Positions 1-64,000 of a stretch of DNA of 64,000 bases are shown piece by piece; the first letter of the stretch is position 1, and the number at the start of each line of letters is the position of its first letter. Origin of the DNA: Bispira polyomma. Its lineage: Eukaryota. The notes under the pieces are model-generated. The model was not told the origin of the DNA and ran no database searches. It saw only the letters and a list, made by a program, of their open reading frames with translations. The stretch lies in NCBI GenBank assembly GCA_965649765.1, contig OZ287754.1, positions 50,778,001-50,842,000 of the forward strand. The letters are read 5' to 3'. The translations under genes and the position numbers were made by a program.

Positions 1-237
1 TTCAGTCAACAAATTAAAGTGACTATATATATTTTTGTCTCATAATCTAAATCCATATATACAGGACCATTAAGTAACAAAATGTTTATTTTGTAAAATA
101 TCGCAATTTTAAATGTTCACTCGATTCATTGTAGTTAAAGCAACATTTACTTTGTAATGTTTAAAGACATAATATATACAATAAAGTTAATTAATTACTT
201 GCCTGCGAAAGAATGACCTGTATCTCTGAGTAATACA

Positions 238-580
238 TGAACATACCAGACTAAAATGTAGAATATATGTGGAACATAATGTCAATATGCATATTAAAGG
301 ATGTCCACAAAGTGTAAAACGGTATTTTCGTGTAATATTCAATACACATAACAAAGTTAGAAGAATGGATTTCTCTAACTGAGATGTATAATACACACCT
401 GAAACTTGATTAAACAAAACACAAAAGACAAAGCAGTTTATTTAAGAAAGCATACTCAAGTAGTCTATGAGGTATAATGTTGGTAGCCTTCTTAACTAAT
501 TACATGTGGCTCAATGAATTAACATGTTGATGATGTGATCTATAAGTGTGTATATTCATGAAACCAATGTACTATATAAA
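238..580 (+). other. Diverged copy of the 3' flank of HSPA12-like gene B (orphan 3' end of a probable upstream paralog)
   Basis: Collinear matches: TGAACATACCAGACTAAAATGTAG (~238) vs TGAACATACTAGACTAAATGCAG (~43300); TATAATACACACCTGAAACTTGATTAAACAAAACACAAA (~387) vs TATAATATACATCTCAAGGTTGATTAAAAAAACACAAA (~43485); GTTGATGATGTGAT...AACCAATGTAC (~526-572) vs ~43675-43727. Confidence 0.7.
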
Positions 581-1350
581 GTGTCCTATTTACATTTTTA
601 AGAACATGTAATCACTTTTGTTTGCTGCAAAATATTTCTTAAAATAATGGTCTCTTTTTGTACATATGCTTTTTGCTAATACATCTGATCAAATCAGATT
701 TTCATGTACCTAACCTCCCTATCAGTGGATTTGAAAGAGCAATACTTGGAAGCACATTTCGTGAATCATATATCCAAGACAGGCAATGAGACTGCCTCTT
801 TAAAGAAATAGTTTATGTTGGTAGGTTTATTAAATAATGACATGTAGCCCAATGTATTAACGTGTTGATGATGTGATCTATAAATATGTTTATTCACGAA
901 ACCAATATACTATATAAAGTGTCCTATTTACATTTTTAAGAACATGTAATCACTTTTGTTTGCTGCAAAATATTTAATTTAAAATAATGGTCTCATTTTG
1001 TACATATGCTTTTTGCTAATACATCTGATCAAATCAGATTTTCATGTACCTAACCTCCCTATTAGTAGATTTTAAGGAGCAATACTTGGAAGCACATTTC
1101 ATGAATCATATATCCAAGATAGGCAATGAGAATATGCCTCTTCAAAGAAATAGTTCATGTTGGTAGCCTTCTTAATAATGACATGTGGCCTAATGAATTA
1201 ACATGTTGATGATGTGATCTATGAGTATGTTTATTCACGAAACCAATGCACTATATAATGTGTCCTTTTAACATTTTCGAGAACAGGTAATTACTTTTGT
1301 TTGCTGCAAAATATTTCTTTTGAAATAATGGCCTCATTTTGTACATATGC
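477..1350. repeat. Tandem repeat, ~340-bp unit, ~2.6 copies
   Basis: ATGTTGGTAG unit starts at 477, 815 and 1157. Internal blocks (TTTGTTTGCTGCAAAATATTT in all three copies, CATCTGATCAAATCAGATTTTCATGTACC in the first two) recur at the same spacing. The third copy is truncated at ~1350. Confidence 0.9.
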
Positions 1351-1429
1351 ATCACTGTAAAGAAGATTTATAAAACAAATGTTATGAAAAATCTTTGAAT
1401 TTTAATTAACATCTTCAAAACTGAATATC

Positions 1430-1860
1430 TGAAGCTGTGTTGTTTAAAGTTGAGGTGGTTATCCAAATAGACTCCTAGATACTTGATGTCAGCACTTAAA
1501 TTAACATCTTCACCATTCACTTTTAAACTATGTAAGAAACATTTTTTGAGTTGCTTTGGATGACCAAACAGGATAAATTCAGTTTCAGAGCTGTTCATTT
1601 TAAGATAGTTGGAATCCAGCCACAATTTTATGTCCTCTGCAAAATTTTCTAATGATCTAAGGGTGGTGGCTTCTTCTGAGATGTTGTTGGCTGAGAATGA
1701 GAATTGATTACATGGTCGTCTGAATATCCGTGCAGTGACATATCAGCTGGAACTACGTATTTCATGATATTGCATAGTTTGAGTAGAGTTGGACCCGCAC
1801 AACTGCCCTGTAGTACTGAGAAATCTATTGGAGTTTTATCAGAATAGCTTTTACCTGTGT
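1430..1860 (-). mobile_element. Decayed LINE (L2/CR1-group) reverse transcriptase fragment
   Basis: ORF pieces SVLQGSCAGPTL (PQGS motif), HGYSDDH (YADD), WLDSNYLKMNSSETEFILFG and KYLGVYLDNHLNF; broken by stops and frameshifts. Confidence 0.85.
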
Positions 1861-1974
1861 TCACACATAGGTATAAAAATGAACAGGCCCTTTTGTTTGG
1901 AGTAAACAATCTCAGATTAAAAAGTTGCAGTCCATTCAAAACTACCTATGCAGATAGTTTTTTTTTTCGCCTGG

Positions 1975-2810
1975 ACAATCTTACCAATGTCAATCTCTTT
2001 CTCAAAAAACTACGCTGGCTTCCCATTCAATATAAAATTTTGTTTAAAATACATGTCACAACATTCAAGGCTGTAGTCACTCAACAGCCATCCTACTTTG
2101 CTTCGTTTCTCTCTTTCAAGGCGCAGTAACCCTGATAAATTATACCTTAACATTCCCACTTTCGACCCTCGCATCCACAAATCCAAAGTTCAGTTCAATC
2201 ACTGCCTAGCTCATGATGGCCCCCTCATTTGGAACAGCCTACCTGATCATGTTCGCCTGGCTCAAACTGTCTCCTCTTTCAGGAGTAAGCTGAAGGACTA
2301 TCTTTTTGAACAGGCTTTTCCACCTTAGCCGTCGCAACCATTTACGGTAGTCTCCCTGGTTATGACTTCCATCCGCCCACTATTTTTTTGATTTTCGATT
2401 AACGTTTTGGGTTTGTTGCGCCTTAGAAGTTGTTGTACAAAGATTAAGCGCTATAAAAGTACGACTAGATTAGATTAGATTAGATTCAGAAACCTGATGA
2501 CAGGTAATAGACTTTGCTTTTCTTCTGTGAAACACACCAGGAAGGCTGAATTCAGAGCTCTCTCTATTGCAGACCCCTTGCTATAGAATAGTCTCCCAGT
2601 TGACCTGAGATCACTTGAAACACTTATTGGTTTCAGGAAAAAACTTAAAACCTATTTTTTTTTAGCCTTGCTAACCATCTTTAGATCTCTCCTGTACACC
2701 CCCATTTTTTCCCCGCGACCTTGCTTTGTCCATGGACTACACGATTGGCTAACTGGTCTTTTGTTGTGCTTTAGAAAATGCCTAGCACATTACACCTAAA
2801 TGTGTACATT
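1975..2810 (+). mobile_element. L2 LINE 3' fragment (same family as the 7456-9142 copy), split by a second L2 insertion
   Basis: LKKLRWLPIQYKILFKIHVTTFKAVVTQQPSY matches the C-terminus of ORF 7594-8955. Homology resumes at ~2487 (GGTAATAGACT...CTCCCAGTTGACCTGAGATCA...AAAAAACTTAAAACCTAT). Confidence 0.8.
2119..2486 (+). mobile_element. 5'-truncated L2 LINE (second family) with (TAGAT)n tail
   Basis: Encodes GPLIWNSLPDHVRLAQTVSSFRSKLKDYLFEQAFPP*. The 3'UTR ends GATTAAGCGCTATAAAAGTACGAC(TAGAT)4. A second copy is at 10793-11014. Confidence 0.85.
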
Positions 2811-3439
2811 ATAATAATCTACTAGTTATAACACACGTACTCCCCATCTCAGCCCTCGTGGGTTTGAATCTAAAACTTGAAGTGTATGTGGGAAAGTTGC
2901 TATTGGACTTGCAGATGACCGTGGGTTTGCATAGCAGAAAAAACGTTCACCAACTATGTTGTTTTGTTTAAAATAACCAACTAGTATATATATTTTGGCA
3001 TGAACTTGATATGATGGCATAATGGCTAACAGTTGATCTAATTCTGAGAAATAATAGAACATTATGAGGGAGAATTGCAATATAATGTCTGGGTCCCACC
3101 ATTAGGAAATATAAGCCCTGCTCACTATGGTAAACAAATCAGATGTCGTGAGAAATCTTTGTTAAAGTTATAGCATTGTCATAGAAGTCCTGAATTATCC
3201 TGGCTTATTGAGCGCAAAATTACCTACTGCACATACACATCTGAACCTTTTGTGCAGAGTACACATTGGCTAGTCAAATGCCAGCTGGCCCTCAGAGTAT
3301 CAGGCAGTGACAAGTGAACATTTAAAAATCTGCTGTCAGAATATAAACAGATCTGTGGGCAAATACAAGTATTGATCCTGTACCAGTCTTTTTGGCTGTT
3401 GTTTTGATGGAAAGCTTTTCATTATATTCACAACTTTAT

Positions 3440-3530
3440 TATATTATTTCCGAGCATTTTCACTTTCGGTTTACACCTTGATCATTTAGGTGTGTTTTAA
3501 AATAAATTAAGTTTGATAAATTAGTCACCT
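3440..3530 (+). promoter_or_regulatory. Candidate cis-module copy 1 upstream of HSPA12-A (ISRE-like TTTCACTTTCGGTTT at 3458-3472, AP-1-like TTAGTCA)
   Basis: Motif match to the IRF consensus TTTCNNTTTC. The module is repeated at 4098-4200. Function is inferred only. Confidence 0.3.
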
Positions 3531-4097
3531 ATTTGTATTTAATCTGATTTAATCATTTTATGTATATACAACATGGCGCTGGTGTTAGTATTAGTATTAT
3601 GCATGTTTACATGTTGTTCATCGTGTTCCTGTAACACACCGTAAAATTATTTACAGCTTATGTGTTAGAATAAATTATAGTGTCAATAAATTACTGAGGT
3701 CAACCAATTTAGCATCAGATGTACCTGTTGAATTTTCCACCAGTGAAGGCGGTTAACTCATGCACGTCGTCTCCACTCTAGACATGTGCATAGCATGTGA
3801 CAATATTATTTACCTTTTTTAGCTTTTAAAATATACCTTTATTTCTTTCTTTCATTAAATTTCTGGTAATTATTTTTGTAATATAGACCTAGTTTCTGAA
3901 TTAAAGTTGAAATAAATATTAAACTTCCTGTTACACGTAGGAGATATAGTATTTTTTTAACACGCCAACGATGCAGAGTGTCCGACTTCAGTACAGACAT
4001 GTACGCATAACCAAATATTGATCTTGTAGATTCTGCTAGTGTTTTCATCTGTCGTTTATACAGAAAAACTCGTTAATGATATGCAATCAAAGTTTTG

Positions 4098-4200
4098 TAT
4101 ATTATTTCCTAGCAGTTTCACTTTTGCTTTCTCCTTTGCTCGTCTGCCCAGGTGTTGTTCGTTGTTTAGGTGTGTGGTTTTCTTTCAATCAATTAGTCAC
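4098..4200 (+). promoter_or_regulatory. Candidate cis-module copy 2 (ISRE-like AGTTTCACTTTTGCTTTC at 4114-4131, AP-1-like TTAGTCA)
   Basis: TATATTATTTCC(G/T)AGCA(T/G)TTTCACTTT ... TTAGGTGTGT ... AATTAGTCAC is shared with 3440-3530. Confidence 0.3.
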
Positions 4201-4236
4201 ATATTCAGATTTTAACAACTCTTACAGAATAAGAGA

Positions 4237-7200
4237 ATGGCCAGTGAAAGGTATATTCTTGTTGTCGCCATAGATTTTGGTACCACCTTCAGTGGATATG
4301 CCTTTTCTTTCAAAACCGACCCAAACAATATCAATATGAACAAGAGCTGGGGTGCCAGTCTGGGATTTCAGTCGTACAAAACACCCACCACTGTCCACGT
4401 GGATCCCAGTGGGGAGCTGAAAGGTTTTGGGTTTGAAGCAGAGGAGGAATATTCCAACATGGAAGAGGAAGAGGTGACACCAGACCAATTCTCCTTGTAC
4501 AAAAAGTTTAAGATGATGCTTCATGGACAAAAGGTAACACGATTTTTTCCATACATTTTTAATGACGGTTTCATCAACAAGAGTTGCTGTTGTAGCACCA
4601 ATGTAAAATGACACTAAATCGTGTCCCAACAGTCATAACATTTGCTTGCACAGATTTTCCCCAAATTTTTCTATTTCCCTATTATTTTACACTAAATGTC
4701 GCTTCAGTTCCGAGTTCACTAGTCAGCCAGTATCAGATGAGAAGATATATAGCCACAAGTAACTCTGGATGAGGGCATACATTATACCCCTGTTCCACTA
4801 TGCCAATCATAGCCCCCGGTCGTTACGATTATAAGATTGGGGCTTTTTTTAGCTATTATTCTACGTGAATCTAAAGTAGTAAATGGTTTAGTTATAGATA
4901 CTATTTCTATTAAACTATGTCAGCTAGCTGATGATATGACTCTTTTTTTTTAACCGATATAAATTCTTTGAGAAACTCTATCAGTCTGTTTGAAGAATTC
5001 TATTGTTATGCTGGATTAAAGCTGAATAAAGGCAAAACGGGCAATAATTATACAGAACAATGGAACCCTAAGTGAGGATCACACTATAGGAATTAAGGTT
5101 TTAGTAACGTAAACGCATAAAACGATCGCCGATAACCACGTTATGAGAGGTCGAGCTTCTCAGAAACAGCACAATTTTTTTTGTGGCCTTTTCATTTGCA
5201 TAAAAAGAAATAATAAAGAATGACATATATTCTTATTATATACTAATTCATATATTTTACGTATCATTTAATTGGGTATCTTGAGACATACAATAAATAT
5301 AGCAGTGTGTAAATTTGTAACAAAAATGGGTAATATTTTCAAAGTACATGCTTCACAAACGTGACACAATTCATATAACAAGAAGGGATCTTTTTGTACA
5401 TGAATAGAAAAAGGAAAACATCAGCATTATTTTGAATGAATTTGTTTTTTAATAAAAGCACAAAAACTGGGCCTATTTTTAGAAAAACATTAAAGTTACA
5501 CTCTTCTAAACAGAAAGATGTTTTATATTCTTTGTTTTTTTTTATAAAATAAGGAAACATATTGAAAAATGTAAATCACTAGAAATAATATACATGTTTT
5601 ATAAAGTTGTGTAGCATATATCTTGTACTGATATATGCTGGATCAATACTCGTATTATGTCACAATAGACAGGGCTCTCTGCGAGATTTGTTTACTGATA
5701 TGACGTTCTACATAGATTTTCAAATTGTGTGACGTCACAATACATGAATCTTTATATGGTTTTTTTTTTATGGTTTTATAGCAAAGTGTTAACCTTTTTA
5801 TTTAGTCTGGGCCTATAAAAATAGTTAAAAAACATCACTAAAGTATACTTTAAAAGCCATCATACTGAGTAGAAATGGACACTCGTAAAGCATCATACTT
5901 TATCGCTTTGTGTTTTTGTGTTTACATTACTAAACCCTTAAATGGATCAACACCAGTTTCAAAACTATGGGTACATGGTTTTATTTAAATGAAAATAAGA
6001 TGAAAACATTAAATATGGATGATAAAGTGTACAAAATAAAATCAATTTTAAATATCTTGAAGGCCAGCTGTCTGACCATGAAAGGAAAAATCACTGTACT
6101 GTAATCCTTAGTAACACCTCATATTCTGCAATTAGCCTTTGTTTTGCCTATGCCAAATAGTTAAATAAAACACTTGGATCAGCTGTTTTACAATTTTATC
6201 TGGAATGACAAGAAACCGTTAATTGCGAAAATACTTTGATACAGCCTTTGCACAAAGGGGTTTAAAGATGGTTTCAGTCGAGCATGTCACTGCTAGCACA
6301 AAAGTAATGTGGGTAAAAAGATTTGCAAATAACATTGATGCCAAATGGAAAACTATAGCTGAAAAATTATTGGGAATGGGAAAAAATGAGCTCTTTAGAA
6401 AATATAAATTTCTTAGCATACAAGAAAGACCTCGGACCAAATTTTACGCTGATGTGCTACCGGTGTGGTTTGATTTTATCACAGTTGAACCGCTAAGCAT
6501 AAAGGAACTTCTAAAAGAAAGATTGTTCAAAAATGACTTGTTTCGAATAGACAAAAAAGCTATTTCAAAAGAATACTTAGACTGGGAAGCTAAGGGGCTA
6601 GCCTGTGTCAATAATATTGTCAGAGCTGATGGCACTTTTGTTAGCAAAAGGGAGATAGAAATTGAATATGGACTAAATATACCTGAAATGAAATACAATA
6701 TAATTGTCAGTGTCTTATCAACAAAGTTAAGGAAACTACCCAAACCAGGACCACTATCAGTTTCTGATAATGTAGTAACAAACTGTTTAAATAACATTAG
6801 CAAAGTCCAAAATTCGCAAGTGTATAATGAATTTGTTGGTAGGTCCCATATTATTCCCACTAGCCAAAATAAATGGGTAGAATATTATCCCTTTCTTGAC
6901 TCCCTAGAGTGGCACAAGGTGTACTTACTATCCTGTAAAGTTTTGAAAGATACTTATGTCGTCACATTACAATTCAAAATATTACACAGAATTTATGCTT
7001 GCAATTATAAACTGTTTTTATGGAACATAAAGGAATCTCCTCTGTGTAATGACTGTAACCAAGTTGATAACTTAAAACATTGTTTTTTTTATTGCAGTAG
7101 AATTAAAACATTTTGGTCTCAAATTAAAAGATGGCTGTTTACAATATTGGCTGTATCAATAGATTTTTCTGTGCTTGATATATTACTAGGATTAATAAAT

Positions 7201-10200
7201 GTGGACCAAAGGCTGTATTATCTTCTGAATTATGTACTGTTAATAGGTAAATATTATGTCAGTAAATGTAGAAAGGAAAACAGACAGCCAGGTCTCCTTG
7301 ATTTTTTGTTTATTTTGAGAGATCGTTTAGACATTGACAAGCAAATAGCAATGAAAAAGAGTAAAATTTATAATTTTGAAGAAAAGTTTGGAGAGTTACT
7401 TCTGCTAATGTGAAAAATGTAAAAAACCCCAAATTACAAAGTCTTGAATGTATACTATTATTATTATTATGGATTTTTAACGCGCTTTATTGATGCCAGG
7501 CATCTTCTAAAGAGCAGAATCATTAGTCCAATCATTAAGTCCGTGGAAATTGCAAAATCGTAAGGAAGGAAGTGGGAGCGTACACGAGGAAAGCTAAGGT
7601 GGGTAGGCAAGATTAAAAAGATAGGTTTTAAGCTTTTTCCTAAAACCGATAAGCGTATCAACTGATCTGAGGTCGACTGGGAGACTGTTCCATAACCGTG
7701 GAGCTGCAGTGGAGAATGCTCTGAAACCCGCCTTTCTGATTGGTCTGACCGAAGTGACAGAGAGTCTGTTTCCTCTCTTACGGTTACTGAAGGAAAGAAG
7801 GGATGCAAGGTAGGGTGGCTGTTGAGTGACTACAGCCTTAAAAGTGGTAACGTGAATCTTAAATAAAATTCGAGATTCAATGGGCAACCAGTGTAATTTT
7901 TTGAGGTAAGGAGTGACATCTGTGCGACAACCCAGGCGAAAAATGACCCTACATAGGTAGTTTTGGATGGACTGGAGCTTTTTAATGTTTGACTTGTTTG
8001 CTTCGTACAAGAGAGAATTGCAGTAGTCGAGGCGGCTACTCACAAGGGCATTTGCCACAGTTATCGCTGTGTCCATGGACAAGTGGTTTCTGATTCTTTT
8101 GATGTCACGTATGTGGTAATAGCAGGAGCGACAGATGTTGGCAACATGAGTATCGAACGAAAAAGCTGAATCAAAAGTGACACCCAGGTTTTTAGCATTT
8201 TCGGAAGGTAGTATGTCTTTTCCCAGCAGGGAGATGGGAAACAAAGATTTTAGGAGTTCACTGTTTTTCTTGTTTCCTATAAGGATGAATTCTGTTTTGT
8301 CAGGGTTAAGCTTTAGTTTGGAGTAGTTCATCCACGCCTGGACATCAGACAGACAGTCTGCAAGTAGGTCTATGTTAGTATCTGCATTTTGTGGATTGAG
8401 GGAGAGATAGACTGGAGTGTCGTCTGCATACATGTGGTGCTTTATATTGTGTTTATTGATGACAGTGCTGAGAGGATGTGTATAAAGGGTGAAAAGTAGA
8501 GGACCAAGGACGGATCCCTGGGGTACTCCATATGGAAGTTTTATGGAAGATGATAGGTGATCATCTAGTTTAATTCTTTGTGCCCTAAGAGTAAGATAGG
8601 ATCTGATCCATTTAAGGACACTGCCATTTATACCGAACCACTGCTTGAGAGTGTCGCAGAGCAGGACATGATCAATAGTGTCGAAAACAGCTGAGAGATC
8701 CAGAAGGGTGAGGGCCACTGTGTCATTGCGGTCCAATGCAAGATTGATATCATTGCTAATTGAAAAAAGGGCACTTTCTGTAGAGTGAAATTTTCTATAA
8801 GCAGACTGATGGCGATTTTGAATGTTTTGTCTATTAAGGTGGTCAGAAATTTGTTTAGCTACAGCTTTCTCGATGACTTTTGAGACGAAGCTGAGGTTTG
8901 ACACCGGTCTGTAGTTTTTGAGCTGGTTTTTATCAAGCCCTTGTTTTTTAATCAAGGGAGTTACATTTGCCGTCTTGAAACAGGTGGGAAAAACACCATC
9001 CCGAAGAGAAAAATTTAATATATTTGTTATGGGTGTGACAAGAATGTCAAGACATTGACTCAGTATAACTGCTGGAATGGGATCTAAGTCACAAGATTTA
9101 ATGGTAGAGGATTTGATGAGTTTCAGAACTTCAGAAGAGGTCTTAGTCAGAAATGTTTAATGATATATATTTTATGTGATCTTGGGAGTAAACAATTATT
9201 AGTTCTGTTAAAGTTTGCAGTTATATACTTAATGTGCAAAAATAAATATAATATAAAAAAAAAAAGATCGGGGCTTTTAACAACTTATCTTTTCCAATCG
9301 GGGAGGTCGCAGAGGTTTTGAAGGGGCAAATATGTGTGGCACGGTCGATAAGTCGGGGCCAATCGGGGCCAATCGTAAACCACTTAAACAACTTACCTGG
9401 GCCTCTATTTTCTCCTTTAGTTCAGATCTGTTAAAAATCTGGGCTTTCGAGCATGAGCTGCTTGAACCTTGACCCACTGGAAAGGATAATCCGCATCTAC
9501 CAGGGCAAGCATGACGATTGAGTGGTACCCCATGTAGTTGAAGTTCTTGCTCCCACCACGGGCATCTAATAGGAATGTGTTTGCTGTCCATGGCCCCCAG
9601 GTCTTTAAGAACGTTCCATGGTTCCGGAACACGGAGTCAACCTTCTTCTAGTTGTCGGGACTGGTAGGGCATGTGAGGAATTCTTTCTGATACTTGTCGA
9701 TGATGGCCTGGCAAACTTGGGGCACAAACTTGGTTATGGTTAACCTGCTCACTACGAACGAGTACTGCAGAGATGTGTAGGACTCTCCAATAGCCAAATG
9801 CTTCAAAATGAGTCTTGAGTCCAGGGTGCAGTGCCTTCCTGTACCAGGTGGTCTGTCTCTGTATCCTATCCAACCCTCCTCTCCATCTCCTAGAATACGT
9901 CAGGGGGCATCCTTAGGAGCTTGTGGTACGACTGGAGATTTTGCAGCTTCACACGTGCATAAGTGCTGTGTAGTGTCCACGTTCTTCCATTTTCCAGAGC
10001 CATGGCTTGATCCAGAACCTTGGCCTTGCCCTTCCTCTTCTGGTCACCATCGCCTGAGCCAGCCTGATGCTGTAGATTCAGTGTCTCCCTTTGCCTTCTT
10101 AATCTTCTTCTCCTGCCTTCGATGTCCATAATAGCCACCACTTGCACTTGCATGTAGGTAATTACATGCAGTGTATGCAGTGTTTCCTCCAGCGTTTCCA

Positions 10201-13200
10201 ACTACCCGTCCCAATATAACCTACTAAAAGGTACTAGAGTGGACGTTAAATATCCAAATTCAAATTCAAATTCATCATGACTCTATTTCACCGGGAACAC
10301 TGTATTACTTGACTATAAAATAGATGATTCTTACTTTAAATAGATTCTATCTAAAGTATCGCACATTTATGTCAGATGAGTAAACATTACATGCAATATA
10401 AAGCTCTATATATTTGCACACCAAAATCAATATATATCCTTTCATGCACGTGTTGTCCAAAACTAGACGGTCCTAAATACAAGAAAACAAGAATACATGT
10501 CACTAAATTGTCTGTTCCGAAATATTATTATCATTTCATGATTACACATTTGGTTTTATTGGGAATATTTTTAAGATAACTGAAAGGTTTTTGCTACATT
10601 CCACCAATGGCAACATTCGTCCAGCAGTAGACATATTTTCCATGGCCCTGGGATACTTAAAGAGACATGTAATTCAAACAATTGGGCAGCAGCTTGAACG
10701 GTAAGTCCTTAACATCATTGTGTTTGAGAGTATTTGAACACTGTCCTGCTTACGGATTCAATAGGTTTTTGTGTCATATTACGGCAGACAGTTCCTGCTC
10801 ATGTTCACCTGGCTCAAACTTTCTCCTTTTTCAGGAGTAAGCTGAAGGCCTAGCTTTCCACCTTAGTCGTCGCAACCATTCCGGTAGTCTTCCTGCTTAC
10901 GACCTCCATTCGTCCACCGATTTTAATTTTTCAAATAATTTTTTGGGTTTGTCGCGCCCTAGAATTCGTTGTAGGAAGATTAAACGCTATAAAAGTACGA
11001 CTAGATTAGATTAGAGAAAATCAGAGCATATTAGTTGGTCAAGATTATTTTACTCTACAAACCACTGGCATTCAGCAAATCTGCTGCTAACGTTGCCACA
11101 TACACACCAAGGTCAGAATTTGAAACCAAAAATTGTAGGTAGAAAATTTTTGGGGGACCCAGTTGCCATCGGTGATGACGCTAATCCGACATAGTCTGCA
11201 TTGTTGAAAGATTAGTGTTGAATCATTTGCTTAAAAGTCTAATACCAAAGTCATGTATACTCTCATATCTGATTAATATGTACATCTTTGCTGTGCATAT
11301 GCAAAATATGTTTTGATGCAATTGTTGTATGTAATAACAGTGATATTTAGTACCTAGAGTAGATTAGTTTTTTAGTTTTGATGTAATGTCGCTACAGCAG
11401 GGTTTGTATCATATAATGACAGGCAGTTCACTGGTGGAGGAAATTAGAACTGGGTAGTTTTTAAAGGTTTTGGGCAATGCAAACCACAAGTCTGAAGAAA
11501 ATTTTCTGCCAACTCTCGAACATACACATGATTATATACCATGGCTGTAATCTGAGCCCATGCCTGTGGTGGTGGGAGGTAATTGTCTTACCATTTCACC
11601 ACCAAAAATTAAAAAGTAATTTTTTTTTTCATGAAGGAGATAATTGTTTTATATCAAAAGCCATCTAAGTCAATCCTATCATGGGCATTTTTCTGTTGTG
11701 ACAGCAAGATGCACACCTAATATACTGTACATGGAAACTTACTGTCTGTCTCTGTTCTGTGCAATTTGTGAGACACTGAAGATCTACCATAACGGCAGAT
11801 ATTGTGGAAGACCCAAGAAAGACTAAGGCGTCATTTATACTTGTCTGTGATCCATGTCCGTGAAACATATTAGTCCGATATCAGAGTGTACATGATATTC
11901 TAATTATCTTATTTTTTGCTATTGTTTTATACTAAAATGCCCCTTCTATTTTACGGATCTTCTATTATCCAAACAAATTATCACTCTCCCAATATGGTCG
12001 GATAATAGAGGTCTACTGTACTTGCTTGAAACACCTAGTTGTCTAATTGGCAATACCATTGATATTATATAGTAATTCACTTGCAAGACAACTGTTTTCT
12101 TTTCAAAGGGCTCCAAGCAATCAAGACATCAGATGGGTGCTAACTGTCCCAGCTATATGGGGGGATGCAGCAAAACAATTTATGAGGAAAGCTGCAAAGA
12201 AGGTACATTAAATATGTATTAGTAAAACTGTACAAAATATTTGCTCATCTAGCTTGTAGCATACTCACACACAGACATTCGAAAGCTTATACTGGTGCAA
12301 ATACATTTATTATGTTGTTATAATGAAACTGAAAGCAATGGATGTTTTCTTACATAATAAGAAAACATCCAGTGAAAAATCGAAAAATGAGAATTAAAAA
12401 AGTGTAAATGGCAATAAAATATATAAGTTTATTTATTCCATAATGAGCAGTTACAGTATTTTGTGTGATATCATTGATTCAAAAGTATACGAGAGACAAA
12501 AAATTTGAAACGGCGCTTCCCTCGGTAAACACCAAACATGGCTCACTCAGTTAAGTCCTGGTCTGTAGCTAAAACATGGACCCTTTCGATTTTCAATTTG
12601 ATATCCGTGGAGTACTTATTTGTCTTGTAACAATTGACTGTAAATTGTACTTATTTTCAAATGTATGTTTTTTTGTGTTATTGTAGGCTGGACTGATTGA
12701 TGAAGTTGATTCAAAGCAGTTGTTGATTGCTCTGGAACCGGAAGCAGCATCACTGCACTGTAGAACTCTTGAGATGAAACAATTCGAGGGCATGGAAACC
12801 AAGAAAGGCAAACTGAATTTAGATGCAAACACAAAGTATATGATCATTGATGTTGGGGGTAATTTACTCCCCAATACATTATTTAATACAACTAGAATTG
12901 CATGTACGTTTGTTATTTTGTGTCAAATACTAGAAGGCTGTTACGTCACAGGATTTTGTCTGAATATATCATCTTTGTTTTTTATTTTTGGCACTCATCT
13001 CTCGTGGCAATTACATTACTTTAAGTTGTGACACTATTAGGATAGTAAAATTCAGTTTTATTGTTTTATAAGTAAAAGTGCTACGTGATATATGTAAGGG
13101 GCATAATGTTTTTACTTGGAAGCCTTATGATATCAAGCTCATGTGTATGTCTTGAAACATCTTGCTTTCATATAGTTATTATTCCAGAGAATATATGCTT

Positions 13201-14478
13201 TTGATAATTTTATTCCATGTAGAAAATGTCCATTGATACCTTCATTTGTGTTAACAAATATCAAAATCACACACCTGTGTCTCCTATTTGTCTGTAAGCA
13301 TTATGAAAAATACATAATATTACACAAGTCAAAAAACTATTGTTAAAGGTAATCATAAATGTATTAGTAAAAATGAAGTAACTCTGCATAGTGTTACTTT
13401 ATCTACAGGAGGCACCATAGACATTACTGTCCATCAGACTCTTCCCAATGGCACGGTGAGAGAAGTGTACAAGGCCACAGGTGGACCATGGGGTGGGTCA
13501 TACGTGGACGAAATGTACGAGAATTTGCTGTGTGACATATTTGGAAGAGCCTTTATCCAGGATTACAAGGTGAGATGCTCACATCAGTGGCTGAATATGA
13601 TGATTGAATTTGAAAAGCGCAAAAGAGCTGCCAAGCCTGGTAACAAATCCTCAACCAACCTTCCACTCCACATGGGATTTGCTCGGCAATTTGAGAAGTT
13701 CACCAAGAAGGACTTTGAGTCAGTATTTAGGGCAACTACAAGTTCTGGAGTGAAGTTTTCGTCCTCTGGTATGCTCTGCATCTCATCCCAGAAAATGGCG
13801 CATCTCTTTGACGGTGTCCTCCATAGTATTGAATTGCACCTGAGGGATTTACTGCAGCAGGAAGCCGTGAGTGGGGTGAAGCATATCTTCCTGGTTGGTG
13901 GATTTGGAGAGAGCACCTACTTGAAGGAGATGGTCAGCCAGAAGTTTGGACAAGGCCGTACCATACTTATACCAGAAGAGGCAAGCATGAGTGTGCTAAA
14001 AGGTGCCGTTCTCTACGGTCACAGACCTTCTGATATAACATCAAGGGTGTCCAAATTTACATATGCTATTTGCAGATATCGAGATTTTATTGAAGGTCAA
14101 GATCTAGAGGAACGTAAAAGGGTAATTGAAGGCGTCGGAAAAAAGATATACACATTGAAGACATTAGTAAAGGCAGGAGAAGAATTACCCATGGAAACGG
14201 TTTGCTCAACAATAGTTCATCCACTGGAGCCAGATCAAAAGGTAGCTTCAGTTTCTTTATACAACAGTAGAGATATTCTAGATGACAAAAAAACCCAGTC
14301 ACAGGATGGAAATGTTTTCCGAATGGCTAATGTAAGTGTCAGTAGTCCCAACACATCAAAGGGTCAACAAAGAGATATCCGTGTTAGCATGACTTTTGGA
14401 GGAACAGAGATTTATTTCAGTGCTGTGGATCTTGACTCAGGAAATGATGCAGGGACAAATGTTAATTTTGAAAGCTAA
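4237..14478 (+). CDS. HSPA12: Heat shock 70 kDa protein 12-like (HSPA12 family), gene A; 5 coding exons 4237-4533, 10576-10700, 12109-12202, 12687-12858, 13409-14478; 585 aa
   Basis: Motifs VVAIDFGTTFSGYAFS, IRWVLTVPAIW, ALEPEAAS, IIDVGGGTIDIT, IFLVGGFGES and VLKGAV. All four introns are GT-AG with compatible phases (0,2,0,1). Joined CDS is 1758 nt and open to TAA. Exon structure matches gene B. Confidence 0.93.
5097..5937. mobile_element. Non-autonomous TIR element with TTAA TSD (Kolobok-like MITE), 841 bp
   Basis: TTAA at 5093-5096 and 5938-5941. TIRs GGTTTTAGTAACGTAAACGCA / GGGTTTAGTAATGTAAACACA match 18/21. Removing it restores the Tx1 frame IGIK-WINTSFKTMGTWF. GG termini fit Kolobok rather than piggyBac. 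Confidence 0.8.
7456..9142 (-). mobile_element. 5'-truncated L2 LINE with intact RT segment (ORF 7594-8955) and (AAT)n tail
   Basis: NYRPVSNLSFVSKVIEK, LLDLSAVFDTIDH, GVPQGSVLGPLLF, YADDT, LHWLPI and LKTYLFNLAYPP*. Tail TATTATTATTATTAT at 7456-7470. Lies inside the Tx1 3'UTR. Confidence 0.93.
10205..10273 (+). mobile_element. Probable SINE/LINE 3' tail with (AAATTC)3
   Basis: ...GAGTGGACGTTAAATATCC(AAATTC)3, i.e. a GTTAAA core plus short tandem tail, abutting the broken Harbinger end. Confidence 0.4.
10793..11014 (+). mobile_element. L2 3'-end fragment with (TAGAT)n tail in intron 2 of gene A
   Basis: Close copy of 2240-2480 (CATGTTCACCTGGCTCAAACT...GATTAAACGCTATAAAAGTACGACTAGATTAGATTAG). 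Confidence 0.85.
11960..12020. mobile_element. Possible Tc1/pogo-type MITE terminus
   Basis: TCTATTATCC...GGATAATAGAGGTCTACTG|TA, a hairpin-containing CAGT-type end followed by TA. Partner end not found. Confidence 0.3.
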
Positions 14479-17100
14479 ACCTGGAAAACAACAGTTTGAA
14501 TCCTGGTCAGCCTACATTTGATTCAGTTTTATTAATAAAACTTTTTTTGTTACCTTAGGTGTAACAATATATCTTACTACAAATTTTAACAAGTTTTCAT
14601 TTCAGTACAGTTTGTTTTACTAAAATCAGTTAATCAGTTAATGTCTTGCACAATTATATATCAAGTTGTATATCAAGTTTCCCACACATAAATGTAACCC
14701 TTCTGCTTTAAAAGTGGCTTTTGTGATTAATTTCACTTTAAGACTATTTGTGTTGAACACACAGCCAGTTTACTTATCATCCGTCATATCACACCTTTCA
14801 CTTTTGATCAAAAACCTAGCAGGTTCTATATCATTTAAAGTTGTAGCACCTTCTGAATGGAATCGTCGCCTTGTGACTTGTGAGTATCCATACTGAAACA
14901 AGGCATACAGACTTTCACCAGAAACTAAAAAAACCTATCTGTATCAACTTGTCTAAAAGGGGTCTAACAAATTAGATATGCTTTTCAGTCCTGTTTTAGA
15001 AGAATATATACACATCAGGAAAATTTTGCTGAAGTTAATGATAAATATGATGTATTTTGTAAGCTCTGTTCAGTGTTCAGCACAGATGAGCAATAAGGTA
15101 AATCTGAACAAACTATCGTACTATACATTTTGTACAATATTAAATGGTACTATGCTTGCTTTGTGTAATAATGCAATATATAAATGATTGCTATGTTACT
15201 TATATTTGTTACTTTGCTATTTGTAATTGCTATTTGATTGCTATGTTTCTCACATTGTTACTTTGCTATTTGTAATTGTCATTGATTGTAATTTTGTATA
15301 GACAGGTTGAAGTTAAACAAAATTATAAAAAAATAAAATAAAAGAAAAACAAAAATGAAAAATAATATTCTATGAAGCTGAAGTACTTTTTAAGAAACAT
15401 TGGATTCATTTTCACATTAGCTTGTTCCGATGAGAGGGGAATTTTTCTGCAATTGAGAAAATTAATTATTTAAAGTGTTTATAGTTTATAGATACGCTAA
15501 AACATTTCATCAGCATTGCACATTTTACATTACTTTTACTACATAATTATCACTATATCATCGTTTTGTGTACTTAGATGAAATGTGAAAGGTCAATTCA
15601 GTTTGAATTGGTGTTTTATTAATTGTGGAGGTTTATGAATGCAGATTCCACTTGATTTTCCCCAAATGTTGACAAATGCAAGCATAATTCAATGTGAAGA
15701 GGACTTATATTTTAAAAAGAAAAGGTATTACAGGGGGCTTACTTATCATAAAACTAATAATGACATTTTTATCTTTATTTCTCTTATAAGTCTATAGACA
15801 ATTATGGTCTGGACAAGTTAATTTTATCTGATGAACCACCAATTCCAACATAGGTTTTCCAGCAAAATGGCTTTTGTGAATTTGGCAGCAAGAATGTAAT
15901 ACAGTCTCAGTGCACACAACATTGCAGTGCAGCCCTCTCTTTATTATGGATGTTTAATTGTGCTTTTTGATTATATAATCAGCTTTTAGTCTATTTTAAA
16001 TCAACTAATTGTCTTTTATAATATAGTTTTCTCATTTTTACTCACCTCGCAGACAATTCTTCTGTATTTAATAACTTACTTAATTCACGCTGAAATTCTA
16101 CCACATCTCCCCCTTTCATTCTTTTCCAATACAAAGTAAGGTCACAGTTGCTGAAGTTGTGTAGTTAGAACTTTATTTGCTCACCTGACTGTGTGTCTCC
16201 TCTTTTCCCTTCTTCCTTCCTCCACTTCATGTTAGGGGTTACCATTCATCAAGTTGTGTCCTACTTGTCTGAAAAACTTCTCACCTCTTCAAATTTAACT
16301 GTTTGCTTGGAGTGCTTGTCATTTGGAAAACCTGGCTATATAAACGCCCCTTCTAATTTACTCTGGATGCTTTCAAATCCCCCTCCCTTGTCCCTAGTTT
16401 TAATCACCATTACTATGTAAGATTTTATGGTTTTAGTGTAACATGTTGACTTGTGACATTGTATATTACAATGTCTTGTAATAGGTGTGTATAGCTTGAG
16501 CTTTAGCCATAATTTTTGGTTTAGTTATAATGTAAATCTATGTATGGTTTTAAATTATCTTGTTAGAGAATAAATGGTTGTGCCCAATCCTTTGTATTTA
16601 TTATAGCCTTAGAATTATTCCTCTCTTCTTCCCATTTACTTCTCACTTTGGTATAAATTATATTTAACTTTTACCTTTACTTGTACTTAACTATTACCTT
16701 AATCTCCTTAGGTGGCCTTCCTTTCAAACTTCATGCCAAGTTTGACCTTATCTGATCTTCACTCACCTTTCACCCCCTGGACAGGTATTGGACTGTTTTA
16801 AACCTGGCATTTAACCTGCTACCACATGAGCTTTGTTTCAATGGCTGCTGGCCTCATTAAAAGCTTAGCTTTAACAGTTCTCCAGGCACTTTTCGGTCTC
16901 CCTTTCTCATGTGTCCTGGGAGGCATTGGGAGTAGATTTAGTGATTGTTTCTTGCTTTCTTCAGTTTGTTTTATATCCTTTTTGTAATTCAAAACAACAT
17001 TTTGAGCTATATAGCACGATTGACATTATGTTACCATTGTACAGCTTTAGCTTGGTCTTCAGGGTACTACTTTGACTTCTATATAAACTGCAGTTTGGCA
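13501..17100 (+). repeat. Source block of a segmental duplication (exon 5 plus 3' flank of gene A), copied at 29352-~37400
   Basis: Collinear matches: 14479-15940 with 32456-33650, 16120-16700 with 35060-35730, and 17010-17100 with 37309-37400. Confidence 0.85.
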
Positions 17101-17572
17101 AGACAACCATACAAAATATGTATCATGTGATATAGTAAATAAAGACCATACAGGTAAAGCTTGTCATTCTTTCCACATGCACTCAAAGGTCCTGATCAAC
17201 ATAAAGCCAGACAACAGAAATAGCTTGGCTCTGCTGTAAACTTATAAAGAGGCTTGCTACTACACAGCACATGCATTATTATTAATTATTTTACCTGTCA
17301 TTTTATGGCTTTAACAAAACACATGGAGGCCGCTTGCAACATTACTGATCTGTTATATTTATGTGTTGTGATAAAAGGATATTTTTTTTATAATACACTT
17401 CGGAGTATTATATTATTTTCATAGTTATGGACAATTTCTCTATATGTAAAGTAGTATATATATGTGTTGTGTGGATAGTGTTAAGTTTCCTTATTGTAAG
17501 ACAATAAGAGACAGATTGAGGTAGATATTATTTCATTTACACACACACATTCAAACTACATGTATATCACAC

Positions 17573-17655
17573 TGGGGCCGTATTCACGAAGGGACTTAGG
17601 CTTAAATCAGTATAGTTTTGTGCTAGATTTAAGCCTAAGACCTGGCTAAGTCCCT
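17573..17655. mobile_element. Palindromic Harbinger-type MITE remnant
   Basis: GGGGCCGTATTCACGA start; nested inverted repeats AGGGACTTAG/CTAAGTCCCT and TTAGGCTTAAATC/GATTTAAGCCTAA. Confidence 0.45.
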
Positions 17656-18989
17656 CTGGCTCCCTCTTCTCTCTCTCTGTATATCTATGACTCATTTCCT
17701 CTGATGGATTTAACACTACCAATGTGCTAGCAAAGATACATAATGTGCTCATATGTTACTTTTCCGAACTATAATGGTACATTTTAGATCTATATATTCC
17801 ATTAGGTTACAAATATATTACACACATAGCTGCCTCTTCCAATGTTGAAGCTGTATAACACTATTGTTGTATCGTAATAAAACAATCAGTAGAATACTCT
17901 CTACAAGCAGGTTCTATTTGGACTCCTGATTCTATCACAATTACTGACTTATATATAATTTTCAAGGCCTTATTATATGCATGTACTTGTGTGTATAACA
18001 ATTTAGAAGCAGAAGTGTTCCTCTGTGTGGTTTAAAGTCCATCCTCAATTTCCAAAAGTAATTTATTAAAATGGTTGAAATAAACATTCTCTACTGCACA
18101 TAGTACAATTAATAGTGTGTGGGTTCTCTATGGTTCACTTCTCATTGCAGTTTCATAATGTATTTATTCAGAATTTAACAATGTACTGCACCTATATACA
18201 TATATATATGTATATAATTTTCTTGTGCATAAATATCAAAAAATTAAAATGAAAGTTTATGAACAAGATTTTTAAGGGCACACAAGAAAACAAGTACCAT
18301 AATTGAGAGGGGTTTTGGTTAACTGAAAAGAAGATTTCATGTTCTACACAGTAAACTCAGACATGTAACAATACACAGTCGGCCAGATTGTGATTGCAAG
18401 CTGTGTTCTCCATAACTCAAGCAAGACTCTTAACATTCCAGTCATAAATGGTGAGTGTTATAACTGAATAGATAACTGAGAACAAAACTAATATTGCTAA
18501 GTAAAGTTGGGGGGAAAGTAAATGGCCACTGAAAAACACTTAGAGTGCAGTATACGTCTCAGCCTCTCATCTGAAGTGGTAAGCTGGCTAAAGGGGGCCA
18601 GTGTATTGTAAGAATAAAAAGCAAACAAGTCTGTAACATTTTGGGTTTTTATTTATACACAAACATATTGTTAATACTACTACCTCACTACTTAAGGTAA
18701 CCTTAACGTATGCACTTACTGAACCAACATTCACCCTTAACTTGGTATTTTAAGGTGACCTTAACTTATGCACTCCCTGCATTTAAGTTTTTAAGGTTGC
18801 CTTAACTTAGCCTTGATGTTGTCTTAAATTTACTGCATGTTGTTTCTATGTTAAGGTGCCCTTAAGTCTGGAGGCCCTCTACAGTCTACTCTATTACACT
18901 AATTCTACTCTATTTACACTACTTGTATATTTGTATATAATGTATAATATATCTTGCCAAACCCATTGTAGGACTTGTATCATGTTGTA

Positions 18990-19896
18990 GTTAAATGTGT
19001 GTGAAAGGCCGCTGCGACCAAATGGCGACCAAATGGCGTCAGATTTCCAGCCCCCGTAAAGCTTAATGTGCTGCAGATCAACCTTGTGATCGAAGGCCCA
19101 GGAGGCAGCTGAGCGCCTAAGCGTGTGAAAGCAATAATCTGCTGGTGTAAGTTGTACCTGGGTGATGAGGGTAGAGAAAACCTTCCTAACTTGAAAGACT
19201 GTGATAATTATGTTTTGTCCCATGTGGAAATACTGGAAGAGGGGGGTTTTATTACACTGGGGGTTGGGAGGGTGCAGGTCCCGAAGTGCCTGTACGGGGC
19301 AAAGAGGGGAGCCGAGTAGCCGAGGAACCTGAACCACCTGTGCCTGACCTGAGACCTGCATATTCTTGGCACATTTAGTAATAATGTTAGCCCCAGGAGC
19401 CCCCCAAATCAGGTCCCTGGGGTTGGGAATCTAGATGGGTAAAAATTAGCTACTTTGGATGGAACTAAAGTGGCCAGCCTATAAAACCCCAACAAAATAA
19501 GAGCTTTATAAACCTTGAACTTACCAGTTTGATAATCTGTGTGAGTTTGCTTATTGAAAGAACACCTTTGACCCTGTACTTGAGGGGTGCATTATGTGCA
19601 TGCTAATCATGAGGTGGACTTTCCTATGGGTGAGTACGTGCAGAGGGAACTCATACATTTGGAAAAAATGCTTTAATACAGCCATGTAACTTTGCAATGT
19701 CTTTGCAATTGCTGTGCCAGGAACTCGAGAAATAGCAAGACTGACTTAAGGTTGTGTGAGACCTGTATATTAAGGTGAGACAAGAAGGCTAGATAAAGCC
19801 TAAACTTAGACTGGTGGGCTCTGGAAGTCGTGGGCCTAAAGCCCGTTGCTATTCAGGCATTAACGTTTTGAAGTAGTCTCTTGGACAGGCTGTTAC
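18990..19896 (-). pseudogene. Tyrosine recombinase of DIRS element 1 (frameshifted, with stops)
   Basis: GFRPTTSRAHQSKFRLYLAFL N-terminus; CPVQAL, FHTLRRSAASWAF and GGWKSDAIW catalytic boxes. Confidence 0.85.
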
Positions 19897-20013
19897 CTAC
19901 AATAGTTAAATGCTATAATTAGGTATTAACCACTGTATGTCTACATTAAGGCATTTACAACTTTTAAGATACTGAACCTCAGCCTTACATGTGCTGTGGA
20001 AGTGTTGCCAACG

Positions 20014-21647
20014 TTATAGGATATCAGCATAAGTGTTGTCCTTACCGCGTACATGTTTTACTGAGATGCTTATGTTATGTTGAGCCTGAATTAACCATAA
20101 AGTTCTAGCACAAGCATTGAAGAAAGCGTCTTTACCCTTAGACTTATTAAATACTTGAACTACTGCCATATTGTGGCAATGGACACAAATGCTTTTATTC
20201 TGCCATTGTGCACCCCAAAGCCTGAAAGCTATTAATATGTTACACATTTCAAAGTGCACAATACCTAAAGAATTTTTGTACTCGTGGGGAATGTCTGCAC
20301 TATACCCTTGGCCATTATAATAGGCCCCCAAACCTTGGAGTGAGGCGTCAACAAACACTTCCTTTTTATGGAGTCCTTTTTATGAATGGCTGTTACCCCA
20401 TTGTGCTGGTGTAAGAAGGCACAAAACCAATTAACATCTTTCTGAAAGGAATCATTCAATGGAATTCTAGTACGTGGAGGAGTCCCCCTCAATACCCCAA
20501 GTATCCTATTTACAAAGAACCTAGCAGGTTTAACACAACGATGTATGTATATCAATTTACCTAACAATTGCTGCAGTTCCCTACGTGTGGCTGTTATTTT
20601 GTTTTCCACTTTATACATAATTGTGACACTTCCATTAACTTATTGTCGGGTATAGTCAGAAGCCTATGGCAGCATTTATGTTTATACTTAGACATGTTAC
20701 ACTTTGTGCAGGAGGGTCAACCTAGTCATAATTAATTGGGAGCCCCAAGCCTTCAATTAAACTTTTAAGAGAATTAAACCAGACGTAGCCTTTCCAGGAG
20801 GCGCAACACCCAAAAAATCATCTAAAAAATGTCACATCCAGTGGCCCTGGCCACGCATAAGGAAAGTGACGCAATCCGTGGTCATTTGGCAGGCGCTCGC
20901 CTCCGGGCAGAGGCCAAACGGATCGCTGACGTCAACATACAGCTGTTCTTCCCAATTTAGCCCTAAGGCAGCATAGTCAAAAGGATCACTACTCAAATTT
21001 CTGTACGCCCGTCTTAAATCTATTTTGTATATTAAAGCTTGGGGACCAATCAAGACTACTCTGTCTACAATATCATCTATGGTTGGGTATGACAGCTTAA
21101 AGTGAACATCATCAAATACATCTTTAGGTATACAACTATTGACACTATTGCCTATGGGCCATGAAAGGTCTACAATGCTACTCCTGTTACCGTCCGGCTT
21201 AGGGCGGGACTTTAGCAGAGACACATGGAGCCTAGGGTAAGGACTTTCCTGCAGGGGACCTATCATTGCTTTAAATTGAATCTCTGTCTTGAGGTATTCA
21301 GTTACATCCTGAGGATATACAGTGGCTGAGGCATGATTTTCCACAGTTTCATTATATTGGAATTGCTCATAATTCAAGAAGAGGGGAAACCCAAATTCTA
21401 AGTACTCACATATAATTTCAAAGTCATATCCTTGTAAATAGGAACACCAAGCACTAATATTAAACTGAGAAGGGACAGCTATTCTGGTCCCCTTATAATT
21501 GGGACAATGTTTTGCTTGGGTGAGAGTGTAAGCTTCTGTGACCCATTGTGTCATATCAGTGGTATTTAATTGTCTAGCTTTTGTGCTGGTAACATAACTT
21601 GTGGGGCCACTGGGCACAAAGCCCCTTAACCATTGTCCTAAGTCCAC
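20014..21647 (-). pseudogene. RT/RNase H of DIRS element 1 (fragmented)
   Basis: ORF pieces 20832-21647, 20265-20618 and 20014-20358 with DIRS-type RT and RNase H motifs (LQQLLGKLIYIHRCVKPARFFVNR). Confidence 0.88.
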
Positions 21648-22466
21648 TACCTCTTCAAAGGTGGCACTTACACTTTCTATAGAATATTCTAATTTGCGGG
21701 TTGCTGCCCCCCCTTAACTAATTGGCTAACATTTATGCCAAACTAGCCCTGCAGTATAGCTGAAGTAACATTAATCGAAAGTTGGCATGACTGTTCACTT
21801 ATACACGTGGAGCTTTTTCTAAATGAATTAAAGGACCAATATTGTTAGTATCCTTGACTTATGAAACTTTCTGCAATCACAACACTAGCACTTAAGCCTA
21901 CAGAAGCCTGGCTCTGGTAAGCTACCTCGTCGGTCTCTATTGTCCCAACTAGACTGTGTGGTGAACTATTGTTCTTTCCACTGCTACACGTATTCTGAAT
22001 ACTCGATGGGAAATAACTCTTAGTGACACTTGCGTCATAACTGATATTACTTATATTCAAATTAGTACTCATGTAATACAACTATGCATACAACACACTA
22101 TTTAATGACTGGTACTATCGTCTATGTTTCACTGAAAACAACCTCCTTTAACTCTGTCTCGTTTACACTGTTTATATTATCGTTCATGTTTTGCCTGAAA
22201 ACATCCACTTTTACTTTAGACTGATCCTGAAAATCATATGCTTGTTTTACACGAACTTGTGCTTCAAATCCTTCCATTAAAGGGTTACCATGTATAATTT
22301 GGGTAGATCCAGGCTACACCAATTACAATGACAATGACCTAAATGTTTACTTTGCCAGAAAAGACTTAAGGTCGCTAGTTTTGTACTATAATTTTTATCA
22401 TATACTGCTGCTTTGCAGCTCACAGGGGGCACCCGGGATTTAAATGGAAAGACTTGCCTGACCCTG

Positions 22467-23570
22467 TCAAACCCTCTGATCTGACTTGTCCTCAGTTATC
22501 ACAGCTTTCCCTGCCTCTTTCTGTTTACGATTACACTTAATTTCAGCGTGGTCGTAATACTTGTGTACCACACGGTAGCAGTAGCCACAAGAGTGTTTCT
22601 GCAAGCGCCCACCTTCATAATGGTCCTGGTCAAATTTGCAGTTCCCTTTCACAAATTTGGCATATACATTGATCTTAGCCGAACTGTCCCTGTTACCATA
22701 ACTGTCCCGATTCCCAGAGTATCCACTGTTATCTGTCTTAAGGGCATGCTGTGTGAAATGCTGTCTGATTCTATCTATCTCTGCCTGGTCCTTTCAGGAC
22801 ACCATAACCCTCTCTATTTCTGACAAGATAGAGGCATGTGCACGCTTAGCTGTGGCCCACTATGGTCCATAGCATCCTGCATCAAATTATATTGATACTT
22901 AAGCATTTTTTGCCTAGCCGTTTCGTCCGTTTCGAATAAAACACACCGAGAAAACCCTTGAACCCACTGATAATGGATAACTCTTCATAGGTGGGCATCT
23001 TCAAAGCATCTGAGAGCATACAGTGATCATGAGGCCAGGTTACTGAAACTTTAACTTGCTGGTCGCCCAGCCTATATCGCCCTGACTTAAGTTTACTGGG
23101 AGCTTGGAGTTCATTCCTTGACATATCCTGGTACTGGCGAAGTCTTCTATCTACCTCGTCCTGAATAGCCGAATCGGTGCGGAGAAAATCCATGGAGGCA
23201 GTCGTTCAGTCGCCATGTTAGTGAGTACAGTGTCTCGTCGAGTCGAAGTTCGGCGTTTGGGTGAGCTGTGTGCTGACGGCACAGGCTCCAGTGACAGAGC
23301 CGAATCGCGAACTCGCTCCTGAGCTTCCAGTCTTTCTTCTAATTCTGCAAAGTTCCCCATCATCCGGTCGAGTTTTGCAAGCACTTCTATATTCTGAGAT
23401 TTGCGTCCCCGTTTCTTGGTAGTTTTGGTCCTTGTTTCCGTATGAAATTGGGACTCGTCCACAGTCCCTAGTGTAGCTTCTGCAGTGTTTCGGCCTTGGG
23501 TTGACGTGGAGGGCAGCCCTGGTGTCGGAACCTGCTCTTCCTCAGAGGAAGATGACAGCACTCCCTCCAT
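22467..23570 (-). pseudogene. Gag-like protein of DIRS element 1 (fragmented, C-terminal Cys/His finger)
   Basis: Similar to gag 58507-59883 (KSGR, WP, PTYEELS vs PTFDELT, C-terminal C..H...H.C..C..H...C). Confidence 0.75.
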
Positions 23571-26334
23571 AGCATCCTTCTTTTAACATAAGTCGCTGCT
23601 CCGGGTGTTATAAGACTTTTTAAGCGTATCCAGTGCTATGTAATGACCAACTGATAAAACACTAAATTGTAAAAGTTGCACTAAAATGTATGTAAAAATT
23701 GTTAGTAGTTAAAAAATATAATCCCAAAGAGCTTTTCATGCATCCACTGCAAAAATTTCTGAAGAATGAGACTAAGAGGCCCCGGCTGTTTACAAGCTTC
23801 GGGAATTTTGGCAGGAAATTTGGCACTGTGTTCAGTTAATGACTATCAATGTGACACCAGGTGAGAGGCTGAAAGCTGATGCTGTCATTCATAATGCATG
23901 CGTTCAATACACTGCTATATAATATTACAATTTCCAAACAAAATATTTTTATTCATGTAAATTAAGCTATATATATATTTTTAGACAACAAATAACTATA
24001 TTTTATTTAACTCTCATATATAAAGTACAGTTTATTCCTGAATTTTTTTGCTGTGGAGTAAGGCTTCAAATCATCTTCTTTTGCAGGGTATAGGATTGTT
24101 ATTGCAGATGGTCTTGGTACTAAAAGTGAAACTGTGTCTGAAAGGCTACACTTGAATCGACTTATGGCCAGTTTTCTATAGGGATAAGCCATCTGTTGAG
24201 ATGTTGACTTACAAGACTGTTTTTCTTTTGGCCTTGGCTTATGCAAAATAAGAAGTGAGATCATTCTTGGACTCCTAATTCCTTAAGTTATAAGGAGAAT
24301 TGGTTATTTTTTGAAGGTTATTTCTTACCATCATCAGTTTTTTTAGCAAAGAACCAATTGGCTTATTTCTGATATGTGGTTATTAAACAATTGGTTATTC
24401 CAGCTTTAAAACCTCAGTTAAATAGAGTTTAGTTGAGTATAGGTCACTTTGCCCTGTGAGAGCTTTGAAGTACTATCTGATGAAATATATTAAAATGTCA
24501 AAATAACTTGGGAATAAACAAGTTTCGATTTTTCCTGCTGAAACCCCTAGCTGTAAGCAGGGCCATTAAATTTTAATTAAATCCTGTTTATCAAACAGAA
24601 TATATATAGATTTTTCAATATTAACAAATACTATTTACATTAGATATTATCCCATTATTTATATCTAAAAATATAATAGTATGATATAAAATGTATGTTG
24701 ATTTGGACTTTTTTATCACAGAATTCCCAAAAATATTTCAGGTTAAATGTTTAAAATGTGGTTGTTTCATAAATATACACAATATTTCAGAGCTCACAAG
24801 AAAGCCAGGTCAGTGGTTGAAAATGGGTTTGACAGTGTTCCACAGTATTCCCTATTTAGTTTGCATAATAGAGTTTGACATATTTTAGGCTTGTGCAAGG
24901 CTAGCTGTTCTATGTTTCAGCTGGATTTCTTTTAACACAGGAAATTTAGTATGCAGGGGTTACCCTCGATGTATATACCAAATTTAATTGCAGACATCAA
25001 ATTCCCTGAAAGTTTGTATCAAATTTAATCCCCCCTCCCCACCACCTCTAGCTGTGTTGTGTAAGATATCTTGTTCTGTGTACTTTATTTCAACAAATGA
25101 GTTAACCATACACTTAAGCATACACTGTCATAAATTCACCTTACTGAATCACTTTGGTTCAATAGAGTGCACCTTGTGAGAGCTTTTTATAATATGTGTA
25201 TGATTTAGATACACAATAATATACTGTTGTTTAAATCTGTTTTGTCATTTTTTCTACTTCAATTAATTTAAGGAATAATTTTTAAAATGTTCACCATAAT
25301 TATTGCAATAAAATAATATTTCATGTGCTCTTCACTGAAACTTGATTTCTTTATAAACCAAAGTATTAATCAGAAACCCCAAATGTGCCTCTTTGCTTTG
25401 TATTAGGTTTTTGGGTAAAACAGCAGATCCAGCCTTTTTTAAAGGTGTAGTATTGCATAAGATGACAAGCCATTTTACTAGTTTTACCATATATCAGTGC
25501 AGTGTTTTGTATAGGGACACAAAAGGAGTGAGAGTAATAACTTTCAGCTAGCTATATGTGCATTAGCAGATTCATGCATTTTTATTTAAAACATTCTTTC
25601 AAAGTTTTCTAAATACCAACACTTATAAAGACACTGATGGTTACTCACCAGTGGATATTTAAGCACTACTTTTTTAGTAACAAGAACATTGAAAACAAAA
25701 TATTAACAAATTCTCAACATGGCAAAAAAAACACCACATATGTGTATTTTCTTATGGAGATAAATACACACACACAACCCATACCACCCAATGACGTGTA
25801 AAACATGAGCAACAATGGCGGATAGTTGTTGTGTAGAGAAGGTCAGTTTTCTCAGAAAAAGAGGAATATCTCGCTAACCACAGAAGTGGAAGTTGTTTAC
25901 TGCTGTGGACTGAGATTTATTTGTGTTTCTCTGGGATATACCGGGACATGTACACATTGAGCAACTACTTCTTTAAGGACACATCACTTTTTTGCATTGT
26001 CCTTTAGGGAGAGATTTTGTTACCTGTTTGCCTTATTTCTTTGTAAAAAAGTATAAGAATAAGTGCTATGTGTGCGCAAAATTTCGGATGTGTATGTACT
26101 GCAAGTGTATCAAATTTGGTTTAGTGTATATTTAGTTCTTCAAAAATTTGCATTCGTTACAAAATGAATGGACTTTTACTCTTCTCACTATTAGGCTATG
26201 AACAACTAATTGCAACTAAACTATGTATATCACTATCTGACTATTTATCTATACATATTGACTAACTATCTAACTATATCACACAGTTAAATCTGTCACA
26301 CTTATATGCAGAATTTTATAAATTTGTTCACCTG

Positions 26335-28345
26335 GGGCCGGTTTCACCAAACCTCCTTTAATAAAGGAGCTCCTTAAATCTAAGGTTTTCCTTAGATTTC
26401 CTCCTTCCTTTCGTAAGGGGTGTTTCACCAAACCTCCTTAAATAAAAGGAGACCTTGAAATTTAAGGTTTCTTCCTTAAATCTTAAGGAAACTCAGAAGG
26501 TACCTTAGTTTCCTCCTTTACATAAATAATCAATTGTTTTCATAATTTGTGCATACATTTTAAGCTGTTTTTTGCCTAGTAATTATTTGAAAGTGTAATG
26601 CAAACATCTAAGAAAGAAATAGTTGGTAAATATTTTATCTGAAAGTAACTATTTTCATCCTAACTATTCATACTGTACACTATACCAACCATAACTTCAG
26701 TTTTTCATGTAGTACTTAAACAGATCATCCTAAATATTGATAAAAAAGTCTTAAATTCAAACAATATCCCAATATGTTGGTTATAAAACCTAAATTTAAC
26801 ATTATGCTGAAATCAAAATTAAATACCTATACTCAAATAAGCTCATACTTAAACCCACTTAGAATCCCTAAATATAGTGATTATATTTAAGTTTACAAAG
26901 TCAGTGTCTTTAAATATTTTAGTCTTCCCTGTTATAAGTTAATTAAGCATAGAATTATTTTCCATATACTTTGAAACACAACCACACTTCCTGGGATTTT
27001 CCCAGCATTGCTGATATAATATTTATATATACATGTACATTGTTTCAATCTATTGTTTAAAAAAGTGACAAAATATACAAAAAATCATAATTTAAATGTA
27101 TAGATAGAGATACAAGTTGGTCCTACATATCGCAGTTGCACACAGGTGTTTCAAGTACATCTACTTGTATCTTGTGGTGCCAAAGCAGTGACCTGATAAA
27201 ATAATGTTTATTTCAGATTGTATAATAAAGTTATGGAAAAAAATAAATAATAACAGGAAATAAGATGAAGAAGCATACAGAAATGCTGTTTCTGTCCAAT
27301 TAAATCCCTAGGTGGCACTCAGTCTTGCACTTTATGCTAGCTGCAAAACTGTCTAGAAATCATACCACTTGACTTGACATATAAACAAATTTAAAACCTT
27401 ATTTTAAAGAATCTGTCAAAAGATTTTTTATTAACATTGTTGTATGACAAGTGTTTGATGTATACCTATTTCAGTACATTTGGCTTTTTATTATATCCTA
27501 CGCAACATACTTAAATTTAAGTAAAAACATCAAATCCTGTCCAGAATTCGTACCACCCGTGTACTTAGGTCAAACACGTGCCATTATGTAATCTTGTCTT
27601 TGTAATTAAAACCTGCATATTTATTTCTGTTGTATACACTGTAGTGTAAGGACATAATACAGTATGACATATATTAACTAAAATAGTATTTTAAATGTTT
27701 ATGTTATAAAAATATATACTGTGTTTTTTTAAACTACAAACTATAACTATATATGAGGGAGGCTAATATATGTATTGTCACTTGGATACACACATACTTG
27801 GGATATTTATGTTTAAAAGAGAACCAAATTAAAACAAACAGAAAAAAATTCTGTGGGAAATTTGTATCATGTGTTGTAAAATAACCAAACAAATGATACA
27901 AATTTACCTGTCGAATTTATGCAATTGTATAAAGATGTATTTCAGACTATTTCTTCAGTGATACATATGATGTTGTTTTGATAATTTAGCACATAGAACT
28001 TTCAGTTGGATATGTTTGTGGCCACTGTAAGGTAAAGTATCAGTGAATTATTTTTGCTACTTCAAAATTTCATGTATTATATTACTAAAGAATTCCCTCA
28101 AGATTTGAGATCATTTGATAACATACAAAAGCTTAAAATTTGCTTTTGTTTACAAATGAAACAAGGATTTTCATTGGATAACAGTGATAATCTCCCTCCT
28201 TTAGTTTAAGGGAAAAACCTTTGGTAAGGAGAATTAAAGGAGGCTTGGTGAAACCGGATTTAAGGGAGGCTTACCAAAGGAAGGAAAAGCTCCTTCCTTT
28301 AGTTAAAGGAGGGAGAAAACTAAGGAGGTTTGGTGAAACCGGCCC
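26335..28345. mobile_element. Non-autonomous Harbinger-type element, 2011 bp, 24-bp TIR, CTG TSD
   Basis: TIR GGGCCGGTTTCACCAAACCTCCTT is perfect at both ends. CTG at 26332-26334 and 28346-28348. Subterminal TTTCACCAA/CCTT repeats. AT-rich non-coding interior. Confidence 0.9.
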
Positions 28346-28760
28346 CTGTTCTAAGAAACCAACATCATACCACACTGCAGCCTGTACAGTGTGTTTATGT
28401 ATTTTTTTTTCAAATCTTCCAAGAAACCTGCAAATGTTTTACCTTTTGCAAGAAATCCACATTAGACTACATTGCAGCCTACAGAGTGTTTCATGGGACT
28501 GAATAAATTTTTTCACCCTTTTGTAAGAGCCCATATTACATTCACATTGTAGCCTGTACTGTGTTTTTGTCACTGAATAAATTTTATTTTATTTCATCTG
28601 TTGTAAGAAGCCCTTGTTAAACCACACTGCAGCCTGTGCAGTGTTTTATGCCCCTGAATAAATATTTTCACTTAAAAGAAACCCTGTAAAGTGTTTTGTG
28701 CCTTTGAATAAAGTTTTTCACCTGTTGTAAGAAGCCCATATTAGACCACACTGCAGCCTA
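28346..28760. repeat. Diverged tandem repeat (~70-95 bp unit, ~5-6 copies)
   Basis: Recurring CACA(C/T)TG(C/T)AGCCT...TGAATAAA...TTCACCTGTTGTAAGAAGCCC. Confidence 0.75.
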
Positions 28761-29351
28761 TGTGTGCAATATGTGCAATAAATATACAATAATATGTTCA
28801 GGTTCAAATTTATTCAAAATTTGAGACTTTCTGAATAGTCTCAAATTTGATTGGAGTCACTATGTAGATCAATAAAGTGATATACAAGCCCAAGCAAGGT
28901 TTATCATTCTCTTCAAAGCCAACATTTGGAGCAAATGGCCATTAAAATCCAGTAAAAAGTTATGGTGAATGATCACACAATTTTGCTTCACGTTTCATTT
29001 GCCAAGTACACATTTGTTTCTTGTTGTATGCTGTGAAAGTTCGAAATAGTAATACCTTCAAAAGCTGTGGAATTTATCAAACTGACAATAAGAGAGTAAG
29101 TTAGTCAAGTTACCAAATATATATTTCAATAATTTTCAGTTTTATAGCAAATTTTAATAGTAATACTGTATTGGAGAGCTTTCTGTCATCAGACAGATTG
29201 TAAAATTTACCAGCATGAACAAAACTAAAAAAGTACATGCTATATATTTTAAAACCAAGATTCAGCCTTAAACTAAATAACAATTGCTGCAGATTTATTA
29301 ACTTCACAATTTTAATTCACGTGTGTTCAATCAAACCAGTTAATGTTTGGC

Positions 29352-32300
29352 TATGTGGACGAAATGTACAAAAATTTGCCATGTGACATCTTTGGAAGAG
29401 CCTTTATCCTTGATTACAAGGGGAAATGTTCACATCAGTGGCTGAATATTATGATCGATTTTGAGAAGCGCAAAAAAGCTGCCAGGCCTGGTGGCAAATC
29501 TTCCAACATTCCACTCCACATGGAATTTGCTCAACAATTTGAGAAGTTCACTAACAAGGACTTTGAGTCTGTATTTAAGGCCACCACAAGTTATAGGGTG
29601 AAGTTGTCCTCATCTCGTATGCTCTGCATCTCTTCCCGGAAAATGGCGCAGCAAATATCTGAAAAAAAATAAAAAAAATATTACTCATTTTAATATTAAG
29701 TACAGACACTGTTATAATTGCTGTGTGGATGGAAATATGAAAGTAGAAATAACAGAAATTGAAATACTTGATTGGTATTATAATATATATTACATCAATT
29801 TGGTAATATTTAGATGTAAATAGAGAACTGTGGATTTTGAGTACCCTTATCATACTATGTTTTGTATTGTTCTGTGCTGATCTAAAGAATACTCCAAAAC
29901 TTGTAAGGCTAACATCTTTGGGAGTGATTGTCACTCATGCCACCAGTATAATGAAAATTATAGTGATTTCCCAAGGAGAGAGTTAGTACTTAAGAGATAA
30001 GTCAGGTGAAATAACAACTGATCCAATAAGGGCGTGCACTCCACTTAATAGATCCAACAAAACGAAAACACCTGGCATTTATTGCTGTACAAAAGATGTA
30101 GAAATAATAGAAGAAAGAAGAAGAATGGATATATATACTGGGATTGTTGGATGTGTGTACAATTACTGAAGTATTATTAGAGATTTAAATCTAAGGTAGC
30201 AGCTTGACATTTATACAAAACAATACAAATGCATTCAAACACAGAAATATGATGTATGTAATTAATTTAACATTTTGCATCCACAGTAACAATATAATGT
30301 GCCTGCACTTACTAAACAAAAGTCCCGTGTTGAATCTGGTTGTGATAATCATTTTGAAGACTGGGGTGTTGCTCATAATGTTGTTGAAGTCTGGGGTGTT
30401 GCGCATGGTGGTGTTCTTGATGAGTGGCTGAGGTGTAGCTCCATTTAACCGTTTCATCTATATTGTCCTGCTGTCTGCTCCACCTATTGATTGAGATAGG
30501 AGTCCCATCCTCAGGTCTGAGCCACTGCTGAACATCAACTGAACACATTGGTAGAGCACGGTACTTGGGCATCTTGAAGCCATCTTCTCCAATTGTGGGT
30601 GAATAGGTTTTTGGTGTGAGGTTGGAGTAATGAAGGAATTGTAGTCTATGTTCTTTTCTTTTATTTGTTTTTTAATAACACCACACACACGCTCTCATTC
30701 TAACTCACATTACTATTCACTTTAACATTTTAACATTTCGATATTGTAGTTAGTAGCTAGCTTGCATCTACACTTGAGTTCTTATTAAGGCTGGGCTCAT
30801 CAGAGCTGGTGGAGCCAGAGAATCCAAGTATAAACACAGCAGCGTTACCTCCCACAGAATGAGTCACAGTAAATCTCTAGAATAATTAAATATCATTTCC
30901 TCTGTATAACACTATATATATATTTTCACATTTGTGTAATTGTTCAAGTTTGTATGAAGTAACTTTGATATTAATTCCATATCATCTATTATTATTTCAT
31001 ATGTTTCATATATTTTGTATAAACATTTCACTATATTATTCCAAGCTCAGGCTATTAGTTCTGTACTGCAGAATGATAACCGGCTGCCCATTCTTCCCCC
31101 AAAGTGCTAAGCTAAAGTAACACTTTGAAAGCAGCCAGCTAGTTGTCCCAGTGACCCAAGAAGCTAGTGTGTCACAGCCCCTGTGACCCAAGAAGATGGT
31201 CACTTGTAGTAATGCACCCACCATCACGCCTTGTGGTGGGTGAAGTCAGTCTCACTTACTGACTATCTGAAGTCAACTCTAACCTATGTAGAACTGAATT
31301 GCCTGGCTAAGGCTCTACCTCATATAGCGAAATAAGTGATAGGCATAATAAGGATTTACACAGCCCTTAGCCAATAAGCATTAAGATTGAAGAAGTATTT
31401 AATTATAAACCTGCCAGCTGTTGTTTAGGTCTCCAGCTATCACAATGCATTGTACAGAATTAACACCTTTGCTCTACACATATATAATTAGACTAACACA
31501 ATGCCATGACACAATGAAATGTCACAAAGGACTTCTTACATAATAGCTAGAGACATGTGGCTTTCCCCAATAATTAATGTCACATTACAAACTTGTAAAA
31601 TGGTCTAAATAAATATATAGACATTGCCTTTGTTGTTGCTTTAGTTTATAATACTAATGACAAAAGCTAAAAAAGAAATACTAATACAATGTACTTTAAT
31701 AAAATATATTCTATATTTTTAGAAACTCTTACAATATCCTATAATTCTATAGTTCCATAAATTACATCTTCCCACAGCTCTTTGACGGTGTCCAGTGTAG
31801 TAGTATTGAATCGCACGTGACAGATCTACTGCAGCAGAAAGCAGTGAGTGGTGTGAAGCATATCTTCCTGGTTGGTGGATTTGGAGAGAGCATCTACTTG
31901 AATGAGATGCTCAGCCAGAAGTTTGGACAAGGCCGTACCATACTGATACCTGAAGAGGCAAGCATGTGTATACTGAAAGATGCTGTACACTACAGTCAGA
32001 GGCTTTCTGATGTAACATCCAGGGTGTCCAGATTTACTTATGCTATATGCAAAAATCGAAGCTTTATTGAGGGTCAGGATCCAGAGGAACACAAAAAGGT
32101 AAAAGAAGGCGCTGCAAAAATGATACACAAGTTGGAGACATTAGTAAAGGCAGGAGAAGAATTACCCATGGAAAAAGTTCGCTCAAAAATAGGTTCTCCA
32201 ATGACACCAGACCAGAAGAAAGCTTCAATTGCTTTATTTAGCAGTAGAGACAGTCCACGTGACCAAAAGGCCCACCCACAAGATGGAAATGCTTCCCAAA

Positions 32301-32455
32301 TAGCCAATATAACTGTTAGTAGTCCTGACACATCAAAAAGTAAACAAAGAAACATTTGAGTTAACATGTCTTTTGGTGGAACAGAGATTTATTTCAGTGC
32401 TGTGGATGTTGAGTCAGGAAATGATGCTAGGACAAATATTGATATTGACAGCTAA
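29352..32455 (+). pseudogene. HSPA12-like pseudogene (last exon of a gene A duplicate), split by a 2.1-kb insertion
   Basis: 29352-29652 (YVDEMYKNLPCDIFGRAF...KMAQ) and 31775-32455 (LFDGV...HIFLVGGFGES...) are homologous to exon 5 of gene A. Premature TGA at 32357-32359; original stop at 32453-32455. Exons 1-4 not seen. Confidence 0.9.
29653..31774. mobile_element. Unclassified ~2.1-kb insertion inside the HSPA12 pseudo-exon, flanked by CAGC
   Basis: Breaks the collinear match to gene A at GCGCA^TCTCTTT. CAGC at 29649-29652 and 31775-31778. The minus strand starts GGGAAGA-TGTAAT (PPT/LTR-like). No recognisable protein domain. Confidence 0.55.
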
Positions 32456-34149
32456 ACATGGAAAACAGCAGTTAAAATCCTACATTTGATGCAGTTTTAT
32501 TGGTGAAACTTTTATTACACCATGCGTGACAATATATATTAACACAACATGTCCATTCATTACACTTTGTTTTACTGAAATCAATTAATCAGAGAATGTC
32601 TTGCACAATTATATATCAAGTTGTATATCTAGTTGCCCACACTCAAACATAACCCTTCTGTAGAGGTACCATATTAAATTTCACTTTGAAACTGTTCATG
32701 TTGAACAAATAGCCGGGTTACATATCATCCATCATCTCCCACCTCTCACCTTGTATCTAGCAGGTGCTATATCATTTAAAGTTGTAGCACCTTCTAAGTG
32801 GAACAGTCTCCTTGTGAGTATCCGTACTGAAACAACGAATACAAACTTCTGCCAAAAAACTGAAAATCTATCTGTATCAACTTGTCCAAAAGGGAGTTGT
32901 CAGCTCTGATCAGTGTTTAGTACAGATGAGCAATAAAGTAAATCTAAACAAACTATCGTACTACACATTGTGTATAACTTTAAATGATACTATGCTTGCT
33001 TTGGGTGATAATGCAGTATATAAATGATTGCTATGTTACTTATGTTTGTTACTTTGCTATTTGTAATTGCTATTTAATTGATACTTTACTTATATTTGTT
33101 AATTTGCTATTTGTAATTGCTCTTAAATGTATTTTTGTTGGATTTTAGCTATTGTATAGACAGTTGGAAGTTAAACCAAAAACAAAATATATACAACTTG
33201 TTTTTCTACCAAGAGAACAACATTCCATGAAGCTGAAGCACATTTTAAGAAACTTCTATCTATACATTTCACATTGATTTCAGTTGCACATTTGCTTGTC
33301 CCATAACAGGGGGATTTTTTCTGCAATATCGAGAAAATTAGTTATTTTTACTGTTTAGGTTATAGACAAGCTATAACATTTGATCAAGAGCGTTCACTTT
33401 ACTTTACTTGCTTTTACTACATAGTAATCACTGCATCATCTTTTTGAAATGTGAAAGATCATTTATCTTGAGGACAAAAAAAAAAAAAACAACAAAAAAT
33501 GTAGACAATTATGATCTGGACAAGTTAATTTTATCTGATGAACCACCAATTCCAAAATAGGTTTTCCAAAAACTTTCTTTTTTGAATTGGGCAGCAATAA
33601 TGCAAGGCAGTCTTACTGCACACAACATTTCCCCAATGCAGCCCTCTTTACATAATCATAAAGCACACCAGCGACCAAGAAATAAACACCTACCTGACTT
33701 TACATTTAAAGTCTAAAAAGGCTCTTTTCAGAGCCACCTATATATTCCAAAAACAATTCAAAGCTGTTTGTTACTTCATGAGTAATTACATATTTGTTTT
33801 CTGTAAGAATGATTCTTACACACATAATTACATTATCATATTTTTTTCTATTTCAAGGTCATTGCTGCAAGGTCGAAGTAACATTGGACCATACTGTTGA
33901 TGCATATCTACAGCCTCAGATAAATATTTGTAGCCAAACTAAAATATAAACATTCTCTCGTGTGCGTGAATTAGAAGCAGAGTCCTGTAGTCAGAAAGGT
34001 AATGATAGTAGTGGTAAACTGAACGTCCAAGCATTTTCTTCATCAGTATTGTCAGGTATAAGTTCTGAAATTCACACCTCCGAGGGCGTTTTTTCTGATC
34101 GTCTGCCCTCTCTTTTTTGATTTCTCATATTACAAGTGTCAGTGAAATC

Positions 34150-34437
34150 GGGTTTTTTTTTCAGTGAAGGGTGGAGAGATGAACAATTTTTTTTTTTTCA
34201 GTGAAGGGTGGAGAGATGAACAATTTTTTTTTTCTGTGAAGGGTGGAGAGATGAACAATTTTTTTTTTTCTGTGAAGGGTGGAGAGATGAACAATTTTTT
34301 TTTTCTGTGAAGGGTGGAGAGATGAACAATTTTTTTTTCTGTGAAGGGTGGAGAGATGAACAATTATTTTTTTTTTTTTTTCTGTGAAGGGTCAAGAGAT
34401 GAACAATTTTCGTTTCTTTTTCAGGGAAGGGTGGATA
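34150..34437. repeat. Minisatellite (T)n-C(T/A)GTGAAGGGTGGAGAGATGAACAA, ~8 units of ~33-44 bp
   Basis: Six copies of an invariant purine-rich core plus two variants, separated by variable-length T tracts. Confidence 0.95.
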
Positions 34438-34560
34438 GGTATCTTGTATCGTGAATGGATTTCTGATGACTTTAGTAGTTGTCCAGTACTTCAGTATGTA
34501 GTTCCCATAGACTTGAAGAAGGAAATCTTTAGGCAGTTACATAGCAATAGAATTGGGGGA
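34438..34560 (+). mobile_element. Gypsy-type pol fragment (region preceding and including the integrase His-His zinc-binding motif)
   Basis: GILYREW...LQYVVPIDLKKEIFRQLHSNRIGG resembles the G.LYR...LVVP..LR..IL..LH....GGH signature. Confidence 0.65.
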
Positions 34561-35449
34561 CAATTTAATAACAAAAATGACGGGAAATATCTCATGTGTG
34601 CAAAAGATCTTTTAATATTGTACAGACATGTCTATAAAATACTGCATCCACTTGCTGTTACCATAACTTGCCTCGCCAATACTCACTTTGCCCTGGTTTG
34701 CAGAGATACAACCGCAGTATGCTTTGAATTTTATTTCTTTTTTTACCTTTTGAGTTATTTTCAGTATTTTTAGTTTGTAAGTTTATTACCTATATTGTGT
34801 ACATAATTGTTTGTAGTTATAAAAGGACTTTAAAATACTAACACAAACATAATAAAATCAATAAAAATCTTATGTCAAGGACATTGGTTTACTGTCGGGT
34901 ATTTGCTGTTAAGTTTAAGGTAAATTTTGATTTTCCCAAGATCCTCTTTGCCCAAAGTTAGACATGTGTGTGTGTTGTTGCATTGCACAATGTTTTACCC
35001 TCTTTTCCTCCCGTGAACCATATTTACTCAGCTGAAAGTCTGTCACATGTCCTTTGTATCCTTCTCCATTACAAGCTAAGGTCGAACTTTATGAAGTTGT
35101 GGTGTAGTGAGGCCCTTATTTGCTCACCTGACAGTCTGTGTGCCTCTCTTTTTCCTGTCTTCCTTCCTCCACTTAATGTTAGGGGTTACGCAGTCTCAAG
35201 TATCTATATACCTTCTCTGCTGTACTTGCATATATAAACCACCTTTTTATGTGACAAATTAAAAAAATTTAGAGGCGATGCTTTCGAATTTCTCTCTCCC
35301 ATATGATATTGTATTACTATGTCTTGTAACAACTGTGTTTATGGTGTGGGCTTTTACTTATTGTTTTTAGTTTATTGATAATGTAAATCATTGTATGGTT
35401 TTAAATTATCTTGTGTTAGAATAAATGATTCTGCCCAATCCATTACAGC

Positions 35450-36300
35450 CTCAAGTTTCTTTCCAATAAACATCCTTGGGAATATGATATTACTGTCAGA
35501 TGTTGTACATAATATTGGAGTAATGTTTGACGCTGATTTCTGTCTGTAAATCCTGTTTTATCAGTTTGAGAGATCTAAGACAAGTGAAATAGTTTTAAAT
35601 TATCTTGTGTTAGAATAAATAGTTCTGCCCAATCCATTACAGCCTCACAATAATTACCCTCATACCCTTGTTCATCCCATTTTATCATAAATTTTATTCA
35701 ACTTTACATTTAATTTACGTCTGCTTAACTATTAACTTTTATCAACTGTGCAGGAATGGATATTATCAAATAAGCTTACGCTTAATACTGACATTATCTG
35801 ACATTATCAAGTTTCTTTCCACTAAAAATTCTTAGAAATATGATATTACTCTCAGATGTTGTACATAATATTGGAATAATATTTGACGCTGATTTTTGCT
35901 CAGCAAACATATCACTTCTGTCTGTAAATCCTGTTTTATCAGTTTAAGAGATCTAAGACAAGTGAAATGCTATTTGTTGTGGGATACAGCTGTGTTGTTG
36001 GCTAATGCACTTGTGAGCAGTCGCATTGACTATTTTAACTCATTACTAAGCAGTTTGCCTGCTAATGACTACCCTTCAGGCAATACAGAGTACTCTAGCT
36101 TGTATCATCACTAATACCTCAAAGTATTCCCACATATCTCCTGTTCTAAAAGATTTTCACAGGCTTAAATTTTGATGTATGTTCAAAACGCCACATTGGT
36201 CTACAAGTCTCTCAATACAGGCTTTCCAAAATACCTCAGCCCATATCTCACCCCTTACTCTCAGCAAATTAATACCCATTGTGGTAATCCCCCAAAATAT
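35450..36300 (+). mobile_element. Decayed L2 RT fragments with a local duplication
   Basis: KHITSVCKSCFISLRDLRQVK...TAVLLANALVSSRIDYFNSLL. 35455-35590 duplicates parts of 35808-35967. Confidence 0.75.
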
Positions 36301-37289
36301 TTCCCAATGTTCAATGTGGCCTGATTAGAAGTTGCTGTCTTACATGAATATTGAAGTATGTGAGTTGAGAAGTAGATCAGTTGTTTCCCATTGATGCCTG
36401 GAGCGGTGTTGAATTCTCCACTCTGCCTGTCCGGTGACACTCAATGCCTTGATAGAGATGTGTGACCAGTTTTATTGATGATTTCACTCGCTTGGCATCA
36501 TAGAGGGCCAGCAGGTGTTCCAGGTTGTCTTGTGGATCAGTTGACAAGCCATTAATTACAGACAGTGTGACAGGTTAATATTGATACGGTTCCATAACAC
36601 TCAGCATAATCAAGCTGATAAGATGGTTTCTCAAATAATTATACCATTAATTAAATGTTCAGATAATTGTATTTTCTAAATTCTTGATATCTATTAAACT
36701 TTACCACGACTACAATGTCAAGTCAGTATACACATATTTATTTCACTAGATCTCGAAATACAGGAGAACACATTTTACAGTTTAATATATTGCACTTTGA
36801 CTTTATTAGTTTATTATATCTCATATTTGTAGCACATGTGCATTGTTCCAGGTGCAATAGGAACACCGGAAGTAGCTCCCATCTAAACTGTTTGATTGTC
36901 TCTCCTACTACACAGCTAGAGATTTCAGTTAATATAGTGACCTGTCAGAGTAGTGATGTTAGACTAGCATTAATGACATTTGAGTGATTCAGCCTAGTAC
37001 TCCGACTACCAACCGTGCAACACTGGCTTAGCCATACAATGTAGAATGTTATAAAAGTAATGTGAGTATTGACAGACTGTGGCTAATTCAATTTAATAAA
37101 ATTTTACTTAGGGTAACATGTGTAAGTCACAGAGATTAATAAAATGTGATCCAGTCATCAAAATATTGATGATGCAGCTATTTTGTTCTTGTACAGGTAG
37201 ATATGTAAAATTGTATTTGGCCAGAAAATGCAATATATCTCCCTGAAACATATCAGACATCCAGTTTATTCTTATTCCCTTTGTTGACT

Positions 37290-37520
37290 CAACAACATTT
37301 TGAGGTGTATAGCACGATTAACTTTATTTTACCATTGTACAGTCTAACTTTGGTCTTCACGGTACTGCTCTGACTTCCATATAAGCTACAGTTTGGCATT
37401 ACAACCATGACATTCATATATTTGTGGACTTCATTACAGAAATTGTGACACCTCTGAGATAAGTCCTCCGCATCTTCAATGGAAGCATCCCCAACAGTTC
37501 TGGGGTGCACGTTTGTCTTT
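37290..37520 (-). mobile_element. Decayed RTE-like LINE fragment
   Basis: KTKVRLYNGKIKLIVLYTSKC resembles the KTK.RLY...V...LLYG.E.W C-terminal motif of RTE ORFs. Confidence 0.45.
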
Positions 37521-39568
37521 TTTGTGGTGATGTCTAATCCCCAGGTTCATTTTTATGTAGCTGAACTACAGTGATATAATTAAACAGGTCCAGGGAAGCC
37601 CCTAACTACCAACTGTCGACAAGGTAATCTCAGAACTTACTAGGACCTGTGCTTTCATATTTGGCATACATGGAATCTGTGACGATTCATTCATAATCTG
37701 GTGTTAATACATCCAAAAATACGGAAGTAACAGCCATTTACAGTTCTTGCAATCATAAGATGTTTTGGATGAATCCCTTTTCTTTGCCAAGCAGATTACG
37801 TCATTATTGGACTTGCCCCATCTTCCGAGATATCTTAGGCAATTATTTGTTTAAATTATATAAAATGGCTGTGTCTCTGTCTCCTTCTTCATCATTTCCT
37901 TTGACCACAATGCATATGCTCAGAATATCTCATGCCCATACTCCTTATTACTCTATTCATATACAAAAAAAAAATTATCAATGAATTTGTCATAATTTTG
38001 CTGTTACAGAAATCCCTATGACGTCATTGCACTTAATAAAAAATGAATCAATTGATATCTCAAACAATATCCCAGAATATGACCTTAGACTTCTTAATAT
38101 TTTACTGCATTATTTGTGAATGTATGTGAATATATAATCTAATTATTTTGTTTTGACATCACCAGAAAGCTATACATTTTTTTTTTTTTTTTGCAGTTCA
38201 AACTGAGATATTAAACAAAACGATCTAAACACATTGATTAAATTTTTATTTTAAGATTTTTATTATTCACTTAGCCATGTATACGGAGCATATGGAAGAG
38301 AATACACAAAGGAACATATTGTTTTGTATGCACCGGCGACCGTAAATATGTTTCTAAACTGTAGTAGTTTTCCACATTTTAAAAACCCAATGCTATATTA
38401 AACTTGATTTTACTACTTTATAAATACAAATTTGAAGTTAAATTATTTATGCTCATAATTCAATTTTAGCAAATAATACCCGCAAATAATACTCCAAAAA
38501 ATTTTCTAGGTGGCAAATTTTATATTCGTTACTCTAATGATTCAAAATTGCGTAACACAGATTGTTTTGTGAAATTTTGCATTGATTGACACATGACTTA
38601 AAAAAAACCCTGTTTGGAAACTTGTGTAATAAAAATTTATAAACAACACAGCTATATATTAGTTGTCGGCGCTAGCTTGGCCCCACACAGGTGGTCATAC
38701 ACAAGTTGTTTTATTAATGTAGCTGGCACCTTTACAATGTATCTAGCTAAGCAGTATTGATGTAGAAAGTACAGTGATTAAAATAAATGTTTAAAGGGGA
38801 CCTGGGATTGAGATGTCCCTGCTTTACCACAAATTGGGGAACAAAGACACAAAACAAGTTTGACCTCTTCCTTTAAATTTTTACAATATGTACACATGGA
38901 AAAATCAATTGGAAATTTTCAAATTAAAACAGATTGTACGCACTGCATATGCGTTAAAGAGCCCACTTGTATCTTTTGATAAGAGTTGAATGCAACTCAA
39001 GTTAATTCACCCAACACATGCAATGAAGTTGAGTAAAAATAAACTTTATTAGGGTTTAAGCTTTACAATTGTTCTGTATGCAAATTTTTAAACATAAAAC
39101 ACAATACACGTACAATATACAACACGCCACAAGAGCCACCAAATACTAATACATTTCTAATTTGTAATGAGTAAATGTAAACCACATCTTTATTAGTGTA
39201 TAGTTCTGACTAGGTATTCCACTGGTTTTCTTTTTCATTTAGGTTGAATTTGCATGCGATGGATACTTAATATGCTTATCTTTTGATAACAAGATCCAAA
39301 CAAATACTGAAGTATAGTATTTATTGGTACAGAGTTCAAGTAGTGATAAACCACTCTTAAGAATACTGATACTTAAATCCTTTCTCTAATCATTGTTTAA
39401 AGTTGGCCCTGTCTGCTCAGAACAAAAAATTATTTTTTTTTATGTACTTTCATTTTCAGGTTACATTTCTTTGTGACTGCAATAGTCTAGATATAGTTAA
39501 TATATTATAAATATGAAGTTAAAATGAATAATAAAACTTAATAAAAGTAACCCTATAATAAATACAAA

Positions 39569-42500
39569 ATGGCAGATGACAGTTATGTACTTGTTGTTGC
39601 CATAGATTTTGGCACAACCTTCAGTGGATATGCCTTTTCGTTTAAAACAAAGCCAAATGCCATCAAAATGAACAAGAGCTGGGGTGCTAGTCTGGGATTT
39701 CAGTCATACAAAACACCAACCACCGTTCTTGTTGATCCCAGTGGAAAGCTCAAAGCTTTTGGTTTTGAAGCTGAGGAGGAATATGCTAATCTAGAAGAAG
39801 ACGAAGTAACTCCAGATATGTATGCATTGTATCAAAGGTTTAAGATGATGCTGCATGAACAGAAGGTACACAATTACAGTTACTTACTTATTGTTGCTTC
39901 TTCTACTTCTTTGTCAACTGACAATTATATGTACTATGTAGCATATCTTTGATAATCAATAAAATCATTCTATGAAATCTAATAATTTGCTGTACATTTT
40001 AAGCTTTGTCTCTGGTTTGTCCAGTGGTCGACAATAAAGGTTATAATTAAATTTTATCACAATTAGTTTAATTATAGAATACAAAGAGCTAAAAATAAGA
40101 TATATCCATTTCAATTGAAAGATGGACCATTATAAACTTGAGGCGTTTTGTGAATAAATAAAATCTGATTGTCATCATTGTATATCTTGGAAATATTATT
40201 TACAAACAACATGTATATTGTTTAACTAGCAAGACTGAGACTGACAGGCATAATTTTAATTAGCATAATTTTAAAGAGCTCACCGACCGATTAGGCCTGC
40301 CTTGTGTTTGACTTGAAATAATTCTTTAAATATTGATAGGTTGTCAATATTATGTCCATTTATGTGTAATTTGTTATTTGCAATATCACAATATTCACTC
40401 ATTTTACTACTGAAATACTAATTGTTGCTCACCAGTAAAAAGAACAAACTTAGTGGTTGATCAGACTTATGTTCATTGCCACAAGAACCATTATTTCAGT
40501 CAATTAATAAAATCAAGTGTCATATCCATTTAAACAGTAATCTTGTATTAAAAAATGTGTATTATCTTAATTGTTCCAAAGTCAATTTCCTTTAATTTCA
40601 ATCTCCGCTGTGAAATATGTATTCAAAAGTTACATGTATAATATGCATATCCTTTTATCATTATCGTCTTCTATATTCACTGTAAAATATGTACATGTAC
40701 TTGTATAATATGTATATCCTTTTAAGTAAAGCATGAAATTGACATTTTAGAAAGGTGGTGACAAGCTCTTGGTACATTCTACCAATGGGAACATTCGTCC
40801 AGCTGTTGATGTCTTTGCCATGGCTCTCGAGTACCTAAAGGACCATGTGATTGCAGCAATTTCATTGCACTTAGCTCGGTAATTTATTGTGACCCAGCAT
40901 GTTTTATTTAGTTATGTATTATGCAGAACTTGTCACACAGTAAATAATGTGAACGTGTTTACTTATAAAGCACCACAATCGATCACCAGACATCGTCTAT
41001 GGTGCACATCCTAATCAGTAAACAAAAGAATAGTCTGATAGCAGAAAATCTTCGTTGTCATAGTTCAGTCATGACCAGCAGACAAATCATTAGGCAGAAA
41101 AGCGAGTTGATAAGGATGTGTTTTGAGCTTTTTCGTGAAACTGAATATTTTGGGTACACTTCTTACATATTCATATACAAACAAGTAACAATGCCTGTCT
41201 GCAAAAAAGCAAAACACACATCAATTAAATTAGCTGTTTTGTATATGTTTTAATATTTTCCTTTTAACCTGGACAAAAGTAAAGAGTTGTTGACATGTAA
41301 AATGAAGCAAGTGACATGATTGTATCAAGTTAATACAGATAATTAAAAGTTTTATATGCTACATAATTTCTTGTTTTATAGTCATCCAGATGCAGAATAC
41401 ATTAGATGGGTATTGACAGTCCCAGCTATATGGAGCGATGCTGCCAAGCAGTTTATGAGAAAAGCTGCTGTGAAGGTGTGAAATTTAAACTTAAATCTTT
41501 GCAGATGAGAAATATTGCAAATTATCAGATTAGGAACACTTTTTAACTTTCTACATTTATTACTTGTTTAATAATTAAATATTTTAACTGAACACAATTA
41601 TTCATTTGGGTTGAAAATCACATTTGTTAAAGACCAAGCCTTACAAATATACAGACTATGGCCTGTTTATTACTTAGGAATTTGAATTGTCAGTGTTTAT
41701 AACTTAACATACCTGAGTTACATATTACTATTAGAAGGGGAGTTTTTCCAAATATATTTGATTGGTCTGGATTGTCATGTGTAAACTATATGTCTGTTAA
41801 CATGCTTGCAGGCAAAGTTAATCGATGAAGTAAATTCAAAGCAACTGCTGATTGCTCTTGAACCAGAAGCAGCTTCTTTGTACTGTAGAACTCTAGAGAT
41901 GAAGCACTTCATTGGAATGCAAGCTCAAGAAGGAAATTTGAACCTGGCTGTCAACACAAAATACATGGTCATCGATGCTGGAGGTATAAAATCAATGTTT
42001 TAACAGCGAAACAGTATTTTCAGATATGATTTTCTGACATTTCGGCATTAAATAACTCTTGTATATCACTTTATAATAATAAAATCCAGTTTTAGACATT
42101 TGTTCAAAAGTAACCTAGGTAACATTTCTGATATCCATCAAACATTTTGTTTTTAATAACTTTGCAGGTGGGACAATCGATATAACAGTTCATGAAACAG
42201 AACAAGATGGAAGAGTGAAGGAACTGTACAATGCCAACGGAGGGCCATGGGGAGGATCATATGTGGATGGAATGTATGAAAATATGCTTACTGATATATT
42301 TGGACTGGCTTTCATTAAAGAATATAAATCTAAAAATCCTAATCAGTGGCTAATAATGATTATTGATTTTGAGAAACGTAAGAGGGCAAGCAAGCCAGAT
42401 AGTACAGCATCCACAAATATACCATTGAACATGGGGTTTGCCAGGCAATTTGAGAAGTTTACTGGGAAGGAGTTGGAATCTGCTTTCAAAGAGAGCTCAG

Positions 42501-43240
42501 TACCTGGTGTGAAATTTTCCTCAAGTGGAATGCTTTGCATATCTGCCACCAAAATGGCTGGCCTGTTTGAAAATGTCATTAGCAATATAGAAGAACATGT
42601 CAGAGAACAACTGCAACATCAAGTATTGGGTGACATCAGCCATATTTTCCTTGTTGGTGGATTTGCAGAGTGTGCTTTTCTGCAGAAGATGATAGGTGAT
42701 AATTTTGGGACTGGTAAAACCATTTTAATTCCTGAAGAAGCAAGTATGTGTGTTCTGAAAGGTGCTGTGATGTATGGTCACACACCTTCAGCTATATCAG
42801 CAAGAATATCCAGGTACACCTATGCTGTTGGCACCAGCAGAAAATTAATTCCAGGTAAAGATGATGAAAACTTTAAGAGGAAATCCAAAGGCACTCTAGA
42901 AGAGAGAATAGACTATCTTCAAATTCTTATTCAAGCGGGTGATTCAATAGTACCTGGCACATTTCGGTCAACAAGGCGACATCCACATAATCCAGAACAA
43001 ACACAGATTGGTTTTAGTCTTTACAGAAGTTCTGACATTCTGCCACAGAGAGAAGTACATCCAACAGATGCAAAAGTTACTAAGCTCGCCAAAATTACAG
43101 TTCAGAGTCCCGACACAAGCAAAGGAAAGGATAGACATATTGAAGTGACTATAACATTTGGAGGAACAGAGATCCTTTTCAATGCCATAGAACTTGGCAC
43201 AGAAAATGAAGCATCTACAGTTGTGGCATTTGAAGTTTAA
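39569..43240 (+). CDS. HSPA12: Heat shock 70 kDa protein 12-like (HSPA12 family), gene B; 5 coding exons 39569-39865, 40751-40878, 41382-41475, 41812-41983, 42168-43240; 587 aa
   Basis: VVAIDFGTTFSGYAFS, IRWVLTVPAIWSDAAKQFMR, ALEPEAAS, VIDAGGGTIDIT and IFLVGGFAEC. GT-AG introns with phases 0,2,0,1. Joined CDS is 1764 nt and open. Confidence 0.94.
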
Positions 43241-44643
43241 ACTTTGTTGTTTTGTGAATCCAGTGGTCTTGGACATGGACAGATCTACATATCTCAAAAT
43301 GAACATACTAGACTAAATGCAGACTCAATTTGGAACATACTATTTCCTATGACTGAACTGCCCTCCTTGTGTAAATAAAACAAAACAATGATAGAATAAG
43401 TGGAGATATATTTACTTTTTACTCCCAAGAGATATTAGCCTGACAGTGTGGTGATAAAAATCCTGATCTCTAGATAGTTTTGTATATAATATACATCTCA
43501 AGGTTGATTAAAAAAACACAAACACTTGTTAAAACTCTTATTGATAACTATATTAATGAGGAATACCCTTATTTATTTATGCTACAAATCTTTTAAGAAG
43601 GCACACTTAAGTGTTATATGGGGTATGATATTAGAAAGATAATTAACCAATGGGAAGTAGTTCAATTCATTGTGTTGATGATGTGATATGAAAATATGAT
43701 ATGAAAATATTCTAGGAACCAATGTACATATTCATTGTGTTAGACAGTAGAAAATGCAGAATTGTTCTGTTTAGTTTAAAAACACAAGGATTCCTACAAC
43801 TTATGGTTGTATTATTATAGACTTACATTTTCAGACCATTTTTCATGTATCTATTGGTGATGTTCTTTTGGATTTTGATACTCTGATTGAGTTACAAGTG
43901 AGTTTGTTTACATTTTTTATGGTTGATAATATGGAATAAAACGCTAAATGTCAATTTCTCTGTGCAAAGGTTATATTGCCTGTGTTGTGATAGCAATTAA
44001 CAAGTGTGGACTTATTACCACCAAAACAGGAATACATTGTGAAGTGTAAATGCCCTGCTTTAAATGTTGAATGTCATTTCAAGGCCAATGGCAGACATAT
44101 ACCAGTTAGATGGGTTGGCTTAGATTTATGTTAAGCATGTCAGAACAACAGTGGGTAATAAATTTCCGTCATCATCCATGACAAAGAGGATTGTACAGGT
44201 AGTTAGCAATTGGAGGCAACTGGCAAAAGGAACCACAACCTATTACTTGTATTCCTCCGAAAGGAAGATTGCTGTTACGGACAAACCTAAAAAACCTAAA
44301 AAGAAGGAGTTATGCCACCAGAAACGGGACATATTCATCTGCAGGCTGTCAGCAATGGAACCTATTTTCTGTGGTATTACTTTAACAATTATCATGTTTT
44401 AAATTTATTAACAGCAATCATTTTTCTTCAAATATACGAAAACCAAACTCTGACAACATATCACTTTAACAATATGTCCCTTAAATGAGGTAATAAGTAA
44501 CAGTATTGTTAAATAATCAGTGTTAAATAATGATAGAGTTACACTAGTTAGCTTGTGCTAAAAATGTGTTGCAGTGTACATAGGAAACTTTACAGATGAT
44601 GGATAAGACATAACACTTTAGTAAATTTCTAAAATTTAACAAC

Positions 44644-45663
44644 CTAGTAATCTCTTCCAGCTGATCAAACTGCTTGCAACTAAACATGGAAATTTCATCT
44701 ATGATCAACACATCTGTCTTTTCGATTCTAGATTTCATTTGGGAGTAATCTTCTCTGTTGAGAACTTGGTCTGTCTGTCTGTTGCATATCGTCCATCAAA
44801 TAACCCAGCCCAATGATGCATTGTAGTTGCATGAATATTCTTTTGAAATTGCTTAGTGGCAATGGCTGCAGTTGCTGTAACAGCTGCAACTTTATATTTC
44901 ATCAAATCCAAACAGACACGATTCAGTAACCAAGATTTACCTGAACCTGAAATTAGATCTTTACTTCCTATAAAGGATAAAATAAAGCTGGTGCACTAAG
45001 TACTATATCAATGTTCATGAAAGGTGTAATGGTTGCAGTTACAGTTGCTCATGGTTTAAAGATGTTGATTTTATCCCTTTGATTTTATCCAACTTTTAAT
45101 AACCAATTGCAGAACAATAGCAAAAAAAGTTGCATTACCATGTTGTGAAAATCAGGAAATGTTTAAACAAGCACAGGATGGAGTGGCCATTCTTTAATTA
45201 AAGAAATAAATGAAGTCGTTGTGACACATGACACATAAGTTGAACTGACTTGACCAAAATTAACCATTTATTAATAACATTTTGTAAATTATAAACTGAT
45301 TACTGATTACTGATTGAGATAAACACTAATTACTCTGCTATAACAGCCATATTTATCTATGTATTGAAAACAAATTTTGCCAGGACACGGAAACACACCC
45401 CATGGTTTGCACAAATATGAAAGCAGAGCTCTCAGTAGCTTGTATGATTATGTTGTACACATGTCAAGTGTCATTTAACCCATAAAGATTACTTTAATGT
45501 ATACACAATTTGTGTATCCACCATAAAAATAGCAAATTCTTAACCACTAAATTTATAAATTATGTATACAACATATACCTGCTTGCCCACTTAAAAAAAC
45601 ATTATGTCCAGAAAAAATAAGCTCATGGGCCTCTTGCTGCTTTTCAGTTATGAAATTTGCCAT
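44644..45663 (-). pseudogene. PIF1-like SF1B DNA helicase, N-terminal two exons (45663-45579, 44946-44644), frameshifted and 3'-truncated
   Basis: Splicing GCAG|GTATAT...TTTCAG|GT gives HNVFLSGQAGSGKS (Walker A), then VTATAAIA (Ia), ATTMHHWAG (Ib) and DVLIIDEISM (Walker B). Frameshift at an ACAG repeat near 44775. Confidence 0.85.
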
Positions 45664-45975
45664 CATAATAAATTACATCTGTACACACAACCTGTAAATG
45701 AAGAAACATGATTAGTCTAGAAAGATCATGGGCATACTTATAGCAGTAAGCCCAAGATGTACACTTTCACTGCTGACAGTTTGGTAGTTAACCTTTTATT
45801 AAATACTCTTGAAATATTAAACCAGAATAAAAAAGTGCTTTGTTTGAGTAGATATGTAAATTCTTTATTCACCAATAAAATAAAGATCTTCAAATTGTAA
45901 TTCTTAGTACAGATATAGATCAGTACATTAATTACATGAAGTCGTTGTAATGAAGTGATTAACTTAAACAATTGT

Positions 45976-48663
45976 TCATTTATGTGACAAAACTTGCTTG
46001 TCTTTAGATTTTCTTAGTTTAGGCTTTAAAAATTTATACGGAGCAACACGACACTGTCCATCGGTGTTGGATTTCTTGGAAACAACTGTCTGCGTTAGAA
46101 TAATTGCATTTGTAGAAGTACTGTAGGTAGCATAGTTGGGATTAGTGTTCACTTCATTTGTGATGCCACGTTGCTGACAAAAGAAGTTTTCAACAGCATC
46201 AGAATTTAGTCGGGCCGGAACTAAAATGCCTTCTTGGTGCTGGCATACCTTTTCATGTAAAGCAAGAACACCATAAAGGTATGATAACATGTCCTCCATA
46301 CATTGAGGAGAAAGTTTGGAACTATTTTCACCTTTATCCCACTCTAAAAAGAAACACTTCAAATCTTGAATCATTTGGATACGCCTATCAAATTGCAATA
46401 AAGGTCTTCTATCCTGGGCAAAGGCAACAAGCTTTGATGTTTGTTCTAACAGTGATATAGTACCATCATACTCATGACAGTCAGGACCTTTTGATTTTTG
46501 GAGGTGTTTTATAAGGTATAACATTTCGTTGTCAAGAACATCCTCTGCAAGTTTGTTTCTCATTTTGTTTGGTCCATTCAAATCAAAATGTTCATTCCAT
46601 AATTTTGGGTGTATTTTCCAAAGTTTGGTTTTATTAAATTCATGTGCATCCAAAAAGTGTGACCAACGACTTGTTTTACCCATTATCATTAGATTTTTCT
46701 CAACACCATTGCTCTTTAATAGTCCATTTCTAATCTTTTTCAAGTTGTGTATTACATCCATTATGAAAGTCACAGACTTTTCCAGATTTATAGGACTTTG
46801 AGCAGTGAAGCTTTTCTCAGGTGCATCTTGCTCAAAATGAAGCTTCATAAATTTTCAATTTGACATTGCCCCATCGATGCTGGTAAACTCTACCTTAAAA
46901 CCGTAGTCTTCCAGTTTATCTACCCCCTCCCAGAAGTTAAAGAACAGATGGTGAGCTTGTGCCACCATTACTGGGAAATGACCAACGGGAAAGCGAAAAC
47001 CTGTATGTCCGAGAAAGATAAATTTAGCTAGTTCAAATTTCTGATTGCCTTTTGAAATTTGGTCCACCAGATTCCCCAAATTTCCAATGTCTACATTTCC
47101 GACTAGACACATATCAGGTCCTTGTTTAACTATTTGAAGGTCTTGTTGTATGGACAACAATCATCAATAAGCAATCCACCCCACCATCCATTTTCTGGAA
47201 GAGACAGGCGAATGGCTTCCTCATGCATCCAATGAAGAACATCATCCTAATAAGATGAAAGTAAAAGTCAACACATAATTTGCCTGTATGCTCATGTATT
47301 GGTAACGTTGGTCTGTAACAATGTTCAGTTATTAAACTAGAGGATTAATAGTGTTTAAGTAGAGCGTAGAACAGAGCATCTGTGGTTAGCAAAGATGGTT
47401 AGCAAAGAAAGCATGGACATAATATTGATATGTTACCCATAGGAATTGGTCAAAATAGCTAATTAGTCTTTTTAGAGACATTCAAAGTTATAAGAAAATG
47501 TGTAGCAGATTAAAATGAAGCAATAAATAGTAATGCGAATGCTTAGTCATCTGAACTCTACTTATTGGAGGACTAGTTACAAATTATAATTTCTTTAACA
47601 GTATGACTGCTACAATGCTAACTGATTTTCTGAAATAACCAACCTGAAAATCTGGAGACTGATTACAACAGTTCTTATAGTATCTCATTAAACAGCCACT
47701 TGGTAAAGTAATCATTCCACCATCTTTCAATTCCTGGTATGCCTTTGGCGAGCGACAATACAGGGCAAGTGACATTGAAATAATTTCAGGGTCCCACCTC
47801 CTACCAAATGGAGAACTGGTTGTTGCTGCTAGCTGGGAATGAATAAGTGTCTTACTTGACTCTGGAATGTCTGATTTTACTAACAAATCGAGTATTCTTG
47901 TGATATCGTCTGACTCATTCTTGTCTAAAATAAGTGTGTCTTTCAAAGAAGTGTCTGTAGTTGTCTCCGGATTGGCCTGTTTAATGGGGATTTTTTGTAG
48001 CTTGATTGAGTTGCACGACCTACACACCTGTGATGTGTTTGAAAATGGCACTAAATGAGAACATTTTTTGCTTCTCGCTCTCAGTTCTGGTTTGCTGTTT
48101 TCATTGCCGTACATGGATATTTCCTCATTTTTACAGTTACTAATACTTGTACGGTTCTCAGATAGGGCTTTTCCCTTGCAAATTTGTAACTCCTGAGACA
48201 GGTGAAGAATTGAAATTACTCTATTTAATGCCCAATTGTTGCTATCATCAAGACCAATTGCTACTGGGGAGATATCTTTCTCTGAAATGGAGTAAAACCA
48301 CTTATCTCCAACAAGTGAAATTTTCCTTTGCACATGTACCCTTTTAATGACTGTATCAGACATCATTGAAACTTTTAACATATTTTCTGATCTTTGCAGA
48401 ATTGACCAAGATTCTGGTGAATCAAAACTGAGTGGATTTACCAAAGAATTGTCCTTATCTTTCCAAAACACATTGAACATTTTTTCTGTTTGACCTGTTT
48501 GAAGATTAACTTTTTGTCTAGAAACTACACTTTTGAATATTTTCTTCAGGTGTCTACTCATTAGTTGGCTATTAGTGTCTATTCCTTTGTCAGTTTTAAA
48601 TTTGGTGCGAATGTCACTCAGATAAACGAATGGGGCCTGTGAATAATGTAGATTTGCGACCAT
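45976..48663 (-). pseudogene. P-element/THAP9-like DDE transposase (two exons: 48663-47644, 47246-45976), disrupted
   Basis: GRRWDPEIISMSLALYCRSPKAYQEL...LPS, GGLLID-LSIQQDL, FRFPVGHF, SIDGAMSN, DVIHNLKKIRN, KMRNKLAEDVL and RLNSDAVENFFCQQRG are P-transposase hallmarks. GT-AG intron 47643-47247; one frameshift (~47160) and an in-frame TGA (46855). Confidence 0.88.
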
Positions 48664-51600
48664 CCTGAAAAGAGAAGTTATGATTTATTGAAGAACCAGG
48701 ACACTATCAAACTGACAGCAGTTAAGTTACATAACTTCTAAAGTAACAAAATACAGATCACCCTACACATAAATAATACAACGTAAAGTATGTACTTTAG
48801 GTGAGGGGATCTCAGAAAAATGGTGCCCCAAATACCAAGAAGTTTTTGAAGCATAGGTGTGTTCTGATAGGTGTGCCCTAAATACCAATAACAATTTGGG
48901 AAAGATTGAGGGGTTCTTTAAGAACTGCCACCCCTTTTGCCAAAAAGAAATATAAATCACTTTTATATATTATAACATTTAATTTCATGAAACTAAAATA
49001 TGAATGTATACTCGTGGCCGGTGGATTCGATAGTCTAACAGTTTAAAATGCTTATCTGTTAAATTGTCGGTATAACATTAATTTTACTTCATAAAATATT
49101 GAATTACATTTTCATAACAATCTGTCCATAATACATATTATGCTTATCTATGATATTTCTTTGATTAAATTCACAGACATTGACTGCATGTGTTTGCTGA
49201 CTTGTAAGGTAAATGGCCGGTGGATTATATACTCAATATATGAAAAAGCATTTTAAAGTAGAATTCACTGTTTCTAATATAATATATGTGTTGTATCTGT
49301 AAGTTATATAGTTACTAAGACAGGAATATCACATTATTTTCTTTTCTCACAATATTCTGAATTATTCAAATTTCTCAAGTACTGACTCCTTTTATATTCA
49401 ACTTTCTGGGCTATATCATATATTTTTTATTGTATCAAAAGTATCAGAAAGCGTATTTCTCTGGCTTCATGAATATATATGCTTAAAATATGTATCACCT
49501 ATATTTACTAAAATATGAGCATTTCATTAATAACCTCCACTCTAAAACTTCCATTTTTAACATTTTGGGATATACAGTCCAACTTTTACTAAGAATATCT
49601 TCCTGACCATTTGTTAGACTTCAAATTGGTTAACCCTGCCATAAGAGGCATGATATGACCTTTCTGATGATACAAAAACAATTTTTTTTGGCGAAGTATT
49701 CATATAGATATAGCAATTTTTTCAATTGAAATTTTTGGGAAAAATTCCATAAATCACTATCAAATCCACCGTCTGTGACATTATATTATTGAGTGTGAAA
49801 TATACCACAGGGGAAAATACATATAATTGATACTCTAACTTTTTTACATACTCAAAATTTAAGATTAAAGTTTACTATGTGCTGTGAACTTATCATAACT
49901 TTAAAGATCTATTAAATGGCTAAATCTAGCAGGTCAAAACTTTTTGGGAGGCAGTGTAAAAAATACGTAGACAAAAGCAAAAACAGCTTTTACAGAAAAT
50001 ACTTTCAATTAAAACTATAAGATATAAAAATAAATAACATACCAATCATAAACATTCATTGTTGTGAATTGACAATTTGTGTTTATGTGATAAGTTAATG
50101 TAATTGTTCAAAGTTTATTTCCTGGTATTTAAAAAATGAACAACCAATGAAAAGTGTCAAATAAACTATCAGGTGATTGGTATACAATATTGAGGTCACA
50201 TGATCAATGACAGCTGCAGAATGGAGCTAAATGTGTTAAAAAAGTAGGAAGTTATTTTTTATGGTATGTTTTTTTCATTGAAAGTGAACCCTAATGCAAA
50301 ATAAAATGCTGTATGAAGCAAAAACAATAACTCGTAAATAAAGTGATATATTTGTTTTGTGCATCAAATTGGATAAAAGGCAAGTAATTGGTTGTGAAGT
50401 GTGAGAGGTAAGGAAATCACGTATTGCAGAGTTGCCAAACTTGTCTTTTTTATATATACTGCTACCGTGCATTGTGGAGAATTTGTATTTTCGCTCACGG
50501 AAGACGGGCCCTGGCAACTGTGGATATGGCCATAGTAACAATCAAAGTCAGCTTTACAATAACAATTGTAAAATTCAAGTTTCGCTGACCAATTGGCACG
50601 GTTTCTGTAATCCAATTCAAACCATCACTCCTATTGCGCATGTAAAAGACAAGTCTGATGGAATTAAGGTGTTATTCAACATTTACTTTGATGTGACTAC
50701 GGCTAATTATATTTATGTCAGTGTTGAAGTTCCACCAAAAGGGCTATTGGAAATTATTCAGACATGGGAAACCACAGTGATATTTCTTTAATATATAATT
50801 CATATAATGAAGTGGAATCTCACAACCAACAGTGGTTAAGCAAGCTGCTAATACTGTATACTATTTCAAGAGAGATATGGCATGCCATGAGCAGATTGGT
50901 TGTAATTACACTGAATATGTTAATTGATGCATTGATTGCCGACATTGAGGAGGAAATGCCTCAGGTTAGAGATGTGCCAGGCCAGACTGCCAAGGCAAAT
51001 GTAAGTAGACACAAATACAACAAGTCAATTGTGGGACTTGTGGGATATACACAGAACCATCGTGCACCAAGTTCACCCAAATTATTCAAAGTAATCAGTC
51101 AAATGACAAACAATTTAGTCAGATTAAGGACTTTAATGATCCTCACAAAAGCGTGGGTTTCTTGGCACTTTCGTCCATTGACCTTACTTTCATGGACCCA
51201 GATAGACCACATAGGAACATTCGATCAGTAAAAGACATGCTGCGAGTGACCACCTTTACCAGGGAAACTGCTGTCCCAAACTATAGAAAGGCTAGGATCC
51301 CACTTTTATCTGGCTTACATATTTAAGCTTGGGAGGAGACTACCCTGATAAATTACTTTGCCAATATATCAAATTTGGGTTTCCCTTATCTCTCACCAAA
51401 CCTTCTGCGCTGAACATTAATCTCGTGGTGAACCACTTTTCTGCTCTTTAACACACTAAGAGTGTAAAAAACTACCTTGAAGAGAGAAAGAGTAAAGGGG
51501 CTATGTTAGGCTCAGTGAAGGATATAGACTCTCCACATTACCATTGCTCACCCTTTCTAACATGTCAGAAAGATATTAACAGTCACAGAGTTATACTGAA

Positions 51601-53634
51601 TTTTTCATATCCGTATGGCTCTCAGTGAATGAGAATGTCAAAAAATCACTTTTCGATTGACTGAAATGTACTTTGAAATTTTCCACTATAGGCAACATCA
51701 CTCAAGCAATTTAAGACTTGTATTTAAAGACAACATCGCTATGGCATTCCGCAACCTGCATAAACGCATTGAAAGTTGGTATTTTGTTTCAAGAGGGCAG
51801 ATACATTGATCTGGCAGTAACGTTTGACTGGGTCCATGGCAGGATTCTCATGCAATTGTGTCCTGCATGTGTCACCGTGGTTTCAATATGTTTTGCTAGG
51901 TCACTTAGGTCTCCATATGAATGTGAGCAAAAGAACTCACCCTAGCACAAATATCACATACCTAGGGTTAGATATATACGTCATAGGGGGACAATTAGTT
52001 ATCAAAAGGAAAAAAATTCATGATAATTTGGAATGTTGTTGTGATGTTTACAATAGACATACAATCTCGTTTAGCAGGTTCCAGTCATTTCTGGGTAAAT
52101 TACTGTATGTTCATAAATGTGTGAAATCTGCACACACCTTTATTAATAGACTGCTTAACACATTCAGAAACAATAGTGACAAAAATAAATCTGTAGTTAC
52201 CATGGACATGCGGAACAATATGGCATGGTTAAAAAATTCGTATAAACTTTAAATGGCATTACCAGTCTACAAGTCAAAATTATCAAACTCTCGCTGTCTT
52301 ATTATTGTATTTACAATGAAGAGTTCCCACTTCCCAGTTCTTCCTTACATACTAACTCTAAGTATAGCTATGCTACACCCAGATGTAAATGAAGAAGAAT
52401 ATTCACGATAATGTCAGTATGTGTTCCAGTTCATGGTGTTTTATTATATCTAGTGTATTTATAACAAGCACTAAAAAGGTATGTCCATTCCTTGCTGACT
52501 ACCTTCACACTAACCACACTACCCCAGCATATTAGAACCACAACTTTCCTTACTCAATAAAGGCTACATGGTTAAACTGCAGACAGAGTAGGACCATTTA
52601 AGTGTATTTTTAACTTTGTTTTTCAAACTTTCTGTACCAAGGAAGGAGGAAGTATATGCCACTCCATACTTAGATGTTTACAATCAAGAGTTCACATTTG
52701 TTCACCTTGAGATGTTGAACATTATTCTGTTTCTGGGCCCACCAGGGTATACTCTTTCACTGCAATATTATGACTGTAGTTCTGGTTGTGAACACTCAGA
52801 AAACTAGGGATACCTTTTTAGCCTCATGTTTAAGGACTATTTGGCTTCTTGCTGCCACTCATGGCACAACTATAGAAGTTCAACATATCCCAGGCAAACA
52901 TAATAACATTGCAAATTCTCTTTCCAGGATTCTGCCAAACCACCAAATGCTGAATTATTACAAGACTTCACACAATCAGTATCACTGGAACACAGCTCCT
53001 ATACAATAGTTCATATAGTTTATTCGTACTCAAAGTACATTTTTTATAATATACAAACATGATAGGAACAAACAAAAACAGGAAAAAAAACAACAAAACA
53101 ATACTTCAATACTTTAACCTGAAATTATACGTGTAATTTCAGACATAACCAGAGTCACATAACCACATAACTACAGTAACCAATTCAAGACTTTCTTGGC
53201 TTTTCTGAATGTGGCCAGCCTACAACAAAATTATAATGTTTCTATCTTTATTATAATCTCTCTTCTCTAAAGTTCAGTTAATTCCATAGCTTTGTTTATC
53301 AGTATAACCATTAACTCCTCTTTGTGTCCTAAACCAAAAGTTTTATTTGATATAAATCAGTTAACACAAATTTCACAGGCTTATCAGATCTTACAGGATC
53401 CAGCATTGTATAGAACAAGTTTCCTCTTGTCTTTTTTCGGGGTTTTCAGGCTTTCAAACATACCCTCTCATTCTAGAGCTTCTTTTGACCTTTGTAAGCA
53501 TTTTCTTCGGAAAGACAATTTTTTTGCCCCACCGGGAGCTCATGTCAAACTAAAATGGGCAACATAACAATTTGCACAAAAGAACTGAAACACACATTTA
53601 CCAATTCTTCTGCTTAAAAACTTCCCTGCCCCTG

Positions 53635-53825
53635 CAGTCCACTTAAGTTATAAGGTGTAAGTTGGGTTCAAGATGTTAAGTAATGGATTTTAAGTCAAGT
53701 GTGATGTTTGTGTAAGTAAATAAAACGGTTCAGTTTGAGCTTTATTTTATATATACATGTTAATGGTATATGTACAGAGAAACAAGTGTAAAAATGGTTA
53801 AAATTCAGAAAATTTTAAGCCCCAA
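53635..53825 (-). repeat. Split direct repeat B2 (191 bp)
   Basis: Same sequence as 54808-54998. Confidence 0.95.
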
Positions 53826-54575
53826 TCAAGGAGGACTAAAGACCAACAGAGATTTAAGTCGTAAAGGACTAGCCAATAATAAATACATAAAAATATGCGG
53901 ACTAGCCATTAAATAATTATACAATATACGTAAGCGTACAACTTAAAACTGGTATCATTCTTGTTACCTTTCAAGCTATATAGTGAAATATGTAGATACT
54001 AAAAGTTACACATAAAACAATAAATCTTGCATAAATCGACACATAAATTACATCATCAATGGCCATAAACAGTCCATATACCACATTTATATCATTGCTG
54101 AAGTTCAACATAGCTAATTGTTAGAAACTCTCTCATTATTGGTTAATATTTACAACCACTCTCAGTTTATATGCCTGTATTTAACATTATTTACTAAGAT
54201 ACCACAAGTAATTTTCTCAATTTCATCCATTGGCATGCGCTTCAGGCTAACCGATGGCCTAGGGCACCAACCGCCTAGCAAAGGGGAAATCCTGCCCGTC
54301 ATACCCCCTCCTGGCGATGCATTATATGACCCAGTGGAGGCATAAGAGACAGGATCCCCCCTTCACACGGCCACCGGCTCGAACCTTCGCCGTCCGCTCT
54401 GTTGCCGAGTTCCCTGTTGGAAACGACCGGATTACAATTCCAATATAGTAGTGACTTGCCCGTATTTCCACGTGGACTATTCACTTTGTCGTGACATGAT
54501 ATTAAAGAAAACATAAAGCTTAAGTCGCTGATTATTCGTCAAGCACTAGGCTGTGGTCATAGGGGAGGAGGTGGG

Positions 54576-54998
54576 TCATAAAATATTTTTCACTTGTTGT
54601 TGCTTTGAATTCTATAGCTTGAATGTAGATTCAAAATGGTGATTTGGAAAGTGAAGCCTAAACAACAAGTGTGTGGGCTGTGATTGGCTAGTAGCCCAGT
54701 AAATAGCTACATATATTGTTGGTATAACCGAAATTAAGGTTGTGATGAAAGTTAAAAGGTTTGTAAGTGGACTGAAGTATCAGGCCCCTAAAGGGTCCTG
54801 CTGTGCACAGTCCACTTAAGTTATAAGGTGTAAGTTGGGTTCAAGATGTTAAGTAATGGATTTTAAGTCAAGTGTGATGTTTGTGTAAGTAAATAAAACG
54901 GTTCAGTTTGAGCTTTATTTTATATATACATGTTAATGGTATATGTACAGAGAAACAAGTGTAAAAATGGTTAAAATTCAGAAAATTTTAAGCCCCAA
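54576..54998 (-). repeat. Internal B1-A2 split-direct-repeat junction (circle-junction copy)
   Basis: 54576-54807 equals 59970-60201 (A); 54808-54998 equals 53635-53825 (B). The two join at GCTGTGCA|CAGTCC. Confidence 0.95.
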
Positions 54999-55004
54999 GC
55001 CCAA

Positions 55005-55758
55005 CTAGAGAGAAGAAGGAATGGAAGAGGCAAAGGTATGAGGCACGACTGATGCTGCCTGGGAGGTTTTTTGGAGGTAAGCCCAAACTGAAGATGATCT
55101 CCAAAGCCCGTGGGCCATTATATTCTGTAGGGATACATTATGATTAAATGCAAATGAAGCTCCAGAACGTCTGAAAGTATGGAATCCATGTGAAGAATAT
55201 TGTATTCCAATGTGTGTCAAGACTTTTTCCAGAGCTGTCCTTACATGTGTTTCTACTATGGTGTGATGTGGTGTACCAGCTACTGCAAAAAGTGGTGCAG
55301 CAGGAGGAAGGGGCCTGGAAGCTAGTAAGGTTTGTAATGCCAATACTGGACAAATAGTCTTATTTTGTAGTTTTGGAATTTGTATTATATGTGTATCTGT
55401 CCTATTTTGCAAATTTTTTGCCCATTTTAGGATGATGTGAGCCCCAGGATGTCCAAAAATTAAGTCCTGTCTGAGAAAATGCCTAGATCTATCAAATGTG
55501 GCCCTTGAGTGAGGGGCAATATTGGATAATCTCAAAAAAGCAAAATAGGCCAGGCAGCAGGGGAAATGTTATTTTGTGTCAAATATTCCAAAAAGGCCAG
55601 TACTGAATGAACCGAAGTATTTGAAATGCCTGCAAATTCATTAAAAGCCAGGAAAGTTTTAAATTGATTTTCGTAAGCAGAAGAAGTCTTTGGTCTAAGT
55701 GCTGTGTCAATCCTTCCACATGCTGAAGTGATGAGTTTCTGAGTAATGGCAGTAGCAC
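55005..55758 (-). pseudogene. Tyrosine recombinase of element 3, with an internal frameshifting deletion near 55555
   Basis: N-terminus ALRPKTSSAYENQFKTFLAF...LEYLTQNNISPA jumps in a different frame to AYFAFLRLSN...CPVLAL...HTFRRSGA...HGLWRSSSVWAY (R, HxxR, H/W, Y catalytic set). Confidence 0.9.
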
Positions 55759-55764
55759 CTGTAA

Positions 55765-57886
55765 TTATATTAAAAAATCTAGGTCAAAATGTTGTATGAG
55801 TACTGGATTCCAAACATAATTGTTGTATAAATTATATAACATGTCCCTGCTGGGAGGAGTTTTGCAATAAATTCTAGAAAGGACATCTGCTATTATGTTT
55901 TTCTTGCCTGGAATGTGCTTAATGCTAATATTAATGTCATATGTGGCTATAAGTAGCCAAATGTTCCTTAAGCATAATGCTAGAAATTCGTCTTTCGTCT
56001 TCTGACTTTCAACAACCAGTACGACGGCCATGTTGTCACAGTGAATTGTTAGTCTACTGTGAGCCCATTTTTCACCCCAAATTTTTAAAGCCAGGACAAT
56101 GTTCAGCATCTCTATATGCACTATGGTAAGCTCTCTTTGATAAACATTATAATATGGTGTAGAGTATACTTCTTTGTTCCAGACACCTCCTAAACCTGAT
56201 AGGCAGGCGTCCAGATGTAACTTGTCCATATGGGAAATGTCCCTATGGTTAATGTATGATATCCCGTTATATTGAGGTAAGAATTTTTGAAACCAGTCGA
56301 TGTCATGGCGCATTTCAGAAGAAATTTTGAATTTTTTAGCATTGTGATAATTGCTGAAACCTTGAAGTAATCTATTTATGAAAGTTCTGGCAGGTTTCAC
56401 GCACTTGTGAACATATAATAATTTTCCTAATAAAGATTGAAACTGAGTACGTGAAATGTGCAATTTTTGAGAGGTGTCATTTACCATTTTAATTATGCTT
56501 ATAAGTTTTTCTTCCTGTATGCTAATAGTGCCGGCAGTAATATCAAAGTCTAAGCCTAGGCATGTAAGGCGAGTTGTGGGAGGTGTAAGCTTATCATCGT
56601 TAATTGGGAAACCTAGCCTAAGCAATAAATCTTTCAAAATACGGAAGCCCTTGTCAGCCTTATTTCTAGTACATACACATATGTAGTCATCGATGTAGCA
56701 AAATACTCTAAACCCGCGTTCCGACATATAGGCTGCTATGGCATCGGAACAACGCTGAAAAGCCGCGCTTCCGTGTATCCACCCGAACGCGACCGCAGAG
56801 TCAATGCACTGCCCTTCAGCGAATTGTATGCCTAGTTTCAGTGCGTCAGCTGGATCAACTCTCAAGTTACGGAGATGCTCGGGCCACGTCAATCTTGAAC
56901 AGCACTGGATCATGAGTATTCCGAATCGCCTCTGTGATGTCGTCAATAGTAGGAAATTTTAATATGAATTTGACCCCATCGAACAGTGCTTTGTCTACAT
57001 TTTCGTTTAGTGACTGCCCCAGTGGATAAGAAAGATTTAAAATGACCCTACGTTTGTCTGTGTCTTTGGGTCTGGTTAAAAGGGGTGAGCAGTGATAGTG
57101 TGGTGAGTTCACTTGCTTAACTGGGCCTAACATCGCCCCCATTGACTTTTCTTTCTCAAGATATTGCCCGACTTCTTTCGTAAATTGCAAAGCAGAGCAA
57201 TGGTTGACAGTTTTTGAATTATTTAGTTTCCCTGGTTCTGTGAGAGATAGAGGAAACCCGAATTTTATATATTGTATTAATAGCTGATCCGAATAGTCAG
57301 TAAGCATTTCCTCCCACGCTGTGTGGTGTAATCCCGAAATTAAAGGAATTCTAGCCTGCCTATAATTAGGGAGATTCGTGCCTCTAACTATAGCAGCAAT
57401 TTTTTCCATTTTACCGACTGAATCAACTTTTACTGGCTCCTGATCAGGACCAATAAACTGAAATTTTGTGGAAGATAATGGAATAAATCCCACTGATTTT
57501 CCTGATTGGGCGATATGACAATTTTCCTTAATGTTCTTACTGGTCCCAGCATTGACCCCATCAGTTTTGAAGAAGAAATCGCGAATCGGACATGTGTATA
57601 TTTCATCGCAGGGCACACTCCTTGGAGTCTCGTGTCCAGCTGCAGTATTTACATTGAATTTGTCTGCACTGCTTCCATTGTCATCTACGTTCCAGTTATC
57701 ATCACACATAATATCAATAATATTCGTTATATATTCAGAATAGTTGCAGCCATACTGTTTGTAACACTTTTCATCTTTACTGAAATTGTCGAAAACATTG
57801 CCTGCCTGTTCAATATCCTCAGCATTACACTGATTAACCTTACTTAGTAATTTTTTGCATCTATCTGTGAGATCATAATATATCAT
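55765..57886 (-). CDS. DIRS-type reverse transcriptase/RNase H of element 3 (one frameshift near 56873)
   Basis: TRPKDTDKRRVILNLSYP, KIDVARA-(F)RNLRVDP, AFGWIHGS, YIDD, LDACLSGLGG, HIEMLN, CDN and ADVLSR. ORFs 56867-57886 and 55765-56946 are joined by a 1-nt insertion in GCATCTCCGT. Confidence 0.9.
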
Positions 57887-58326
57887 ATATACACATATCT
57901 GTGTATGACCTGCAGATCTCCTTGAGGTATATTAAACACAGGCATGTACTTCATTTCATTGTCCCGACTATGATGGTATATGTAGTAAAACCCTTCAATT
58001 TCATTGCAGCTACAGTTTAAGAATATTATTGGAGCCCAAACGGACCATTTTTTACAAAAATGTTGCCAATTGGTGACAGTGACTGTTACTTCTATCTGAT
58101 TTTTACTTTCTGTTTCTTTAGAATTACCATCATAGTATTGGGAATTAACATAACCAGCTAACTCGCTGTTGCAGTACTGCATTTTACTTCCACTGCATCT
58201 GGATTGCCCACTGTCATACAAAAATAAGTCATAATGCTCTGATATACAGTTGTAATCCGTCATCATGCCTCCATTTGAAACATTTGTGAAATTACTAGAG
58301 TACATTTTGTTCACATTGTTTTGCAT
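57883..58326 (-). CDS. Uncharacterised ORF between gag and RT of element 3
   Basis: 147-aa ORF whose C-terminal ~60 aa align without gaps to 50570-50762 of element 2. Its TGA overlaps the ATG of the RT ORF (ATGA). Confidence 0.55.
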   Translation of the reverse strand: MQNNVNKMYSSNFTNVSNGGMMTDYNCISEHYDLFLYDSGQSRCSGSKMQYCNSELAGYVNSQYYDGNSKETESKNQIEVTVTVTNWQHFCKKWSVWAPIIFLNCSCNEIEGFYYIYHHSRDNEMKYMPVFNIPQGDLQVIHRYVYI

Positions 58327-58506
58327 TATGTTCTCATTTCCATTAATATATTCATTGTTCTCATTACCATAAAACAGTATATTATCAACATCATTAGATT
58401 TAAGCTCACCTTTTACAATTTTAATGTTACTATCATGCTCATCTCTTATTTCTACTTTGCAATTATCTTTAACTATAGTTCGTTCTCCTGGTTGTTGAAG
58501 AATTAC

Positions 58507-59883
58507 CTAGCTTTGCTTTCCTTGGTTTACCTGAGTGTCCAGCTGTTTACTGTTGGATCTGTAACACTTGAACTCAGGGTGGTTCGAGTCCTTTCCCAGG
58601 GTTCGGCTACAATGCCAACAGATGTGTTTATATTTGTCGTGATCTGACTTGTGGGTACATTTACCATTGTTATATAACTTACAAATAAGTTTAGAATCGT
58701 TGCTAGAATTGCTGTTGCTAATACCTACGTTTGCACTGTTGACCATGGCTACCTGGGAAGCACTGAGCCTATTCAGTGACCATTGGGTGTCGTTCTGCCA
58801 GGACAGCCGGCCCTCCTCGACCTCGTGCATACTGAGAGCCCAGGCTGTCCTGACAACGTGCCACGGAAGAGATGAAGCATCTCTGAGTGCTGATACTATT
58901 TGTCTTACCATGTCCTTCATTTCAGCAGGGTTAGGTACTAACAGTGCGTTAGCGAGCTGCCCTGCAGCCCACTGCGGCAGTGTGAGTTCATCGAACGTTG
59001 GCTTCTTCTTTGAAGAACCCCCTACCCACCCTTCGTTAGGCCACCTTAGCCTGGGATCTATGGAAGTGACGTCTGTGTTATTGAACCGTCCCGATTTATG
59101 CTTAAGAGATGCCTTACCTTGTGTTATATCTCGCTGTGCAAGTGCTGAATACTGAGCAAGTTGTCTGGTAACTTCCGCCTGGACGTGAGGTAAGGTTCTT
59201 AAAGCATCTAGATTCGGTACGATCCCGTCTCGTTGGTAATCGTGACCCGTGTGTGTTGCTACGGGGATGTCTGGTCTAGCGTTCTGCATATAAGCTGATG
59301 CAATATTGCCTGACTGAGTGGGAAGCGCGAACGCAGCGTTGCCCTGTGCTGGTTGTTGAGGAGGATAACCCGTCTGTGGTAGTGATCCGGCAGCGATCTG
59401 GCCGTGGTGGCCTGTAGCAGGTTGGTTGTATGCAGATGTACCCTGCACGTTAAGTGAAACTGTAGTTCCCATCTGCCCGATGGCCGGTGTGTGACCCGTC
59501 CCGAGGAGAGATGGGGTAGGTAACATGGATGCGTTAGTCGATGCCTGCTGCTCTACTTTCTGCAAACGGCCAGCTAAGTCGGCGTTAGAAGCTTCAAGCC
59601 TTATGAGAATGGCAAGCATTTGGTCAGAATTCTGGCTGCTGGTTGTGTCGGAACCCGGCCTAAGTAGGGGCCCCCGAGTCGCCATCATTGGCGAGGCGTC
59701 GCTATTTATCTGTTGAAAAGAATTGTCAGTACTAGAGGGGCCCGCTACCTGTGATAATTGACCGTCGAGGTCCAAGACGAGAGAATCAACTACTTGCCTT
59801 TCCTTTGTCTTTCTTGCTGTAAGTGGTTTCTTGGTCGATTTTTTAACTGAGCTGTGTGTGGGCGTTTTCTTAGTACGACCCAT
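58507..59883 (-). CDS. Gag-like protein of element 3 with C-terminal Cys/His finger
   Basis: Open 458-codon frame from MGRTKK; KHKSGRF, RWPNE, PTFDELTLPQWAAG and ICKLYNNGKCTHKSDH..YKHICWHC...HPEFKC. Confidence 0.85.
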   Translation of the reverse strand: MGRTKKTPTHSSVKKSTKKPLTARKTKERQVVDSLVLDLDGQLSQVAGPSSTDNSFQQINSDASPMMATRGPLLRPGSDTTSSQNSDQMLAILIRLEASNADLAGRLQKVEQQASTNASMLPTPSLLGTGHTPAIGQMGTTVSLNVQGTSAYNQPATGHHGQIAAGSLPQTGYPPQQPAQGNAAFALPTQSGNIASAYMQNARPDIPVATHTGHDYQRDGIVPNLDALRTLPHVQAEVTRQLAQYSALAQRDITQGKASLKHKSGRFNNTDVTSIDPRLRWPNEGWVGGSSKKKPTFDELTLPQWAAGQLANALLVPNPAEMKDMVRQIVSALRDASSLPWHVVRTAWALSMHEVEEGRLSWQNDTQWSLNRLSASQVAMVNSANVGISNSNSSNDSKLICKLYNNGKCTHKSDHDKYKHICWHCSRTLGKDSNHPEFKCYRSNSKQLDTQVNQGKQS

Positions 59884-59969
59884 GTCGATTGATTCACAAT
59901 ATGTAACACACAATGTGTAATAAAAACCAAGTTAAAATAATAAAATCACATAAATACAATTCATTTATT

Positions 59970-60201
59970 TCATAAAATATTTTTCACTTGTTGTTGCTTT
60001 GAATTCTATAGCTTGAATGTAGATTCAAAATGGTGATTTGGAAAGTGAAGCCTAAACAACAAGTGCGTGGGCTGTGATTGGCTAGTAGCCCAGTAAATAG
60101 CTACATATATTGTTGGTATAACCGAAATTAAGGTTGTGATGAAAGTTAAAAGGTTTGTAAGTGGACTGAAGTATCAGGCCCCTAAAGGGTCCTGCTGTGC
60201 A
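59970..60201 (-). repeat. Split direct repeat A1 (232 bp, 5' terminus)
   Basis: Matches 54576-54807 with a single T/C difference (AAGTG[T/C]GTGGG). Confidence 0.95.
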
Positions 60202-61727
60202 TATCGTACTACAAGAACTTATCTTTTCTAGACCACTGACCACTCACTCACCACTGTTTGCAGCCAATGTACCTCTATTTCAACCAATTGTCCAATCTCA
60301 AGTTAGATCGGCTTTACAAAATTGTTTAGAAAATATAGGTATTCCTTTACAATCACACAGCTTTCATACTTTTAGAAAGTCAGAAGCTACATTTGCCTTT
60401 AAGAAAAACGTATCTTTGCAGAATATTATGTTGCATGACCTTTAAAAGTCATCATCAGTTTAGGCGTATCTCCAACAAACATCTCAGGCTGCTTCAGTGG
60501 TACCTCACACTATAGCTGTGGCTATCCGTTTTTTTTAGTTGGGCTTGAGGCTTGAAATTTTAACATATTAATTTTTAACTTCTCTTATTGCCAACCTGTA
60601 CATAAATATTAAACTGTGAAAAAAAATCTCAAAAGGAATCTTTAGTGTCTTCAATTAAACTTGTATTAACTTCAATTAACTTACCTTTAACTTACCCATA
60701 AAATTACTTCAACTTACCTTTGAACTTCACCACTTGTGGACTGTGCATACCAAGTCCCTACAACGGACTACTAGGTCAGTCCACTCCACACATTATATCT
60801 ACCCTAATTATAGCTAATACCTTAAAACCTCCCCTAGAAAATGCTATGGCATCATCCTTTCCTCTGTCCATCCACCTGGGGGCCAATCGGTGTATGAAGT
60901 TCAGATAAAAGAGTTCCTGGTCCACAGGACCAGCAACCTTAAAAAGTTACTGGTCTGTAGAGAAAGTAGTCAGCCCGATTAAACGTAATATTAATAGTTT
61001 TCTTGTGTTATTTAATATTTATGTATTGTATAGATAGATTTCTTAAGTAAAAGTATACACTTTTATATCTTAGGCTCTTTATGTTTTGTGCTTAATCTGC
61101 ATATTAGCTCATGGAGTGGTAAATTGTGATTTAACTTGTTTATAATAAATTAAGGCTGCCACAACATACCAATATATGGATATATTCTGATATAGTCTCT
61201 CAAAGCAAAAAGCCAATTCGTAGTTCTGAGTGTGCATGCATCGTTACCGGAAGTGAAAATCTTTGGCACACATAAACAAATGACATAAATTATATAACCT
61301 GCCAAAATATATTAAAATGTTAATTCTCAGTTATTATTCCAAATAATACTCTCAGATTTGGATATATGATGTATAAGTATTGGTTCTTTGTAAATATATT
61401 TACTTTATTGTTAAAGGATTACAATTCCATTGAACTTTTATACACGCACCATATTTTGAAAAATAAAAATGCTGATTAATTATTAATAACTCAGAAAATA
61501 CTGTAAGTAAAAATTTTGCAAAAATATGATGAGAGAACCTATTATATTGCGATTACTATGCTACTTTTTCCATCAAAATCCCTTGGGAAATGACCGAGTT
61601 ATTAAATTTTAATTACGGGTACCCATATTTACTGGGTTGTTGGCTGCTTGTTTGCCATATACAAGTACGTATCGATAGAGTATTGTCACTATAAATCTTT
61701 TAATATCGCTCGCTTCCGGGGTAAATA

Positions 61728-62005
61728 CTAATACTCGGAGGTGATCGCCTCTGTGACGGAGAAATCACTTAATGCACTTTATACAGGGTTAAAAAAATTG
61801 CCCATAATCGCCTAAATCTTAGGACGTGGCTCTGAAATCGCCTAAAATCACCTGAATCACCTGGAGCTAGCTTAAAAATCGCCTAAATCTTGGGAGGCAG
61901 CTTGAAAATCGTCCAAATCTTGGGAGGTAATTTAAAATGTATTGTTACATATTTATTCTTTATTCGATAGGCGATTTTACCTCTATACGAAGCTCCGAGT
62001 ATTAG
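61728..62005. mobile_element. MITE with 13-bp TIR CTAATACTCGGAG and TA flanks; internal AAATCGCCTAAAT repeats
   Basis: TACTAATACTCGGAG (61726-61740) is the exact reverse complement of 61993-62007. Confidence 0.7.
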
Positions 62006-62040
62006 TAACTATCGGCTTCTGGGTCGTGTTTTAGACGAAA

Positions 62041-62271
62041 CCTCGCCTCATGTGTTAAATGAAATATATTCTAGCGAGATAGAAAGTTTTGAAAGCTGAG
62101 TACCCACCCTAAACACCCCAAATATGATGAGAATGTAGGCGAGAATAAAAGGAGTTTGCAGGCTGTGCCTCGCCTCGTGTGTCAAATAAAATGTATTCTA
62201 GCGTGATGGGAAGTTTGAAAAGCCGAGTACCCAACCGAAACACCCCCTAAATATGATGGGAATGTAAGCGA
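62041..62271. repeat. Two-copy tandem duplication, ~127-bp period
   Basis: CCTCGCCTC(A/G)TGTGT...GAGTACCCA...AAACACCCC...AAATATGATG at 62041 and 62168. Confidence 0.85.
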
Positions 62272-62399
62272 ATCACCACCTCCCCTTCAACCACAACTAG
62301 TAGTGGGCTATTCATGAATGTAAGGCTTTTTCTATAAAGTCTTAAGGGCTATTTACATTACTAATTTTACCTGTTCACGCAATGTGACACTTGGCTGAC

Positions 62400-63150
62400 C
62401 GCTTGAGCCGCTGGCTGTATGGAGGCATGATCCTGTCTACTTATTCCTTTTCCTGAGCTCACCATTGGGGGGCTAGGGTGGAATAGGTGTCCTGAGAGGC
62501 AGGATGTACCTATGCTAAGCAGTTGGTGTCCAAGGCGGGGTTTCCAGTGGCGGTCGAGGTGTCACCATGCTGGAACATTGTACGTTTCAACTTAGGATGT
62601 AAGGAATGTTTGTGGAAATCTGACTATGCCAGAGTAACACAATTTAGCAGTTCTGTTTCAAGAATTTCTGTAGTTATTTGTAAATTTCTTCTTACGTGGG
62701 AATCAGTGAGTGGAATCAAATGCGAATCTACTTGAAATTTGAACAAAGGTCAGTTATTGGGCCCACAGTACCATTGGTAGTTACCATACATAGGATGCCC
62801 AGGATCTATATTTTCACTACACAAAGTAATTTACTGTTACCTTTAGGACATGTTACCCTGTCTAAAGCATTTTTTTCTTTACCTGGAATAACTCCATGAA
62901 GAGAATTCTTTTGATACACCAACCTTAGCTTGGATTTGGGATTTTGATTTGCGGTACTCAAAGGAAGGTAAGCTGCTGCCAGCCATGTTGTCTTGCTCTT
63001 GTGTTGTTGCTCTAAATCTAGATCTAGCCTTTGCTGTGGTTGATGGTCCTTTGAGAGAGGTGTGAGCTGTGGGTAGTGATCTGAGATATAGTTATTGCTC
63101 AACTCCCTCTGCACTTGCTTGTTGGGTCTCACTGTCTGTTCCTGGATACG
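62400..63150 (-). mobile_element. Possible decayed LTR-retrotransposon leader/gag remnant
   Basis: Higher-GC, coding-like but stop-ridden minus-strand stretch. Weak tRNA-His-PBS-like TGCCGTATCCAGGA near 63140-63153. No diagnostic domain recognised. Confidence 0.25.
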
Positions 63151-64000
63151 GCAATAGAATATAAATGCACCATAACACTATAAATTATCCAGTTTAATTT
63201 AGTGTATATAAGAGCTTTAAAATCCAGTATAATTGTCAACCAATAAAAGTTGAAACAAAAAAGTATTAAAATAGAATATATCTTTATATAATATGTATAA
63301 TTGTAGATCTTGATTTGGATTTGTTTTGTTTCAACCTGGGGAAATATTAGCAGCTACATTGTATTTAGATGTTTGTACAGGAGCAGGGGTGACCAGTGGA
63401 CAGTAACAGTAAAAATGCAGTGACAAGTTGTTTGGAAAAGTGAGTCTAATTAGTCACCAGCCCATTAATAGTACAATGTATAAAGTTATGCATTCTGAGA
63501 TATTGTGCTACCTCCCGCTCAATCAATATGATCGACTTATTTAAAGCAAGAAATATATATTGATCACATTGCCTTATGTGTGTTAGTAAATATGCATCGA
63601 TGAGGTGTTTGTACAAGTACAAAGTGGTTGGTATTTATTACCAGCTCATTGATAGCACATTGTACATGTATTAGGTCAGGCTGATGTATTTGCTACCTCT
63701 AGCACAATCAATATGATTTTCGTATACAGGAATAAATGTATATTGATACCATTGTTTATTACATCACCTATATTTTAATTTGAAGATAGAGCTGTAGTTT
63801 AGTTTACAACTAAAGTTTCATGCTTGCTTAGCATGGATGGAATAAGGTCCTGCAGGGTCAGTATATTCTCTTTTATATCAACAATCCATTGCTTAATATA
63901 AACAGTGTCTTTATATATCAATATGTACATACACTTTGATGAAGTTCAGTGCTACTAAAACTGTGTGTATATAATAATGTAAGGATAAATCATTCCATAC

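Follow-up and report, generated by a model that had tools for sequence, protein, structure and literature searches.

A conserved pair of predicted splice sites points to a probable Gag-recombinase fusion in a Ngaro-like retrotransposon of Bispira polyomma

A retrotransposon copy on the minus strand of the window (the whole 64,000-nucleotide stretch of Bispira polyomma DNA analysed here) raised the question of how its tyrosine recombinase (YR) is translated. The YR frame starts without a nearby ATG, just past the end of the reverse transcriptase (RT). The element is Ngaro-like, order DIRS, by its structural features and domain matches (Table 1). Gene order, split direct repeats and no methyltransferase were used as criteria, following the available parts of PMC4157794, PMC9210276 and PMC13465315; the available part of PMC4157794 also warns that structural features are homoplasious. 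Split direct repeats A1 ... B1-A2 ... B2 were present, with 100% identity between the copies of A (232 nt) and between those of B (191 nt), and the internal pair B1-A2 (54998-54576) lay downstream of YR, whose stop is at 55005. The spacer was also present in other copies of the element, and no long ORF was seen in it on the element strand. The RT/RNase H ORF gave Pfam matches to RVT_1 (E 8.5e-07) and RVT_3 (E 5.1e-05) at 55768-56958. No Pfam match to a methyltransferase domain was obtained after RNase H in the window copy, and in 34 clusters of the family the end of pol lay 40-41 codons past the final RNase H motif. The PAT-like superfamily, which requires this domain, was rejected. The DIRS1-like superfamily was also rejected: the terminal repeats were direct, and no terminal inverted pair of at least 40 nt linked both ends. 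As in the DIRS order, the integration enzyme ORF was a tyrosine recombinase and not a DDE integrase. Its N-terminal part showed weak Pfam phage-integrase SAM matches (E about 0.008, 55532-55762). The C-terminal piece of the window copy had no Pfam match at E 0.01, and the homologous piece at 18897-19430 matched Phage_integrase (E 2e-4). What we take to be the HTFRR and C-terminal Tyr motifs were visible in YR.

Table 1. Features of the element, in window coordinates
Feature	Position	Strand	Remark
Whole element, Ngaro-like YR retrotransposon	53635..60201	-	A1-gag-pol-YR-B1-A2-spacer-B2; Bispira polyomma window
Split direct repeat A1	59970..60201	-	232 nt, identical to A2
Repeat A2	54576..54807	-	
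Repeat B1	54808..54998	-	191 nt, identical to B2
Repeat B2	53635..53825	-	3' end of element
Spacer, A2 to B2	53826..54575	-	750 nt
gag ORF	58507..59883	-	458 aa, ATG at 59883, stop TAG
Predicted exon 1, coding part	59118..59883	-	255 codons + 1 nt
Conserved motif, predicted amphipathic helix	59119..59223	-	about 35 residues, ends right at donor
Predicted 5' splice site	59112..59120	-	phase 1, GT at 59117-59116
Gag Cys/His finger region	58564..58683	-	invariant C and H columns; absent from predicted fusion
Candidate readthrough site	58506..58509	-	gag stop TAG then G, pol in same frame; putative mechanism
pol, RT + RNase H	55765..58506	-	lacks a methyltransferase domain; frameshifts near 57892 and 56875
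Slippery-type heptamer T TTT TTA	55771..55777	-	in RT frame; not conserved and without structure downstream
Predicted alternative intron	55759..59117	-	3359 nt in window copy; Gag core, zinc finger and all pol; putative splicing
Predicted 3' splice site	55758..55764	-	AG at 55760-55759, phase 1 in YR frame
YR coding exon	55005..55758	-	SAM-like N-terminal part and catalytic part

The window copy was broken: pol carried frameshifts near 57892 and near 56875, and YR lacked about 224 nt at 55553, with a change of frame. It could not make the full recombinase. These defects went unnoticed in an earlier interpretation of the locus, referred to here as the sequence-only reading. The comparison was made on 139 family loci, of which five were dropped with an unmappable YR start. 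Among the 45 clusters, 11 without an intact RT tail and 8 without a mappable gag were excluded from the respective counts, and 9 whose YR frame was short were not placed in the tree. The clusters formed two groups, with a YR identity between them of only about 34% (25-40%). The DNA evidence for both splice signals came from one genome.

In the window copy, the RT stop TAA (55767-55765) was followed by 4 nt and then by AG at 55760-55759. In the YR frame, a Gly codon has its second base at 55758, and the donor and acceptor phases therefore matched. At the site located by YR homology, YAG was present in 42 of 45 clusters (124 of 134 copies), vs 214 of 3600 (5.9%) at other phase-1 sites in YR; the three clusters missing it were single decayed or mis-mapped copies. 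Where the RT tail was intact (34 clusters), the acceptor TTNYAG/G was always the first AG past the RT stop. T was invariant at -6 and -5, -4 was free, -3 was C in 17 and T in 17, and the +1 base was G in 34/34. The T share was 0.50 at the acceptor vs 0.28 upstream. The residues before the acceptor Gly were variable (V/S/T/A/L/I). The RT-to-YR frame was -1 in 29, 0 in 3 and +1 in 2 of these clusters, and the gap from RT stop to acceptor was 4-12 nt, with YR not overlapping RT in 4; the acceptor phase was constant. YR had no conserved start codon. An in-frame ATG at or before the exon start was found in 3/34 clusters, and the first Met of open-YR family copies lay about 80 codons past the acceptor. 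In YR homologues from other assemblies, compared as protein only, I-S/V/P-G/D was seen at the junction in 19 of the 21 that reached it.

The donor lay inside gag. From the gag ATG at 59883 to GT at 59117-59116 there were 766 coding nt, equal to 255 codons + 1, which placed the donor in phase 1. Scored against a splice consensus, it tied for the top rank among 290 GT sites in the element. A phase-1 G/GTA at most 11 codons before the KSG motif was present in 35 of 37 clusters, vs 36 of 5619 downstream gag codons. In the gag protein alignment, phase-1 GTA occurred in 34/34 segments (aligned column, 16; adjacent column, 18). The Gly donor was missing in 2 of 37 clusters, each a single decayed or mis-mapped copy. 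Cluster L156 had lost the donor Gly and retained GTATG. The codon following the donor Gly was AAG in one group and ATG, ATT, ATA, ACT or ACG in the other; the non-AAG codons preserved the donor but not Lys. Residues flanking the Gly were variable, with Q/T/P/S/H/N/A before it and K/M/I/T after it. In group B the +5 base was often T, which gave a weaker site. At 78 conserved four-fold control columns of the same ancestry, one third base reached at most 72%, with a mean of 42%. Binomial P values for site conservation overstate significance because the clusters are related. Both splice signals are present and agree in phase, and their conservation across dozens of diverged clusters is at the level of nucleotides. 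The pair is more than chance, because the donor tied for best of the 290 GT sites and both sites were conserved across diverged clusters.

These results bore out most of the sequence-only reading. Its coordinates for the phase-1 donor at 59117 and the phase-matched acceptor at 55760-55759, 4 nt past the RT stop, were confirmed, as were its in-frame Gag N-terminus of about 255 aa and its YR frame without a starting ATG, for which no ATG was conserved across the family. It had proposed to test whether the post-RT AG is always in phase 1, and this held across clusters despite the varying RT-to-YR frame. It had also proposed to test whether Gly-Lys is fixed as GGT-AAG; GGT followed by A was fixed, but AAG was confined to one group. 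The intron had been called cryptic, and the comparison instead showed a conserved alternative intron.

Based on these results, the best explanation is that YR is produced by splicing as a Gag-N/YR fusion, to which we assign a probability of about 0.87. The gag-internal donor would be joined to the acceptor just past the RT stop, and about 255 N-terminal Gag residues would be fused to the whole recombinase. We infer that the host spliceosome uses both sites. Unspliced RNA would serve as the genome and as mRNA for Gag. It would also yield Gag-Pol, by stop readthrough in the group of the window element or by a +1 frameshift in the sister group. Spliced RNA would give Gag-N/YR, of about 580 aa in unbroken copies. 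The earlier statement that the fusion drops the Gag Cys/His finger was right but incomplete: the predicted fusion would lack the whole conserved Gag helical core as well. When this core was compared with solved capsids for a retroelement capsid (Gag CA) fold, no clear resemblance emerged: Foldseek gave no match at E 0.001, and the best VIA hit had a Z of 5.4 (rmsd 4.2, 77 aligned). Structure prediction placed the donor in a low-confidence linker just after the predicted helix. It is conceivable, though we lean somewhat against it, that the conserved terminal helix of exon 1 is kept to bring YR to Gag assemblies. A homodimer prediction for this helix scored 0.02 and gave no verdict. Because the fusion would lack the Gag core, particle tethering of YR is put forward only as a hypothesis. 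Alternatively, exon 1 may supply only a start codon and a basic N-terminal stretch acting as a nuclear signal.

A -1 ribosomal frameshift at the RT end would produce a Gag-Pol-YR polyprotein. The sequence-only reading had counted an RT-YR frameshift site as evidence against splicing, and a heptamer that it had not noticed was indeed found at 55777-55771. T TTT TTA lay in the right frame in the window and in at least 29 of 39 loci of its cluster, and YR was in the -1 frame in 29/34 clusters. However, a canonical slippery heptamer of any kind occurred in only 2/34 clusters, and this one was lost in a subfamily that shares about 80% identity with the window copy. YR was in frame 0 or +1 in 5/34 clusters and had no overlap in 4, no structure was seen downstream of the heptamer (z 0.25 and 1.42), and the conserved gag donor was left unexplained. 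Frameshifting was therefore considered highly improbable. Hardly more probable is termination-reinitiation after RT, at an overlapping stop/start (A-TGA) or a near-cognate start. A-TGA yielded an in-frame ATG in L068 and L130/L138, and Met stood at the junction in 12 of the 21 outside homologues reaching it, a biased count because called genes must open with a start codon. However, ATG was present in only 3/34 clusters and the RT stop was mostly TAA. In addition, Pol itself is probably a low-level recoding product, and reinitiation accounts neither for the gag donor nor for the invariant TT-N-YAG-G.

The putative pairing of the gag donor with the YR acceptor is based on their shared phase and the absence of another conserved partner. 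Both sites might be real without being joined together, for example if another phase-1 donor were used, or the spliced RNA might be mainly regulatory. This was judged very unlikely: no second conserved acceptor was seen near the gag end, and the sole conserved donor seen was in phase with YR, in a scan of gag downstream of its 5' part, which does not align across clusters. The idea that the motifs reflect chance or protein constraint only has a practically negligible probability. Any motif may be conserved within one young family, and Gly is favoured in linkers. However, third-base fixation was far above all 78 control columns while the flanking amino acids varied, and within the intron TT and YAG are located past the RT stop.

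At the gag-pol junction, stop readthrough or a +1 frameshift, rather than splicing, appears from the sequence to give access to Pol. A second conserved acceptor, for pol, near the gag end was considered and rejected: a phase-1 YAG at +22 was found in 11 of 18 group-A clusters, with one further cluster having it at +25, and AG was absent in 5 others with the same motif. Downstream of the gag stop, no local RNA structure was detected (mean z 0.27 and 0.32).

Genomic and protein collections were also searched. For a spliced (processed) genomic copy, 0 matches to the altered-upstream pattern were obtained vs 33 unspliced; this is weak counter-evidence because spliced RNA need not be packaged. Runs X1-X3, which came from one study as contigs only and were DNA-like and of unrecorded kind, showed flat depth, and the predicted junction matched none of the 15 joints listed, of 27; this result counts neither for nor against splicing. 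No relatives of the element were found in the DNA of other genomes in the viral scan or the first metagenome scan. The second metagenome scan gave two short distant loci, L170, with a gag defect in the donor region, and L171, which ended close to the YR start; both were left uncounted. No annotated Gag-N/YR fusion proteins were found. The search for longer YR proteins gave one match, an RT-YR run-on without the YR N-terminus; none of the 33 matches to the exon-1 helix profile carried YR, and all seven gag search matches were plain Gag. Spliced products were not expected among the ten protein matches looked up because their source was genomic ENA contigs.

The translation of downstream ORFs in DIRS-order elements was not addressed in the literature examined. 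If the fusion is real, what is annotated as a stand-alone YR ORF in such elements represents only part of a protein, with consequences for eukaryotic recombinase biochemistry, and splicing is a host control point that decides whether the element can integrate. A conserved splice allows exact and cheap tests, with one junction and one RT-PCR, and the gag-pol junction, with its conserved candidates for readthrough and a +1 frameshift, offers a second layer for testing. As a broader and rather doubtful conjecture, an ancient, widespread YR lineage may make its integrating enzyme solely as a spliced Gag-N/recombinase. A single transcript would then serve three routes, with Gag coming from plain translation, Pol from UAG-G readthrough or a +1 GUU-stop frameshift, and YR from splicing, and a shared N-terminal helix would load the recombinase onto Gag assemblies.

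Downstream genes reached via a subgenomic spliced RNA are familiar from foamy virus pol and retroviral env, which have their own start codon and no fusion to half of Gag. Spliced YR expression in DIRS-order elements was not reported in the literature searched, which covered articles rather than Repbase entries or supplements. The element shares with Ngaro-like elements, as described in the available parts of the sources, the order gag, RT/RH, YR, the split direct repeats, whose internal pair follows YR, and the lack of a methyltransferase. It differs in that B2 lies 750 nt after A2 and no SGNH hydrolase ORF was seen. In fungal Ngaro groups, the YR ORF may share the frame of RT-RH or be shifted against it (PMC3783388). 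Splicing as a route to YR was not described for Ngaro-like elements in the portions of the literature examined, and 'splic' and 'intron' had 0 occurrences in PMC3266345, PMC9210276 and PMC3783388. The available part of PMC10496198 describes the MLV SD' RNA, in which an alternative donor inside gag is joined to a pol acceptor, giving in-frame fusions of the Gag N-terminus with integrase (P50/P60), and reports P50 as packaged in virions. However, P50 as described there is an accessory protein with just the C-terminal 116 aa of integrase, whereas the splice predicted here would be the sole route to a complete integrating enzyme, a tyrosine recombinase. In plant Ty1/Copia elements, conserved alternative splicing (shGAG) sets the ratio of retrotransposon proteins, according to the available part of PMC5580714. 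There the spliced RNA gives Gag only and the enzymes come from unspliced RNA, whereas in the present element it is the integration enzyme that the spliced RNA would encode.

Exact repeats gave the element the order A1-ORFs-B1-A2-spacer-B2, and other copies had the same spacer and the same start base. In Pfam searches, the element matched domains of RT and RNase H-like type and, weakly, SAM-like integrase domains; the methyltransferase domain was absent. By the structural criteria in the available parts of PMC4157794, PMC9210276 and PMC13465315, the element is Ngaro-like, a class set by structure and not by a tree. The window copy, in a genome of 1.035 Gb, was defective. Compared with 39 family copies, it carried pol frameshifts near 57892 and 56875, and its YR was about 224 nt short at 55553. 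In open-frame copies, pol had 912 codons in frame after the gag TAG, and the YR frame had 333 codons from stop to stop. At the sampled locus L036 (G000:C5:5699671-5706567), two copies stood in tandem, and the second copy's ORFs directly followed the first copy's spacer and B repeat. This layout fits an intermediate that is circular or concatemeric. The studied element was inserted, on the opposite strand, in the YR gene of an older decayed YR element.

Features of the studied element and of other elements in the window
Feature	Position	Strand	Details
Repeat A, exact	59970-60201 and 54576-54807		232 nt
gag ORF	ATG 59883 to TAG 58509-58507	-	458 aa
Predicted donor	GT 59117-59116	-	766 coding bases precede, phase 1
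Asn-rich stretch ahead of RT	~57500-58506	-	~330 poorly conserved codons; many families keep the frame open; Pfam gave no match
RT frame stop	TAA 55767-55765	-	
Predicted acceptor	AG 55760-55759	-	four bases past RT stop TAA
Repeat B, exact	54808-54998 and 53635-53825		191 nt
Spacer A2-B2	53826-54575	-	750 nt; 96-98% identical in most young copies; first half GC-rich; no long ORF
Older decayed YR element	50486-53561 and 60203-60526	+	
Decayed group-B element	19026-23211	-	phase-1 acceptor retained; donor codons lost by a small deletion not shared with relatives
Another RT ORF	7594-9156	-	Pfam RVT_1, E 1.6e-34
P-element-like transposase fragment	45976-46854	-	TNP-like_GBD
Unannotated repeated ORF, three copies	13318-14478 / 31745-32359 / 42119-43240	+	

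The splice sites proposed by the sequence-only reading were recovered in the window copy. The gag donor was in phase 1 when counted from the gag ATG. Base 55758, directly after the acceptor, held codon position 2 of a Gly in the YR frame, so the two phases agreed, and the predicted intron was 3359 nt. The donor had the joint-best score among 290 GT sites in the element (8 of 9 against a donor consensus). The YR frame indeed had no ATG at its start; in open-frame copies the first Met was codon 88, past the SAM-like domain.

Within the family, the donor GTAAG was intact in 34/34 mappable copies, and its region was missing in 5/39. The acceptor AG was intact in 38/39 copies, including a subfamily of about 80% identity. 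When ATG and donor were both mapped (n = 30), the phase was 1 in 25 copies, and in 14 of these exon 1 and YR were both open as well. Since young copies are little informative, other families were sampled. From searches with two further elements of the window and a pair of divergent YR proteins, 100 more loci were hand-chosen for diversity among the top-scored of more than 12,000 candidates. These first-look candidates for such YR genes included many families with open frames; the YR-element load of this genome is very large and recently active. Of the 139 loci, 134 had a mappable YR start and formed 45 clusters at 80% identity. The clusters split into two groups, A (containing the window element) and B, with support of 100/100 in a tree of 36/45 clusters. 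YR identity was 25-40% between the groups and 54-84% within them. The DNA evidence on splice-site conservation came from this one genome.

A phase-1 G|GTA was located at most 11 codons before the KSG motif of gag in 35/37 gag-mapped clusters, against a background of 36/5619 codons. Of the two misses, L149 was frameshifted, and L156 had lost the Gly yet retained GTATG. Because this count was motif-defined, gag proteins were also aligned, and phase-1 GTA was found in 34/34 segments, in the aligned column for 16 (group A) and one column away for 18 (group B). The nearby KSG Gly codon was GGT in only 17/37 clusters. Across gag, pol and YR, 78 conserved four-fold columns served as a control, and none had more than 72% of a single third base (central value 0.42). 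This control shares the ancestry of the clusters; the binomial P values take no account of it and are overstated. Residues flanking the donor and acceptor varied, whereas the splice bases were constant. The expected fixity of the GGT-AAG codons held for G|GTA and not for the flanking residues.

At the acceptor, the site that YR homology defines was occupied by YAG in 42/45 clusters and 124/134 copies, against a background of 214/3600. With the stop set from the RT side, in the 34 clusters with an intact RT tail, the first AG past the stop was always the acceptor, as had been anticipated for a phase-1 AG. Positions -6 and -5 were T and +1 was G in all 34; -4 was free, and -3 was C or T in 17 clusters each. 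The 20 bases upstream contained 50% T, compared with 28% farther upstream.

Other routes to YR were considered. The window copy has a T TTT TTA heptamer at 55777-55771, in frame with RT, which might suggest a -1 frameshift at the RT end. However, the canonical heptamer was present in only 2/34 clusters, and no structure was found 3' of it. Relative to RT, YR was in the -1 frame in 29 clusters, in frame 0 in three that formed a supported clade, and in the +1 frame in two; four clusters had no RT/YR overlap. Reinitiation would place a Met at the start, as a TGA stop would yield, and this was seen in 12/21 outside YR homologues that reach the junction. However, an ATG at or ahead of the exon start occurred in just 3/34 clusters. 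The same homologues (21 of 120 examined, protein-only and subject to gene-calling bias) had I-S/V/P-G/D at the junction in 19/21, as the acceptor would force. Neither a frameshift site nor an in-frame ATG, named beforehand as evidence against splicing, was therefore conserved. For other donor/acceptor pairings, no second conserved acceptor near the gag end was found.

In this element the splice signals are conserved and agree in phase, and YR lacks a conserved start. The signals are genuine and are conserved within an element class that is already known. They suggested that YR is very probably expressed (probability about 0.87) from an RNA spliced from the donor in gag to the acceptor past the RT stop. 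A search among genomic copies gave 0 spliced and 33 unspliced matches. A minority spliced RNA would encode a Gag-N/YR protein of about 580 aa. In a model of the Gag segment (mean pLDDT 70, pTM 0.47), the donor Gly (residue 44 of the segment) was in a low-confidence linker after helix 20-39, preceding the helical core (90-172) and the Cys/His finger. Since the donor lies between helix and core, the Gag part of the fusion would consist of the basic N-terminus, a long stretch of low conservation and the conserved helix, with the core lost. The proposed loss of the finger was consistent with this order. We hypothesize that the conserved exon-1 helix tethers YR to Gag assemblies.

Recoding on the unspliced RNA appears to be the route to Pol. 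All 18 group-A clusters had TAG followed by G at the end of gag (one, L100, mis-mapped; window 58506-58509, minus strand). Pol was in frame with this stop and no pyrimidine tract was located upstream, making TAG-G a candidate readthrough site. A C-R-A-C-Y-A type motif recurred 12-18 nt 3' of the stop. In group B, gag ended on codon GTT in 18 clusters and on CTT in 1; in all 19, a stop of any type and then a pyrimidine came next. Together with pol in the +1 frame in five loci (L083, L154, L157, L159 and L162), this indicated a candidate +1 frameshift. The gag ends of groups A and B look like sites of UAG-G readthrough and of +1 shifting at the stop, respectively. The sister groups would then recode Pol differently. 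No local stimulatory RNA structure was found at the gag-pol junctions.

In the parts available of earlier reports, YR ORFs were overlapping or frameshifted and no splicing route was given (PMC7192593, PMC6681497, PMC3266345, PMC9210276, PMC4157794, PMC3783388, PMC5633606, PMC13465315, PMC8226300, PMC12477816, PMC9341512, PMC2632668). The impression that spliced YR expression was undescribed agreed with the literature searched, where no report was found; supplements and Repbase were outside its reach. For the proposed YR expression route no counterpart was found in print; the element class itself is known. From the portions of the sources available, the nearest working analogue was the MLV SD' RNA, in which a donor inside gag gives a Gag/integrase-fragment fusion (PMC10496198), and Copia shGAG splicing was the mirror case of the proposed YR splice (PMC5580714).
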